A program made the position numbers and the translations under genes. A stretch of 64,000 nucleotides of DNA from Bacteriovoracaceae bacterium. GTDB taxonomy: Bacteria > Bdellovibrionota > Bacteriovoracia > Bacteriovoracales > Bacteriovoracaceae. Below are positions 1 through 64,000 of this stretch, in pieces. The DNA is taken from assembly GCA_048270185.1 (NCBI GenBank), contig JBLWTJ010000004.1, positions 64,001 through 128,000 of the forward strand, in the 5' to 3' direction. Below the pieces are notes generated by a model. It saw only the letters and a list, made by a program, of their open reading frames with translations, was not told where the DNA came from and did no database searches. Positions within the stretch are counted from its first letter, which is position 1. Every line of letters begins with the position of its first letter.

Positions 1-1213
1 TTGACTCTTGTGTTCTTTCCGTCTGTTCCATAATTTGTTCAACGGCAGAAAGTTCAGCGTGATCAACTGGTCTTTCGATTACTCTTTCGACAGTTCTCTC
101 AACCACTGGTCTTTCGACAGTTCTCTCAACCACTGGTCTTTCAACAATTCTTTCTTCTACAACTGGTGCAGCATATGTTGTTTGTGGTTGAACAGGAGCA
201 GTTCTTCTTACTTCTTGTTGAGGAGCAACACTTACTCTATCTTCTTGTCCACCAAGTCCTGTTGCGATAACAGTTACTTTAATATTATCTTCTAATTCAT
301 CATCAACTACTGATCCAAAGATTACTTCTGCATCTTCATCAGCTGCTTCCATAATCAGTGTAGCTGCTTCATTAACTTCATGCATAGTCATTGAAGAACC
401 ACCAGTGATATTGATAATGATTCCTGTTGCACCATCAATTGAAATATCTTCAAGAAGTGGTGAAGAAATCGCTTCATTAGCTGCTTTAATTGCTCTATCT
501 GGACCTGAACAAAGACCAGTACCCATAAGTGCAAGTCCCTTATTTGACATAACAGTTGATACGTCAGCAAAGTCAGCATTGATATGACCAGTTGTATTGA
601 TTAGATCTGAAATACCTCTAACAGCATTTAGAAGAACTTCATCAGCTTTCATAAATGTTTCAACAAGAGAAAGGCTCTCACCTGCAAGTTGAAGTAGTCT
701 TTGATTTGGAATTGTAATTAGTGAATCAACATTTTCTTCAAGAGTTTGAATTCCAGTTGAAGCCTGTCTCATTCTCTTCTTACCTTCGAAGATGAATGGT
801 TTAGTTACAACACCAACAGTTAGAGCACCAAGCTCACGAGCTAGTTTTGCAATAACAGGAGCTGCACCAGTACCTGTACCACCGCCCATACCGGCAGTAA
901 TAAATACCATATCAGAATCTTCTAGAACTTGGCTTAGCATTTCATACTCATCAAGAGCAGCTTTGCGTCCTACTTCTGGGTTTGCACCAGCACCAAGGCC
1001 TTTAGTTAATTCAACACCAAGCTGAACCTTAGTTGGAGCTAGGTTTACAGCAAGAGCTTGAGAGTCTGTGTTAGCAACAATATACTCAACACCAGTTAGA
1101 CCGGCTTTGATCATTGTGTTTACGGCATTACATCCACCGCCACCAACACCAACAACGCGAATTTTTGCGCCTTCAGTTAGTTTTAATTCATTGTTATCAG
1201 AAATTTCGAACAT
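1..1213 (-). CDS. ftsZ: Cell division protein FtsZ (3' end runs off the window); long acidic C-terminal linker
   Basis: Manual translation from ATG at 1213: [32 protein letters not shown], tubulin signature [16 protein letters not shown]; directly downstream of ftsA. Confidence 0.97.
83..145. repeat. 27-bp tandem repeat (2 copies plus a partial) encoding (ERPVVERTV)n in the FtsZ linker
   Basis: tctttcgacagttctctcaaccactgg at 83-109 and 110-136, partial copy 137-145; in frame with ftsZ. Confidence 0.85.
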
Positions 1214-1227
1214 AAGTTCCCCCTTAT

Positions 1228-2481
1228 TTAAAAAATTTCTCTAAATACTGATTTAATAGATCCTGATAATTTACTTACAATATCTATTTGATTTATATCT
1301 TCTTCTACATCCGCTTCTACTTCTTTACCTTTAGAAGCTTCTAGTAAAAGTCCTAGAACTGTTGAAAACTTTGGATTCTGCATAATATTAGTCATGCCAC
1401 CAAATGCAATTGGGAAACCAATTTTAAGTGGCCTCTCAAGTAGGTACTCACCAATTTCCGGCATTCCCTTAATCATGGCCCCACCACCAGTAAGAACAAC
1501 ACCACCACTAATATCATCTCCAAGATTTTTCTCTCTAATGATATTTTTGATGAGATCAAATAATTCTTCAGCACGTGCACCAAGTACATTAGCAACAGTG
1601 TTAAGTTGTACTTCTCTTGGTTTTGTTCCTGAGATTCCTTGCACAGTAATATGTGCAGATTGATTTACTTGTTCAGGAAGAACTGAACCGTGATTAATTT
1701 TAATTCTCTCTGCTTCAGCATGAGGAATCTTAAGAGCAACGGCCAAATCATTTGTAAAGTGGTTACCACCTACTGGAATAACTTGTGTATGTACAAGGGC
1801 TCCATCTTTCCATAGAGCGAGATCTGTTGTACCACCTCCGATATCAACAAGAAGTGTTCCCATCTCTTTTTCTTCTGGAGATAAAACTGACTCTGATGAA
1901 GCAATCGGTTGTAGTGTTACGTTCTCAACCTTGATGCCAGTATGTTCAACACACTTTACTAGGTTTTGAATCAATGAAATTGATCCCGTAACGATATGAA
2001 CATGTGCTTCTAACCTAGTTCCACACATGCCAATTGGATTTTTAATTCCTGTTGTATTATCTACTTTAAACTCTTGTGCAATAACGTGAATAATTTCGCG
2101 ATCACTTGGCATTACAACGGCCTTTGCTGCTTCAAGAACGCGATCAACATCATCTTGAGTGATCTCGCTTCCCTTAACGGCCACAACACCTGAGCTATTA
2201 AAACTATATATATGGCTTCCGGCAATTCCAATTGTTGCACTATGAATTTCAACACCGGCCATAAGCCTTGCTTCTTCTAATGAATTTTGAATTGATCGAA
2301 CTGTCTTATCAATATTAACAACACTACCTTTTTTAAGGCCATGACTTGGATGAGTACCGATACCGATAATCTCTAGTTCTGCTTTAGGTGAATGGTTGCT
2401 TGAAGTGTTTTGGATACCGACAATTGTACAAACTTTTGTTGTACCTACGTCTAGACCGACTACGATATTTTTTTCTTTCAT
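1228..2481 (-). CDS. ftsA: Cell division protein FtsA
   Basis: [18 protein letters not shown] and LTGGGA actin-like ATPase motifs; upstream of ftsZ. Confidence 0.97.
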
Positions 2482-2571
2482 TGAGAATCCTTTCTCTAGT
2501 TTTTCTTACAGAATCATTCTGTTAATAAAGAAATCACGGCAGTTTTTACCGCATATAGAGAAATTTTAGAA

Positions 2572-3309
2572 TTACTCGTTGAACTTGACAACAACTTTTT
2601 TGGAATTTGTAATATTTATTACCGAAGGAACTTTCTTATTCTTAGATAAGTAACTGATTGTTTGAGTCAGCTTTTCCATTTTAAGAGGCCATTCATCTTT
2701 ACCCATGAACACGCTCGAAGGCTTTCCTTTAATTGAAAGTATCATTGTTAACTCTTTGTTATCGCTGATTATAACTTCCGATATAAGCTTTCTAAAAACA
2801 AGGTCTAAGCCAGAGATGATTTTTGTAATATTTTTCTGAACCGTCTTATCCATCTCACCAACAGGGATAGCAAGATATGGAAGAGAGTAAGTTAGTTTCT
2901 TCTCTGTTCTTAAAAGAATTTCATAAGTTGGATCAAATAGCTGACCATTATCCACAAGAATAGCCTCATATGATTCCATTCCATTCTCTTTATAAATTTG
3001 TACTTTCATAAGTGGAGCTGGACAATCATAAATGAAGTTTAGCATTCCATCTAAAGGATTATATTTAATTGTGTAATCAGATAAGAAATGTTTCTCTTTT
3101 AAACGATCGGCCGTTATCAAGTTCTTCATGCTTCTAAGAGAGTTATTGGCCTCAAAGTCTTTTACAAGTTTTAAAGTCAGAGTTCCAGCAGCACGTGACG
3201 GACACTTGCCAAAAGAAGTTTTATACTTAATCTTCTCTTTTGGAATATTTACTGAGAATACCTGTGTACTTAGAAGTGATAGTATAAAAATATTGATAAG
3301 CTTCTTCAT
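2572..3309 (-). CDS. Putative highly diverged FtsQ/DivIB-like protein
   Basis: Occupies the ftsQ slot before ftsA; 245 aa; LVDNGQLF, LPYL and C-terminal SVINITNSKKVVVK resemble the FtsQ beta domain; N-terminus looks like a signal peptide. Confidence 0.5.
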   Translation of the reverse strand: MKKLINIFILSLLSTQVFSVNIPKEKIKYKTSFGKCPSRAAGTLTLKLVKDFEANNSLRSMKNLITADRLKEKHFLSDYTIKYNPLDGMLNFIYDCPAPLMKVQIYKENGMESYEAILVDNGQLFDPTYEILLRTEKKLTYSLPYLAIPVGEMDKTVQKNITKIISGLDLVFRKLISEVIISDNKELTMILSIKGKPSSVFMGKDEWPLKMEKLTQTISYLSKNKKVPSVINITNSKKVVVKFNE

Positions 3310-4217
3310 TGGTTATCTATCCTGACCTCTGGCTCAAACTTTAATCCATATTGTAGATAAAGCTCGTCTTGAACTAATTTGATGAGACTTTTGACGTCAC
3401 TGGCCGTTGCATTTGAGAAATTCTCCATGAAATTTCCATGAAGATTACTCACACGAACATCACCTATCTGTAATCCCTTCAAGTTAAGTATATCAATAAA
3501 CTGGCCGGCAGTGCAAGCTCGCCCATCTTTTGAGATATTTTTAAAGACACTTCCACAAGTTTTTTCTTTAAGCGGCTGAGTACGATTGCGTGTTAATAAG
3601 TAATTTCTAATAGTCTCGGCCAACTTTGGGTCTTGTCCATGAGAGATAAGCTCAACTTGATAAACAATATCTCCTGAACTTAGAAAGTTATTCTGACGAT
3701 ATGAAAAAGATGACTCATCTGTATCTTTAACATATTCATTTCCATATTTATCGATATACCAAACTCGCTTAATGATTTCACTAATCCAGCCAAGTCCAGT
3801 ACCCGCATTCATAAAGACTGCACCACCTAAGGTTGCAGGAATCCCCGTAATCACCTCCCATCTTTTATTTCCAAACTTAGAAGCATGGGCCGTAAGACTT
3901 GAGAGTTTAACTGATGCTGGAAGTATATAATTTTCTCGATACTCTTCAAGAAGAGTGCGATCAAAATCAAAATTTAGATTAATTATCGGTTTTGAGATTT
4001 CTTCATTAAGAACCTGGTTTGCTCCAAGTCCTAACAACATATATTCAATATTATTTTCAGTTAATAATTTTACAACAGACTTTAAAGCCTTAAGATTTTT
4101 AATACTAATAAAGTCACCACTTGAAGCGAGTCGCATTGTTGAATACTTAGAAAGATCCTTTCCTTCTTCAACTTCAACGGCTTCAATATCATTTAAAAGT
4201 TCTTTAAGCTTACTCAT
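3306..4217 (-). CDS. murB: UDP-N-acetylenolpyruvoylglucosamine reductase
   Basis: GIPATLGGAVFMNAG, FSYRQ, QPL..TCGSVFKN, HGNF and FEPEV motifs. Confidence 0.95.
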   Translation of the reverse strand: MSKLKELLNDIEAVEVEEGKDLSKYSTMRLASSGDFISIKNLKALKSVVKLLTENNIEYMLLGLGANQVLNEEISKPIINLNFDFDRTLLEEYRENYILPASVKLSSLTAHASKFGNKRWEVITGIPATLGGAVFMNAGTGLGWISEIIKRVWYIDKYGNEYVKDTDESSFSYRQNNFLSSGDIVYQVELISHGQDPKLAETIRNYLLTRNRTQPLKEKTCGSVFKNISKDGRACTAGQFIDILNLKGLQIGDVRVSNLHGNFMENFSNATASDVKSLIKLVQDELYLQYGLKFEPEVRIDNQ

Positions 4218-5586
4218 TACGATCGTTATCTAAAACCCATTCTCGAATAACTCGTCCGATCGATCCTGCACCTAGAGTCATAATTGTTGCATTCTTATTT
4301 GAGCGAATAATTGAATCAATATCTTTGACTTCAATCAGTTTAGCTAAGCCTGGATGTAGTCGATTAATATCTTCAACAAGCCTATCAGAAGTTATACCAG
4401 GAATTGGGCTTTCACTCGCAGGATAAATTGGACACATATACAATTCATCAACATCATTAAAACAATGAAGGAATTCATTCCAACAATCCTTTGTTCTTGA
4501 GAAACGGTGAGGCTCAAAAATTGCAATCTTCTTGTGATCTCTAATTTCTTTTAACGTACCAAGAGTTGAAGAGATCTCAGTCGGATGGTGTCCATAATCA
4601 TCAAGAATTTCAATATCATCGTTCTTGTAAAGAAGCTGAAATCTTCGTCCAACATTTTCAAAACTTATGATTGAGCTTTGGATCATTTCAACAGGAACAC
4701 CCATCTTATGAGCGATAGAGATTGCTCCTAGAGCATTGAGAACATTATGCTTACCAGGAAGATTAATTTTGATCTGTCCAAGGTTTTCGGCCCCATGAAT
4801 TAAATCAAAAGTTGAAGATAGTCCATCCATCGTAATATTGGCCGCTTTATAATCAGCATCATTCTCAATTGCAAAAGTGACAATCGGCTTTTTAATATGA
4901 GGAACAAGATCCATTAATCTTTTGTCATCTGCATTTAAAGAAGTGATTCCATAAAAAGGCACCTTATTGATAAACTCTTCGAAGCTATCAATAAGAACTT
5001 CTTCACTACCGTAATGATCCATATGATCAAGATCAATATTTGTCACAACAGACATGATTGGATTAAGCATTAAGAATGATCCATCCGACTCATCAGCTTC
5101 AGCAACGAGGTAATCACCAGTACCAACCTTTGCGTGTCCCGCTAAGTTTGAAACAATCCCACCAATGATATAAGTTGGATCATAATTACTTGCCTGAAGG
5201 ATTGTTGCTAAAAAACTTGTTGTCGTCGTCTTTCCGTGAGTACCAGCGATCGCAATTCCTCTTTTAAGACGCATAAGTTCGGCAAGCATTTCAGCTCTTC
5301 TCATAATTGGAATATGATTTTCACGAGCAATCTGCATTTCAGGGTTGCTTTCATTAACAGCAGAAGAGTAGACGATGACCGTTGTATCCTCTTTAATATT
5401 TTCTCTAGCATGTCCAATGTAAACAGTGGCGCCTAACTCTCTAAGTCTTGCCACGTTGGCCGACTCACTAATATCTGATCCTGTTACTTTATAACCAAGA
5501 CTTAATAGGATTTCTGCAATCCCACTCATTCCTATCCCACCGATACCGATGAAATGTACTGATATATTTTGAATATTAATATTCAT
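4210..5586 (-). CDS. murC: UDP-N-acetylmuramate--L-alanine ligase
   Basis: HFIGIGGIGMSG, AGTHGKTTT, EADESD and DDYGHHPTE motifs. Confidence 0.97.
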   Translation of the reverse strand: MNINIQNISVHFIGIGGIGMSGIAEILLSLGYKVTGSDISESANVARLRELGATVYIGHARENIKEDTTVIVYSSAVNESNPEMQIARENHIPIMRRAEMLAELMRLKRGIAIAGTHGKTTTTSFLATILQASNYDPTYIIGGIVSNLAGHAKVGTGDYLVAEADESDGSFLMLNPIMSVVTNIDLDHMDHYGSEEVLIDSFEEFINKVPFYGITSLNADDKRLMDLVPHIKKPIVTFAIENDADYKAANITMDGLSSTFDLIHGAENLGQIKINLPGKHNVLNALGAISIAHKMGVPVEMIQSSIISFENVGRRFQLLYKNDDIEILDDYGHHPTEISSTLGTLKEIRDHKKIAIFEPHRFSRTKDCWNEFLHCFNDVDELYMCPIYPASESPIPGITSDRLVEDINRLHPGLAKLIEVKDIDSIIRSNKNATIMTLGAGSIGRVIREWVLDNDRNE

Positions 5587-5638
5587 CTGATTCCCTTCCC
5601 TAAGGTAAATTATCTAATAAATTTAGCTTAAAGTTTGG

Positions 5639-6769
5639 CTATTGTTGAGAAAAAAAAGGTTTTTCAATAGCTTGCAGCCGTTGACGTGACACACAAGAGT
5701 AAATTAGGCCAATTGCTATAAGATTACTCATCATGGAAGAGCCACCATAACTAACAAATGGAAGATTTAGACCTTTTGTCGGCAGAAGTCCAAGAACAAC
5801 TCCCATGTTAAGACAGGCCTGAATTCCTATAATAAAGATAATTGATAAAACCATCTTACGTGAAATTTCATCCTTCAGAGATAGAGCTAATTTAAAACCA
5901 ATATGAGTGAAGGCCATAAATAGACCAACAAAAGATATTACTCCTAAAAAACCAAACTCTTCACCAATAACAGAGAAGATAAAGTCATTATGGGCCTCAG
6001 GTAGGAAGAAAAGCTTTTCTAAACTATTTCCAATACCTTTTCCAAAAAAGCCACCATTAGCAAATCCAATCCATGACTGTATCACTTGAAACCCACTTCC
6101 TCTTGGATTGGCCCAAGGATCAAGAAATGCCATTAATCTCTTCACACGATATGGCTGGGCCACAAGAATAAGTGAAGTTAGAATTGAACCAACTCCCATA
6201 AGAATGTAAAAATATTTACGACTAAAGTTTGAGATGAAGCAAGTAAATGCAATTCCAAGGGCACAAATAAAGAATGTTCCAAAATCTGGCTGTAGTAACA
6301 GAAGCATAAGGACGAAGAGAATATTTGCACAATATTTTAAACGGTTTTTCACATTGAGCTTATCATAGTTTTCAAAGAAGAAGAGTGAGAGCATCATTGT
6401 TGAATACTTGGCCATCTCCCCCGGTTGTAAGGAACCAAAACCCAGATTAATCCAACGGTTTGCACCTTTTGCTACAACTCCAAGCCCCGGAATAAAAGTC
6501 AGAATAAGAAGTCCTGCCACAATCATATTTAAATGAAATGAGAATTTAAACCAGAATTGATACTTTGTTTTGGCAACAACATATGCCGCTCCTATTCCAA
6601 TTGCAGCAAACAGAAGTTGACGTGAAAAGAAGTGAATACTTGTTCCATAGACTTCTTTAGAAAACATATAAGAAGATGAGTAAACCATGACAACACCAAT
6701 AGAGACGATAATTGATGTGATGATAAGAAAAATTTTACTAAAACGATCCATGTTTTCGAAAGAATTCAT
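5639..6769 (-). CDS. ftsW: SEDS peptidoglycan polymerase FtsW
   Basis: GANRWI, LQPGE, QPDFGT, LPEAHNDFIF and PFVSYGGSS motifs; dcw context. Confidence 0.96.
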   Translation of the reverse strand: MNSFENMDRFSKIFLIITSIIVSIGVVMVYSSSYMFSKEVYGTSIHFFSRQLLFAAIGIGAAYVVAKTKYQFWFKFSFHLNMIVAGLLILTFIPGLGVVAKGANRWINLGFGSLQPGEMAKYSTMMLSLFFFENYDKLNVKNRLKYCANILFVLMLLLLQPDFGTFFICALGIAFTCFISNFSRKYFYILMGVGSILTSLILVAQPYRVKRLMAFLDPWANPRGSGFQVIQSWIGFANGGFFGKGIGNSLEKLFFLPEAHNDFIFSVIGEEFGFLGVISFVGLFMAFTHIGFKLALSLKDEISRKMVLSIIFIIGIQACLNMGVVLGLLPTKGLNLPFVSYGGSSMMSNLIAIGLIYSCVSRQRLQAIEKPFFSQQ

Positions 6770-6831
6770 ATATTCATCATACTTGAATTCTGAATTCGTT
6801 GCATTAGAAATAAAAGAAACTGCGCAGCAAA

Positions 6832-7296
6832 TTACTTCAAATAAATTTGAGCAAAAGTTCGAAGTGAAGAAAGTCCTCTTCCTTCAAAGCATTCATAGGC
6901 CGTGAATGGAGTGATTCCTTCACGGTGTACTGCACGCATGAGACATTCTCTCTCATGGCCATTGCGTACGAGAGCTGCAAGAGAGACATGAAAGCTCGTC
7001 ATTGTGTGATGATAGTACTCTGCGACTTCTTTGATACTCTTGTAAGCATCGGGAGTCGCCGCAAGAGTACATGCATTGAACTCGACAAGACTTATGGCCC
7101 TGCGGTTATTTAAAATACTTTCGAGACATTGATATTGATGACTCGTCTTAATTTGTAAGCACTGATTCTTAAAGCGATACTGGTTATATTTTGAAAGCCT
7201 GTTATCAACTAATTTAATACATTGATCTGTATGAGTATTGGCCTCGGCCTGGAGTGAGTAAATTGAATATAAAATAAAAAATAAGATAATCTTCAT
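6832..7296 (-). CDS. Secreted cysteine-rich hypothetical protein
   Basis: 154 aa ORF filling the gap; signal peptide ending AEA; six Cys. Confidence 0.7.
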   Translation of the reverse strand: MKIILFFILYSIYSLQAEANTHTDQCIKLVDNRLSKYNQYRFKNQCLQIKTSHQYQCLESILNNRRAISLVEFNACTLAATPDAYKSIKEVAEYYHHTMTSFHVSLAALVRNGHERECLMRAVHREGITPFTAYECFEGRGLSSLRTFAQIYLK

Positions 7297-7337
7297 TTGA
7301 AGATCATATGACTTAAAACTTGTTCTGTTTTCTGGGT

Positions 7338-7365
7338 AAAAAAAATGCCTGCATTAAGCAGGCAT
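7338..7365 (-). terminator. Rho-independent terminator after the murD-like gene
   Basis: Minus strand ATGCCTGC-TTAAT-GCAGGCAT followed by a T tract, ~25 nt after the stop. Confidence 0.85.
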
Positions 7366-7389
7366 CCTCAGTAATTATTATTTCAAAAA

Positions 7390-8772
7390 CTATAGCTGGT
7401 AGACGAGTTTCTTGAAGTAGTTCCCACGTTCCTCATAGTCTCTAAAGAAGTCCGTTGCAGGATTTCCTGGAGAAAGGATGATCGTGTCACCTGTTCTCGA
7501 CTTTTGATAAGCGAAGAGAACAGACTCTTCAAAAGACCCTACAATGAAAGTTTGTGGGTGCTCACCAAGGGCACGGTTCATTCTTTCCTTTGCTTCACCA
7601 ACAAGAACAATGATTCTTGTGTTAGCGATTAGATCATCTGTGTATGGTTCATATTCCAGTTCTTCGATGTCCTTACCACCAGCGATTAGAATCACTGGAG
7701 TTTTAAAAGACTTCGTTGTTTCAACAAGTGTTTTCATATCACTTGCTTTTGAGTCGTTATAGAAAGAAACACCATTCTTTTCCATTAAGAATTCAATTCT
7801 GTGTGGAATTCCTGGGAATTTCGTTACACATGTTTGAATTGCTTCATCAGAAAGATCAAGGGCCTTACAAGCAGTGATCGCTGCAAGAAGATTTTCTCTG
7901 TTATTTTGTCCGATGATTCTCATTTTCTTAACAGTAAACTCTGAGTGATAAGAAATATTTGAGTGAATTCTTCTGTCGTGGAAGTGAGTACCTTGAATCT
8001 CTTCCATAACACCAAGTTTTACAAATGATCTTCTTGAGTACCAATAAGTTTGGCAATTAGCGTTTCTAAAGAAGCTGTTATTTGCAAGCTTATCGAAGTT
8101 TACGATTAATGTATCATCTGGAGATAGAGCTTTAATGATACTTAATTTTGTTTCCATGTATTCACCCATTGAAGTGAATTGTCCTTGTGGATATGTATCA
8201 GCAATATCTGTGAAGATTACCATTTTTGGATGGAAGTCTGTTAAGCGTCTCATTTGAACTGCAGAAACTTCAACAACAACGTAATCAATTTCATCTTTAT
8301 TTGGAAGCATTGAGAATTCAATAAATGGACTCTCACTTGTTCCACCAACAAATACATTCTTACCATCTTGTCTTAAAGTAAACCCGATCATGTGGGCAAC
8401 AGTTGTACGACCGTGTGATCCACATACTGCGATAATTGGTTTACGACAAAGCTTATTACCTAGTGCGAATTCAGAATAGACTTCTTTTCCTTCACGTCTA
8501 GCAAGCTCAAGTTGTGGCATATTTGGATCAACTGATCCAGAGTACACAACAACATCTGCATTCAAGAAGTCGTCATCTAAGTGTTCACCAAAAGTCATTT
8601 CAACGGCTGGCTTAATCTTACGAAGTTTCTTTACGGCCTTGTTTAGATCAAAAATTGGCTTTATATCTGTTACTCGAATATTACATTCGAGACGATTAAA
8701 GAAGTTAATGAGTCTGAAACCAGTCTTTCCAATACCAACGATTAGGATATTCTTGTTTCTAAATCTCTCCAT
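7390..8772 (-). CDS. murD: MurD-family ligase with degenerate catalytic motifs
   Basis: GIGKTG, HRIE, NDSKA, LIAGGKD and LSPG...EERG motifs; follows mraY. The P-loop reads GSHGRTT and the DHLDRY motif is absent. Confidence 0.8.
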   Translation of the reverse strand: MERFRNKNILIVGIGKTGFRLINFFNRLECNIRVTDIKPIFDLNKAVKKLRKIKPAVEMTFGEHLDDDFLNADVVVYSGSVDPNMPQLELARREGKEVYSEFALGNKLCRKPIIAVCGSHGRTTVAHMIGFTLRQDGKNVFVGGTSESPFIEFSMLPNKDEIDYVVVEVSAVQMRRLTDFHPKMVIFTDIADTYPQGQFTSMGEYMETKLSIIKALSPDDTLIVNFDKLANNSFFRNANCQTYWYSRRSFVKLGVMEEIQGTHFHDRRIHSNISYHSEFTVKKMRIIGQNNRENLLAAITACKALDLSDEAIQTCVTKFPGIPHRIEFLMEKNGVSFYNDSKASDMKTLVETTKSFKTPVILIAGGKDIEELEYEPYTDDLIANTRIIVLVGEAKERMNRALGEHPQTFIVGSFEESVLFAYQKSRTGDTIILSPGNPATDFFRDYEERGNYFKKLVYQL

Positions 8773-8775
8773 TTA

Positions 8776-9852
8776 TTACCTCATCTTCAAAGTTGCAATT
8801 GCAAGAATTGCTAAAAATATACTTATAATCCAAAACCTAACAATAACTTTTGGTTCGGCCCATCCCATCAATTCAAAGTGGTGGTGAATAGGTGCCATTT
8901 TAAAAATTCTCTTCTTGCGAGTTTTGTAAGAGCCAACCTGTAATATTACAGAAACAGCTTCCGCTACAAAAACACCTCCGATAATAACAAAGAGTAATTC
9001 ACTTCTTGTTAGTACCGCCATCGTCCCTAGTGTACCACCTAAGGCAAGGGACCCCACGTCACCCATAAATATCTGAGCTGGATAAGTGTTATACCATAAA
9101 AAACCAACGCCTGCACCGACGATTGCAGCACCAATGACAGCTAATTCACCAACATTTTCAACGTATGGCACAAATAAATATGACGCAATCTCTCTGTGTC
9201 CTGTTGCGTAAGCAATAAATCCAAGAGTTGCGGCCGAAGTAATGATTGGGCCAATGGCCAGACCATCAAGTCCATCAGTCAAGTTAACAGCATTACTAGA
9301 CCCAACTATAACCACTGCACCAAATAATACAAATAGTGCTCCTAGATTAAAAACAGGTCCTTTAATAAAAGGAACAAAGAGTTGATTATCAATAATATTG
9401 AAATGAATCATGGCATAAACAGCAGCGATTGCTGTAATGAATTGCCAGGCCAGTTTTCCCTTAGCTGAAACACCTTTCGTATTTCCTTTTGAGATCTTTG
9501 CATAATCATCAATAAAACCGAGAACAAAGTAGGAAGCTGTTACACCACAGGTAATAACAAGAGGTATCGAATTAAAATTCCCTGTTATCAACAAAGTTAA
9601 AAGAATTGTTCCCAGAATGAAAACACCACCCATAGTAGGTGTTCCCGCTTTCTTTAAGTGCGACTCCGGCCCATCATCACGAATGACTTGGCCAAATTGT
9701 TTTCTCTGCATGAAGCCAATGAAGTATTTACCCCAGATGACAGAGATCACCGTTGCAAGCAAGAATGCCACAACTGTTCTAAATGTGATGTATTTAAAAA
9801 TATTAAACGCAAAGAATTCATCCCTTAAGGGATAGAGGAAATGATACAGCAT
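8776..9852 (-). CDS. mraY: Phospho-N-acetylmuramoyl-pentapeptide transferase
   Basis: KAGTPTMGG, GFIDDY, NAVNLTDGLDGL, IFMGDVG and MAPIHHHFE motifs. Confidence 0.98.
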   Translation of the reverse strand: MLYHFLYPLRDEFFAFNIFKYITFRTVVAFLLATVISVIWGKYFIGFMQRKQFGQVIRDDGPESHLKKAGTPTMGGVFILGTILLTLLITGNFNSIPLVITCGVTASYFVLGFIDDYAKISKGNTKGVSAKGKLAWQFITAIAAVYAMIHFNIIDNQLFVPFIKGPVFNLGALFVLFGAVVIVGSSNAVNLTDGLDGLAIGPIITSAATLGFIAYATGHREIASYLFVPYVENVGELAVIGAAIVGAGVGFLWYNTYPAQIFMGDVGSLALGGTLGTMAVLTRSELLFVIIGGVFVAEAVSVILQVGSYKTRKKRIFKMAPIHHHFELMGWAEPKVIVRFWIISIFLAILAIATLKMR

Positions 9853-9876
9853 GTAATCACCTGGTTTTAAATTATA

Positions 9877-11187
9877 TTACATAGTTATATCTATTAGCTT
9901 CTCTAGTTGTAAAGAACGAGAAGCTTTTAAAAAAATATAATCGTACGATTTTAATACTTTTAACCATTCATCCCTAAAATCTTCAAGATTTTCAAAAGAT
10001 TGAGCTGCACCACGAAATGAATTTTCATAGAATTGCCTAAAGCGGCCTAAGAAAATGGCATGATTTGCACCTGCTAAGTTCAAGTCCTCAGCAATGGCCT
10101 CATGATGAAATTGAGTCTTATCTCCAAGCTCATTCATATCCCCAATAATATAAATAGCTTTTTTGCCTTCAGGAATTTGTTTAGCAAATTCCTTAATGGC
10201 CAAGGACATAGATGTTGGATTGGCGTTGTAAGCATCAAGATATACTTGGACCTTATCAACATTAATCCACTGTGCCCTTTTATTTTCAGGTAGCCGTAGA
10301 TTCTTTAATTCATGAGCAAGACAAACACTAAAGATATTTTCGAGTATGAATGCAGCTGCTTGAACGTTCCATCGATTATAGGACTCTCTAATAAAGTCAC
10401 TTTCAAAATCATAAACATTGGCCTTAGTAATCGCACATACTTTTTCTGACTCAGGGATTGTTTTTAATTTCTCGTCCTCGTCATTTCGATAGAATCGCTT
10501 TCCATTCTTCTCTATCCATCGATTGAGGGCCGATTTCTCTTCGAGAACACCATCTAGATCTTTTAGAAACTCAGTATGAGCGTGGCCAATATTTGTAATA
10601 TAACCATAATCAGGCTTTGCTATTTCACAAAGAGCTTCAATTTCACCAAAATGATTAGTTCCCATTTCAATAATCGCAAAACGATGATGATCTTTTATCG
10701 AGAAAATCGTAAGTGGAACTCCTATATGATTATTGAGATTACCTTGTGTACAAATAACTGCTTCATGAAGAAAAGACTTTGTTAAAGAAAAAAGCATCTC
10801 TTTTGTCGTAGTCTTGCCGTTTGATCCCGTAAGACCAAAAACAATTCCACCATTATCTTTCCACAGATCGATTCTAAGTTTTGCACTATCTTGAAGAAAT
10901 ACTAAACTATCTTCCACCATCAAAAAGCATGCGTCTTTATAAGTAGTCTTAAATGACTCTAACTTATTAATTCGATCATCACTAAAAGTCGTTATGATTG
11001 TCGTTGCACCATTCTTTAAAGCATCTTCTATAAAATCAAATGCATCAAATCGTTCACCTTTTAGTGCAACGAAAGTATTCTCATTATTCTTTAGACGTGA
11101 ATCAGTAGTTAGTAGAATTTCAGAATTAGAGAGTTCTCCAATTCTTTTCTTTATTCCACTAACTTTTTCAAGATCTATTACTTTCAT
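9877..11187 (-). CDS. murF: UDP-MurNAc-tripeptide--D-Ala-D-Ala ligase
   Basis: TDSR, TGSNGKTTTK, NNHIGVP, EMGTNH, DAYNANP, GDMNELG and KASR motifs. Confidence 0.96.
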   Translation of the reverse strand: MKVIDLEKVSGIKKRIGELSNSEILLTTDSRLKNNENTFVALKGERFDAFDFIEDALKNGATTIITTFSDDRINKLESFKTTYKDACFLMVEDSLVFLQDSAKLRIDLWKDNGGIVFGLTGSNGKTTTKEMLFSLTKSFLHEAVICTQGNLNNHIGVPLTIFSIKDHHRFAIIEMGTNHFGEIEALCEIAKPDYGYITNIGHAHTEFLKDLDGVLEEKSALNRWIEKNGKRFYRNDEDEKLKTIPESEKVCAITKANVYDFESDFIRESYNRWNVQAAAFILENIFSVCLAHELKNLRLPENKRAQWINVDKVQVYLDAYNANPTSMSLAIKEFAKQIPEGKKAIYIIGDMNELGDKTQFHHEAIAEDLNLAGANHAIFLGRFRQFYENSFRGAAQSFENLEDFRDEWLKVLKSYDYIFLKASRSLQLEKLIDITM

Positions 11188-12497
11188 AAATTACCAATGG
11201 CCTTTTGAACTTCTTCTATATCACTAAAGTGATGTTTTACACCTTTGATATCTTGATATTCTTCATGTCCTTTCCCTGCAATAATAACCACAGTTGGACT
11301 TTCATATTCTCTAACATATTTTGAAATGGCTTCACGACGATCAGTTATTACATCAACTTCATCAGTATTGCCTTTCAAAATATCTTCAATTATTTGTTTA
11401 GGATCCTCAAAGCGTGGATTATCACTTGTTACCACAACTTGATCACTATACTTTAGTGCTGCTTCAAGCATAAGTGGTCGTTTAATGCGATCACGATCTC
11501 CACCACAGCCAAAGAGAGTAATGATCGTATGATCTTTATAATGTTTTTTTGATTCGCCACAAATATTCACTATCGCATCTGGTGTGTGAGCATAGTCCAC
11601 AATAAAGAGGCTTTTATTTTTTCTAAAAAGATTAAAGCGTCCTTTCGGTAGTTCTAATTTAATCTTTCGCTTTAAATCTATACCACTTGCTTGATCACAA
11701 AGAGCAAAAGCAAGATCTAAATTATCTTGATTATAACTAAGAGAAAATTCCTCAGAATAAATATTATCGACATGATCAGCAATACTATATTCAATCTTGT
11801 CTTTAAAGAAGTTCACTTGTGTTGATGGAATAATAAAAGAAGTCTTGGCATAACTTGCAAGTTTAGCCTTGGCCTTAAAATAATCTTCCATCGTACCATG
11901 ATAATCTAGGTGATCTTGTGTGAGATTTGTCCAGCCGATAGAACTAAATTCGATATCTTTTACACGATTCTGTTCAAGAGCGTGACTACTCACTTCTAGG
12001 CAGAAGTAAGTAATATCGTTTAAAGTATAAATAATTCGTCTAAGATCCAAGTAAGATGGTGTTGTAGCAGAGAGACTTGGCATAATCTCTTGTTCGTTTT
12101 TTATAATACCAACAGTACCAATGCTACAGGCATTGTAACCATTCTCATTTAGGATTAACTGACACAAATGAGTTACAGAAGACTTACCATTAGTTCCTGT
12201 CACGCCAATAACTTTAACTTCACGATTAATAGGATAAAGTGCTTCAACTAATTGCTCTTGAAGAACATAAAATTCTTCTTCATTAACCACAAGTGTTTCT
12301 ATATCTGATACTTTACGATTTGTGATAACAAGACCTGCACTTCCTTTATTAAAACGTTCTTTAAAAAGTTCCAAGGCCTTATCATTATCTTGTAATCGAT
12401 AAAATGCAATATCACTCTTCGAGGCTTGATCGAGGTTTGTCGTAAGGTTTATGTAGTTGTTGATCGCAATATTGTATTTAGCGATTAGATTATTCAT
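11184..12497 (-). CDS. murE: UDP-MurNAc-dipeptide--meso-DAP ligase
   Basis: GVTGTNGKS, EVSSH, DHLDYH, DYAHTPD, GCGGDRD, DNPR (mDAP-type) and AGKGHE motifs. Confidence 0.96.
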   Translation of the reverse strand: MNNLIAKYNIAINNYINLTTNLDQASKSDIAFYRLQDNDKALELFKERFNKGSAGLVITNRKVSDIETLVVNEEEFYVLQEQLVEALYPINREVKVIGVTGTNGKSSVTHLCQLILNENGYNACSIGTVGIIKNEQEIMPSLSATTPSYLDLRRIIYTLNDITYFCLEVSSHALEQNRVKDIEFSSIGWTNLTQDHLDYHGTMEDYFKAKAKLASYAKTSFIIPSTQVNFFKDKIEYSIADHVDNIYSEEFSLSYNQDNLDLAFALCDQASGIDLKRKIKLELPKGRFNLFRKNKSLFIVDYAHTPDAIVNICGESKKHYKDHTIITLFGCGGDRDRIKRPLMLEAALKYSDQVVVTSDNPRFEDPKQIIEDILKGNTDEVDVITDRREAISKYVREYESPTVVIIAGKGHEEYQDIKGVKHHFSDIEEVQKAIGNL

Positions 12498-14412
12498 ATG
12501 TAGGAGGTGCGTACCTTAATTTAATAATAGTATTGTTACTATACTCTGTTCCAGCCTCTGGTAATTGTTCTTCAACAACTCCGACTCCACTGTGACTAAG
12601 ATCAATTCCGAGTTTTTCTGCTAACTTCATGGCTGATTTTTTATCAAGACCAACAAAGTTTGGCACCTGTCCATGGCCTGTGAAACGTTTTGCTGAATGA
12701 ACACGTTTTACAGAATCAAACGCCATATCATTCTTATAAGATTCGTTATCGGCCAGTCCTTCAAATTCCTTATTTTTGTACAGTAGATATTCCGTTACTT
12801 TTTTAAATACTGGACCGGCGACAGAGTTTCCATAATAAGATTCTCCCGGAGCTGGTTTATCAACATAGGCATAGACTACAAATTTCTTTTTAACGCCAAC
12901 AGGAAATCCTAGAAATCCAGGAATATAGCCCGTGTAACGTCCACTCTTATCTGATCTTTGTGCAGTTGATGTTTTTGCGGCAATTTTAAAATAAGGAATT
13001 TTTCCTTTTCTAGCAGTACCGTCTTCAACCGTTTTAATCATCATATCAGTTAAAGATTTTGCTACATCTTCGGGAATAACTCTCTTTGATTTAACTTTAT
13101 TTATGTCATCCACTTTTAGGATTGTCGGTTGAACATAGACTCCATTATTTGCAATGGCCGCATAAGAAGCGAGCATCTGTATTCCTGTTGTTGCAACACC
13201 TTGTCCAAAACTAATATTACTCAAAGATAGAGGTGATACATTCTTATCGTCAGTAAAAATACCTCGAGATTCTGCAGGAAGTTCAATTCCCGTCTTTTCA
13301 CCGATATGAAATTCAGTAAGGGTCTTCTTAAGTTTTGGAAATGTCAGATCAAAAGCGATTTTCGTTGTCCCGATATTTGAAGAGTGCATAAGGATCTCTT
13401 CAACTGAAAGCCATTCAAACTTTTTACGAGATTCTGCTTCCTTAATAATATGATCCTCTACTTTTAGTCGACCTTGTTCACAATAGTAATTTGTATCAGG
13501 ACGAACAACTTTATTCTCAAGCGCAGAAGCCACTGTTAAAACTTTCATTGTTGAGCCAGGCTCAAAAGGGTCACTAATAAAGGCTAACTTTCTATTTTTA
13601 CTTTTTGAGTCTGAAACATCGTTAGGATCAAATGTTGGATAATTGGCCATTGCAATGATCTCACCTGTTTGAGCATCCATGACACCAACACCACCGCGCT
13701 TTGCAGATACTTTCTCGACAGCTTCTTTAATAGCCTTCTCTGCTACGGCCTGAACTTCTTTATCAATTGATAGATAAATATCATTTGCTCTCTCAGTTGG
13801 AATATTCTGACTAACGTAACGAACAGGGCGGCCCTTGTTATCCTTAAAGTACTTAATGATTTGAGGCTCTCCCCTTAAATCTTTGTCAAAGCGATGTTCA
13901 ATTCCAGCTAATCCATTATTATCTAGGCCAACAAACCCAAGCGTCTGTGCTGCAAGTTCGTGGTTTGGATAGATTCTCTTTGGAATTTCTTCAATATAAA
14001 TACCTTGCAGGGCCTTTATCTTTAAAACTTGATCTTCATTTAATTTTGCTTTTCTTGTAATCCAAGTAAAACGATTTCTTTTTAAAGCTTTTTTTGCGAT
14101 ACCATCAAGATCCATCTCAGGGATAATGGCCTTAAGTTTCTCATAAACTTTCTTATCGTTGATATTCTTTGGGATTGTGAAGATTGAGTAAGTTCTAATA
14201 TTTATCGCTAGGGGATTTCCATTGCGATCATAAATATGCCCACGTCTTGGAAAGACTTTTCTTTCACGAAAGAACTGTTTCTTAGATTGTGACAATAAGT
14301 GACCACGATCAACTACTTGTATTCGAAAGGCCTTAACAACAATTGCCAAGAATGCGACAGCGAATACTGCATAGACTAATTTTAATCGTTGATTTAACTT
14401 ATTATCATTCAC
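12490..14412 (-). CDS. ftsI: Class B penicillin-binding protein FtsI/PBP3 with C-terminal PASTA domain
   Basis: RRGHIYDRNG, EPGSTMK (SxxK), SSN, KTST; PASTA-like VPNFVGL...QLPEAG. Confidence 0.94.
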   Translation of the reverse strand: MNDNKLNQRLKLVYAVFAVAFLAIVVKAFRIQVVDRGHLLSQSKKQFFRERKVFPRRGHIYDRNGNPLAINIRTYSIFTIPKNINDKKVYEKLKAIIPEMDLDGIAKKALKRNRFTWITRKAKLNEDQVLKIKALQGIYIEEIPKRIYPNHELAAQTLGFVGLDNNGLAGIEHRFDKDLRGEPQIIKYFKDNKGRPVRYVSQNIPTERANDIYLSIDKEVQAVAEKAIKEAVEKVSAKRGGVGVMDAQTGEIIAMANYPTFDPNDVSDSKSKNRKLAFISDPFEPGSTMKVLTVASALENKVVRPDTNYYCEQGRLKVEDHIIKEAESRKKFEWLSVEEILMHSSNIGTTKIAFDLTFPKLKKTLTEFHIGEKTGIELPAESRGIFTDDKNVSPLSLSNISFGQGVATTGIQMLASYAAIANNGVYVQPTILKVDDINKVKSKRVIPEDVAKSLTDMMIKTVEDGTARKGKIPYFKIAAKTSTAQRSDKSGRYTGYIPGFLGFPVGVKKKFVVYAYVDKPAPGESYYGNSVAGPVFKKVTEYLLYKNKEFEGLADNESYKNDMAFDSVKRVHSAKRFTGHGQVPNFVGLDKKSAMKLAEKLGIDLSHSGVGVVEEQLPEAGTEYSNNTIIKLRYAPPTYE

Positions 14413-14417
14413 AATTT

Positions 14418-14765
14418 TTACTTCTTAGTCGGTACGACAATAATTTGATGTTGCTTTGGTTGAGCAAGGTTATAAGTACGGGCCATCTTTCTAAGATTTG
14501 AAACAGATAGTAGTCTCGCCTTCTTTGCCTTTAGCTCTTTCCCCTCAACTCTAATTTTTTCAACATCTTTTTTTACATTAGCAATTTCATAATTAAGCTC
14601 AATTCCTTTCATTCTAAATAAAACAAAGAGAACTGTAATTACAACTAAACTAAGCACGATTGGAAGTCCTTGAGAACTGAGAACAATTCCCTTTAATTTA
14701 TTTCCAATACCTTCTTTCTTTGTTGTACTTGTTTTTGATCGACTCATCCTTGAGGCCATTTGCAA
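14418..14765 (-). CDS. ftsL: Cell division protein FtsL
   Basis: Small basic-N/TM/coiled-coil protein between rsmH and ftsI. Confidence 0.75.
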   Translation of the reverse strand: MQMASRMSRSKTSTTKKEGIGNKLKGIVLSSQGLPIVLSLVVITVLFVLFRMKGIELNYEIANVKKDVEKIRVEGKELKAKKARLLSVSNLRKMARTYNLAQPKQHQIIVVPTKK

Positions 14766-14769
14766 TCTC

Positions 14770-15774
14770 CTATTGCTTATCTTTTTTAGAATACTTCTCG
14801 TACTTATTCTTTGATTTCTTACTCTCTACACGTTTCAAAATTCTTAATTTTGCTGAACGTGAACGAGAGTTTTCAGAAATCTCTTCATCACTTGGAATTA
14901 TTGGCTTTTTGACTTCATTTTCAAAGAGCATTTCACCAAGTCCATTCTTTTCATAATCTTTAAAAAGCTTCTTCACTATTCTATCTTCAAGTGAATGAAA
15001 ACTTATAATTAATATTCTACCATTAATCTTCAATAATGGTAGAACCTGACCAATAACATCGGCTACTACATCAAGTTCACGGTTAACTTCAATTCGTAGC
15101 GCCTGAAAACATTTTGTGGCCGGATGAATTCGGCCAAATTGTAATTTCTTTGGGTAGCAATTCTTAATTAAGTCGGCCAATTGAAAAGTCGTTTCTATAG
15201 GACCATCTTTTGCGCGAGTTAAAATAATTTGCTCCGCGATGCGCCAAGCATATTTTTCTTCACCATAATCTCGAAAAAGATCGGCAAGCTCTTGCTGTGA
15301 ATAACTATTAACTATGTCCTTGGCCGTTTTAATTTCATCATTGTCATAATCCATCCTCATATCAAGAGGGGCATCCACACGAAAAGAGAAGCCTCGAGAG
15401 CCTTCATCAAAATGATGAGATGAAACCCCAAGATCGAGTAGAACACCATTAAGGCCGCCATTGTCTTCCAAGAGATTAGCGTGTTTAACGGCGACAATAT
15501 CGTTGAAAAAGCAAAAGTTTGAATCGTTCAAGAAAAGACGATCCTTAACTCCCTTCTCCTCTATTAGCTTATGACCATTCTTCAAAGCATCTGGGTCTTG
15601 GTCAAAGGAGATAAGCCTAGCTTTTTGATCTCGTTCGACTATGGCCAGAGAATGTCCTCCTGCACCAAAAGTGCAATCAGCAAAGAGTAATTGTTCTTCT
15701 GACTCCATATCTAAATAAAGGTAGTCGAGACATTCCTTCTTCAATACTGAATAATGTTCCTTATATTCTTCCAC
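14770..15774 (-). CDS. rsmH: 16S rRNA m4C1402 methyltransferase
   Basis: DCTFGAGGHS, DLGVSS, PLDMRM, FQALRIEVN, SFHSLEDR and RSRSAKLR motifs; GTG start. Confidence 0.97.
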   Translation of the reverse strand: MEEYKEHYSVLKKECLDYLYLDMESEEQLLFADCTFGAGGHSLAIVERDQKARLISFDQDPDALKNGHKLIEEKGVKDRLFLNDSNFCFFNDIVAVKHANLLEDNGGLNGVLLDLGVSSHHFDEGSRGFSFRVDAPLDMRMDYDNDEIKTAKDIVNSYSQQELADLFRDYGEEKYAWRIAEQIILTRAKDGPIETTFQLADLIKNCYPKKLQFGRIHPATKCFQALRIEVNRELDVVADVIGQVLPLLKINGRILIISFHSLEDRIVKKLFKDYEKNGLGEMLFENEVKKPIIPSDEEISENSRSRSAKLRILKRVESKKSKNKYEKYSKKDKQ

Positions 15775-15901
15775 AAAAACCTAAGCTGCTAATTTTCTAC
15801 TCACTAAAAGTGAACTTACTTTTAATATCTTTCATTTGTTTGACTTGTAGCCTTAGTCAATGCCAAAATTTTACATCTAGCGCAAGGAATTTAAAAGCAG
15901 A

Positions 15902-17128
15902 ATGAGAGATACAGATTTAATTTTAAATAAATTCATCGAGTCTGGGGTCCTTAATATTAAAGGACGTATTAACGCCTATTATGCCAGAAAGAATTATTCT
16001 AAAAATTTCTTAAATTCAGCAAAGGAATTAACTCGCCTCGATATATCTTCAAAAATTAAAAGTGCTAAAAAAAATCTATCTCCTAATGATGCAGCAAAGC
16101 TTATGAGAAATCTCGTAACTTCAAGTGCATGGATTAGCTTTTCAACTGCACGCTATATCCACTCTCTTACTAACTTTAAAAGTTTTGAAAATAAATTTGA
16201 TTTCGACAAAGTTAATTATCGTTTCTTTAACGATATCAAAAATCGCAAAGAAATTGATCTAAGTGACGAAGAGATATTTAAGATTATTTACAATGAAGTA
16301 GAGTATGCAAAATACCACCCAAATTATATTCCAAATCTAGAAAAACCAACAACGAAGGCTACCATAGTTCTCATCCCAGGTGTGTTTAATGAACTTTTTT
16401 CAACACCTTCATTTGAGCGAGCCTGTCACTTTTTAAAAGAACAGTATGGTATAAAGTACTTCACACCAAGTATTAACGGTTTTAATGATTGCAACAAAAA
16501 TGCAGAATCTTTAAAGAATCAAATAAATGCATATCTTGAAGATCATCAAAATGAGAAACTTTGGTTAGTAGCTTTTTCAAAAGGTGGCCTTGACTCTCTT
16601 CACTATTTAAAAGATTACTCAGAGGAACAAGATAATATCTTAGGACTTTCCACAATCGCCTCTCCTATACTCGGATCGGATACTTTCAATAAGAAGCTTA
16701 TAAAGACACTAAACCTTATTCATAATTTTTCTGATTCAAAGCTTTATCAATTAATCGATAAGAAGAAAGATATCCTTGCTAAAGAAATGCAAAAATCTCT
16801 TTCTTCAACTTACCGAAGACCTTGGATGAGAAATCATCACGAGCAGTTAAATCCAAATCTCTTCTATACTTCAATTGGCTTTTCTTCAAAGTGGTATGAA
16901 AGTCATCTATGGATGATGCTCATGAAATTAATTATTCGCAGTAAAAATGAAAACGACGGTGTCGTCGATACTGAGAATTCTTTATTTCCATATTATTTTG
17001 AAAAAGGAATTAAATTGGGAATACTTGATGGCCACCATCTAATAGGAAGAAGATCTTCTTTCTATTGTCAGGAGGCCCTGATTGAAGCACATATACACTT
17101 CTTAAAATATAAGGGGCTACTCTTTTAA
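15902..17128 (+). CDS. Lipase-like alpha/beta hydrolase with an unassigned N-terminal region
   Basis: VLIPG oxyanion region, AFSKGG nucleophile elbow, NDGVV, terminal GHH. Confidence 0.7.
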
Positions 17129-17710
17129 GCCACCCTTGAGGTTCATTAAAACCAGTTTAGACATTGTCTTTAAAGTTTCAAATACTCCAACACCATTAAC
17201 TGCAACAGCATCATAGGCCGGTCTCTCATCAGCATTTAAAGTCTGATTCATATCTTCAACAGGAGTTACGTTCGGTAGATCTCTCTTATTCCATTGAAAA
17301 ACAATTGGAATATTATCAATATCATAACCTTGCTCTGTTAAGTTCGCTTCTAAACTTTTTAATGACTCAATATTAGCTTCCATTCTCTCAAGTTGTGAGT
17401 CAGCAACAAAGACAACACCATCAACTCCACGAAGAATTAACTTGCGAGACGATTCATAAAAGACCTGTCCAGGTACTGTATAAAGGTGAAAGCGAGTCTT
17501 AAAGCCACGAATCTCACCAAGGTCTAGTGGAAGGAAATCAAAAAAGATTGTTCTTTCATTTTCTGAATCAAGTGAGACCATCTCACCTTTATTACCACCA
17601 GCAGTTTTCTTATAAATATATTGAATATTAGTTGTCTTACCACCAAGCCCTGGTCCGTAATAGACAATCTTACAATTAATTTCCTTTGTATTATAATTTA
17701 CAAAAGACAT
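17117..17710 (-). CDS. mglA: Small Ras-like GTPase MglA
   Basis: From ATG 17710: [48 protein letters not shown]. Confidence 0.95.
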
Positions 17711-17720
17711 AGTGCCCCCA

Positions 17721-18212
17721 TTATCCCATAACACCTGCAAAGAGGTCTTCAACTTCATTGTCACTAATATCATCAAATAAGAATACATCATCAGTTTGAA
17801 TGTCTTGTGACAAGTGAGCTTCAATAAATTCAACAAGCTTTGACTCAATTAAGCGTACACGCCCTTTAAGCTTTGCTGGATTGTCGACTCCAAAATAAAT
17901 TAGGCTTAAATAAATATCTTCAAAGTTTCCAGAAAGTTTCGTTATATAGATACCTTTAGATGAAGTCGTATAATTAAATCTAAAATCATCTTCTGTTTCT
18001 TCAGGAATAAACTGAGAAAGTACGCTACTTGCTTGCCATACGCCAGCGATCAGTGCACCTGCAGTATCACTATCAAAATCTGTTTGAATACTTTTAAAAG
18101 AATAAAGTGGAATACCATCTTGGCGACAAACAATAAGACCACTATTAACTAGTGAGTCCAGCCCGCTATATTCTTTAAAAAACTCCTGAATAACGACTTC
18201 AATGTTATCCAT
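17721..18212 (-). CDS. mglB: Diverged MglB-like roadblock/LC7 protein
   Basis: Immediately upstream of mglA; 163 aa; [11 protein letters not shown] strand; acidic tail [13 protein letters not shown]. Confidence 0.7.
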
Positions 18213-18221
18213 AAACCTTCC

Positions 18222-18815
18222 TTACATTTTGGTTTTATTTTCTAATGCTTTAGATATCGTCATGGTATCTAAGTAATCTAAGTTTCCACCCATAGGAATA
18301 CCAAACCCAATGCGATCCACACTGACATTATCAGGTAGAACGGATTTTATATAACTACAAGTGGCATCACCTTCAACTGAAGGTCCTATGGCCAAGACTA
18401 TAGAAGTGACACCTAATTCAACAACTCTCTTCTTAAGTTTATCGATATTAAGTTCTGCAGGCCCTATTCCTAGAAGGGGATTCAAAACACCTCCTAGAAC
18501 ATGGTATAGCCCACGGTACTGCCCACTTCTTTCAATGGCCATATAATCCGTAATACTCTCAACAACACAAATTTCAGTTGAGCTTTTACGGTGAACATCA
18601 CTACAAACATCACAAATTGTCTCATCTGCAAAAACACCACACTGCTGACACTTCTTTAAGCTTGCAAGTTCAGTTAATGCACTAGCGAATACAGCAAGTT
18701 CATCCCCCGTCCATTTGGCCAGGCTTAGAACATGTCTTAGAGCACTCTTTTCTCCAATTCCAGGAACCTTAGAGAATGCATCGACAAGGTTTGTAATACG
18801 TTCAGGTAGCTTCAT
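18222..18815 (-). CDS. recR: Recombination protein RecR
   Basis: PGIGEKSA HhH, CQQC..CDVC, YHVLGG, EGDAT and GIPMGG motifs. Confidence 0.96.
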   Translation of the reverse strand: MKLPERITNLVDAFSKVPGIGEKSALRHVLSLAKWTGDELAVFASALTELASLKKCQQCGVFADETICDVCSDVHRKSSTEICVVESITDYMAIERSGQYRGLYHVLGGVLNPLLGIGPAELNIDKLKKRVVELGVTSIVLAIGPSVEGDATCSYIKSVLPDNVSVDRIGFGIPMGGNLDYLDTMTISKALENKTKM

Positions 18816-18824
18816 TTATTAACC

Positions 18825-19139
18825 TTAGAAAAGTCCTGGGATATTTAGTCCACCAGTAACTTTACTCATGGCATTTGAAACCATATCTTGTGATTCTTTA
18901 ATTGCTTGATTAACTGCCGTAAGAACCAGGTCCTCAAGAGTTTCAACATCACTTGGATCTACTGCTTCTTTATCTATTTTAATTGATATTATTTCTTGCT
19001 TACCAGTGATTAGAATTTTAATTGCACCACCACCCGAAGAAACCTCAAGTTCACGCTTTTCAAGCTCTTTTTGTAGTGTACTGATTTTTTGTTGCATTTG
19101 TTGAGCTTGCTTCATTAGCCCTTGCATACCTTTTGCCAT
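18825..19139 (-). CDS. ybaB: YbaB/EbfC nucleoid-associated protein
   Basis: MKQAQQMQ, SGGGAI, LEDLVLTAVN, GLNIPGLF; between dnaX and recR. Confidence 0.95.
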   Translation of the reverse strand: MAKGMQGLMKQAQQMQQKISTLQKELEKRELEVSSGGGAIKILITGKQEIISIKIDKEAVDPSDVETLEDLVLTAVNQAIKESQDMVSNAMSKVTGGLNIPGLF

Positions 19140-19150
19140 TTTATACTCCG

Positions 19151-20929
19151 TTACTCATCGTCTTTTAAGACAATCTTATCTACCTTAGTATCAAAGAGGG
19201 CACTTGCTAAATTAAGCATTTCATCCTCTTCAATTTCCTTTTTATAATTAGCACGTATAATATTCTCATCTTCAATCTTAATATCAAAACGTGATTTAAA
19301 ATCTGTTTCTTCTGCTTTCTTTTTTTCAATCAACTCTACAGTTAAGTCAACTTGAGTAACTTGAAAAAACTTTTTAAGAAATCCTTGAGTTTTCTCTAGA
19401 GTTTCTTTCGTATTCATATGGTCAAAGAAAACTTTAGCACTTACAGGGTAACCAATCGATAGAGTTACCTTATCGCCAACATTGTGAATATCACCTACTA
19501 AATTACCTTGTTCGAGATTTGCTCCCATGACAGGAGATTCACTTGATAGAAATTTAAGAAAACCATCCCAAGTCTTAGGGCCAAGTTCTTGTACCTCCTC
19601 AACAACAGGAGTAACTTCTTCAACCACGACTTCTGCTTCAATCGTCTCTTCAACTACTTCTTCAATTGGTTCAAAGATTATCTTATTAGGTGCAGGCTCT
19701 ACTTCAACAACAGGCTCAGCCTCAACAACTGGTTCAGCTTCAACAATAGGCTCTACTTCAACTGAGGCTTCTTTAGGGGCTTCAGGCTTGGCCTCGACAT
19801 GGGCCTTAGACTTTCCCGGAGCATCCTCCACTTGAGTATCAGAAATCAACTGATGTCTCAACGAAACCTTTCTTAGGACAAGTAAAGTTGCATCTGTTGG
19901 TATAATTGATTCTAGTGTCCATGCAAAATCTTTTGCTAGAGTTTCATAAACCCAATAAAGCTCTGCTCGTGTGGTTTGTGTAAATAGATCCAAATTAACT
20001 TTTGAAGATACACGATTAGGATCATTGAAATCCTTTGCCATAATTATTGAGAATAAATTTTCAAGTAATGATTTTACGATATTCTTAAGGCCAATATTTT
20101 GAGAAACAAGAGCATTAAAAGTATCTGTTACAACTTGAGCATCCTCTGCAAGAAGTCCATCAATGATTGATTTAATTGAACTAAGCTTTGCAACACCTAA
20201 GGCCTTAGCAAATACTTCGTCATTAATTGGTTCGCCAAAAGAGAAACTTAAAACCTGATCAAAAAGTGAAAGAGTATCTCTAAAAGAACCGTTTCCAAGT
20301 TTTGCGAGTGTTTCAACGAGGTCTGGATCAGTGAATGTAATATTTTCCAAACCTGCAATATATTCAATGTGTGACTTAAGTTGGTCAACTGTTGCGTTAA
20401 CGAAATCAAATCTCTGACAACGTGAAAGAACAGTTCCAAGAAGCTTTTCTGGCTCTGTTGTGGCCATTAAGAAAACAGCATGCTCAGGTGGCTCCTCAAG
20501 AGTTTTTAATAATGCATTGAAGGCATTATTTGAAAGCATATGAACTTCATCGATAATATATACTTTATATTTTCCACTAGATGGAAGATAAGAAATATTT
20601 GAAATTAATTCTCTTACATCATCAACGCTATTATTAGATGCTCCATCGATTTCAACAACATTCATAGATGCAGCAGAATCAAAATCTTGACAAGCACCAC
20701 ACACACAACATGGGTTTTGATACTCATCACGATTTTCACAACGTAATGCCTTTGCAAATATTCGAGCAATCGTAGTCTTTCCAATCCCACGAGTTCCAGA
20801 AAAAATATAAGCGTGCCCTAGACGATCATCTCTTAATGAGTTCGCTAAAGTTTTTACGATATGTTCTTGGCCAACAAAATCCTGAAATTTTGTTGGACGA
20901 TATTTTCTGGCCAGGACCTGATATGACAT
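19151..20929 (-). CDS. dnaX: DNA polymerase III subunit gamma/tau
   Basis: LARKYRP, GTRGIGKTT, EIDGAS, IDEVHML, LKTLEEPP and SRC motifs. Confidence 0.97.
   Translation of the reverse strand: MSYQVLARKYRPTKFQDFVGQEHIVKTLANSLRDDRLGHAYIFSGTRGIGKTTIARIFAKALRCENRDEYQNPCCVCGACQDFDSAASMNVVEIDGASNNSVDDVRELISNISYLPSSGKYKVYIIDEVHMLSNNAFNALLKTLEEPPEHAVFLMATTEPEKLLGTVLSRCQRFDFVNATVDQLKSHIEYIAGLENITFTDPDLVETLAKLGNGSFRDTLSLFDQVLSFSFGEPINDEVFAKALGVAKLSSIKSIIDGLLAEDAQVVTDTFNALVSQNIGLKNIVKSLLENLFSIIMAKDFNDPNRVSSKVNLDLFTQTTRAELYWVYETLAKDFAWTLESIIPTDATLLVLRKVSLRHQLISDTQVEDAPGKSKAHVEAKPEAPKEASVEVEPIVEAEPVVEAEPVVEVEPAPNKIIFEPIEEVVEETIEAEVVVEEVTPVVEEVQELGPKTWDGFLKFLSSESPVMGANLEQGNLVGDIHNVGDKVTLSIGYPVSAKVFFDHMNTKETLEKTQGFLKKFFQVTQVDLTVELIEKKKAEETDFKSRFDIKIEDENIIRANYKKEIEEDEMLNLASALFDTKVDKIVLKDDE
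19694..19763. repeat. Degenerate 18-bp coding repeat (VE[AV]EP[IV]) in the DnaX linker
   Basis: Protein VEVEPIVEAEPVVEAEPVVEVEP. Confidence 0.65.
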
Positions 20930-21001
20930 TGGGCACCATCACTTTATATGATTTTAAATTTTGTACTTGTTAACTATAAGAAAAATAATAGGTATTGGAA
21001 A

Positions 21002-21097
21002 GGGGCAGTCGACACAAACACAATGCAACAAAAGCTACCGTTGCTTCGTTCCCGACCTGGCGGAGTTTACCCCGTTACACTTGCCTGGCCGACTACC
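21002..21097 (-). ncRNA. ffs: Small signal recognition particle RNA (4.5S)
   Basis: Minus strand contains CCGCCAGGTCGGGAACGAAGCAACGG (SRP domain IV-like); ends GGTAGTCGGC/GTCGACTGCC pair; canonical position upstream of dnaX. Confidence 0.88.
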
Positions 21098-21140
21098 GTG
21101 CTTGAATATAATATTTCTGACAGCATGCTGTCAAACAAAG

Positions 21141-22418
21141 CTAGTATTTTATTGTAATTGTATCACCATCGAGACTCACCGAGTCAGAGGTAATAAATTT
21201 CATCACAAATTTCAAAACTAATTTTGTTGCTCTAAGACCTGCAACCTTAGCTCGATCAACTTTTATTGTAACTTCTCTAAGTTCTTCATTAATTTCAACT
21301 TTACCTGAAGCTCTAAATTTAAAACCAATTAATGCCTTTAGTTTGGCCGTCATATTAAATCGATGATTAGTGACATTTATCTTAAGATCACGAATGCGAT
21401 TTTTTGGCGATTCAACTTTTGATTCACTTACTCGTTCGATACTAAATTCTGAGTGACGAAGACAACCGACATAAATTGCGTCGGCACTAATATCCTTGTC
21501 TGATGGAAGAGTTTTTAAACATCGGGCCTTGATATCACTAAAAATAAAATGACCTTTCTTAGTTTTTGCTTCAAGTTCTTTTGCTTCAAGACCTAAATGA
21601 TTATCTTCAAAATAAACCTCTCCATAAAAAACATTAAAAGGCATTCCTTCCCTTAATAGTTTAATCTCATCTCCAGCAATTCTTGATTCTTGAAGGCAAC
21701 CTGAGAAGATCAAATCGATATTAAACGAATCAACAGTCGGGTCTTTAAAACAATCAACTTTAATACTATTAAATTCAATCGAACTGTCTAGTACGTAGCC
21801 ATGGACACTTTGAGCATCAATCAAAATTCTATTTTCTGAAAAATTAACTTCCTTTCCAAGAATATTAACATTAGCAGGCTTATCACCATTTTGTTTTATT
21901 TCAACTTTTGCAAACTCACTACTTTCTCGAGGCTTGATTAACATATTTTTCAAACAAACTTCATCTAAGTTAAAAGTAAACTCACTACCGACACAGTTAA
22001 TGTCCACATCTTGAATTGCAAAAAGAAATTTATCAGCACCAATACTAAGCTCAGGTCCATTAGCGTAGAAACCCTTATCAGAGAATTCAATAATGGCCTC
22101 TTTAGCATTGATAAAATTTAACAGATCTATTTCTGGGAAAGTTGGAATATTAGTAGCGAAATTTAAATTATCTTTTCTTACTGCTATTTTATTATTATAT
22201 AAAGACGCATCAACAAGAAATAATTCCCCATTTTGTGTTAAGTCGAACTCAACATTATCGTATTTGATTAATATATCTCGCGCGTAAATATCACCATTTA
22301 AATGATTTGCTTCTGGCTTTCTATTTAAATCGATAGAATCAACTTCAAAGTGCATCAAGTTTGCGTAAGATGAGATTGAAGCTAAAACTAGCATTACTAC
22401 TAAATTAAATTTCATCAT
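21141..22418 (-). CDS. Secreted beta-rich hypothetical protein with three Cys-pair repeats
   Basis: Signal peptide ending SYA; repeated C-x(12-17)-CL units. Confidence 0.75.
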   Translation of the reverse strand: MMKFNLVVMLVLASISSYANLMHFEVDSIDLNRKPEANHLNGDIYARDILIKYDNVEFDLTQNGELFLVDASLYNNKIAVRKDNLNFATNIPTFPEIDLLNFINAKEAIIEFSDKGFYANGPELSIGADKFLFAIQDVDINCVGSEFTFNLDEVCLKNMLIKPRESSEFAKVEIKQNGDKPANVNILGKEVNFSENRILIDAQSVHGYVLDSSIEFNSIKVDCFKDPTVDSFNIDLIFSGCLQESRIAGDEIKLLREGMPFNVFYGEVYFEDNHLGLEAKELEAKTKKGHFIFSDIKARCLKTLPSDKDISADAIYVGCLRHSEFSIERVSESKVESPKNRIRDLKINVTNHRFNMTAKLKALIGFKFRASGKVEINEELREVTIKVDRAKVAGLRATKLVLKFVMKFITSDSVSLDGDTITIKY

Positions 22419-22463
22419 AGTTATATGGTGAAAAGTTTTGTTAAGAATGTAAACATATACAAA

Positions 22464-22946
22464 CTAACTTTGACGTTTTCGATAGGTTTTTCGACGTAAT
22501 TTGAAGAAATCTGATAATACTTTCGAACACTTAAAGTGTTCAACTCCACCAATGATAGAAAATTTATGATTAAAACGTGGGTCTTTTTGGAAGCTATAGC
22601 CAAGAGAGACAGAGCCGGCCTTTTGATCGTAGGCACCAAAAACAACATTTTTAAAACGTGCCTGTAGGATTGCATAAAGACACATCGGACAAGGCTCAAG
22701 TGTTACATAAAGAGTGCACTCAAGTAAACGCCAATCACCTAACTTAGAACTTGCTTCTTGAATGGCCAAAATTTCTGCATGTGCTGTTGTATCTTTATTG
22801 ATCTCTTTTAGATTATGAGCACTAGCAATAACATTATCATTGTCATCAACAATTACGGCACCAACTGGTACTTCCCCTAACTTAAAAGCTTTCTCAGCTT
22901 CCTTAAGTGCAAGATTCATATTCCAAATGTGAGACTTCATATTCAT
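22464..22946 (-). CDS. tadA: tRNA adenosine(34) deaminase
   Basis: GEVPVGA, HAE, TLEPCPMC and C-terminal FF..RR motifs. Confidence 0.92.
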   Translation of the reverse strand: MNMKSHIWNMNLALKEAEKAFKLGEVPVGAVIVDDNDNVIASAHNLKEINKDTTAHAEILAIQEASSKLGDWRLLECTLYVTLEPCPMCLYAILQARFKNVVFGAYDQKAGSVSLGYSFQKDPRFNHKFSIIGGVEHFKCSKVLSDFFKLRRKTYRKRQS

Positions 22947-23671
22947 GACTTAAACTTTTTATTTTTTTTGGCCTTTCGCTCAAAGTTCCAATACTTTTCT
23001 AGTTTTTGATACTTTGATTTTTCTTCGTCTTCATTAATAAGGAAGCGAACACCATATGTAAATGGTCGTCCAATAGAATGTTGTCTTTTTGAAACAACTT
23101 CGACATTGAGTCGACCTTCAAGAATTTCCTTCTTTAGTTCAATTTCAAATTTATCACCAATATTGAGGTCATCAAAGAGAGTCACACCAGCGGCTTTTCG
23201 TCTTAAATCAACAAGGCGGCCATCGATTCCTTCTAATTTATCTGAGAAGACCTTTGTCTTAAGATCATTTCGATATCTAAAGTCATACTCCCACCAGCTT
23301 ATAACTGGATAAAAAACAGGTGAATAGAGAGAATAACAAAGTACAACTAGAAGGAACAAAGACATTGTATAAAGAAAGAACAATGAAAAGTCGTTATAGT
23401 AGTAAAGAGATCGAATAAGACTGAATGTTAGCAACAGCGTGCTAATGAAACTTAACGTCCAAAAAGAATAGTGTACATTCTTCTGCATACGATAAAATAG
23501 TCGATAAAATATCACCAAGAAGATGATTCCAAAAAGTGCAATGAAATTAAATTGAAATTTCAAAAACTCATAGCCTTTGGCCAAGAAAAAGAGAAAACAA
23601 TGGAGAGAGAATAAAGCCTGAGCTTTATTGAAATCACTTTTAATAGAGAGCTTACTAATACTAATTAACAT
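22943..23671 (-). CDS. Four-TM membrane protein with a PilZ-like C-terminal domain
   Basis: Four hydrophobic segments, then FRYR..., GRLVDLRRKAAGV and YGVRF. Confidence 0.55.
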   Translation of the reverse strand: MLISISKLSIKSDFNKAQALFSLHCFLFFLAKGYEFLKFQFNFIALFGIIFLVIFYRLFYRMQKNVHYSFWTLSFISTLLLTFSLIRSLYYYNDFSLFFLYTMSLFLLVVLCYSLYSPVFYPVISWWEYDFRYRNDLKTKVFSDKLEGIDGRLVDLRRKAAGVTLFDDLNIGDKFEIELKKEILEGRLNVEVVSKRQHSIGRPFTYGVRFLINEDEEKSKYQKLEKYWNFERKAKKNKKFKS

Positions 23672-23694
23672 ATATTTATTTTATCAAATATAAA

Positions 23695-25161
23695 TCAATT
23701 AATAATGAGTGGAACTATTTGCTTAGGATCTTTATTGCGGGTGAATTTGAACTTCTTTTCACCTAAGGCAAGCTCGTACTCACCTTCTTTAAGATTTAAT
23801 GGAACTAGCATAATATGATCATAAATACCGTACCAAGATCGTAGGTCAGCAAGCTCTGATTCTTGAATCGCCTTATTTCCGACAGCGTAAGCTGCACTTG
23901 CAGATAAATATGCAATAAAGCCTCCACTACTATAGAGACTTCGATAAGTTTGGTATGCGGATGTCAATAGAGCGATATGCTTTGCCGCAAGCCTTGCTCC
24001 AACCTTGGCCTCGAGTAATCCTACTTCAGATTTCAAGGAACTACTCAGAACCTCAGAAGTATTTGCCATAAGAATTGGATCAGTACTTGCAAGCACCTTC
24101 CCTGATTTATCATAAACTTTAACTTCACCAGGAGTATCGTAGGATCTAGAATTGATCTTTGGTAACTCAAAGCTTATTGTTGGCTTTGTTCCCGCTGTAA
24201 TTGAAAGCATTTTTAGCGAGAAAGTTACAAAGTCATCCATCTCACCACGATTAGAAATATAAACACCAACAGGTAACCCTAAAGGAAAGCTATAAACATC
24301 CGCTGATTTTTTTATGACATGTCCATTTAAGATAATTAGATATGTATTATACTTTTTTTTCGACTTAAAAAAATCATTAGTAACTTCAAATGTTTTAGTC
24401 TTTGTTACATATTTCTCTAATTCACTTTGATTCTTTAAATGTAGATCTTTATAATCATCGCGATACTTATCATGTGAACTATTAAAACTTGGGTAAATTC
24501 CCATTTGTTGGATCAGATCACGTTGGCCTATTTCCTTGAAGTTATTGACTACACTTCTATCTTTGGCGCGTCCAAAAGTATCATGAACGACAATCCCCAT
24601 TAGGTCGATAAAAGTTGAACCTTTATAAATTGCACGGCCTCGATTCTGTGCTTTGAAGTTTTCAATATAAGCACTCCAATCTCGTAGAGTTGAAACCATG
24701 GCCTGCATATGAAATCTTTTATCTTGAGCTTTTGTTGCTAATTGTGATTTCTGATAATGAGCAAGAATTTCATAGAAGCGAATATTGGCCTGTTCGAATT
24801 GATTTGGATAATAAATATCAGTGGCTTCACCAATAAACAAAGATTCAACTTTATTAGATATACTAATTTTGTAGAGATCATTCGCGATTATCTTTGCATT
24901 ATTTAAATGTTCGAGTGCCTTATCATAATTTGCTAAATTAAAGTAAGCAATTCCAAGTTCAGCTTGTTTTAGGAAACGGTCTTCTTCTCTATTATAAACA
25001 TCACCCTTACTGATCTTATCAATCACTTGTTGATAACTTTTGCCTTTATAGAGTAAAGAAATGGCATCTCCCTCATCTCTGACTTTCCTTGCAGCACATG
25101 CAACGAGAGACAAAGATAAGATGAGATATGAAATATTTTTAAAAATGGTCTTTAAATGCAA
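23695..25161 (-). CDS. COG3014-like TPR lipoprotein
   Basis: Lipobox LVAC; TPR-like ELGIAYFNLANYDKA; C-terminal ADLRSW motif. Confidence 0.7.
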   Translation of the reverse strand: MHLKTIFKNISYLILSLSLVACAARKVRDEGDAISLLYKGKSYQQVIDKISKGDVYNREEDRFLKQAELGIAYFNLANYDKALEHLNNAKIIANDLYKISISNKVESLFIGEATDIYYPNQFEQANIRFYEILAHYQKSQLATKAQDKRFHMQAMVSTLRDWSAYIENFKAQNRGRAIYKGSTFIDLMGIVVHDTFGRAKDRSVVNNFKEIGQRDLIQQMGIYPSFNSSHDKYRDDYKDLHLKNQSELEKYVTKTKTFEVTNDFFKSKKKYNTYLIILNGHVIKKSADVYSFPLGLPVGVYISNRGEMDDFVTFSLKMLSITAGTKPTISFELPKINSRSYDTPGEVKVYDKSGKVLASTDPILMANTSEVLSSSLKSEVGLLEAKVGARLAAKHIALLTSAYQTYRSLYSSGGFIAYLSASAAYAVGNKAIQESELADLRSWYGIYDHIMLVPLNLKEGEYELALGEKKFKFTRNKDPKQIVPLIIN

Positions 25162-25162
25162 T

Positions 25163-25768
25163 CTACCAACCTACTTTAGATTGCTCAGAGTATTTGTTCA
25201 CTCTCGTTCTAGTTCTCATTACTTCAATTCCTCTTGAAATATCAGTCATGCGAATATTGAAAGTATACTCCTTAAGGGTTTTTCCACCTCTTTGTCTTGG
25301 CTGCATTCTAACATTACCAAAAATTAGTAAATCTGCTCCAGCAGCATTTCCAATTTTTTTGGCCTCTGCAGGACTAACCATTCCGTCATTTTGATACTGA
25401 ATCTCTTTAAGTAATGTTTCTCTTGCTGCTGCATCGATTAAAATATACTCACCCGATTCACTTAACTGAGTTAGAAACTCATCAGAAATATCATCTGTTG
25501 GGAAATATGGCTCTGCTGTTTGATTGGCAAGTTCAGCAACGAATACTTTCGGACGACGACCTAATTTCATAAGGTAGTTTTTAAACCCTTTATGCTGCTT
25601 CATCTTTTGTAGAACAGTTTCAACTGAGTTTTCAGTATCTCTTGTTACCCATGCATCTGTAATTTCCAGTGATTTCTCATCTGATTGATCTCCAGAAACA
25701 CGCTCTGCCTGAAAACCACCACAAGATACAAGACCAAATAATAGTCCAATTAAAAAAATCTTTTTCAT
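25163..25768 (-). CDS. lpoB: LpoB-like (penicillin-binding protein activator / CsgG-fold) lipoprotein
   Basis: Lipobox LVSC; NQTAE, EIQYQNDGMV and KKIGNAAGAD motifs. Confidence 0.7.
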   Translation of the reverse strand: MKKIFLIGLLFGLVSCGGFQAERVSGDQSDEKSLEITDAWVTRDTENSVETVLQKMKQHKGFKNYLMKLGRRPKVFVAELANQTAEPYFPTDDISDEFLTQLSESGEYILIDAAARETLLKEIQYQNDGMVSPAEAKKIGNAAGADLLIFGNVRMQPRQRGGKTLKEYTFNIRMTDISRGIEVMRTRTRVNKYSEQSKVGW

Positions 25769-25779
25769 CTATCCTCCAA

Positions 25780-26625
25780 TTAAATCTTTAAACTTAAAAA
25801 AACATCAGGAATATCATCAATAAGTTCTTTTAAAACTTGCTCAATGATGGCCTTTTCAGATCGACCTGTTTGTGTATATCTTTTTGTAATATTAATTTTA
25901 TTCTTCTTGAAGTTAATTTCAAGTGTACGTTTGATAAATCCATCAACATTCAAAAACTCTCTAACTAACGCAATAGATATGATTAGCTCAGTTTTTGATT
26001 CACTATTAAATACATTATTCTTATTAATCTCTGTTATTAACACCTTATCCACACTGCTGAACTTAGGTTGTGAATAAAAGGTAATTTTAATATTCTTCTT
26101 ATCAAATAACTTAAACTTCTTTACGTTTGACTTGTACGTGTCCGTCAGAGCCGCTACATAAACATCTAGTTTTTTTATAACGCTATTATTGGCCCTTATT
26201 TTAGAAAGGCCTAGATAAAATCCCTGCTTATATATTTCTTCGTTTTCAGAGTTTAAATTACCAATATCACTTTTTAGCTTTGTTAAAAATCTCGACTTAT
26301 TAAGACCCATGAGAACACAATGGTAGGACTCTTCATCAAGAAATGACTCGACTGTTTCAACACCAAATAAGTTTTCTGAAACCTCTTCACTTACATAGTC
26401 CGAATACTCACCTTCATCAAGCTTACCTATTGAGCTCTCAATTGAAGTGAACTTTGCTTTCACTTTCACTTGAAAGTTTTTAGCAATCTCAACTCTTGCA
26501 TCTTCAATTGCTTCTGCCTCACTTAAGCTACAAGCTTTTGCACAAAGATAATTCTTCGGACAAGACTTAACTTGGCCATAGGCCAGAAAAGGTAAAATCA
26601 ATAGTAGTAAAAATTTATTCTTCAA
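25780..26625 (-). CDS. Secreted LPP20-like domain protein
   Basis: Signal peptide; EAIEDARVEIAKNFQVKV pattern; operon context. Confidence 0.55.
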   Translation of the reverse strand: MKNKFLLLLILPFLAYGQVKSCPKNYLCAKACSLSEAEAIEDARVEIAKNFQVKVKAKFTSIESSIGKLDEGEYSDYVSEEVSENLFGVETVESFLDEESYHCVLMGLNKSRFLTKLKSDIGNLNSENEEIYKQGFYLGLSKIRANNSVIKKLDVYVAALTDTYKSNVKKFKLFDKKNIKITFYSQPKFSSVDKVLITEINKNNVFNSESKTELIISIALVREFLNVDGFIKRTLEINFKKNKINITKRYTQTGRSEKAIIEQVLKELIDDIPDVFLSLKI

Positions 26626-27199
26626 ACTTCTTTCTCAACTCTTCTTTCTGCTCTTGATTTTTCATTTTTGCTAGAGCTGTTTGTCTTGCAAAATTAATTG
26701 CCGACTGAAGTGATTCTTCTTTTATTCCTACAAGAGAATAACATGCATAGTAAGGGTTGCCTTCAAGTACTTCTTCTTTCTGTTTTTGGCGTTTTTCCCA
26801 GTATTGTTTCTTAACTCTAATTCCTGATACTTTTGTCTTTATCGATTGAGTTAAAGTTTCATGAAATGATTTAACTTCTTCGGAGTCCGAGTCAAGGCTT
26901 GTTACTTCTGTATAATCATTTGCTATTTCTTGTGAAATTTCAGATGCAATAACTGCAGTTGATCTTGCTGTTGCAGACTTTACACAAAGTCTTCTATTAC
27001 GATTTTCTGATTGTGAAACAAAATAATGATAAGACTTATCACCTTCTTTAAAACCATCAGCATCTTCTAACCAATCAGGCTCAACTTTATGAGATGCATT
27101 TAGAACTTTATAATCAAGGTCGAACTCTCTTGCTTTCTTTGTAGATGAACAAGAAATAATAAAAGTAAGTGACAATAAAACTAGAAATATTTTTTTCAT
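26615..27199 (-). CDS. LPP20-like lipoprotein
   Basis: Lipobox IISC; PDW, A..IASEI and SGIRVKKQYW patterns. Confidence 0.6.
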   Translation of the reverse strand: MKKIFLVLLSLTFIISCSSTKKAREFDLDYKVLNASHKVEPDWLEDADGFKEGDKSYHYFVSQSENRNRRLCVKSATARSTAVIASEISQEIANDYTEVTSLDSDSEEVKSFHETLTQSIKTKVSGIRVKKQYWEKRQKQKEEVLEGNPYYACYSLVGIKEESLQSAINFARQTALAKMKNQEQKEELRKKFEE

Positions 27200-27271
27200 T
27201 ATAACTCCATATAGATACGATTAATTGAGACAACTAATTTTACTTTATAGGGCCATTAAATCAATGAAATT

Positions 27272-28027
27272 TTATTTTAGGAGTTCTTTGACTGCAACGT
27301 GACTAAGTAAGAAACCAACAGTACCTGTCATGTAAGTAGCTGTGCCTAGCCCACCATTACAATCAAGTTTAAGAGCTTTTGAAGTTTGGTCAATATCACA
27401 CTTTTGTATTTTCTTTGAAGGCTCAGGAGAATAGACACATTGCACCTTGGCCTTTGATCTTCCCAATGGATAGAGGTGCTTCTTTTTTAATTCCTGTCTA
27501 ACCTTGCGATATAGCATATCCTGTTTAGTTTTTGAAAGCTCGGCCACTGTAATCATTGTAGGGTCTGTTTTTCCACCAATAGCACCAGAGCTGACTACCT
27601 TCACATCGCGTTTAAAGCATTCATTTATTAATAAAGCCTTCTCTCTAGGAGCATCGATTGTATCAATTATGATTGAAGGTTTTTCAGCAAAGATTTTTTC
27701 CATATTCTTCTCATTAAAGAAGCACAAATGGACATTCACTTTACAATCAGGATTTATTTTTGAGATTCTTTCGGCTAAAGCATCAGCTTTCATCTGCCCG
27801 TAGCTTCCATCAAGAGCGTGAATTTGGCGATTAGTATTAGAGACACAAATATCATCAAGATCAACTAGCGTTATTTGATTAGCTCCAAGGCGAGCAATCG
27901 ATTCAACACACCAAGTTCCAACGCCACCAAGCCCAATAATTAAGAAATGTGAATTCTTAACTATATTAGCTTCACTCTCTCCAAGTAAAGAGGCTATTCC
28001 ATTGAATCTTTGATCGTGATTTGACAT
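27272..28027 (-). CDS. tcdA: tRNA threonylcarbamoyladenosine dehydratase (ThiF/E1-like)
   Basis: GLGGVG, DLDDICVSNTNRQ, GGKTDP and CVYSPE motifs. Confidence 0.9.
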   Translation of the reverse strand: MSNHDQRFNGIASLLGESEANIVKNSHFLIIGLGGVGTWCVESIARLGANQITLVDLDDICVSNTNRQIHALDGSYGQMKADALAERISKINPDCKVNVHLCFFNEKNMEKIFAEKPSIIIDTIDAPREKALLINECFKRDVKVVSSGAIGGKTDPTMITVAELSKTKQDMLYRKVRQELKKKHLYPLGRSKAKVQCVYSPEPSKKIQKCDIDQTSKALKLDCNGGLGTATYMTGTVGFLLSHVAVKELLK

Positions 28028-28072
28028 AGGATTACTTCCAAAAAGGTAAGTAAATTCAGGTAGTTAAAATCA

Positions 28073-28149
28073 TGGCGCACTCGGCAGGAGTCGAACCTGC
28101 GACCTTCTGATCCGTAGTCAGACACTCTATCCAGCTGAGCTACGAGTGC
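28073..28149 (-). tRNA. tRNA-Arg(ACG)
   Basis: GCACTCG/CGAGTGC acceptor stem, anticodon loop CT-ACG-GA, GGTTCGACTCC, encoded CCA. Confidence 0.97.
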
Positions 28150-28285
28150 GCATGTAGGAGTATTTATAGCCCCTAACCTCTCATATTGTCAATTGAGTAA
28201 TTCAATTGGGAAAAAAATTGTCAGAATCCACCAATCCATATGACAATGATTAAACCTCAAATATTAAAGATTTAAGGAAGTTGAT

Positions 28286-29155
28286 TTGTTTTTTAGATTA
28301 ATTATATCGTGTATGGTGAGCTATAGCCTATTAGCTCAAAATGACCTTCAAAAATCATTAGAAAAGCGTGAAGCTGAAATCCAGCGCTCCAATAAAACAG
28401 ACTCATTAGTGAGTGCGTATAAGCCTAATTATATTTTACCAGCAACTTATATGCATAAGACAAATACCAAGCCTTTTTCTGAGGGAGATAATATTGATAA
28501 TGTTGAAACGAAATATCAGCTTAGTTTTCGTTTTACAGTTCTCGCTGAATTATTAGGATCAAAGACAGATTTAGATTTCGCTTACACACAAAAATCTTTT
28601 TGGCAGCTTTACAATAAAAAGAGCTCTGCCGTTTTTAGAGAGACAAACTATGAGCCTGAGCTTTTTCTAACTTTTAAACCATTTAAAGAAGATTGGAGAA
28701 TATTTAAAAACTACTATCAATTTGGATTTCTCCATCAATCAAACGGAAAAGATCTACCACAATCAAGAAGCTGGAATCGTATTTTTTTGACAACTTACTT
28801 TGAGTGGCGTGAGACATTATTCATGCTCAAACTCTGGTACCGCCTCCCGGAGAATAATAAAACCTCACCAAGTGATTACACTGGAGATGACAACCCAGAC
28901 TTAACTGATTATACGGGTTTTTTTGAATTAACAGGAATACACAAAATTGGTGGCCATACACTAACAATGGTTTTAAGAAATAATTTGAAAAAAGATAATA
29001 AAGGATCAATTGAACTCGATTGGTCATTTCCTTTACCTGATACAAGGCTTAAAGGTTATCTTCAATATTACAATGGTTATGCTGAAAGCTTAATCGACTA
29101 TAATTTCCCGATGTCGAGAGTTGGTCTAGGGGTTGCATTTACAGATTGGTTATAA
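28286..29155 (+). CDS. pldA: Outer membrane phospholipase A (OMPLA)
   Basis: YKPNY, KYQLS, FRETNYEPE, HQSNG, SRSWNR and GYAESLIDYN motifs. Confidence 0.93.
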   Translation: MFFRLIISCMVSYSLLAQNDLQKSLEKREAEIQRSNKTDSLVSAYKPNYILPATYMHKTNTKPFSEGDNIDNVETKYQLSFRFTVLAELLGSKTDLDFAYTQKSFWQLYNKKSSAVFRETNYEPELFLTFKPFKEDWRIFKNYYQFGFLHQSNGKDLPQSRSWNRIFLTTYFEWRETLFMLKLWYRLPENNKTSPSDYTGDDNPDLTDYTGFFELTGIHKIGGHTLTMVLRNNLKKDNKGSIELDWSFPLPDTRLKGYLQYYNGYAESLIDYNFPMSRVGLGVAFTDWL

Positions 29156-30426
29156 TGAATAAAATTCTATTTTTACTACTTACAGTTTCTATTTCATCTT
29201 TTGCTCAAAAATCACAACCTAAGAATTGGGGAATAGGTTTTGGACAAAGAACTGCAACTATACCTTACAAAGCAAGCGAAGATACAGTTTCTGATATTAT
29301 TCCACTTTTTTATTACGAAAGAGGCGATTTTGAACTCAATGGACTTGAAGCTCGATTTTCATTTTTTAAATATAATCAATCGAAGCTTAATTTAGTAACA
29401 AAGTATCGCTTCTACGATATTCCAAAAGAACTTCAAAATGAAACTCGACGTTCGGGCTTCGACTATGGTCTCGAATATGAATTTGGCCACTCTGATTTTT
29501 GGCATACTAGAGCACAATTTCTTACCGATAGCTCAACAAGACCATACTTTAATATTGAGACAGAGTCAGATCATATCTGGAGTATTATTCATTACAGGCC
29601 CTATGCGTACTTAACAGTAAGAGGGAAAGAATTTAATAAAAGTTATTATTATAATGATCACATCGGTTACGAGATTGGTGCAGGAGTTAAAGCAACAATA
29701 AAGGTATATGAAAACTTTCATCTACTAGCTCAAGCAAAGCTAAGTGCACTCGATCCAAAAACAAGAGATCAAAATGAAATCGATAAACAAGTAAACTATG
29801 AAACGTTCTTTGGTATATCATTCTTAGATCAAAGTACTCACCAAAAAAAGCAAGACAAGTACAAGAATATAAGTAAGCTTAAAAGTAGAGATTTCTTTCG
29901 CGTTACTTATGCACAGGCAACACCATCTAACTTAAGTGATATTCTAAGCTTTCACACAGCTTGGGATAAGTACGAAAACGATATGGTTTCATTAAGTTAC
30001 GGAATACCTCTATCTGATACTTTTATGGGAAGTGAAGTTCCAGTCTACTTACTTCCAACTTATGTTCAACACTTAAGTAGTAATCAACAAAGTAGTATTA
30101 GTGAGTACGTCTTGGCCGTTAAAATATATATTCCATTCTATTGGCCAGTAAAATGGCGATTAGGTCTTGCTGAAGGTATTTCATACCTAGACGAAATTAC
30201 ATATATTGAAGAAGTTGATATCGCAGGAAAAGGCTATCGTGGAAGCAAGTGGATGAACTATTTAGATTTCTCTCTAGATATATCGTTAGAAAAACTTGGC
30301 TTTAAAGATACTTGGGCCGGGATAATGATTCATCATCGCTCATCAATTTTTGAATCTTCATCACTCTTTGGACGCATCAAAGGTGGAAGCAATTATATTG
30401 GTTTATTTTTACAACAAGAGTTATAG
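29155..30426 (+). CDS. MipA/OmpV-family outer membrane protein fused to a second small beta-barrel
   Basis: TAATG coupling to pldA; PYK...IPLFYYE MipA-like N-half; C-half ends HHRSSIF...GGSNYIG. Confidence 0.65.
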   Translation: MNKILFLLLTVSISSFAQKSQPKNWGIGFGQRTATIPYKASEDTVSDIIPLFYYERGDFELNGLEARFSFFKYNQSKLNLVTKYRFYDIPKELQNETRRSGFDYGLEYEFGHSDFWHTRAQFLTDSSTRPYFNIETESDHIWSIIHYRPYAYLTVRGKEFNKSYYYNDHIGYEIGAGVKATIKVYENFHLLAQAKLSALDPKTRDQNEIDKQVNYETFFGISFLDQSTHQKKQDKYKNISKLKSRDFFRVTYAQATPSNLSDILSFHTAWDKYENDMVSLSYGIPLSDTFMGSEVPVYLLPTYVQHLSSNQQSSISEYVLAVKIYIPFYWPVKWRLGLAEGISYLDEITYIEEVDIAGKGYRGSKWMNYLDFSLDISLEKLGFKDTWAGIMIHHRSSIFESSSLFGRIKGGSNYIGLFLQQEL

Positions 30427-30510
30427 AAAAAGCTTTAAACACTGACAAAAATCATTAAAATAGCTAAATTTTCTTATATAGTTAGGACATAAACCACCGA
30501 TAATGGGGGT

Positions 30511-32013
30511 ATGAAAAAGCTAAACCATATAACTCTACCATTAATTTTATCGACCTCTATCACGGGCTTTACAGCATACTTTGCTGAAATAAATTTTGCC
30601 TCGGCTGCATTATTTTTTACCGCCCCTTTTCCTCTTCTAGCAAGTTTTGTTTTTCTCTCAAGAAAAAGAAAAAATGAAATGAAAGTTCTACTTCAAAAGC
30701 TAGATTATCTTCAAAGAAATATTGTGGGAACCAACTCACAATTCTTTGAATCTTGTGAACAGCTTGACGAAAGTACTGAAGAGCAAGCAAGTGCAGTTAT
30801 TCAAACAAGTGCAACAAGTGATGAAATTAGCGCGATGATCACAAGAACAACTTCATCAATCAGCTCTTTTGAAGAGAATATCAAAGAGATTAATAACCTA
30901 ATCAGTAGCAGTGATCACTCTCTCGGAAAACTTGAACAAAATATCAATGCAAGTCTAGACACAAGTAAAGATATCAATGGTTCACTTTCTAGTATTGTTA
31001 ATGATCTAAGTGGATTCATGGAAACATTCACTGATGTTGAAACCAAGGCACAACTAATTAACGATATCGTTTTTCAAACAAAGCTTCTCTCTTTTAACGC
31101 ATCCGTTGAAGCAGCTCGTGCAGGTGAGCATGGTAAGGGATTCTCAGTTGTTGCAGAAGAGATAGGTAAACTTGCATCAACAAGTGGAGAAAGTGCTGAT
31201 GCAATTAATGCAACATTAAATGAAGCGCAAGATAAGCTAAACAAGCTGATTACTGAAATTCAGAATAAGAGTAAGGATCTTAGTGATCGCCTAGATCAGA
31301 CTTCAGTTTCATGTGATACAACACTTTCGGAATTCAAACGTAGCTTCAATCAAACAAATGAAGAAACAATGAAAATGAATCAACAAATTGAAGAAGTTAC
31401 AATTGCTTCACGTGAACAAGAAAATGGAGTTATTGAACTTAGGGATGCAATTCATTCTATCAATAATTCAACTCAACGAAGCACGCTTGTTGTTTCTCAA
31501 ACACTTAATCTTGCTAACACACTAAACAGCTACCTAGGTGAATTATCAGGTGCGATCACTCAAACTAAAAATAGTAACAATGTTGTTATATCTGATCAGA
31601 TCGAAGAGATCCCTTGGGAAGGAAAGTATGCGCTTGGAATCGATAAGATCGATTATGAGCACCAAGAGATTCTTAATCTTATCAATGGTCTAATTCGCGC
31701 AATGAATACAAAAAGAGGAATTAAAGAAGCCTTCATAAAACTTAAAGATTATACAATTATGCACTTTACTGAAGAGGAAGAGTACATGCAAAGTATTAAC
31801 TATCCGTCTTATGAATCTCACAAGAGAGTCCATGAGAAGTTATTAGGTGCTTTAGGTAAGTTTGCAGTTGAACTAGAAGCCGGTCGTTTACAAAAAGATA
31901 AGCTTGCAAGCTTTCTTAAGAACTGGTTATTTACACATATTATGGGAATCGATGCTAAATATGCTGAACACGGAAGAAATCAGCATGCTCATTCGCATAA
32001 GCATGCTGCATAG
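30511..32013 (+). CDS. Methyl-accepting chemotaxis protein with C-terminal bacteriohemerythrin domain
   Basis: [30 protein letters not shown] hairpin; hemerythrin ligands IDYEH, HFTEEE, HKRVH, HIMGID. Confidence 0.92.
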
Positions 32014-32018
32014 ATAAA

Positions 32019-32996
32019 CTAAAATTCAGGATAAAAGACTTTAGCAAATCGCTTATAGTCTTCAAACTGAGGCATATGCCCTAAGCCTTTAAGCTCAACC
32101 AGCTTAAGCTTAGGGTTTTCCTTTTTTATATCTTTCCCAAGGTTCTGATACTGGCCTAATTTTCTTTTAACACCCTTTCTCTTCCAACCACGTCCTGGAC
32201 CAGTGCGATCTCTGGTTCCAATAATTAAAACTGTCTTGGCCTTAATCTTAGGAAACTTTTCAACGATATTATCATTGAAGATAGGTCCATATGTAAGTGC
32301 CGCGTTCCAAGCGACAACTTCGTAGTCTGGTCCATTCAGTTGCCCCTTAAATGGTGTCAAAAGCTCTTCATATGAATCGTTCCACGTACCATCATAATAA
32401 TTCTTTTTTTGATAAGCACGTGCCATATCAACAGTTTTACCCATCTCACTCTTAAAGAAGAACTCAGGATCTTTATATTCTACGTAATCAAGATATGGTT
32501 CTAAGCCGATAGGATTAACAAGTATTACTTTTCTAATATCGCGATACATTGCCCCCATATTAACTGCCAGCATTCCTCCCATGGAATGCCCAACAACAAT
32601 ATACTTTCTAATTTTAAGAGATTTAATCAGCTCATGTGTATTGTGAGCAAGTTGAGGAAAGCTGTAATTGTAATTTTCGGGCTTACTACTTTTACCAAAT
32701 CCAATTTGATCTGGAATAATGACACGGTAACCTTTCTTAACAAGATCATTAGCAATTCTCTCCCAATAGAAACCCGCAAAATTCTTCCCATGAAGAAGGA
32801 CTGCAACTTTACTACGAGAACTTCCAATATCCATATAGCGCATTTTTAAGTCTTGCCTTTGAGACTTAAATTCATAAGTCTTTACATCAAATGGATACTT
32901 AAATTCTGAAAGTTCTTTATCAAAGGATAATTCCTTAGTATTTGATGCACATGACATAAGACATAACGCGAGTAAAATTAAATTCATTAGCTTCAT
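32019..32996 (-). CDS. Alpha/beta hydrolase lipoprotein
   Basis: Lipobox LMSC; LLHGKN, PDQIGFGKS, GHSMGG and GHMP motifs. Confidence 0.88.
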   Translation of the reverse strand: MKLMNLILLALCLMSCASNTKELSFDKELSEFKYPFDVKTYEFKSQRQDLKMRYMDIGSSRSKVAVLLHGKNFAGFYWERIANDLVKKGYRVIIPDQIGFGKSSKPENYNYSFPQLAHNTHELIKSLKIRKYIVVGHSMGGMLAVNMGAMYRDIRKVILVNPIGLEPYLDYVEYKDPEFFFKSEMGKTVDMARAYQKKNYYDGTWNDSYEELLTPFKGQLNGPDYEVVAWNAALTYGPIFNDNIVEKFPKIKAKTVLIIGTRDRTGPGRGWKRKGVKRKLGQYQNLGKDIKKENPKLKLVELKGLGHMPQFEDYKRFAKVFYPEF

Positions 32997-33007
32997 GATA
33001 ATTCCTT

Positions 33008-33661
33008 TTAAATAATATCCTCAAAGAAAGCACCAAACTCTTTCTCTGGGTGTCTAATGTGTATTTCTAATATCCAAAGGTCTTGTGCCGGTGTTGTATC
33101 AATACTTCCAAGACTACCCTTAAAGTGAATAGCATGCGGGAAATCACCAAGGCGATGGCCACTCATCTTAAGATTTAACTCGTAACCAAGTTCTTGCGCG
33201 TACTTAGTTGCAAATTGATAGAGCTTTTCACCTGTGTAATTTTCTTCACGACATTTTTTGGCAGTTTTGGTGAAGACATCCTCACATGCATTCTTTATCG
33301 CCGAATATTCTTCGTTATGTCCGACGATGAAAGTCTCTCCATAGTCTCCTTCATGAGATTCAAAAACAGGACCGATATCAATAAAGAAGATGTCTTCAGA
33401 CTTTAAAGTAATACCTACTTCAGATTTATCTCTAAAAGACTTTGTTGTATTAACACCAATTCTAAATTTTGTGGGATGCCACTTCTTTTCCACACCATGC
33501 TTGGCCAGAACTTCATCGACAAGGGTCTGGCCCTCTTCTTCATTCATACCTATCTCTACAAGAGAGGCAATCTGCTTCACTGCCAAGATTGTCTTCTCTC
33601 TTGCCTCAAGATACTTATCCCGACAAAATTTTTCACCAACTTGTTCGATCTTATTTGACAT
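33008..33661 (-). CDS. M24-family metallopeptidase (catalytic domain only)
   Basis: IDIGP, EGDYGET, GHRLG, LEIH and FFEDI pita-bread metal ligands. Confidence 0.85.
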   Translation of the reverse strand: MSNKIEQVGEKFCRDKYLEAREKTILAVKQIASLVEIGMNEEEGQTLVDEVLAKHGVEKKWHPTKFRIGVNTTKSFRDKSEVGITLKSEDIFFIDIGPVFESHEGDYGETFIVGHNEEYSAIKNACEDVFTKTAKKCREENYTGEKLYQFATKYAQELGYELNLKMSGHRLGDFPHAIHFKGSLGSIDTTPAQDLWILEIHIRHPEKEFGAFFEDII

Positions 33662-33783
33662 GGAACTATTTTAAACTATTGAAATTGAGTGTAAATACTT
33701 AATCATAATCAACTATTTAAGACGGGTATTCTTCAATCTTAAAATATTAAATATTTATATCAGAAGAGCCGATTAGCTAAAAG

Positions 33784-34797
33784 ATGAGAGGATTTCAAAT
33801 ACTAATATATTTACTTATTTCACTGAATGATGTCTTTGCTAATGAAGAAATTACTAATCAACTTCATAAGTACTATCAACTTGAAGATGAAGTTCAAGTT
33901 CTAAAATATCATTCAAAAACCAATTCCTACAAGAAGAACAAACTCATTGTAAAGGAAGGCGAATTAAAAAAATTGAGAAAGAAACTTGATCTCATCTCTT
34001 TAGATTATCAAATTAGTAATATCGACCAAATTAACAATATGTCTGGACGCTATTTTAGTAATATCGACTGCTACCCTAGTGCTAGTGGATTAAAGTTCAA
34101 TGAAGAATTTGATCAGTGGCTTGAGCAAGCTGACGAAGAAAAAAAGAAAGTAGCCTTCCATGCAGAACAAAACCCTTATATTAAACAATGTCTTAAAAAT
34201 GTCGCAGAAGGAACAGTTAAAGAAGATAATTCAAGTTGGAGTGCAATTTGTAAAAAAGTCGACTGGTGGCCGGACACATATCAACGTGGCACTAAATCCC
34301 ACAGAGTCAAAAAGAAGAATGGAAGAATTGTTCTTGAAACAAGTTTATACTTCACTTTTAAAGGGGAAGAAGAAGATCGTGAAGAATCTTTTAAAAAACT
34401 ACAAAGTGCCAAATCATGTATGAAACAATTCTACGCAAAGCAAGGAATTGATCTTGAGATTACTTTCTATGAAGAAAGTGGCTTTAAAGATTGGTATAGC
34501 TGTGACCATACAGCTAATCTTCATAAGACCACAGATCGTGCCAATAGTGACAATTGGAGTTCTCATGGAGCCTCTAATCCAAATATGAATGACTCGAATC
34601 GCTGTGCCCTCTATGTACATGAGCTCAATCATAAGCTAGGACTTGGTGATACATATGTTGACCCTGATTGTCCTGATCGTGATCCAATTAATCCAACTGA
34701 TGATATTATGAATGCTGGCTCGCATTCTCGTATTGAAGATAAGAGACTTTACCCTGATGCCTTAAAGAAAATATTAGGGGTACTTTGTGGTAAGTAA
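33784..34797 (+). CDS. Secreted metzincin-like zinc metalloprotease
   Basis: Signal peptide; HELNHKLGLGD zinc motif; DIM Met-turn. Confidence 0.75.
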   Translation: MRGFQILIYLLISLNDVFANEEITNQLHKYYQLEDEVQVLKYHSKTNSYKKNKLIVKEGELKKLRKKLDLISLDYQISNIDQINNMSGRYFSNIDCYPSASGLKFNEEFDQWLEQADEEKKKVAFHAEQNPYIKQCLKNVAEGTVKEDNSSWSAICKKVDWWPDTYQRGTKSHRVKKKNGRIVLETSLYFTFKGEEEDREESFKKLQSAKSCMKQFYAKQGIDLEITFYEESGFKDWYSCDHTANLHKTTDRANSDNWSSHGASNPNMNDSNRCALYVHELNHKLGLGDTYVDPDCPDRDPINPTDDIMNAGSHSRIEDKRLYPDALKKILGVLCGK

Positions 34798-35554
34798 ACT
34801 AATACTTTTGGCCGGTCTTATTTTTTCATTAAAGGCCTTTCCAAGTGATGATCTTGTCTTCTATGTACATGGTGGAGCGATGGAGTCCTACATAAAAGAC
34901 AAACTTATCGTAAAGAACGATTATCAAGTTATCTTTACCACAATTTCACCAACACTAAGTAAGTACCCAAATGATATTGGAAGTTTTGAGTTTAAAATTA
35001 CACCTCAAAAATATAAAGAACTAAAAAGAGTAATCATAGAACAGTTTAGTAAAATCCCTATGCCAAAATTTCAACCACCAAATGGCTCAATTGTTGAAGA
35101 ATTACATTTTGGTAATAAAAAGATTTTTTGGACATCTCACACAGAAAGTAAGGCCGCAAAAACTATAAGAAAAGAATTTCGCTCAATTGCAATTAAGGCC
35201 ATAAAACATCCAGTAAATGCAATTAACGTCGAATGTAAACAAGTACAAGCGATGATTAATTGTCACTATACAAATATTGGAAAAAAAGAAGTCAAAACAA
35301 TTGATCCTTTGGGAGTTTCACATTCAATTTTTTGTAATGATGAGTATGGACAGAGACAATTTCTCCATACCCTAGATACTTATAACCCTAAAAAGCTAAG
35401 GCCCAAAAAAATTATAATCCCAGTAAAAGATCGTTACGACTTTAAGGTTAAAACTGCAATTCAATGTAAAGGGCCGATTACTGTTAAGACGACAAATATG
35501 CTTATCAATAACGAGTATAAGGACTTATTGCTAGGTGAGACAGTCTCTAAGTAG
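34787..35554 (+). CDS. Secreted hypothetical protein
   Basis: 255 aa ORF overlapping the protease stop; signal peptide. Confidence 0.7.
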   Translation: MVSKLILLAGLIFSLKAFPSDDLVFYVHGGAMESYIKDKLIVKNDYQVIFTTISPTLSKYPNDIGSFEFKITPQKYKELKRVIIEQFSKIPMPKFQPPNGSIVEELHFGNKKIFWTSHTESKAAKTIRKEFRSIAIKAIKHPVNAINVECKQVQAMINCHYTNIGKKEVKTIDPLGVSHSIFCNDEYGQRQFLHTLDTYNPKKLRPKKIIIPVKDRYDFKVKTAIQCKGPITVKTTNMLINNEYKDLLLGETVSK

Positions 35555-35556
35555 TC

Positions 35557-36120
35557 CTAAATTCTTATAGCAAAACCAAGTGATGATTGATACTCCTGAT
35601 CACTTCCCTTTGGCCTTCCCGTAAAAAGAACATTAACTCCAGCATTGAGTGTAAAAACGTTCATAAAGTTTAGACTTAAACCTGTTCCTGCATATGGTGA
35701 AACATAAGTTGCTGGCTCAGTCGTCGTTGTCACACCAGCTTCCGTCTTCTCATACTTCGTATCTCGTGCATGGCCACCAGCTCTTAAATACCAATTAAGT
35801 GCACGACCGATATTGTATGAACTTCTAAGGCCTAGCATGTAATTCGTTGAAGTATCTTTAACCTGAACTCCTGAATCAAAAGTTTCATCTTCTTTTGCCT
35901 GAGTCACTTCTGCTTCCAGAGATAAAAGTCTTGGGCCATAATTCGCTCTTAGGCCATAGAAAAGGCGGCTTGAAGTATGGGCCGTTGGTAGTAATTTTTG
36001 AACTCGCTCATAGCCAACAACAGGTTCAATCACAAGGTTGCCCTTACTATAGCCACTATAGCTGCGCCCTTGTGCGAAAGTTAAAAATGAGAATATTGAG
36101 ATTAGTAGAGTCTTTTTCAT
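35557..36120 (-). CDS. Small outer membrane beta-barrel protein
   Basis: Signal peptide, alternating amphipathic strands, SPYAGTG, C-terminal LGFAIRI. Confidence 0.7.
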   Translation of the reverse strand: MKKTLLISIFSFLTFAQGRSYSGYSKGNLVIEPVVGYERVQKLLPTAHTSSRLFYGLRANYGPRLLSLEAEVTQAKEDETFDSGVQVKDTSTNYMLGLRSSYNIGRALNWYLRAGGHARDTKYEKTEAGVTTTTEPATYVSPYAGTGLSLNFMNVFTLNAGVNVLFTGRPKGSDQEYQSSLGFAIRI

Positions 36121-36257
36121 TCGAGTATTATCTCATACTCAAGCAGCTAAATGTCTCAGGAGGAAATAAAAGCTTTTCTTTCAAGTGATGACTGTATTTT
36201 CAGATAGTTAAAAAACAAGCGCAAGCTCAATGACGCCGAGTCTGCTTAATATGCATA

Positions 36258-36293
36258 TAAAATAAAACAAGCGTCAACGCCGGTTTTATTTTA
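36258..36293. terminator. Hairpin, possible terminator of the tRNA-Ser transcript
   Basis: TAAAATAAAAC...GTTTTATTTTA inverted repeat enclosing GCGT-CA-ACGC. Confidence 0.4.
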
Positions 36294-36339
36294 ACAATGT
36301 TATCTTATTGAAATATAGAACGAAGTGTTTGAGAAAAAA

Positions 36340-36429
36340 TGGCGGAGAAGGCGAGATTTGAACTCGCGGTACCCGTAAGGGTACGACACCTTAGCAAGGT
36401 GCTGGATTCGGCCACTCTCCCACTTCTCC
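36340..36429 (-). tRNA. tRNA-Ser(GCT)
   Basis: GGAGAAG/CTTCTCC acceptor stem, anticodon GCT, long variable arm, encoded CCA. Confidence 0.96.
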
Positions 36430-36443
36430 ACAAAGAAATGAAA

Positions 36444-36529
36444 TGGCGGAGGACACAGGATTCGAACCTGCGGAGCTCGCGCTCAACGGTTTTCAAAACC
36501 GCCGCTTTCGACCACTCAGCCAATCCTCC
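36444..36529 (-). tRNA. tRNA-Ser(TGA)
   Basis: GGAGGAT/GTCCTCC acceptor stem, anticodon TGA, long variable arm, GGTTCGAATCC, encoded CCA. Confidence 0.96.
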
Positions 36530-36590
36530 GCAAAAACACAAAAAGTTTTGCATTCGTGAGATATATTATTAAGATTCTTCCATACATTTG

Positions 36591-39500
36591 TCAACGCTTT
36601 AATTGATTAATTAATGCTTGAATATTTTGACGATCTGGTGCAGTTGGGCTCAGTGTCAAATATCTTTGAAATTTATCAATCGCCAAATTAGGCTGACCAA
36701 GTTCTTTATATAGAAATCCCATCATCTTATTAAGCTCTGGATCCGTTGAATTGAGCTGATTAGCGCGCTGAAAGAACTGTAGAGACGGAACAAACTCACG
36801 CGTCTGAAAAGTCAATTTACCCATCGAGAAAATAGCATCAAAATAGCGTTTATTGATCTGTATTGCCTTAGAGAGATTTGTCTTAGCTTCATTTACTTTC
36901 TTCGCACGTAAATAAATTTCTCCTAAAATATAATAACCATACTCTGAACTAGGATGGAGTTTAATTTCAGCTTGGGCCATCTTCTCAGCTTCTTTGAAAT
37001 TCCCCTGTTGGAAGAAGATCTTCGAACGGTAATAATTAATACGAGGATAAGTCGGAAGCCTCTCTTCGAGAATATTGATATGTTTAACGGCCGCATTGAA
37101 GTTTTTAAGGTGAATATAAGTGATGATTAACTTCTCACGTACAAGAAGGTTTCCAGGCTCGTAAACGAGAAGTTTAATAGCGTTCTCGACTAATTCTTTA
37201 TAATTTCTTTCAATCTCAGATACTTCAACTAAGTATGAATAAAGAGCACCATCTTTCTTGTTAAGGCGATCAAGTACTTCCTTCATCTCGCGGTAAGCTT
37301 CAAAATTTTGATCTCGATAATAAAATACTGCAATCTGCCCATAGAGTTTTGGATTTTCTTTATGCTCTAATAATTCTTTTCTAAGATATCCTATGGCAGT
37401 TGAAACACCATCTGTTTCATAGAGAACCTTACTATTTAGAATTTTATAATCAATATTTGACGGATTTAAATTAATCGCATCATTTAAAAAGATCTTAGTT
37501 TGCTTAAGTTTCTTATTCTTAAATGCAATCTGGGCCATTTCATAGAATGGGATATCACTTAGAGGATTAACTCTAGCTGCTGCTTTAAACTTATCAAAGG
37601 CCATTTTATCATTAGAAATTAGACGATAGTAAAGTCCTAGTAGCATATGGAATTCATAGGTCTCACGAAACACTTCACTGGTAGAAAGTGCAGATAAAAG
37701 TCTTTTCGCTTCATCTTTTTTAAATGACTTTATATTTGCATTAATTAGAGCGTAGTTTACACGTGGATTTACAGGATGAAGTGCTCTAAGTTTTGTTAAA
37801 GTCTTAATGGCAAAGTCAAAGTACCCTCTTTTTACTTGAAGCTCTGAAAGGTAGAGCTTGGCATCGATACTTGTTTCATCTAAAGAAACCGCCCTTAAAG
37901 CGAGCTCGAATGCGCGATCCCAATTAAGAAGCGCTACTTCTTCTTTTGATTGCCTAATAAGGACTTTAATTTTACTTGTTGAAATAACCTTTTGAGTTAG
38001 ATCACTACCGGCAACATCTAAGGTCGCTAGAGTATCTCTTAAAGACTCATCATCATAAATCTTCAAAGATTGTTGGAATAACTTCGTGGCACCTTGAATA
38101 TCTTTTTCATAGGCTTTGATGAATCCCATAAATTTGAGACCTTGAGAGAATACGTAAGGTGAACCACCTCCATATTTGGCCACTAAAATAGATGCAACCT
38201 TCTTCAATAGATCCATCTTCTCTAGTTCTAATAATAATTCGCCGTAAACAATCATGAATCGGAAATCATTTTGAAACTTTGATTTATTCTCATTGATTAA
38301 ACTAAGTGCATCAGCACTTCTTTCGTTTAGAAGTAAATACTCAACCATAGCATCAATTGACTCAACTGATCGAAGCTTTGTTTGATTTAATTTTTCATAA
38401 ACTATTTTAGCTTTTTCTAATTCACCAGCTTTTAATAAGAATTTCAAGTAAACGGAAAAAAGCTTTATTGAGGGTTTATTTGATTTTAAATAATTATATC
38501 TCTCAATTGTGAAGATTGCTGTTTGATACTTTCTAAAATATCCATAAAACTGAGCTGCACCAATAACAACATCAATATCTGAAAGTAGTTTACTTTGCTC
38601 AATTCGAAGAAGTTTAGAGATAACCTGACCGGCCTTGTAGCGGTCTTGAGTATCAATTAGTAAATCACTGTAGACATGGATTAATTTATTAACGGCCGGG
38701 TTTCCAGAAAATTTATATTGTAGAGACTGATAAAACTTACCAGCAGCTGCAACTCTACCAGCATAGGTATCGAGTTGGAAGAGCTTAAGACCTTCAGCAT
38801 AGGCAACTTGGGCCTTCTGGGGTGCCGCAATTTCAGTAGCAACGGGAAATTCAATTTTCGGTACTAGGACTGTTTCAATTTCTTTCTTTTCTTCAGGTAG
38901 TAAGAAAATTATAGCAACAACTAAAAAGAGAGCTATCGTTAAGTTTCTTTTTTTATTTTGTGCTACTTTCTTAGGCTTCTTTAACTTCTCAACTTTCTTA
39001 GGTTTCTTCTTAAGACTTCTTTCCTGCTGTCTAATAGCGACCTCTAAATCAGAATAGTCCTCAATTTTAGAAGGCAGCTCTTCTTTTTTTAGATCGGCAA
39101 GGTTAAACAAGGCCGTAGCAGCATCTTCTTCAACAATCTCTTCAGCTATCTCTGGCTCTTTTTCTTCTTTCTTATCGCCATCTTCACTTTCTTCTTCATC
39201 CTCTTCATCAACACCAAGCTCTTGAGCTAAGTTATTAACGACGACGGTCTTTTCAATTTCATCTGTTTCAACTGGTTTCTTAAGATTTGAGACATTCACA
39301 ACAACTGTTTTCTCAACACCTGCTTCTTCCTCTTGCTCCTGCTCTAACTCTTTCTTTGCTTTAAACTTCTCCTGGATCTCATCGTAATCAATAGCAATGT
39401 CTTGATCTTTAGAGAATTTAAATTCATTAAAGGCCGTCTTCTCTTCACCAATTAAAGTGTGATGTTTTTGCTCACTGTCCGTAACAGCATATTTAACTTC

Positions 39501-39722
39501 TTTCGTTTCTTCTTTTACTTTATCTTCAAAAGTTTCTTCTACCTTTGAGAACAATGTTTTTAGTTCTGGAATATTACTAATGGGTGCCCAATCTCCTGTT
39601 GGAAATTTCTGAAAAAGACAGGCTTCATCTATAGCATTCTTCTGCCCTAGCTCGATTAATTCTGAAAATATAAAAGGGCCCAAAACCTTATTAGACTTGG
39701 TTTTGACACGAAACTTTATCAT
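36591..39722 (-). CDS. Large bitopic protein: GYF_2-like N-domain, acidic linker, single TM, long TPR array
   Basis: VLGPF...GDWAPI pattern; E/D-rich linker; basic stretch then LTIALFLVVAIIFLL; many TPR repeats. Confidence 0.8.
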   Translation of the reverse strand: MIKFRVKTKSNKVLGPFIFSELIELGQKNAIDEACLFQKFPTGDWAPISNIPELKTLFSKVEETFEDKVKEETKEVKYAVTDSEQKHHTLIGEEKTAFNEFKFSKDQDIAIDYDEIQEKFKAKKELEQEQEEEAGVEKTVVVNVSNLKKPVETDEIEKTVVVNNLAQELGVDEEDEEESEDGDKKEEKEPEIAEEIVEEDAATALFNLADLKKEELPSKIEDYSDLEVAIRQQERSLKKKPKKVEKLKKPKKVAQNKKRNLTIALFLVVAIIFLLPEEKKEIETVLVPKIEFPVATEIAAPQKAQVAYAEGLKLFQLDTYAGRVAAAGKFYQSLQYKFSGNPAVNKLIHVYSDLLIDTQDRYKAGQVISKLLRIEQSKLLSDIDVVIGAAQFYGYFRKYQTAIFTIERYNYLKSNKPSIKLFSVYLKFLLKAGELEKAKIVYEKLNQTKLRSVESIDAMVEYLLLNERSADALSLINENKSKFQNDFRFMIVYGELLLELEKMDLLKKVASILVAKYGGGSPYVFSQGLKFMGFIKAYEKDIQGATKLFQQSLKIYDDESLRDTLATLDVAGSDLTQKVISTSKIKVLIRQSKEEVALLNWDRAFELALRAVSLDETSIDAKLYLSELQVKRGYFDFAIKTLTKLRALHPVNPRVNYALINANIKSFKKDEAKRLLSALSTSEVFRETYEFHMLLGLYYRLISNDKMAFDKFKAAARVNPLSDIPFYEMAQIAFKNKKLKQTKIFLNDAINLNPSNIDYKILNSKVLYETDGVSTAIGYLRKELLEHKENPKLYGQIAVFYYRDQNFEAYREMKEVLDRLNKKDGALYSYLVEVSEIERNYKELVENAIKLLVYEPGNLLVREKLIITYIHLKNFNAAVKHINILEERLPTYPRINYYRSKIFFQQGNFKEAEKMAQAEIKLHPSSEYGYYILGEIYLRAKKVNEAKTNLSKAIQINKRYFDAIFSMGKLTFQTREFVPSLQFFQRANQLNSTDPELNKMMGFLYKELGQPNLAIDKFQRYLTLSPTAPDRQNIQALINQLKR

Positions 39723-39768
39723 AGCTCTATTATCTTAAGTAATTGAAATTAAATCAAACTACTTGAAT

Positions 39769-40749
39769 TTATGGAGCTTTTTGCACTTTGCCGAAAAGAT
39801 TTTGACGATAAGCGAGCGTAATAATCAACAATACCGCTGAAAGTAGTTGTAAATTAGTCAGATAACTCATGTGTAAGTAAACAACATGCCCGATTAGAAA
39901 TAAATAGAAGACATGGACAATACTCAATAACTTGGCAATCAATAATGAATGTTCACTTCGATATGAATAGATTAGTAAATATACGATTAAGAATAATTGA
40001 TAAAAACTATCCATACCAAATACAGGTAAGAATATAATTGCACTGGCAAGACAAATCGGCATGAGTTGAATTGACTGATAACGGTAATCAATCTTATTGA
40101 ATGAGAAAATAAGTTGTAAAATTAAAAACAGTAAGAAGAAATACGGCCCTAATTCAATATTTAAGTTCATGAGTCTCTGAAGAACAGAAAGACAAAAAAT
40201 ATACTGAAGAATAGATAAGTATGGTGATGACTTTTCCTTAGGAGATAACAAAGTTGTTGTTAAAACCAGAAGCACTTCAAAGAATAAATTACCAAGTTCT
40301 TGGCCCTGAAATTCCTTAACAAAGAAATATATAACGGCAATAACAATCCATGAAATATTATAGAATAAACTGTGTTGGCTCTTCTTATCAGTGTCAAAGA
40401 AACAAAATACTCCTAGTAGTAAAATGATATCAGTGACTCCGGTGAAATTCCAAATATTAAAAAGAGAAAACCAAAGTAGTGTAAAAGCTTTAAATAGGGA
40501 CCTGAGATTACCTCCACTATTTAAAAAATAAAGGGAAAAGGCTACAGAGCATACAGCAAAGTAGCTTCGATCAATTGAAGAGAAAATAAAGTCTTCGTAT
40601 AGAACATAAAATGTCGTTAGAAATGTAAATGCAAGAACCGAGTTTACTTGCTTTCGATTTAACTTTGAAACCTTACCAATTACCTGATCGACAAAGTACA
40701 TAAGAGGATAAAGCATTAGAAGGTAGTAGAAGTTAAGCTGCATGAACAA
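39769..40749 (-). CDS. Polytopic membrane protein, putative degenerate NuoN paralogue
   Basis: 326 aa, hydrophobic throughout; seventh gene of the cluster; homology inferred mainly from position. Confidence 0.45.
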   Translation of the reverse strand: MFMQLNFYYLLMLYPLMYFVDQVIGKVSKLNRKQVNSVLAFTFLTTFYVLYEDFIFSSIDRSYFAVCSVAFSLYFLNSGGNLRSLFKAFTLLWFSLFNIWNFTGVTDIILLLGVFCFFDTDKKSQHSLFYNISWIVIAVIYFFVKEFQGQELGNLFFEVLLVLTTTLLSPKEKSSPYLSILQYIFCLSVLQRLMNLNIELGPYFFLLFLILQLIFSFNKIDYRYQSIQLMPICLASAIIFLPVFGMDSFYQLFLIVYLLIYSYRSEHSLLIAKLLSIVHVFYLFLIGHVVYLHMSYLTNLQLLSAVLLIITLAYRQNLFGKVQKAP

Positions 40750-41572
40750 CCTCCACTTTCTTAGTGCTCAATAACGAATAGGCCGTCAGAAGCACTATTA
40801 ATGGTAGTAGTGTTGCTTGTCCTGTAAAAAAAGAAACAGACAGAACAATTGTAAACATAACTATATTCGAGACTAAAACAAAGAATGACGAGTCAGAATA
40901 AAGAGTTATTAACTCGGCCAGCCCTAGTAAACACAAGCAAGTTAATGTAACGGCTACAGAAGAGTTTGGATTTAGAACAAGAACCGCAAAACTAAGAATA
41001 TTCAAAGAGCTTACTAAATTCTGTTTAAAATATAGATATATAAGCAATAACGCGACAAAAGGGATAATGATTTGTAATGAATAATCAAAAGTTGCTGAAA
41101 AATTGATAAGGGAAATATACTTTATTAAGAAGAGAGTGAGAAAAATACTATTCTTCTTTGATAAAGAAATCATAACAAATGAAGTCATCACAATAATAAA
41201 ATAAATTAGTTCAACATTTTCTTTAAATACAAGGAGTGCTATTAGATTTAATGCAACAAATCCTAAAAACTTAATATTATTTAGTTTCGCAATTGAAAAG
41301 AAGGATACTGCAAAAATTAAATATGAAGGTATATTTTGTGAGGCAAACGCCAAGAGTATAAGTGGGATTGAAAAAATTAAATCTATATTCGATTGCTTTC
41401 TTGTTACAAACAAAGCCAACAAAGAACCTACAACACTAATTATATCAAACTTAAAGCTCAATGCTAATTGTGTAAAAGGTGTATAAAAGATTCGATCACT
41501 GATAAAAAATAAACCAATAAAACATGTAATAAAAGTTACAAGATATATTATGGCCTCACGACGTAATTTCAT
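40733..41572 (-). CDS. Polytopic membrane protein, putative degenerate NuoM paralogue
   Basis: 279 aa; LSFKFDIISVVGSLL resembles NuoM FYHLGIDGISLPMVLL; sixth gene. Confidence 0.45.
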   Translation of the reverse strand: MKLRREAIIYLVTFITCFIGLFFISDRIFYTPFTQLALSFKFDIISVVGSLLALFVTRKQSNIDLIFSIPLILLAFASQNIPSYLIFAVSFFSIAKLNNIKFLGFVALNLIALLVFKENVELIYFIIVMTSFVMISLSKKNSIFLTLFLIKYISLINFSATFDYSLQIIIPFVALLLIYLYFKQNLVSSLNILSFAVLVLNPNSSVAVTLTCLCLLGLAELITLYSDSSFFVLVSNIVMFTIVLSVSFFTGQATLLPLIVLLTAYSLLSTKKVEVVHAA

Positions 41573-42858
41573 GCCACCACCTTAAATATAATAACCAAAA
41601 AGTAGATTGCAATAACGATGAGACTAAACGCTCTAATCGTACGATATGAAAGAGAAAACATTGGTACTGCTATCGTACTCGAGCCAGAAGTCTCTTGCCT
41701 AGAACTAATTGGATAAGAACTAAATATCGTCTCTAAATAGCTAACTCTCTTTTGATTTCCTAGGTTTAATTTTGTTGATAACCCAATTAGCAACTGATCA
41801 AAATTGAATACAAGTCCAATATAAATAAGAGCAATCAGTAAATATGTTAAAAGAGAATATCCTACTGAACTATTATCAACTTCAAATAAAAAAGTAGAAA
41901 AGTAGAATAAACCAACACCAACAAATGATTTGAGTAGTAGACTATAAAGTAGCTCATACCATTGAAGATTAATCTTCTTCTCCACTAATGAATCGAATTC
42001 TAAAAGCAGAATTAGAAACCCCGCAATTGTTGAAAATATAATTAAAGCAATATTCTGAACTGAGTAAGATAAAGTAAATAGTCCCAGTAGAGCAATATTA
42101 GAAAATAATGAAACCGGTAAGTACTTTCTTAATATATCAACTTCTCTATTCATTAATTCTATTGATTTAATAAAGGATTTTGTAAAATAGTAAAAGGCGA
42201 TATAGGCCATTAACATATTCTCGAGATTCAAGAGAACACAAACAAGAGAAGTTAAGAGAAATACCAGCTTGAAAATGTTCTTCTTATTAACAATGAGAAA
42301 AGACAATAGAAACACTAAAAAGATAAGGAATACATTTAATGTTTGTGAAATATGTTGAATATCAGTCGTAAGAAGAAGTGAAAGAATAAGCCCATCAACA
42401 ATAGCAAATTCTTCATTTGTAGAAACTAAAGTTGAAAAAATTAAATAAGCACAGAATAAATATTTAAATGAAGCTGTTTTATCAACAAGTGTTAGAAATG
42501 CGATTATTGCAATTTTAAGAATAGGAAGAGTTCGATCTTTTATTCCATTGAAGTTAAAAAAGATACAACTGCTGAATCCAATAATCTTTAAGTTTTGCTC
42601 TATTGGTAATAATAAAATACCGTATGGCAGTAGCTCTACAATCGTACGTTTTGACTGTTCTAATATAATAAAAGAAAAAATAAACGGAAGGATTAAGTTA
42701 ATAAACCCTATTTCGATATTAGCAAGGTAAAAGCTCCCATTTAGCAATAATGGAAATAAAGCGATAAACAGTCGCGTCCAATTATTTAACTTATCTTTGT
42801 AATGAAATAATACAAGTGTCGCAAAAAATAATAGAGTTAAAATAACTTGTACTATCAT
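41569..42858 (-). CDS. Polytopic membrane protein, putative degenerate NuoL paralogue
   Basis: 429 aa, longest of the cluster; hydrophilic segment before a final TM, like the NuoL lateral helix plus last TM. Confidence 0.5.
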   Translation of the reverse strand: MIVQVILTLLFFATLVLFHYKDKLNNWTRLFIALFPLLLNGSFYLANIEIGFINLILPFIFSFIILEQSKRTIVELLPYGILLLPIEQNLKIIGFSSCIFFNFNGIKDRTLPILKIAIIAFLTLVDKTASFKYLFCAYLIFSTLVSTNEEFAIVDGLILSLLLTTDIQHISQTLNVFLIFLVFLLSFLIVNKKNIFKLVFLLTSLVCVLLNLENMLMAYIAFYYFTKSFIKSIELMNREVDILRKYLPVSLFSNIALLGLFTLSYSVQNIALIIFSTIAGFLILLLEFDSLVEKKINLQWYELLYSLLLKSFVGVGLFYFSTFLFEVDNSSVGYSLLTYLLIALIYIGLVFNFDQLLIGLSTKLNLGNQKRVSYLETIFSSYPISSRQETSGSSTIAVPMFSLSYRTIRAFSLIVIAIYFLVIIFKVVA

Positions 42859-43121
42859 TTTAGCCCCTGTCTAACACGAAATTCTTTATAAATTGAATTA
42901 ATCATTAATAAAATTGGTGCCACATATATAATTAACATAACTCCATCATTTAATGAGATTGATTCCTGTACTCTTAAATCAATCAAAAGTAGAAGAATAG
43001 TTACTACAGTAAATAATGAAAATATCTTCTTTGAAAATCTTGTCGTAAAAAGATAAACACCAAGATTAATAACAAATAATGTTGAAAGTAATGTAAATGT
43101 GTCGATATTATGCATTCTCAT
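42855..43121 (-). CDS. Small membrane protein, putative degenerate NuoK paralogue
   Basis: 88 aa, 3 TM; LNDGVMLIIY aligns by eye with NuoK NIDGNIMSLF. Confidence 0.55.
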   Translation of the reverse strand: MRMHNIDTFTLLSTLFVINLGVYLFTTRFSKKIFSLFTVVTILLLLIDLRVQESISLNDGVMLIIYVAPILLMINSIYKEFRVRQGLK

Positions 43122-43554
43122 CCCCTTCTAAGTTTACAAGTGAGATGAATGCTAGAAAGATTAAAATTACACTAAACTTAAGTACGACGGCCATATCAAC
43201 ATACGTATCAACATTGAAGTTCGTAACCAAATCAATCAAACCATTCTTTGATTTTAAGTGATAAATATCTATCGACAGTACTCCAACTGTTATCATCGTA
43301 AACAATATATAAGGGATATAACTAAATCTCTTATAACTCACTTCTGTCGTAGGGTAACAATATTCAATGATACTAAGTAAGAATATAATGATTAAGAGAA
43401 ATGTAATTAAGAAATAAAGTAGAACAATTGAAGAGAATCCAAACATACTAAGTAGTAAACCAACAATCGCAACAGGATACAGAATCATTGTATATTTCTT
43501 ACGAGCAAATGCTGCCAAAATGAATAGAGTTATAATGATTAAATTAAAAAACAC
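43108..43554 (-). CDS. Membrane protein, putative degenerate NuoJ paralogue
   Basis: 148 aa; AFARKKYTMILY vs NuoJ AVSKNLMHSCIY; DMAVVLKFSVILIFLAFI vs DHVLAFEISSILLLGALV. Confidence 0.55.
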   Translation of the reverse strand: MFFNLIIITLFILAAFARKKYTMILYPVAIVGLLLSMFGFSSIVLLYFLITFLLIIIFLLSIIEYCYPTTEVSYKRFSYIPYILFTMITVGVLSIDIYHLKSKNGLIDLVTNFNVDTYVDMAVVLKFSVILIFLAFISLVNLEGDENA

Positions 43555-44380
43555 TACTAACCTTTAATATGCACATAATTATTATAACGAGCAAACTAAA
43601 GACAGCTCTTCTCTTAGAGTTCTTAGTTATCGTTGTATAATCTCTTAATGGTTGAAACTTAATATATATATTACTTAAAACTATCAATATCGTTTGAATA
43701 AAGAATACAAAAGCTGATATTGAAAAAAGAAATAGTACGCTGGTATTAAACTTGTCTTTAAATACGACAGCAAGATCACTACGAACAAATGTTAAAGCTA
43801 AAAAGAAAAGTACTAATAAGCTTTGAAATAATAATCTAATATAAGAGCACTGAATCTTAACGTAACTTTTATCTGTGTATTGACTACCAGTTCTAATCAT
43901 CTCAAGTTCTGTTGCATAGAACAAAAGAAGAAGAGGTAGTTCAAATGCTAGTCTTATTAAAAATGAATTAGTCTGTAGTAACTTATATGTTAATACCATT
44001 GCTGTAATAATTATGAGCTGACAAATAGTTATTTGAGCTTGCTCAAGAACTTCGTGTCTTATTATAGATAAACGAAATCTGAAGACACCTAAGAACACTA
44101 CAGATATTAAAACTATTGAAAACAAGGCCAATAGAAAACTTATCTCATTTGTAATAATAAAATTGATCGATAAAATCTGACCTAAAATTAGGAAGAAGAT
44201 TAATGTAATGAAAGAGTTGAAACTTAAAGCATCAACAGAACTAACACCATTAGATGCTAATAAGTATTTCTTTAAACTTAAAACAGGTGCAAACTCTTTC
44301 GCATTAACGAATGAGCCAATTAGTTGAATAAGAATGAACCACAGTGGAAGTGCTAAAATGAGCTCCAAAACATGCCTCAA
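43544..44380 (-). CDS. Membrane protein, putative degenerate NuoH paralogue
   Basis: 278 aa; AQITICQL vs NuoH SQIISYEV; SYIRLLF vs EYIEVFV. Confidence 0.5.
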   Translation of the reverse strand: MRHVLELILALPLWFILIQLIGSFVNAKEFAPVLSLKKYLLASNGVSSVDALSFNSFITLIFFLILGQILSINFIITNEISFLLALFSIVLISVVFLGVFRFRLSIIRHEVLEQAQITICQLIIITAMVLTYKLLQTNSFLIRLAFELPLLLLFYATELEMIRTGSQYTDKSYVKIQCSYIRLLFQSLLVLFFLALTFVRSDLAVVFKDKFNTSVLFLFSISAFVFFIQTILIVLSNIYIKFQPLRDYTTITKNSKRRAVFSLLVIIIMCILKVSSVF

Positions 44381-44680
44381 TTACAAAATTAGTATTAGTA
44401 AAATTGTAACAAAGCCTGCCAGTATTGAATACGCTTCTTTATAAAAATCTAAGGTTCCTGTACCAACAATTATGACCGTCATCATTGAGATAACAGAGAA
44501 GACAATGACAAGTTTGAAAATACCTCTAATAGATTTAAGGTCATTCTTAACTAGTTTACTTTCATTATGGATCTTCTTAAATGGAGATAGAACAATTTTG
44601 GGTTTAAAAAATAAGGGGTAGCCTAAAACTACCCCTAGTATTAATGAAATGATAATTGAAGTCAGTAGTACTAATTCCAT
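44381..44680 (-). CDS. Small membrane protein, putative degenerate NuoA paralogue
   Basis: 99 aa; TM - loop - TM - TM layout; KIVLSPF vs NuoA ELKLTPY; starts 1 nt after the nuoN stop. Confidence 0.5.
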   Translation of the reverse strand: MELVLLTSIIISLILGVVLGYPLFFKPKIVLSPFKKIHNESKLVKNDLKSIRGIFKLVIVFSVISMMTVIIVGTGTLDFYKEAYSILAGFVTILLILIL

Positions 44681-44681
44681 A

Positions 44682-46157
44682 CTACTTAATTAAGAGCAGA
44701 GCTCCGTTAGCTGCAGTTAATAACTTCTGCCAGAAGATACCAAGAACAATTACTGGCACAGTGTATGCAGCGATGATTAACTGATTAACAAAACCAAAAC
44801 CAGAGATCTTCTCATCAGACTCAGAGTCTTTAAACACCATTACTCTTACAACTTTCATGTAGTAGTAAAGTGAGATTACTGAGTTAAGAGCAGTAATAAC
44901 TGCTAACACATAGTATTTCTTATCAATGATTGCCGCTAGAATATTAAATTTAGCAACAAATCCCGCAAGCGGTGGAAGACCGGCCAAAGAGAACATTGTG
45001 ATTGCCATTGTAATCGCCATTGCAGGGTGTTTTTTAATTAGTCCAGCAAAGCGATCGATATGATCATTACCGTAGTGATCTTGAACAAATGAAGCAACAT
45101 AGAAAGCGACAAGAGTCATGAAAAGGTATGTTACAGCATAGAAAAGAATTGCAGTTGTACCACTTTGTCCAAGAACAATTGCACCTAACATCATAACACC
45201 TGCGTGAGAGATACCAGAGAAAGCAAGCATTCTCTTAATTGATCTTTGACCAATTGCTGAAACGTTACCGACAGTCATTGTAAGTGCTGCAACAAACATT
45301 AGAAGAACGATCCATGAGTGTTTAAGAGCACCAACATCGCCACCAAAGAAGACCTGAGTAATTCTTGCAAAAGCAACAATCCCAGCAAACTTCGGAACAA
45401 GTGAGAAGAAAGCTGTTACAGGTAGTGGTGAACCTTCATAAACATCTGGTGACCACATATGAAATGGTACACATGCTATCTTATATCCAATACCTACGAA
45501 AAACAGTAGGAATGAAGGGATTAGAATTGCTGTTTGTTCAGTTGAAAGCTTCGCCATAAGAGGAATCATTTCAGAGAAGTTAATCGTCCCTATTGTTCCA
45601 AAAATGTGACTCATACCAAAAAGCATCATCCCGGCAGTAACACCACCGTAAAGAGCATACTTAAGACCAGCTTCAGTTGATCTCTCATCGTTCTTCTTAA
45701 GAGCTGCCATAGCGTATGACAGAATAGAAAGAGTTTCGATACCGATATAGAAGATCAGCATGTTGTTAGCAGAAGCTAGTAACATACCACCAACTAAGAT
45801 ACCAAGAGCAAGAATACTAAATTCTGCTTTTGTTCCTTCGTATAGATCTTTAGAAACCTTTGATAAGTAGATCGCACCGGCAGTACTTAAAATCATTACA
45901 ATTTTAGCAAAACCTGAGAAATGATCCATTACTACTGATTTAGTAAAGATATGCGTCGCTTCTACACCTAGGCCCTTAACTTGATAAATCAGAGCACATA
46001 GGAGTCCAAGCATTGCACCCCAGTATAACATTCCCTTCGAGCTACCCTTCTCATCATTTCCGTAAGTAGCTTCGATGAGGATTAGAGCCCCCATCGTGAA
46101 GCATACTAAAAGCTCCGGAATATAATGTGCGATACTCGCTAAATAATTTAAAGCCAT
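44682..46157 (-). CDS. nuoN: NADH-quinone oxidoreductase subunit N
   Basis: GIETLS, EAGLKY, YKIACVPFHMWSPDVYEG, IKRMLAFS and GFVAKF motifs. Confidence 0.96.
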   Translation of the reverse strand: MALNYLASIAHYIPELLVCFTMGALILIEATYGNDEKGSSKGMLYWGAMLGLLCALIYQVKGLGVEATHIFTKSVVMDHFSGFAKIVMILSTAGAIYLSKVSKDLYEGTKAEFSILALGILVGGMLLASANNMLIFYIGIETLSILSYAMAALKKNDERSTEAGLKYALYGGVTAGMMLFGMSHIFGTIGTINFSEMIPLMAKLSTEQTAILIPSFLLFFVGIGYKIACVPFHMWSPDVYEGSPLPVTAFFSLVPKFAGIVAFARITQVFFGGDVGALKHSWIVLLMFVAALTMTVGNVSAIGQRSIKRMLAFSGISHAGVMMLGAIVLGQSGTTAILFYAVTYLFMTLVAFYVASFVQDHYGNDHIDRFAGLIKKHPAMAITMAITMFSLAGLPPLAGFVAKFNILAAIIDKKYYVLAVITALNSVISLYYYMKVVRVMVFKDSESDEKISGFGFVNQLIIAAYTVPVIVLGIFWQKLLTAANGALLLIK

Positions 46158-46172
46158 CTCTTCACCTATTGA

Positions 46173-47705
46173 CTAGAAAGTCGCTAATAATGAAACTAGT
46201 TGTCCTACAGAAGCCTTCATCATGTCTAGTAATGGAGTTGGGTAAATACCAAACACGATTACGGCCACACATAGTGGGAGCATGTAGAAGATTTCTCTAG
46301 CATTCATATCTGTATATGATTTGTTTTCTTCAATAACTTCACCAAAGAACATTCTCTTGAACATCCATAGTAGGTAAGCAGCACCAAGAAGAAGACCAAT
46401 AACTGCAAGTACAGTAATTGTTGTAAATCTGTTGTAGATCCCTAGGAAAATTAGAGCTTCTGAGATGAAACCTGAAAGACCTGGAAGACCCATTGATGCA
46501 AACATCGCGATAATGAAAACAATCGAGTACTTTGGAAGTTGTGTATAAAGACCACCAAAACCTTTTGTTCCATCTGGTCTGATAATCCATCTGTGGTGTG
46601 ATCTTTCATAAAGAATACCAATAAGAAGGAACATCATTGCAGTTGAAGTACCGTGGTTGAACATCTGAAGAACAGCACCGTTCATACCTTGTACAGTCAT
46701 TGCAGCAAGACCTAGCATTACAAACCCCATGTGAGATACAGAAGAGTATGCAACTAACTTTTTAACGTCTGTTTGTGCCATTGCACAGAATGCACCGTAA
46801 ATTACGTTAATTAAACCTAACCATGCGATTGCGTCAGCAAAGTAAACTGAAGCTGATGGGAAGATTGGGAATGCAATTCTTAGGAAACCATAAGTACCCA
46901 TCTTAAGTAGTACACCGGCAAGGATAACTGAGATCGCTGTTGGTGCCTGAACGTGTGCGTGTGGTAGCCATGTGTGGAATGGAAATACCGGAACTTTAAT
47001 TGCGAAACCGATGAAAAGTGCTACGAAGAATACTTTTGCAAATGGAAGCGCCATTCCGAATAAGTTAACTGTTTCGTTTACAAACTTACCACCTGAAAGT
47101 GCTAAGATATTGAATGAGTCAACTCCTTGACCAGTTACGAAGTATAGAGCAACCATACCAACTAGCATTAGGATTGAACCAAAGAAAGTATATAAGAAGA
47201 ATTTAACAGCTGCGTATTCTCTGTTTTCACCACCCCAAATACCAATTAGGAAGAACATTGGGATTAGCATTACTTCCCAGTAAACATAGAAAAGGAAGAA
47301 GTCTAATGAAAGAAAAACACCAAATACAGTCGACTGAAGCATTAGTAGTAATGCGAAGTAACCTTTAACTTGCTTTTTTACTGTCCATGAAGAAAGAATA
47401 CAGATTGCAAAAAGCAGTGAAGTTAAAAGGACCATTGGTAATGAAATACCGTCAATACCTAAGTGGTAGAAGATATTAAATTGTGAAATCCAAGCTTTCT
47501 TAATAGTAAACATTTCCTGCATACCTGGGACAGAAGTGTCGAATTTTAAGTATAGACACCCTGTTAAAACCATAGTGATCACAGTATTGATTAATGACCA
47601 TACTCTGATCGCAGTTTCTTTGGCCTTAGGTAGTAAAAGTACCCCAAGAACACCAATCATAGGCATCCACAGAATCCAACTTAATAGATTAGAATGTGCG
47701 CTCAC
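46173..47705 (-). CDS. nuoM: NADH-quinone oxidoreductase subunit M
   Basis: GIDGIS, YWEVML, IKVPVFPFHTWLPHAH, LLKMG and GFISE motifs. Confidence 0.97.
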   Translation of the reverse strand: MSAHSNLLSWILWMPMIGVLGVLLLPKAKETAIRVWSLINTVITMVLTGCLYLKFDTSVPGMQEMFTIKKAWISQFNIFYHLGIDGISLPMVLLTSLLFAICILSSWTVKKQVKGYFALLLMLQSTVFGVFLSLDFFLFYVYWEVMLIPMFFLIGIWGGENREYAAVKFFLYTFFGSILMLVGMVALYFVTGQGVDSFNILALSGGKFVNETVNLFGMALPFAKVFFVALFIGFAIKVPVFPFHTWLPHAHVQAPTAISVILAGVLLKMGTYGFLRIAFPIFPSASVYFADAIAWLGLINVIYGAFCAMAQTDVKKLVAYSSVSHMGFVMLGLAAMTVQGMNGAVLQMFNHGTSTAMMFLLIGILYERSHHRWIIRPDGTKGFGGLYTQLPKYSIVFIIAMFASMGLPGLSGFISEALIFLGIYNRFTTITVLAVIGLLLGAAYLLWMFKRMFFGEVIEENKSYTDMNAREIFYMLPLCVAVIVFGIYPTPLLDMMKASVGQLVSLLATF

Positions 47706-47723
47706 TGTAACTCCTTAATTCGC

Positions 47724-49907
47724 TTATAAAGCTAAAATATAACCTAATAGTACTAAAATAATCATAACAATATAGAACTGGATCTTACCGTTTTGGATCG
47801 TTCTTAAGATAACGTTAAAGAAACGTACACTTGCTCCAGTTCCATCAACCATAATTGTATCGACAAATAAATTATCGAACCAAGCTGATACTCTCATAAC
47901 GAACTTCGTTACACCGGCCCAACCATCGATTGCAAATCTGTCATAGACACCCATATCAAACTTAGCAAGAAGGTTGTTAAACGGTAGAAGTCCTTTTTGA
48001 ATGAAACCTTTAATATAAAGATCATCCATAAAGTATTTATTTTGAAGAACTCTGTAGTAACGATTAAAAGCATTAACCCAGAACCCAGGATTCCATTTAC
48101 CCCATAGGTACATCATCATCGCAATGAATACACCAGAGAATGCAATCACAATCGACATACCAGCACCAATATAGTGAACTTGGTGTACATGGTGTGCTTC
48201 TTCTTCAGAAAGGCCATATGTTGAGTCATACTTTGACTTTGTGAAAGTACCTTTTTCACGAGCATCAATTTGCCCTAGTTCTTCACGTTTATAGTTTTCA
48301 AATTGACCTTTCTTTGGTTTTTGTACAAGAGTTTGGAACCACTCATACTTTCCATTAGTCTTATCAGCTACTTTTACGAAACCTTGACCAGTTAAAGATC
48401 CTGAGAACCATACACCAAGTGTAAAAACTGCAAGAATTAGAAGAGGTACGTTTCTGTTCCATGAAAGTTTTTCTTCATGACAGTGATCGTAAACTTCTTT
48501 ATCTCTTGGCTTCCCGTGGAAAGCTAAGAACATCATACGACACATATAGAATGCAGTAAGAAGTGCACCAGCAAATCCAAGTACAGCTGGAGCAATCATA
48601 ACTGGTGAGTGCATTGCTTCAATTAAGGCATCACCTAGAATTCTATCTTTAGATACGAATCCAGAGAAGAATGGGATACCAGCAATAGCAAGAGTACAAC
48701 ACCACATTGCAAACCAAGTGAATTTCATTTTATGTCTAAGACCACCCATTCTTGGCATCTCTTGTACGTGAGCATGCGTGTGGTGATCATGTAATGAGTG
48801 AATAACTGAACCTGCTGCTAGGAATAGACATGCCTTGAAAACAGCGTGTGTAATTAGGTGCATGAAAGCAGCATTATAAGATCCAACACCAATACCTAGA
48901 ACCATGTATCCTAGTTGAGAAATTGTTGAAAATGCTAGAACCGCTTTGAAGTCTGTTTGAACTAGAGCGATTGTTGCAGCACCGAAGGCAGTGATACCAC
49001 CGATATAAGCAACAACTGTTAGAAGTCCACCAGCATCAAGTAGTGGGTAAATTCTTAGTGAAAGATAAACACCGGCCGCAACCATTGTTGCTGCGTGGAT
49101 TAGGGCCGAACATGGAGTTGGACCATTCATGGCATCTGGTAGCCAAACGTTTAATGGGAACTGAGCTGATTTTCCAATTGTTCCCATGAAGATACAGAAA
49201 CCAGCAAAAGTAGCTAGTGGAATACCAATAACAGCTTTACCTACTAAACCACCTGCATCGATTGCATTATAAAGATCAACGAAGCTTACAGAACCAACAA
49301 CCGTCCAAAGAGCAACAATACCTAGTAAGAAGAAAACATCCCCTACTCTTGTTGTCATGAAGGCCTTAACGTTAGCTGCACCAGCAACTTCTTTCTCGTA
49401 GTAGTGACCAATTAGTGAGTATGAACAGAATCCCATGATCTCCCAGAAGATAAATACTGAAAGTAAGTTATCTGATAGTGCAAGACCAAGCATTGCTGAA
49501 GTAAAGAGTGACATATAAGTGAAGAAACGTCCGTTACGTCCGTAATTCATGTCATCTTTCATATAGTAAGTTGAGAAGATGTGGATCAGAGTAGCAACGG
49601 CCGTAACCATCATTACTAAGATTGCAGTCATGTTATCGATGTAAATACCCATCTTAACTGCGAACTCTTGACCTCCACCGTTTAGATCAAACCAAGTGAA
49701 TACTTTGTGAATGTGATAATTAGCTGCATACGTCCCGAAAACGAAGTCGCTAAAAATTCTCCATGCATAAACTGTAGAACCTGCAATTGCCGCACAACTT
49801 AACGTTACCGCTGTTCTCGTAAAACGTGACGCGATAAATGCGTTAATAACGAAAGCAAAGAATGGCAGTAAAACAATTGGAGCAATACTTGATATCGTAT
49901 AATCCAT
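47724..49907 (-). CDS. nuoL: NADH-quinone oxidoreductase subunit L
   Basis: FWEIMG, RVGD, GKSAQFPL, SALIHAATMV, HAVFKA and SKDRI motifs. Confidence 0.97.
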   Translation of the reverse strand: MDYTISSIAPIVLLPFFAFVINAFIASRFTRTAVTLSCAAIAGSTVYAWRIFSDFVFGTYAANYHIHKVFTWFDLNGGGQEFAVKMGIYIDNMTAILVMMVTAVATLIHIFSTYYMKDDMNYGRNGRFFTYMSLFTSAMLGLALSDNLLSVFIFWEIMGFCSYSLIGHYYEKEVAGAANVKAFMTTRVGDVFFLLGIVALWTVVGSVSFVDLYNAIDAGGLVGKAVIGIPLATFAGFCIFMGTIGKSAQFPLNVWLPDAMNGPTPCSALIHAATMVAAGVYLSLRIYPLLDAGGLLTVVAYIGGITAFGAATIALVQTDFKAVLAFSTISQLGYMVLGIGVGSYNAAFMHLITHAVFKACLFLAAGSVIHSLHDHHTHAHVQEMPRMGGLRHKMKFTWFAMWCCTLAIAGIPFFSGFVSKDRILGDALIEAMHSPVMIAPAVLGFAGALLTAFYMCRMMFLAFHGKPRDKEVYDHCHEEKLSWNRNVPLLILAVFTLGVWFSGSLTGQGFVKVADKTNGKYEWFQTLVQKPKKGQFENYKREELGQIDAREKGTFTKSKYDSTYGLSEEEAHHVHQVHYIGAGMSIVIAFSGVFIAMMMYLWGKWNPGFWVNAFNRYYRVLQNKYFMDDLYIKGFIQKGLLPFNNLLAKFDMGVYDRFAIDGWAGVTKFVMRVSAWFDNLFVDTIMVDGTGASVRFFNVILRTIQNGKIQFYIVMIILVLLGYILAL

Positions 49908-49929
49908 TTTCTTTCCTTATATAATTAAA

Positions 49930-50235
49930 TTAACTCTGTAATTCAGTTGCATCATCAATGTGAATCGAATCTTTAACTTGAAAGAATCTAATCACAATGG
50001 CTAAACCTACGGCCGCTTCAGCTGCGGCAATAATAATAATGAATAGTGACATAATATTTCCGTCAATATTCTGATTAACAAATCTTGTATAAGCAGCAAA
50101 GTTTAGAGCTGCTGCGTTTAAGATAAGTTCAACCCCTAAAAGGATCGCAATAATATTTTTTCTCGCCACCATAACTGCAATACCAGCTAGGAATAAGAAG
50201 AAAGATACTAAAAGGTAAGAAGATAAAGTGATCAT
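49930..50235 (-). CDS. nuoK: NADH-quinone oxidoreductase subunit K
   Basis: RKN, GVELILNA and AAAEAAVGLA motifs. Confidence 0.96.
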   Translation of the reverse strand: MITLSSYLLVSFFLFLAGIAVMVARKNIIAILLGVELILNAAALNFAAYTRFVNQNIDGNIMSLFIIIIAAAEAAVGLAIVIRFFQVKDSIHIDDATELQS

Positions 50236-50765
50236 TTATTTATTCTCCTTGGTCTAGAAATTACGGCTGCACCAACAAGTGCTCCAAGAAGAAGAATCGA
50301 AGAGATCTCAAATGCAAGAACATGGTCAGTAATTAGCTTCACACCAATTTCCTCTATCGTCGATTGCATATCTTCTAATTGTACGTGTTTTTGAATTTTT
50401 AAGATTGGAGCGAGAAGCTTCATTAGAATAAAACTCATAATCAGCATCATGATCGCTGCGATTGTATAAGTTTTTGTTGTTCCCATCGCTGCAACTTTCT
50501 TAATACCAAACTTGTTATAAGCTTGCTCGATTCCACCAGTTAACATGATGGCAAAAAGCATTAGGATAACAACACCACCAGCGTAAACAACTAATTGAGC
50601 TGCCGCTAAGAAGTCTGCACCTAAAGTTGCATATAAACCGGCCACTCCAAAAAGAGTAAGTAGCAGATAAATACATGAGTGCATTAAGTTTTTCGACACA
50701 GCTACTAGGAATGCTCCTATAACTGTTGCCGCTGCTGAAAGTAAAAACATTGTGTTAATAAACAT
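50232..50765 (-). CDS. nuoJ: NADH-quinone oxidoreductase subunit J
   Basis: QLVVYAGGV and FEISSILLL motifs. Confidence 0.95.
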   Translation of the reverse strand: MFINTMFLLSAAATVIGAFLVAVSKNLMHSCIYLLLTLFGVAGLYATLGADFLAAAQLVVYAGGVVILMLFAIMLTGGIEQAYNKFGIKKVAAMGTTKTYTIAAIMMLIMSFILMKLLAPILKIQKHVQLEDMQSTIEEIGVKLITDHVLAFEISSILLLGALVGAAVISRPRRINK

Positions 50766-50783
50766 TTCAAATATCCTTAAAGA

Positions 50784-51992
50784 TTAGTGTCCGCCCGCAC
50801 CTGCAGAAGCATGTGCGATAACATTTCCTAGTACTGACCAAATTGACTTAGTATCAAATACGTAAAGCCATACAGCACATCCAATTAAATTAAATAGTGC
50901 AATAGGAGTTAAGTACTTCCAACAAAGAACCATTAATGAGTCAACTCTCATTCTTGGAAGTGTCCACCTAATCCAAATAACTACATAATAAAGAAGTAGT
51001 GTCTTTGTAAGGAAAGATCCTAATTGTAGGAAGTTTCCAATTTGTTTTCCAATCATAGGGTGAGCAGATGGAATTAGCTTTGTAACAAATTCACCTGTTC
51101 CAAGTCCGAAAGGAACTTGATATCCACCTAGGAATAAAGCAGCACAAACACCACAAACAACAAATACTTCAATATATTCTGCAAGAGCGAAGAAACCAAA
51201 CTTCATTCCTGTATATTCTGTGTGGTAACCAGAAACTAGTTCCGACTCAGCTTCAGGAAGGTCAAATGGTGCTCTGTTTGTTTCAGCAAGTGCTCCAATA
51301 AATAGAACGAAGAAACCAATGAAAGCAAATGGGTTGTGAAGAACAAACCACTGGTGAGGTAGACCACCTTGAGCTTCTGTAATTGTTTTAAATGAAAGAG
51401 AACCCGTCATGATTACAATTGCAAGAATTGATAATGTTACAGGAACTTCATAAGAGATAATCTGAGATGCACCCCTCATACCACCAAGCATTGACCACTT
51501 AGAGTTTGAAGCATAACCACCTAGGAAAATTCCTACACCTACTAATGATGAAACACCTAGTAAGTAGAAAACACCAATATTAAGGTGAGTAAGAGTAAAT
51601 CCACTTGAGAAAGGTACGACAGCAATTGACATGAACACACCACCAAGCGCTAAGAAAGGCGCAAGGTTAAACATGAATCTGTCCGCTTGTCTTGGTACAA
51701 CGTCTTCCTTAAGAATCATCTTCACACCATCAGCTAGGAATTGAAGAAGTCCATAAGGTCCAACTCTGTTTGGTCCCTGTCTCATCTGTAGGTCGGCAGA
51801 TATTTTTCTTTCTGCGTACGTACCTAAACCACCAACTGCAGAAAGAGCACCAATGATGATTAATGAGAAAACTAAGAAGATTAAAAAAGTAACGATACCT
51901 GTTGCATCAGTGCCTAATAAATTCGACAGTGCATCCACTGCCATTGAAAAGCCTGGTGCTTGTGATAAATACGATACAATCGTTGAGTTCAT
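50784..51992 (-). CDS. nuoH: NADH-quinone oxidoreductase subunit H
   Basis: ERK, RQGPNRVG, ADGVK, SYEV, ETNRAPFDLPEAESELV and PRMR motifs. Confidence 0.97.
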   Translation of the reverse strand: MNSTIVSYLSQAPGFSMAVDALSNLLGTDATGIVTFLIFLVFSLIIIGALSAVGGLGTYAERKISADLQMRQGPNRVGPYGLLQFLADGVKMILKEDVVPRQADRFMFNLAPFLALGGVFMSIAVVPFSSGFTLTHLNIGVFYLLGVSSLVGVGIFLGGYASNSKWSMLGGMRGASQIISYEVPVTLSILAIVIMTGSLSFKTITEAQGGLPHQWFVLHNPFAFIGFFVLFIGALAETNRAPFDLPEAESELVSGYHTEYTGMKFGFFALAEYIEVFVVCGVCAALFLGGYQVPFGLGTGEFVTKLIPSAHPMIGKQIGNFLQLGSFLTKTLLLYYVVIWIRWTLPRMRVDSLMVLCWKYLTPIALFNLIGCAVWLYVFDTKSIWSVLGNVIAHASAGAGGH

Positions 51993-52408
51993 TATTTATC
52001 CTTTCCATTTGTATTTGGTTGGAAACTTTTAACCCAATCAAGGTCACCTTTTTTCCAGCAATAAACTAAACCTAAACTAAGAATGATGATGAACATTAGA
52101 AGTGATCCAAGAACTGCACCACCCTGTCCCATTTCGACAAATCTTCTGTAAACACTTGCCACAGGGAACATTAAAGCACCTTCAACATCAAAGATTAAAA
52201 ATACAAGAGCAATAACGTAGAAACGTACGTTAAAGTTAGACCATGCTGTACCAGTTGGCTCTTCACCACACTCGTAAGGAGTGAGTTTAAGTTCAGTTGG
52301 ATTATTTGGTCTAATAAAACTACCAATAAATAACGTACCAACAAAAGCAACCGCTGCTACAACCAATAAAATTAATACCGGCATATAGACGTCAAAGTTT
52401 TGCGACAT
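51992..52408 (-). CDS. nuoA: NADH-quinone oxidoreductase subunit A
   Basis: PYECG, FLIFDVE and WKKGDLDW motifs. Confidence 0.96.
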   Translation of the reverse strand: MSQNFDVYMPVLILLVVAAVAFVGTLFIGSFIRPNNPTELKLTPYECGEEPTGTAWSNFNVRFYVIALVFLIFDVEGALMFPVASVYRRFVEMGQGGAVLGSLLMFIIILSLGLVYCWKKGDLDWVKSFQPNTNGKDK

Positions 52409-52574
52409 CGATTTCTCTCCATGTATAAGTAAAGTAAGTTCCCAAATATTACACGATTACTAGCACTTTGGAAATAAATTGGCCCTCTTTTTTTGTGTAA
52501 TATCTTCTATTTAGTAACGCATGGGCCAATGCATAAATTCTTTTTTTGAAAAGTTAATTGTGTTAAAAAACATC

Positions 52575-55500
52575 ATGGATTTATTTACACCACTGCGCAC
52601 AAAACTAAACACATGGCTAGACTCAAGGCAACACGACCTTACCATCGACGGTATAAATAGGGAGCACTGGGCATTTATCAAGTTTTTATTTGAGCGAGAT
52701 AACTCGCAAAACCAACTATCGAATTTGTTGATTTTTGAAAATTATGATCAAGCAGAGCAGTTTTATGAAATCCTCAAATCCAGCTTCTCGAAAACAAAAC
52801 TTGTTTTCTACCCTGGACTAGATGCGTCACCATATTCTGGTATGTATGCGTCAGAAAGTGCACAACTTGCCCGACACGCAGCACTAGAAAGGATAACTCA
52901 ACTAAATAATGAAACAGTTAACAAAAATATATTTGTCGTAACTTCCATCGACTCGTTGGCACTAAAAGTTCCGCCATCAAAATTTTTTACAGAAACTCGC
53001 TTCAAGATTTCAGAGTCAGATATAATTTCTCCTGATGAGCTTGCTGGAAAATTAGTTCAGCTTGGCTATTCTTCTTCATTCACTGTTGAGGAACAAGCAA
53101 CCTTTTCTAAAAAAGGTGAAATCTTTGATATCTATCCTGTTGGTCATCATCCTATACGTATTCATTATTTTGATGAAATGATTGAAGAAATTTATGAAAT
53201 CGACAAAGAAACTTTAAAAACAATTAAGGCCAATAAAATTGAAAGCCTTACCATCGCGCCAGGTCCGACAATTTTCTGTGCTTCTGAATATGCCAATAAT
53301 TTAAGAAATCATCTGCCACGACCAAGGGCCAATCAAAGAGATTTACTCGAAGCTAGAAATGATATTTTCTCCAAACTTTCAAGTGGAATGCTTTTTGAAA
53401 ATTATCCAGTTTATACACCTCTATTTTTTAAAGAAGATGAAGCTCAAACTCTCTTTGATTATATTGATGATAAATGGAGTATCACAATTTTTGATCGTGA
53501 TAATACTGAGGATAACCTATCTAACTACTTTGATGAACTTGTCAGTGAATTTGAAGATTGTGAAGAACTTATTCCTGAACCAAAATATTTCTATGACTTA
53601 TCAACATTAGATAAGCTTAAAGAAAAGCCAATTCTTAATCTTAACCACTTAAATATAAGTGCTAATCTCGATCACGATGCATCGATAGTTGATTTGAACC
53701 TAAGACCATTCAAAGGATATATTTCAAATTTTGATATCAATTACCATATTAAAAAAGAATTTCTATCAGGACTCTTTAAACATATTCAAACTGAATTTAA
53801 GTATTCAGGAAAGATCATTTTCACTACTCAAAATGAAAACTCTAAGAAAGAAATTGATCACCTTATTGAGACATTTGAAGTTGATGGTGAAATTAAAAAA
53901 AGAATTGAATTCATACCTTTTAAACTAAGTGAAGGATTCTACTACCCAAGTGACAAACTTCTCATCGTTTCAGATAGTGATCTTTTTTCAATTAGACGTG
54001 ATAAGGCCAAGGTTTCAAAAATCCACGACTATGACCTTTTTGCAGAACAGTTAGCTTCCCTAAAAGAAGGCGACTACGTCATTCACTCAAAACATGGAAT
54101 TGGAAAATATCTTGGTCTTGAGGCAATGGATATTGGTGGTTCAAAAACAGATTACTTAGTCATTCTTTATAAAGGTAACGATAAAGTCTTCGTACCTATT
54201 TATAAGATGAATCTCATACAAAAGCATGCAGGCAGTGAGACGACTGTTGCAGTTGATAGTTTAAGAACAAATAAATTCTCGGCCTTAACTGCAAGAGCAA
54301 GAGAGTCTGTAAAGAAGTTAGCTTTTGACCTATTAAAGCTACAAGCAGAAAGAGCATCCACACCGGCCTTTGCATTCTCACCTCCAGATCACGACTATAA
54401 AGAGTTTGAATTATCATTTCCATTTAATGAAACTCCAGATCAAAAGAATGCCATTGATTCAGTTATTGATAAGATGCAATCGACTGCGGCCATGGACTTC
54501 TTAGTATGTGGAGATGTTGGTTTCGGGAAAACTGAAGTTGCGATGCGTGCTGCATTTAAAGCTGTCCTTGATGGTAAGCAAGTTGCAGTTCTCGTTCCTA
54601 CAACAGTTCTTGCTCTTCAACATTTTAATAGTTTTGTTAAACGCTTTGAGAAATTTCCTGTTCGTCTTGATTACCTCTCACGTTTTAAATCAGGAAAAGA
54701 GGAAAAAGAAACAAAAGAGAAACTTGAAAAAGGTGAAATTGATATTATCGTCGGTACACATAAACTCCTAGGAAAGACGATTAAGTTTAAAGATCTAGGT
54801 CTTGTTGTTGTTGATGAAGAACAACGCTTTGGTGTTGCTCATAAGAATAAACTTAAGCTTTTAAAATCATCCGTGGATTTTTTAACTTTAACTGCGACAC
54901 CTATTCCAAGAACCCTTCAACTTTCATTCTTAGGTTTAAAGGATCTTGCTCTAATTAAGACAGCTCCACCAAGAAGACAAAGTATTAAAACATATGTCAT
55001 CAAAGAAGATGATCACACTATTCAAGCGGCCATTAACCGTGAACTTAAACGTGGAGGACAAGTTTTCATTGTTCATAATCGCGTTCAAGATATTGAAGAA
55101 TATACTGCTTATATTCGCGAGCTGGCTCCAGAGGCAAAGATTGTCTACGCCCACGGACAGCTACCAGAGAAAGAATTAGAATCAAGAATTTCGGCATTCT
55201 ACAATGGAGCTTACCAAATTCTAATTTCCACGACGATCATTGAATCAGGAATAGATATACCAAACGCTAACACGATGATTGTCGATCGTGCTGATCGCTA
55301 CGGTTTGGCCCAACTTCACCAATTACGCGGGCGTATTGGACGTTCAGACAAGAAAGCATACTGTTACTTCGTGGTTCCAGGAAATCGAAATATTTCTGAA
55401 ATCGCGGCCAAGAGGCTCAAGGCCCTCCAAACATATGCGGACATGGGAAGCGGTTTTCAGATTGCAAATTGTGACCTTGAAATTCGTGGTGCAGGAGATA

Positions 55501-56066
55501 TATTAGGGGCCCATCAATCAGGGCATATTGAGGCCATTGGGCTTGAACTTTATATGGAGCTTTTAACGGAGGCCATTCAGGAGCTTCGTGGTGAAAAGAA
55601 AGTTCTTTCAAAAGATATTGAGATCAACACGCCATTTGCAGCCTTTATTCCAGCACATTTTATTAGTGAATCAAGTGAGCGTTTAAAATATTACAAGCAA
55701 TTATCAAACTCAAAATCGATTGAAGATATCACAGCACTTAAAGAGACGATCTTTGATATTTACGGCCCTGGTCCGGATGAGTTCAATCAGCTTATCGCAA
55801 TTCTTGAAGCACGTTCATATCTTATGCCTTGTGGTGTACGTTCAGCAAAGTTAATTGATAACACCATCATTTTTCAATTTGATGAGAATATGATGAGTAA
55901 GAATGAGGAGCTTCGAAATAATATCCTTAATAACTTCCTTACAATGACAAGAAAGTATCGTTTCACCCCAGATTACAAACTAATCTACACGCATAAGACG
56001 ACGATATCTCCGAGTTCTTTAGTCGAGTTCTGTCAGGAAATTGCGGAAAAAATAGTTCCATCTTAG
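52575..56066 (+). CDS. mfd: Transcription-repair coupling factor (start may be 52521)
   Basis: HGIGKY, CGDVGFGKTE, DEEQRFG, TATPIPRT, QLRGRIGR and DLEIRGAG motifs. Confidence 0.96.
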   Translation: MDLFTPLRTKLNTWLDSRQHDLTIDGINREHWAFIKFLFERDNSQNQLSNLLIFENYDQAEQFYEILKSSFSKTKLVFYPGLDASPYSGMYASESAQLARHAALERITQLNNETVNKNIFVVTSIDSLALKVPPSKFFTETRFKISESDIISPDELAGKLVQLGYSSSFTVEEQATFSKKGEIFDIYPVGHHPIRIHYFDEMIEEIYEIDKETLKTIKANKIESLTIAPGPTIFCASEYANNLRNHLPRPRANQRDLLEARNDIFSKLSSGMLFENYPVYTPLFFKEDEAQTLFDYIDDKWSITIFDRDNTEDNLSNYFDELVSEFEDCEELIPEPKYFYDLSTLDKLKEKPILNLNHLNISANLDHDASIVDLNLRPFKGYISNFDINYHIKKEFLSGLFKHIQTEFKYSGKIIFTTQNENSKKEIDHLIETFEVDGEIKKRIEFIPFKLSEGFYYPSDKLLIVSDSDLFSIRRDKAKVSKIHDYDLFAEQLASLKEGDYVIHSKHGIGKYLGLEAMDIGGSKTDYLVILYKGNDKVFVPIYKMNLIQKHAGSETTVAVDSLRTNKFSALTARARESVKKLAFDLLKLQAERASTPAFAFSPPDHDYKEFELSFPFNETPDQKNAIDSVIDKMQSTAAMDFLVCGDVGFGKTEVAMRAAFKAVLDGKQVAVLVPTTVLALQHFNSFVKRFEKFPVRLDYLSRFKSGKEEKETKEKLEKGEIDIIVGTHKLLGKTIKFKDLGLVVVDEEQRFGVAHKNKLKLLKSSVDFLTLTATPIPRTLQLSFLGLKDLALIKTAPPRRQSIKTYVIKEDDHTIQAAINRELKRGGQVFIVHNRVQDIEEYTAYIRELAPEAKIVYAHGQLPEKELESRISAFYNGAYQILISTTIIESGIDIPNANTMIVDRADRYGLAQLHQLRGRIGRSDKKAYCYFVVPGNRNISEIAAKRLKALQTYADMGSGFQIANCDLEIRGAGDILGAHQSGHIEAIGLELYMELLTEAIQELRGEKKVLSKDIEINTPFAAFIPAHFISESSERLKYYKQLSNSKSIEDITALKETIFDIYGPGPDEFNQLIAILEARSYLMPCGVRSAKLIDNTIIFQFDENMMSKNEELRNNILNNFLTMTRKYRFTPDYKLIYTHKTTISPSSLVEFCQEIAEKIVPS

Positions 56067-56149
56067 TGAAATTTATAAGTTTTCTATAAATTTTGGTACA
56101 ATATTCTAAAGTGAGAATTAAATTTCAATAATTTGAAAAGGATATAATT

Positions 56150-56956
56150 ATGTACGCTAAACTCATTTTAGTCTTACTAGTTGCCCTAGCAACACAAGCA
56201 GCGCCTAAAAAAATCGTTGCAACAGTTAATGGTACCAATATTACGAAGGACGAGTTGGATCAAGCCTACCTTCTTAATAAGTACGTTGTGACTAATGATC
56301 CAGTAACAATGAAAACAGTACTAACTGATCTTATTAATAAAAAACTTGGTATTGCTAAAGCAGAAAAGAACAAGCTCGCTAGCGACCCAGTTGTAAAAAG
56401 TAAACTTGATGAAGTTCTCTTCAATGCTCAAGTATCAAAAGATCTTGAAGGTGAATTTAAAAAGATTAAAGTAACGGATTCAGACGTTCAAAAATTTTAC
56501 AATGAATTTCCAGAGTATCGTACAGCTCATATCTTACTGAGAATGAGAGTTGCACCATCTCAAAATGAAGTTGAAGCTGCACAAAAGAAGATTTTTGAAA
56601 TTCATTCACAACTAGAAAAAGAGCCAAATAAATTTGCCGAACTTGCTGATAAGTACTCTCAATCACCAAATGCTCACACAGGTGGAGATGTTGGTTACCA
56701 AGCAGCATTTTTCATGGCACCAGAGTATTTTGCTGCTGTTAAGGGTCAAAAAGCTGGGCATATAACTCGTCCCGTTAGAACTCAACTTGGTTGGCATGTC
56801 ATCAAAGTACTAGGTGTAAAGAAGTTTGATGAAATCAATATGGGCGCCTACAAGAAGTTTGTTTACGACAGAAAACGTGATCAAATAATTGATAAGTATT
56901 TTGAGAACTTACGCAAGAGCGCAAAGATCAAAATTCTTGATAAGAATCTACAGTAA
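56150..56956 (+). CDS. PrsA/PpiC-type parvulin peptidyl-prolyl isomerase
   Basis: Signal peptide; AHIL, FAELADKYS, GGDVG and TQLGWHVIK motifs. Confidence 0.9.
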   Translation: MYAKLILVLLVALATQAAPKKIVATVNGTNITKDELDQAYLLNKYVVTNDPVTMKTVLTDLINKKLGIAKAEKNKLASDPVVKSKLDEVLFNAQVSKDLEGEFKKIKVTDSDVQKFYNEFPEYRTAHILLRMRVAPSQNEVEAAQKKIFEIHSQLEKEPNKFAELADKYSQSPNAHTGGDVGYQAAFFMAPEYFAAVKGQKAGHITRPVRTQLGWHVIKVLGVKKFDEINMGAYKKFVYDRKRDQIIDKYFENLRKSAKIKILDKNLQ

Positions 56957-57040
56957 AAAAGCTCAAATAATTTGCACAAGCCTTGTGGGCGCGATAAATT
57001 ATTGTTCACTATAAACTATAGCTAGAACGATAATTTAGAG

Positions 57041-57958
57041 GTGTTCATGAGGCTTTTTCTATTTGCGGCCATTTTAATTTCAACAATTTCAATTCAGGCC
57101 AAATTACTAGATAAAATCAATGCTGTTGTTGATGAGCATATCATCACAAACTCAATGGTTTCTCGAGTGAAGAAATCTCTCCCTATTCGTCAAAATATTT
57201 CTCCTTTCATTTACAAGAAAGATCTTAAATACACTGAAAAGGAAATTTCAGAGTTATTCATTAGAAAATATATTATCCGAGCAACACTTGCTGAACAAGG
57301 TTATGTCATTTCAGATGAAACTGTTGAAAAAGAAATTAAAAGAAAAGAGCAACGTCTAGGTCTAAGCCGAAAAGATCTAATCGCTTTTCTAAAAAAGAAT
57401 AACACAAACTTTGAAGAGTTCTTTGAGCTTAACAAAGAGGCCATCGAATTTAATCATTTCAACTCTGTTGTTATCATCCCTTTGATTTCAGTCAGTGAAC
57501 AAGAAATTAAAAATGAATTCTTTAAAGAGAATCTAAATAATAAGACTGTTTCATATCGCTATACACTTGTGGATTTTTCAATCGATAGTGCAAAAGTTCC
57601 TAAGAGCAAGTATAAGCATTTTAAAGCGGCCCTAGAATCATTTCAAAAAGGTGGACCTCTACCAAGTCAATATTCTTCAATTGAAACATCAACTCTTGGG
57701 GATATCACAGCTGATGGACTAACAAAGCAACTCCAACAACTTCTTAACAAAACACAAGAAGGTGAATTTACACAACCTATTGAGATGATGGGTGCGACAC
57801 ATAGTTTCTTTGTTAAAACGAGAGATGTTGTTGAATCGACTTTATTTCAAAATTCAAAGAATCAAATACGTGCAAAACTTTATGAAGAAAAAGCTAAGGA
57901 AGTTACGCAAATGTGGTTTGAGCGTGAAAAGCAAAATCACTACGTAAAAATGTACTAA
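57041..57958 (+). CDS. surA: SurA-like periplasmic chaperone
   Basis: LLDKINAVVDEHIIT N-domain; degenerate parvulin; upstream of pdxA. Confidence 0.75.
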   Translation: MFMRLFLFAAILISTISIQAKLLDKINAVVDEHIITNSMVSRVKKSLPIRQNISPFIYKKDLKYTEKEISELFIRKYIIRATLAEQGYVISDETVEKEIKRKEQRLGLSRKDLIAFLKKNNTNFEEFFELNKEAIEFNHFNSVVIIPLISVSEQEIKNEFFKENLNNKTVSYRYTLVDFSIDSAKVPKSKYKHFKAALESFQKGGPLPSQYSSIETSTLGDITADGLTKQLQQLLNKTQEGEFTQPIEMMGATHSFFVKTRDVVESTLFQNSKNQIRAKLYEEKAKEVTQMWFEREKQNHYVKMY

Positions 57959-58806
57959 TGATTTATGTTACGGCCGGACACGAAAGAGGAATAGGACTCG
58001 AGGTTTTCTTAAAAGCCTACGGACTTCTTTCATCTGGCCAACAATCTAAGTTTCATCTTTTTGTCGGTGAAGAGTTTGAGAAACTACTTCCACAAAATCT
58101 AAAATACACACTTGTTAAAAAGCCATATTCACATAATGCCCTTGAGCAAGCCTGTGATATTTGTAAGACTGACGATATTCTCGTCACTATGCCAACGACC
58201 AAAGATGAACTTTTCTTCGAAGACAAGAAGGTTTCGGGCCATACTGAGTATTTTAGAAAGCGCTACGATAATGATAATATCGTTATGTTCTTCAAATCTT
58301 ATGAGGCCAATGTTCTGCTCATAACGGATCACATTCCTCTTAAAGAAGTTCCCCTAAGAATAAATGCTGAACTTATTCACGATAAAGTTAAGATTTGTGT
58401 GGATAATTATACAAAATACTTTGGTGAACTTTCTCAAATCATTATAAGTGGTATTAATCCACACGCCGGGGAAGGTGGCATATTAGGTAGTGAAGAAAGT
58501 GTCATTACAGAGGCCATTGAAAATTTAAAAGTTAAGCAAGATGTAAGTGGTCCTCTACCGGCAGATGGCCTATTCTTAAATAATAGTTTCAGACATGATC
58601 ACCTCTATGTCTATATGTACCATGATCAAGGACTTGCTCCATTTAAGACATTATTCAAGTCAAAAGGGGCCAATATAACTTTTGGTCTTCCCTTTTTAAG
58701 AATTAGTGTTGATCACGGGACGGCCTTTGATCTATATGGTAAAGATTGTGCAAATTACATGGGTGCTTTCTATGTTTTAAAGATGGCCCTAAAAACTCAT
58801 AGGTAA
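57958..58806 (+). CDS. pdxA: 4-hydroxythreonine-4-phosphate dehydrogenase (short form)
   Basis: GHTE, TDHIPL, INPHAGE, MYHDQG and SVDHGTAF motifs. Confidence 0.92.
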
Positions 58807-58810
58807 AACC

Positions 58811-61618
58811 ATGAATGATGAAATTAAAATTGTAAAAGCTCGTGTCCATAATCTTAAAGACGTCACAATTAATATTCCAAAGAATAAACTAACTGTTATT
58901 ACTGGACCTTCTGGCTCAGGGAAAAGTTCACTTGCATTTGACACTGTTTATGCCGAAGGACAAAGACGTTATATTGAATCTCTATCTTCTTATGCAAGAC
59001 AGTTTCTAGGACAACAACAAGCTCCTGATGTTGAATCAATAACAGGTCTATCTCCTGCTATTGCTATTGATCAAAAAACAACTAATAAGAATCCTCGCTC
59101 AACTGTTGGAACTATTACTGAAGTTTATGATTATATGCGTGTTCTCTATGCGCGAGTTGGAGATCTCTATGACCCTAATAACGGAGAGAAAGTTGTAAGC
59201 TATACTCCAGGACAGATCACACGTGATCTTATGACTTTGCCAGAAAAGACTAAACTACATATTACAGTTGAAATTACAGACGAGACAAAGAAGGCCCTTG
59301 AGCAACAAATGGCCAAGTATCTCTCAATGGGATTCTCTCGCTTTATTGTTAATGATGAGATCATGCTACTTGATTCTAGTGAAATCAAATCACTTAAGGC
59401 CGAAGATGAAATCCTTGTTGTAATTGATCGTATCTTAGTAAAACCAGATATTGAAAAGAGACTTACTGATTCAGTTGAACTAGGTTTAAAACTTGGACAA
59501 GGTATTATCCACGTTATGATCAATGATGATTTTCATACTTATTCTGAAATCAACATGTCTCATGTAACTGGAGAAGTTTTTCCAGACCTTGAGCCACGAT
59601 TATTTTCTTTTAACTCACCAGTTGGTGCCTGTGGAAAATGTAATGGCCTTGGCGAATCGAAAGAATTTGTTCTTAGTGAGCTTATTTTTGATGATTCACT
59701 TCCAATTCTTAAAGGAGCCATCCCTCTTCTTACAAAAAAGAATAACTTTCTCTACAAAATGGTTGAGTGCATGCTCACTGAAGAGGGCTTTGATATTAAG
59801 AAACCAATGAACACAATGCCTAAGAAGTGTTTCAAAATTCTGACAGAAGGTGGAGATAAGATCTATACTTATAAGTTTAAATCTGAAAACTCAAACTTTG
59901 AATTCTCTAAACCTTTCCCAGGATTAATAAACTGGCTGAATAAGAAATACATGGAATCGACAAGTGAGCGCGTAAGAAGTGAACTTGAAAAGAGCATGAA
60001 GGTACAAAAATGTTCTGACTGTGGTGGTAAAAGATTAAATGAGATTGCCCTTAGTACAAAGGTCGGTAATAAGAATATTATTGAACTATGTGATATCCCC
60101 CTAAGTGAGACATATGATTTCTTCGATAATTTAAAACTTGAAGGTATCAAGGAAAAGATTGGCGCTAAGCTCCTCGTAGAGATAACTTCTCGACTCAAGT
60201 TCCTAAATGATGTCGGTCTTGATTACTTAACACTAAACCGCTCTGCTAGAACTTTAAGTGGTGGTGAATCACAACGTATAAGGCTTGCGACTCAAATTGG
60301 TTCCGCACTCTCAGGAGTCCTCTATGTTTTAGATGAACCAAGTATTGGACTTCATCAAAGAGATAATGTTCGCCTGATCAAGACTTTAAAAGAGCTTAGA
60401 GATCTTGGAAATACAGTCTTAGTTGTTGAACACGATGAAGATACGATGAAGGCCAGCGACTATATTATTGATATGGGCCCAGGTGCCGGTGTACATGGTG
60501 GAGAAATCGTTGCTCATGCTATTTCAAAAGATTTTTTAAAGAAAAAATCACTAACAGCTGATTACTTGAATCATAAAGTAACGATCCCTGTACCAAAAGA
60601 GAGAAGAAAACTTACTAAAACAATTAAGTTAAAAGGTGCCGAACATAATAACTTAAAGAAAGTTAATGTCGAATTTCCTCTAGGTGGACTAGTGTGTATC
60701 TCAGGTGTTTCTGGCTCAGGTAAATCTACACTTATTCATGAAGTATTAATACCTGCAGTTAAGACTGGATTAACTAGAATAAACAAGTCAATCTACGACA
60801 AAGCAAACTACCAATCAATTACTGGTGTTAGTGATATTAAAACTGTCATTGAGTTAGACCAGTCTCCAATTGGCAGAACACCACACTCAAACCCTGCAAC
60901 TTATTCAGGACTCTTTGATGATGTCAGAAAATTATTTGCAGCTACAAACGAATCACAAATAAGAGGTTACAAACCTGGTCGCTTTAGCTTCAACGTAAAA
61001 GGTGGCCGCTGTGAAGAATGTGAAGGTAATGGTGTTCAAAAAATTGAGATGCACTTTCTACCTGATGTCTATGTGACATGCAATGAGTGTAACGGACGTC
61101 GATATAATAACGAAACTCTTTCAGTTCTTTATAAAGGAAAATCTGTTGCCGATATTCTCGAGATGACGATTGAAGAAGGTTATGAATTCTTTAAAAATCA
61201 TAAACGACTAGGTCGAATTCTTAAAACCATGAATGATGTCGGACTTGGTTATATGACACTAGGGCAACCGGCAACAACTCTATCTGGCGGAGAGGCCCAA
61301 AGACTTAAGCTTGCCAGAGAACTTGCTAAGTCAACAAAGGGACACACCCTCTATGTACTTGATGAGCCCACGACTGGATTACACTTTGAAGATATAAAAG
61401 TATTAATGAAAGCAATTAATGATCTCGTGGAAAGTGATAATTCTGTTTTAATCATTGAACATAATCTCGATGTACTAAAAGTCGCTGATCATATAATTGA
61501 CCTCGGTCCAGAAGGTGGACATCGTGGAGGAACAATTGTTGCTGCAGGAACACCTGAAGAAGTAGCTAAAGTTAAAGCTTCTCACACTGGACAATTTTTA
61601 AAAGCGGTACTTAAGTAA
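58811..61618 (+). CDS. uvrA: Excinuclease ABC subunit A
   Basis: Two ABC cassettes ([21 protein letters not shown] x2), EGQRRY, FSFN. Confidence 0.98.
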
Positions 61619-62349
61619 TGGAAGAATTTTACAATTTAAAAGATAAGAACTTAATCAAAGAAGACTATTGTATTGCTGAGACTGAAAAGGTCGTTTGCAA
61701 AGCACTACGTTCAAACCATAAAGTCGAAAAAGTTCTAGCAACTCAAGAGTTCTATGATGCAAATAAGGAATTAATCGATACAAATAGTGATGAAGTCTTT
61801 ATTCGTACGAAAGATGAAATGCAAGAAATTACAGGGTTCAAACTACATCATGGAATTCTTGCAAAGGTTCATACAACAGGCCTTAAGAAGATTGAAGAAT
61901 TAGGTAATAAAATCTTAATCTTTAATGGTGTCACTTCACCGGAGAATGTTGGAACTATGACTCGAGCGGCAATGGCCTTTGGCTTTGATTCGATTATCTA
62001 TGATGCAAAGAGTGCCTCTCCTTATCTTAGACGATGTATTCGAGTTTCTATGGGAAATGCTTTTGAAGCGAATGTTTGTAAGTCAGAAAATCTAACAAGT
62101 GATATAACTAAGCTACAAGAATTAGGCTATAACGTCTGTGCAACGGCCAATGAAGAAGGTGCCATTTCAATTGCTGATTACAAGTATCCTGAAAAAATTT
62201 GTATTGTCATTGGTAATGAAGGTAATGGAATGGATCGAGAAGTAATTGAAGCTTGTGATAAGAAATTGTTTATTCCCATAACTAATTATGTTGCACACCT
62301 TAATGCTGCCAGTGCTGCATCAATTTTTCTTTACCATTCTATCTTTTAA
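61618..62349 (+). CDS. TrmH/SpoU-family RNA methyltransferase
   Basis: PENVGT..R, RVSMG, GNEGNG and HLNAA motifs. Confidence 0.9.
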   Translation: MEEFYNLKDKNLIKEDYCIAETEKVVCKALRSNHKVEKVLATQEFYDANKELIDTNSDEVFIRTKDEMQEITGFKLHHGILAKVHTTGLKKIEELGNKILIFNGVTSPENVGTMTRAAMAFGFDSIIYDAKSASPYLRRCIRVSMGNAFEANVCKSENLTSDITKLQELGYNVCATANEEGAISIADYKYPEKICIVIGNEGNGMDREVIEACDKKLFIPITNYVAHLNAASAASIFLYHSIF

Positions 62350-62453
62350 TTTAGATTTATTTAAACTGACATAAATGAGCTACACCTATAACTTAGGCCT
62401 ATCAGCTCTACACCACACACCGATAGAGATTGATTAATTTCGTTTTCCGTCAT

Positions 62454-62488
62454 AAAAAAGGCCTCCGAATTTTGGAGGCCTTTCTTTT
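62454..62488. terminator. Bidirectional rho-independent terminator between convergent trmH and ribH
   Basis: AAAAAAGGCCTCC-GAATTTT-GGAGGCCTTTCTTTT. Confidence 0.85.
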
Positions 62489-62506
62489 ATCTAAATGTAT
62501 TTTTAA

Positions 62507-62974
62507 TTATTCAATTGTTTTAAGAAGAGTTGCCATTTCAATTGCTGACATTGCTGCTTCCCAACCTTTATTCCCTGCTTTTGTTCCTGCTCTTTCAATT
62601 GCTTGTTCAATTGAATCAACTGTAAGCACTCCAAAGGCAACTGGTACACCTGTCTCAAGAGAAACTCTTGCTACACCTTTTGCAACTTCACCAGATACAT
62701 AGTCAAAGTGTGGAGTTGACCCACGAATAACTGCACCAAGAGTGATGATCCCATCATACTTTTTCGTTGCTGCAAGTCTTTGCGCTACTAATGGAATTTC
62801 AAATGCGCCTGGAACCCAAGCAATATCCATATCTTCTACATCACCATCATGTCTTTTAATACAATCAACAGCACCACCTAATAACTTGCTTGTGATAAGC
62901 TCGTTAAAACGTCCTGCAACGATTGCAAATTTCTTTCCAGATGCATTTAAGTTACCTTCTAGATTTCTAGGCAT
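62507..62974 (-). CDS. ribH: 6,7-dimethyl-8-ribityllumazine synthase
   Basis: [22 protein letters not shown] and GNKG motifs. Confidence 0.97.
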
Positions 62975-63614
62975 GTGTTTCTCCTAATTGTGTTGCACTC
63001 TCACCAAGTGCATCCTTTCTATATTTGATTAAGTCTTTAATTGTTATAAATTTAAGATTGTGCTTTTTTGCGATTTCGCTAAGCTCATCTGCTTTTGCCA
63101 TTGTTCCATCTTCGCTCATAATTTCACAAATCACACCTGAAGGGTGGCAACCTGCAATTCGAGCAAGATCAACTGCTGCTTCAGTATGACCATCTCTTTC
63201 TAATACTCCACCATCTTTTGCAATTAGTGGAAAGATATGTCCTGGTCTCATGAAGCTATCTGGAGTTGAATCAGCATTTGTTAGAAGAGATACAGTTAAG
63301 GCGCGATCAGCACATGAAATTCCTGTCCCACCATTTGCGGCATCAATTGAAACCGTAAAAGCTGTGTGATGAACAGAATCATTTTGAGCAACCATTAAAG
63401 GTAGTTCCAGCTCTAGTGCTCTCTTCTTTGTAATAGGTGTACAGATAAGTCCACGTCCAACTGTGGCCATAAAGTTGATTGCCTCAGGTGTAATGCGATC
63501 AGCTGCCATAACAAAGTCACCTTCATTCTCGCGATCTTCATCATCAATTACAATCACCATCTTACCAAGGCGAATATCTTCAATTGCATCTTCAATTTTA
63601 TCAAAATTAATCAT
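62967..63614 (-). CDS. ribB: 3,4-dihydroxy-2-butanone-4-phosphate synthase (stand-alone)
   Basis: [29 protein letters not shown] and ICEI motifs. Confidence 0.96.
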
Positions 63615-64000
63615 TTAAAAACGACTCCAAACTCGACGTTGTGTCTGTATTACTACGTCTAGCACCATTAAAAAGCAAGTTTTCAATATATTTTCCAAGG
63701 ATATCCACTTCAATATTTACAAGGCTTTGAACACTTCGATTGCGAAGAACTGTATTTTGCCAAGTATGCGGAATTATAGAAAGCTGAAATGAACAATCGG
63801 CTTTAAAAACATCACTTACAGTTAGTGATATCCCATCGATCGTGACAGAGCCTTCTTTGACAATATATTTCATTTGCTTTGAACTAACTTTTACAGTGAC
63901 AAGATAGTTCTGCCCCATATTTCTTATTTGAGTAATCTGTCCAACGTCATTAACGTGACCTTGAACGATATGGCCTCCAAGTCGATCACTTGCTCTTAGT
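63607..64000 (-). CDS. ribE: Riboflavin synthase alpha chain (5' end outside the window)
   Basis: Frame stays open to the window edge: [35 protein letters not shown]. Confidence 0.93.

Follow-up and report, generated by a model that had tools for sequence, protein, structure and literature searches.

Directly behind the nuoAHJKLMN operon in the genome of this Halobacteriovorax, a predatory bacterium of marine origin, lie seven open reading frames (ORFs), here called ghost ORFs, that descend from NuoA, NuoH, NuoJ, NuoK, NuoL, NuoM, and NuoN in that order. Their products likely make up a redox-dead, probably nonpumping pseudo-complex that arose from a second complex I and is kept for a structural role.

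The ghost ORFs and the operon in front of them

The window, i.e., the whole 64,000-nucleotide (nt) stretch of DNA analyzed, carries the following features.

51992-52408, (-) strand, nuoA of set 1 (Pfam), 138 aa
50784-51992, (-) strand, nuoH of set 1 (Pfam), 402 aa
50232-50765, (-) strand, nuoJ of set 1 (Pfam), 177 aa
49930-50235, (-) strand, nuoK of set 1 (Pfam), 101 aa
47724-49907, (-) strand, nuoL of set 1 (Pfam), 727 aa
46173-47705, (-) strand, nuoM of set 1 (Pfam), 510 aa
44682-46157, (-) strand, nuoN of set 1 (Pfam), 491 aa
44682-52408, (-) strand, whole canonical set-1 membrane arm nuoA-H-J-K-L-M-N, the context of the ghost ORFs
44614-44636, (-) strand, terminator-like hairpin in ghost ORF 1 (consensus scan), 46 nt past the nuoN stop
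44381-44680, (-) strand, ghost ORF 1, 99 aa, positional orthologue of NuoA of a second complex I
43544-44380, (-) strand, ghost ORF 2, 278 aa, NuoH/ND1-like (AlphaFold2 [AF2] model, profile match)
43108-43554, (-) strand, ghost ORF 3, 148 aa, positional orthologue of NuoJ
42855-43121, (-) strand, ghost ORF 4, 88 aa, positional orthologue of NuoK, by position only
41569-42858, (-) strand, ghost ORF 5, 429 aa, positional orthologue of NuoL, by position only
40733-41572, (-) strand, ghost ORF 6, 279 aa, positional orthologue of NuoM, by position only
39769-40749, (-) strand, ghost ORF 7, 326 aa, NuoN/ND2-like (AF2 model)

The original prediction, that seven uninterrupted, very hydrophobic ORFs abut or overlap one another behind nuoAHJKLMN, was accurate in coordinates and sizes. 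From nuoN through ORF 7 the genes are separated first by 1 nt and then by 0 nt, and after that they overlap by 11, 14, 4, 4, and 17 nt; the likely start of ORF 7 is the ATG at 40743, which has GGAGG in front of it. All seven proteins are strongly hydrophobic (GRAVY, 0.84 to 1.28), and their lengths are 55 to 87% of those of the set-1 subunits and 54 to 92% of those of the intact second sets described below. When the 4,912-nt region was shuffled 1,000 times, the longest run free of stops had a mean of 90 codons and a maximum of 180; because four of the ghost ORFs have 278 to 429 codons, the frames are open beyond chance. Five related genomes carry the whole set, intact and in synteny, and lengths are kept within the genus. 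As had been anticipated, such genes are annotated as "hypothetical protein" or "putative membrane protein," which was the case for 21 of 21 named cluster members from close relatives.

The set-1 genes match their Pfam families with E values of 1.6e-22 to 8.6e-112, and their partner genes nuoB-C-D-I form a separate operon on another contig (G000:C3:199867-202666). That operon holds the only NuoB in the genome, and no NuoF was found in this 95.9%-complete assembly. There are only three Proton_antipo_M genes, and PF00361, searched against the genome in all six frames, returned only L, M, and N of set 1. The working set-1 enzyme is an 11-subunit complex I.

Standard searches do not connect the ghost ORFs to these proteins. 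None reaches the curated threshold for a complex I membrane subunit (PF00507, PF00146, PF00499, PF00420, PF00361); in Pfam, ORFs 2 to 7 match no family at E values up to 1 and ORF 1 has only irrelevant weak matches; and none of the seven matches an NCBIfam family. The residual similarity to the upstream Nuo proteins that had been seen by eye did not survive comparison: BLASTP against Nuo proteins gave a best E value of 0.35, with the best weak pairs out of positional register, and profile-profile comparison of the window's clade with the seven Nuo families gave probabilities of at most 6.2%.

Second sets in the Bacteriovoracaceae and their descent

Descent is visible when the family is considered as a whole. 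Sequence reaches 7 kb or more beyond nuoN in 47 of its 62 loci, and in 42 of these 47 seven consecutive hydrophobic ORFs occupy that region; in 34 loci the ORF after them is hydrophilic and no shorter than 950 aa. Five of the 42 sets are Nuo-recognizable throughout, in A-H-J-K-L-M-N order, six are recognizable in part, and 31, including that in the window, not at all. Less-diverged second copies, which the original prediction had suggested looking for in relatives, do exist. At L044, for example, the Pfam E values for A, H, J, K, L, M, and N in order are 1.3e-27, 1.7e-106, 5.2e-30, 2.8e-26, 1.5e-79, 2e-73, and 2.3e-36, and at L073, L053, and L090 some positions only are Pfam-recognizable. Each significant match of a canonical Nuo HMM sits on the corresponding position. 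In an all-versus-all comparison (E < 1e-3), 1,310 matches joined the same position versus 73 that crossed positions, and the latter reduce to 40 distinct pairs, all except one of which are L/M/N paralogue pairs. Sizes form a series as well: at position 5 they run from 657 to 658 aa in intact sets through 537 to 629 aa to 417 to 455 aa.

The individual ORFs differ in how much signal they retain. For ORF 2, the position-2 profile A4 matches canonical NuoH with 80.6% probability (E = 1.3e-5; the other six subunits, ≤1%) and recognizable second-set NuoH with 96.2% (E = 2e-9). Iterated HMM searches that began with ORF 3 led, by way of a weak first link (E = 8.3e-4), to 53 canonical NuoJ sequences, and the diagonal profile signal of this ORF is 18%. 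ORF 1 is assigned to NuoA by its position and a weak diagonal profile signal (8.3%) to recognizable position-1 proteins; NuoA is recognizable at position 1 in nine loci. Profile comparisons gave no signal of their own for ORF 4 (three hydrophobic segments), ORF 5, or ORF 6, and the assignment of these three rests on position, size, and hydrophobicity. The first match of ORF 5 in a protein atlas was to a cluster named "NADH:quinone oxidoreductase/Mrp antiporter membrane subunit" (0.80), which we take as a lead only, and ORF 6 is matched remotely, in the manner of a paralogue, by the profile of ORF 7 (9.1%, 265 columns). The ORF 7 profile itself found no NuoN by sequence anywhere.

AF2 models were made for two of the seven, ORF 2 and ORF 7, and their fold matches are to be read knowing that AF2 training included complex I. 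The ORF 7 model (pLDDT, 82.1; pTM, 0.86) was built from 19 sequences, none of them Nuo-detectable, and has the antiporter-like fold of NuoL/M/N. Its top match in VIA is E. coli NuoN (3rko_N; Z, 21.4; root mean square deviation, 3.7 Å; 319 of 326 residues aligned); rows 1 to 25 are all antiporter-like subunits (Z, 13.3 to 21.4), and the first unrelated row has a Z of 10.0. Foldseek placed ND2, ND4, ND5, and MrpD on top. For ORF 2 the model is of only middling quality (pLDDT, 66; pTM, 0.54), but the best 50 PDB matches in Foldseek are all ND1/NuoH/NdhA (E = 0.025 to 0.31), and the top four in VIA all belong to the NuoH family (Z, 12.5, 12.0, 11.7, and 11.5 over 202 to 219 residues, which is VIA's ambiguous range for helical bundles; next unrelated row, 9.4). 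For these two ORFs, the fold comparison that had been proposed as a check came out in favor of NuoN (ORF 7) and NuoH (ORF 2). ORFs 6 and 7 were also predicted to pair, with a score of 0.47 (runs, 0.54, 0.47, and 0.26) versus 0.00 for the best control, a partner pLDDT of at least 56, and contacts agreeing in at least 81%. This lends weak support to complex formation, and likeness to the solved NuoM-NuoN pair may explain the score. Positional orthology with the recognizable second sets, the two folds, and the position-2 NuoH match together support the predicted derivation from NuoA-H-J-K-L-M-N, in order, and show common descent.

The original prediction attributed the second set to tandem duplication of the adjacent nuoAHJKLMN operon. 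The identical gene order and the location immediately behind set 1 favor that origin, but the trees do not. In NuoH and NuoM trees, which took in only second-set proteins alignable at E < 1e-5, the second sets are monophyletic (support, 0.98 and 1.0, respectively). Their clade joins L098, a divergent nuo cluster of the Bacteriovoracaceae, and an acidobacterial cluster, and it falls outside the set-1 clade, which comprises 53 (NuoH) and 59 (NuoM) sequences. Also against duplication, the second set has a different peripheral arm, in which C and D are fused as NuoCD and E, F, and G are also present; its own operon reads B-CD-E-F-G-I where intact and is elsewhere weakened or reduced to B-CD-I. Furthermore, passages of a report on Bdellovibrionota describe two distinct nuo clusters, which are 37.5 to 41.5% identical in Peredibacter (PMC13147790). 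We consider tandem duplication very improbable; by these trees, the second set appears to be another complex I lineage and not a copy of its neighbor.

Of the peripheral arm, a NuoCD-type ORF (open frames of 546 to 587 aa) is present in all 12 genomes that carry a second set and in neither of the 2 that lack it. The syntenic site in this genome holds one 505-aa ORF with matches to NuoC (E = 4.3e-4) and NuoD (E = 3e-5); it scores 23.6 bits, just below the 24-bit cutoff, is uninterrupted in all 13 genomes from the genus, and has no space beside it for B or I. Among the Q-module partners NuoB, NuoD, and NuoI, this NuoCD-like ORF is the sole remnant, and a second NuoB and NuoE, F, and G partners for the ghost arm are absent from the genome.

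Selection, pumping residues, and possible roles

The claim that the ghost ORFs are still under selection was borne out, and the selection is purifying. Among close pairs, dN/dS is 0.01 to 0.19, as in neighboring genes, and dS is unsaturated and equals that of flanking genes. Close-pair values are 0.01 to 0.03 for ORF 3, 0.02 to 0.04 for ORFs 4 and 7, 0.05 to 0.11 for ORF 5, and 0.07 to 0.11 for ORF 6; ORF 1 gave 0.03 to 0.31. At the distance between the window and L007, sequence turnover is 1.5 to 4 times that of the neighboring TPR protein.

Proton pumping by complex I depends on a pair of Glu residues in NuoK, acidic residues in NuoH, and Glu and Lys residues of L, M, and N. NuoH has 26 invariant charged columns, of which intact second sets retain 25 to 26 and intermediate sets 4 to 14; the two NuoK Glu residues are present in the former and missing from the latter. 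The loss of pumping residues is shown for alignable intermediates, not for the window's own proteins. The original prediction that these motifs are absent is borne out only in part: the second and third hydrophobic segments of ORF 4 contain no Glu; alignments of the other ORFs are too unreliable to score. We infer that the ghost arm is probably nonpumping, but dN/dS values of 0.01 to 0.04 would be equally expected of a working transporter.

The hairpin behind nuoN has a 10-bp stem and a 3-nt loop, followed by TATTTTTT, with a free energy of -14.7 kcal/mol (z, -3.15). Its stem is invariant in six genomes while flanking synonymous sites vary, and in other clades a hairpin and T-run occupy the corresponding site but the stem sequence differs (32 of 66 loci have one). 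As a sequence feature, it could mean that the ghost genes are barely transcribed.

An alternative is that the diverged arm and its NuoCD-like cap are a repurposed, still active machine, uncoupled from redox and Mrp-like, that moves protons or sodium via new polar residues. The strong purifying selection on ORFs 3, 4, and 7 would suit such a machine, as would the whole antiporter-like helix bundle of ORF 7, its clade-invariant charged residues (which include D107, E146, E151, E158, and H279), and the scores of MrpD and MBH/MBS subunits against it, which nearly equal that of NuoN (Z, 17.9 to 19.9). However, the canonical Glu/Lys columns were lost stepwise in the intermediates, the proteins are 13 to 45% shorter than the set-1 subunits, ORF 4 lacks the segment Glu residues, and turnover is high relative to the TPR protein, and we regard active translocation as unlikely. 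Far less probable still is that the ORFs are functionless relics heading for deletion, their frames open by chance or their function only recently lost. The whole set has indeed been lost at L059, L071, L087, and L089, a single 256-aa ORF is left of it at L084, sizes shrink along the series, and the hairpin precedes most of the gene set; but relics would not be expected to show the low dN/dS at unsaturated dS, the seven intact ORFs in 42 of 47 loci across the family, open frames far beyond any shuffle, or lengths conserved within the genus.

The reading that we consider likely is a pseudo-complex with a structural role. The seven ORFs would be the membrane arm, A2-H2-J2-K2-L2-M2-N2, of a second, 14-subunit-type complex I whose membrane genes in the Bacteriovoracaceae sit directly behind the set-1 operon and whose nuoB-CD-E-F-G-I genes lie elsewhere. 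This enzyme is intact in a few lineages and has diverged in most, this Halobacteriovorax representing an extreme state: membrane subunits shrunk, all detectable sequence similarity lost, Fe-S and NADH-oxidizing subunits gone, and nothing else left but the fused NuoCD, barely recognizable and encoded elsewhere. The eight proteins (seven ORFs plus NuoCD) may still come together as a membrane complex with the shape of complex I but with no capacity for electron transfer and probably none for proton pumping, retained for a noncatalytic role as a scaffold, membrane organizer, or assembly partner of the 11-subunit enzyme. The hairpin would keep its expression below that of set 1. That the whole enzyme, membrane arm and NuoCD cap together, is now a catalytically dead yet strongly selected "pseudo-complex I," its sequence drifting while its architecture holds, we propose tentatively. 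If so, the Bacteriovoracaceae offer a natural series in which all stages survive, from the working enzyme down to the ghost, and the pseudo-complex has a structural job, such as organizing the inner membrane or stabilizing the 11-subunit enzyme, so far assigned to no complex I modules.

Comparison with known systems

The closest known system is the membrane arm of respiratory complex I (NuoA/H/J/K/L/M/N; ND3/1/6/4L/5/4/2), with which the ghost set shares gene order, subunit number, positional orthology, the NuoN-like fold of ORF 7, and the NuoH-like fold of ORF 2. It differs in its lack of Pfam and NCBIfam matches, its reduced lengths, and its missing partners in this genome (a second NuoB and NuoE, F, and G); in alignable intermediate second sets, pumping residues are lost as well.

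Mrp antiporters, whose genes are ordered mrpA-G, work without a redox module, and the ghost set is likewise a membrane module without an NADH module. Structurally, ORF 7 resembles MrpD (Z, 19.2 to 19.3), MBS subunit H (19.9), and MBH subunit H (17.9), and ORF 2 resembles MbhM (12.0) and MbsM (11.7). All antiporter-like subunits have this likeness to the MrpD fold. We rejected an Mrp identity: the mrpA-G order and subunit set are not those of the ghost ORFs, whose order and descent are those of nuoAHJKLMN and whose top structural matches are NuoN/ND2.

In Bdellovibrionota, a universal nuoAHJKLMN cluster and another nuo cluster in predatory strains have been described (PMC13147790). Sets 1 and 2 here fit that two-cluster picture as far as those passages give it; the same passages make no mention of a second set behind nuoN, of degeneration, or of hypothetical ORFs there. 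Marine actinomycetes (Salinispora, Streptomyces, and Kocuria) have extra operons consisting of nuoAHJKLMN only, which have been considered as genes for marine adaptation (PMC6676996). As described there, these operons and the ghost set are alike in being additional membrane-arm-only sets in A-H-J-K-L-M-N order in marine bacteria. The actinomycete copies are recognized as nuo by ordinary annotation, whereas the ghost sequences are beyond recognition and, unlike those operons as reported, are the remnant of a full second enzyme with peripheral genes elsewhere.

Seven hydrophobic ORFs behind nuoN

The canonical nuoA, H, J, K, L, M, and N genes (set 1) encode proteins of 138, 402, 177, 101, 727, 510, and 491 aa and match their Pfam families with E values from 1.6e-22 to 8.6e-112. 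Behind nuoN are seven abutting ORFs, which make up the second set and whose coordinates and sizes were as originally predicted. The features of the region are as follows.

44682-52408, minus strand: set-1 nuo genes
39769-44680, minus strand: ORFs 1 to 7, of 99, 278, 148, 88, 429, 279, and 326 aa, downstream of the set-1 nuo genes
36591-39722, minus strand: 1,043-aa protein with a GYF_2-like N terminus (weak, E 0.007), a charged low-complexity region, and C-terminal TPR repeats
36340-36429 and 36444-36529, minus strand: two tRNA-Ser genes, anticodons GCT and TGA
52521-56066, plus strand: 1,181-aa ORF, divergent from nuoA

The 1,043-aa protein trails the nuo cluster in nearly all loci of the family, with or without a second set. 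An 82-aa ORF at 36305-36553 was rejected as a gene because it is a translation artifact of the two tRNA-Ser genes.

The junctions of the second set are, in order, a 1-nt gap, a 0-nt gap, and overlaps of 11, 14, 4, 4, and 17 nt, and all seven products are strongly hydrophobic (GRAVY, 0.84 to 1.28). In 1,000 shuffles of the region, the mean length of the longest open run was 90 codons and the maximum was 180. Pfam and NCBIfam gave no match for ORFs 2 to 7 and only noise for ORF 1. As predicted, standard annotation calls such genes hypothetical: all 21 named cluster members, from close relatives, are a "hypothetical protein" or a "putative membrane protein."

The GC content of the seven ORFs (0.28 to 0.33) is below that of the nuo genes (0.36 to 0.42), but GC3 is the same in both (0.24 to 0.31 versus 0.25 to 0.33). 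Thus, the drop reflects amino acid composition, and mutational decay is ruled out as the cause of the low GC (28 to 30%). The 429-aa ORF is present in 6 of 41 related genomes, including the window's own; in the other five, nuoN is likewise followed by the full seven ORFs, nearly unchanged in length. Across those five genomes, identity is 36 to 79% for the second-set proteins versus 85 to 96% for the Nuo proteins.

Table. Ranges of dN/dS (Nei-Gojobori method, four closest genomes)
ORFs 3, 4, and 7: 0.01 to 0.04
ORF 2: 0.04 to 0.07
ORFs 5 and 6: 0.05 to 0.11
ORF 1: 0.03 to 0.19
Set-1 nuo genes: 0.00 to 0.09 (except one nuoA pair, whose dS of 0.01 gives 0.59)
Flanking TPR and 187-aa genes: 0.01 to 0.04

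With dN/dS values of 0.01 to 0.19 among close genomes, the second-set genes are, as had been proposed, still under selection and are not decaying. Their dS values (0.16 to 3.2) are on a par with those of the flanking genes, the TPR gene at 36591-39722 and the 187-aa gene at 35557-36120 (0.31 to 1.6), which rules out a special mutation rate. The set-1 genes have an unusually low dS (0.01 to 0.34), which points to either strong codon-level constraint or recent recombinational homogenization of the operon.

A graded series of second sets in the family

We collected 66 NuoN-anchored loci from named genomes, 62 of them in the Bacteriovoracaceae radiation; the nearest were from Halobacteriovorax spp. 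At least 7 kb downstream of nuoN was available for 47 of the 62 family loci. Seven consecutive hydrophobic ORFs were found in 42 of these 47; in 34 of the 42, the next ORF is hydrophilic, is at least 950 aa long, and corresponds to the TPR/GYF protein at 36591-39722. In four loci the large hydrophilic ORF lies directly behind nuoN, so the second set is absent there. Locus L084 (nuoN at 10001-11449) has a single 256-aa hydrophobic ORF between nuoN and the large TPR-type ORF, possibly all that is left of a second set.

Less-diverged second copies, by which the prediction could be checked, do exist in relatives. At locus L044 each of the seven ORFs is a full-strength match to its Nuo subunit, in the order NuoA, H, J, K, L, M, N; at L073 and L053, H and K are still recognizable and A or J weakly so, and at L090 only N is. 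All seven positions are Nuo-detectable in 5 of the 42 loci, one or two in 6, and none in 31. The lengths form a continuum, from 119/349/169/97/658/494/462 aa through 116/371/167/98/608/447/451 and 116/368/178/103/538/387/448 to those of the window. In the scan with set-1 HMMs, every significant match was at the matching position. An all-versus-all comparison of 342 second-set proteins (E < 1e-3) gave 1,310 same-position versus 73 cross-position matches, and 39 of the 40 distinct cross-position pairs joined the paralogues L, M, and N, as expected. On a tree of concatenated set-1 NuoH, L, M, and N (the window and 55 of the 66 loci, the others lacking one of the four genes), loci do not sort by the state of their second set, whether intact, partial, undetectable, or absent, but are intermixed. 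This pattern implies that the second set diverged and was lost repeatedly and independently.

The loss of mechanism residues was scored at columns that are charged and invariant across the set-1 alignments. In intact second sets, 25 or 26 of 26 such columns are retained in NuoH, as are both membrane Glu residues of NuoK, 17 of 25 columns in NuoM, 14 or 15 of 24 in NuoN, and 24 to 27 of 51 in NuoL. Partly diverged sets have 4 to 14 of the 26 NuoH columns and neither NuoK Glu. The claim that the pumping motifs are missing from the window's set is supported in part, by ORF 4, which has no Glu in its hydrophobic segments 2 and 3; the window's ORFs are otherwise unalignable to the set-1 columns.

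The junction between the two sets carries a further element.

44636-44614, coding (minus) strand: 10-bp GC-rich hairpin and T-run, 46 nt past the nuoN stop, within ORF 1

The hairpin has a folding energy of -14.7 kcal/mol (z, -3.15), and its stem is invariant in six genomes while adjacent synonymous sites vary. A hairpin plus T-run lies 8 to 64 nt past nuoN in 31 of the 66 loci (32 with one at 154 nt), with stem sequences that differ between clades. Most fully diverged sets have it, as do most loci at which the operon has no continuation, and it is absent from all nine intermediate sets and from six of nine intact sets, the other three having only weak 6-bp matches. This distribution suggests that transcription into the diverged genes may be attenuated.

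Descent from a second complex I

The residual similarity to Nuo proteins seen by eye in the original prediction did not gain statistical support: the best BLASTP E value was 0.35, with no positional pattern, and hhalign of six-genome profiles against Nuo profiles gave probabilities of at most 6.2%. A broader profile of position 2, built from ORF 2 and 14 genus-level positional orthologues, none individually Nuo-detectable, matched set-1 NuoH at 80.6% (E 1.3e-5) versus at most 1% for the other six subunits, and the recognizable second-set NuoH at 96.2% (E 2e-9, 297 columns). Diagonal profile signals were weak at positions 1 (8.3%) and 3 (18%). Iterated HMM searches from the window's ORFs did not reach beyond the genus except by weak chains at positions 1 and 3, that from ORF 3 getting to NuoJ via one weak link, and the reverse search, iterated downward from intact second sets, failed to recover any of the window's ORFs, even at E < 10. 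When the window clades of ORFs 1 to 6 were compared with 59 second-set clades by hhalign, the best matches of ORFs 1, 2, 3, and 6 were to the same position, at low probability, and ORFs 4 and 5 had no match. Positions 4 to 7 gave no sequence signal even with broader positional profiles. The ORF 7 profile found 5 proteins of 321 to 333 aa, and no NuoN, among 1.84 billion representatives. In PDB sequence searches the top match of the ORF 2 profile was ND1 (E 0.029, not significant; ND1 in 9 of 18 rows), and the ORF 7 profile had no match. In the protein atlas, ORF 5 had a first match at 0.80, a lead only, and ORF 6 had none.

Predicted structures were more informative for two ORFs. The ORF 7 model (pLDDT 82.1, pTM 0.86), made from 19 sequences of which none is Nuo-detectable, had as its best match among 48,161 PDB representatives E. 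coli NuoN (3rko_N; Z 21.4, rmsd 3.7 Å, 319 of 326 residues), followed by ND2 and NuoN from other species; Foldseek was concordant. The first 25 rows of the VIA structure search were all antiporter-like subunits (Z 13.3 to 21.4), and the first unrelated row had a Z of 10.0. With 14 helical elements, the model preserves the bundle, and the trimming affects loops and helix ends. The ORF 2 model was poorer (pLDDT 66), but its best 50 Foldseek matches were all ND1, NuoH, or NdhA, and its first four VIA rows were ND1, MbhM, MbsM, and ND1 (Z 11.5 to 12.5 over 202 to 219 residues; next, unrelated row, 9.4). A pairing test of ORF 7 with ORF 6 gave a median of 0.47 (runs of 0.54, 0.47, and 0.26; best control, 0.00), with a partner pLDDT of at least 56 and a contact agreement of at least 81%. 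The mark was passed by 116 of 157 solved complexes and 2 of 215 mismatches, and scores of 0.60 or less include only 18 solved complexes plus both passing mismatches. The test weakly supports a predicted ORF 7-ORF 6 pairing, and likeness to solved NuoM-NuoN may explain the pass.

The second set had been attributed to tandem duplication of the adjacent operon. The NuoH and NuoM trees, which hold the second-set proteins alignable at E < 1e-5 and so not the window's own, place these proteins in one clade (support, 0.98 and 1.0) outside the set-1 clade (53 and 59 sequences, respectively), which argues against that origin. Grouped with the clade are an acidobacterial sequence and the nuo genes of locus L098, from a divergent Bacteriovoracaceae genome. 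In addition, each of the 12 second-set genomes carries a further NuoD gene that differs in type, being fused as NuoCD (open frames of 546 to 587 aa), whereas neither of two genomes without a second set does. For this fused gene, Pfam E values range from 1e-98 to 1e-110 in genomes with an intact membrane set and weaken to 3e-50 in the others. At L115, where the set is intact, the fused gene lies inside a nuoB-CD-E-F-G-I operon; L116 keeps all six peripheral genes, with E, F, and G weak, and L114 keeps only B-CD-I. Because it has its own peripheral-arm operon and fused NuoCD, the second set belongs to a separate 14-subunit-type complex I. This fits a remark in PMC13147790 that Bdellovibrionota have a universal nuoAHJKLMN cluster plus another nuo cluster. 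The L098 genome (G176) has seven PF00346 matches in four separate ORFs and so carries several genes of the NuoD type. The nuoN of L098 shares only 32% identity with that of the window, and NuoH and NuoM from L098 cluster with the second sets.

The series of loci, the folds of ORFs 2 and 7, and the NuoH profile match bear out the prediction that ORFs 1 to 7 derive, respectively, from NuoA, H, J, K, L, M, and N. For the set taken together, there is good support for descent from the membrane arm of a second complex I; the support is direct for ORFs 2 and 7 and positional for the remaining ORFs.

Complex I in this genome and the possible role of the second set

Three further loci are relevant; G000 is the window's genome and C1 and C3 are contigs.

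G000:C3:199867-202666: set-1 nuoB-C-D-I operon, on another contig, the partner of set 1
G000:C1:680569-682086, minus strand: 505-aa NuoCD-like ORF, the sole ORF at the syntenic site of the second peripheral operon
G000:C1:682102-683565, minus strand (also L114:6952-8469, L116:6896-8512, and L117:12111-13727): hydrophilic protein of 487 to 538 aa

The genome, which is 95.9% complete, has one NuoB and three Proton_antipo_M genes, and no NuoF was found in it. The working enzyme, set 1 plus nuoB-C-D-I, is thus of the 11-subunit type, without the NADH-oxidizing module. The 505-aa ORF has traces of NuoC (E 4.3e-4) and NuoD (E 3e-5; 23.6 bits versus a 24-bit cutoff), and the space beside it is too small for B or I. 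Within the genus, 13 of 13 genomes carry an intact copy, with 22 to 54% identity. The hydrophilic protein, which has no Pfam family, lies directly upstream of the second peripheral-arm operon or its remnant in four of four genomes examined.

Having no Fe-S subunits, the putative second complex in this genome is unable to carry electrons and is not a redox enzyme. Because canonical residues are lost stepwise and the proteins are shrunken, we favor a noncatalytic, structural role, to which we would give about an even chance. A repurposed transporter that still moves ions is a serious rival, although we consider it rather unlikely.

Full-text literature searches, supplements aside, turned up no paper that describes this second set or how it diverged; PMC12724312 and PMC11656739 make no mention of nuo, complex I, or NADH, and bioRxiv 10.1101/2025.03.13.643058 makes none of Bdellovibrio, duplication, or degeneration. 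A whole complex I membrane arm can hide behind seven consecutive "hypothetical proteins," and synteny across relatives combined with structure prediction is the only route that reveals it, which makes a case for position-aware gene naming across the Bacteriovoracaceae. This one family offers a graded natural series of intact, partly recognizable, unrecognizable, and deleted sets that separates the requirements of membrane-arm architecture from those of proton pumping. Should the second complex be produced and assemble, it would represent a rare multisubunit pseudoenzyme maintained by selection, and other roles of the complex I membrane arm would be testable in a culturable predator. The closest published parallel is in marine actinomycetes, which, according to PMC6676996, carry extra nuoAHJKLMN operons. 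However, those copies are ordinary and recognizable, whereas the set described here has diverged beyond sequence recognition.
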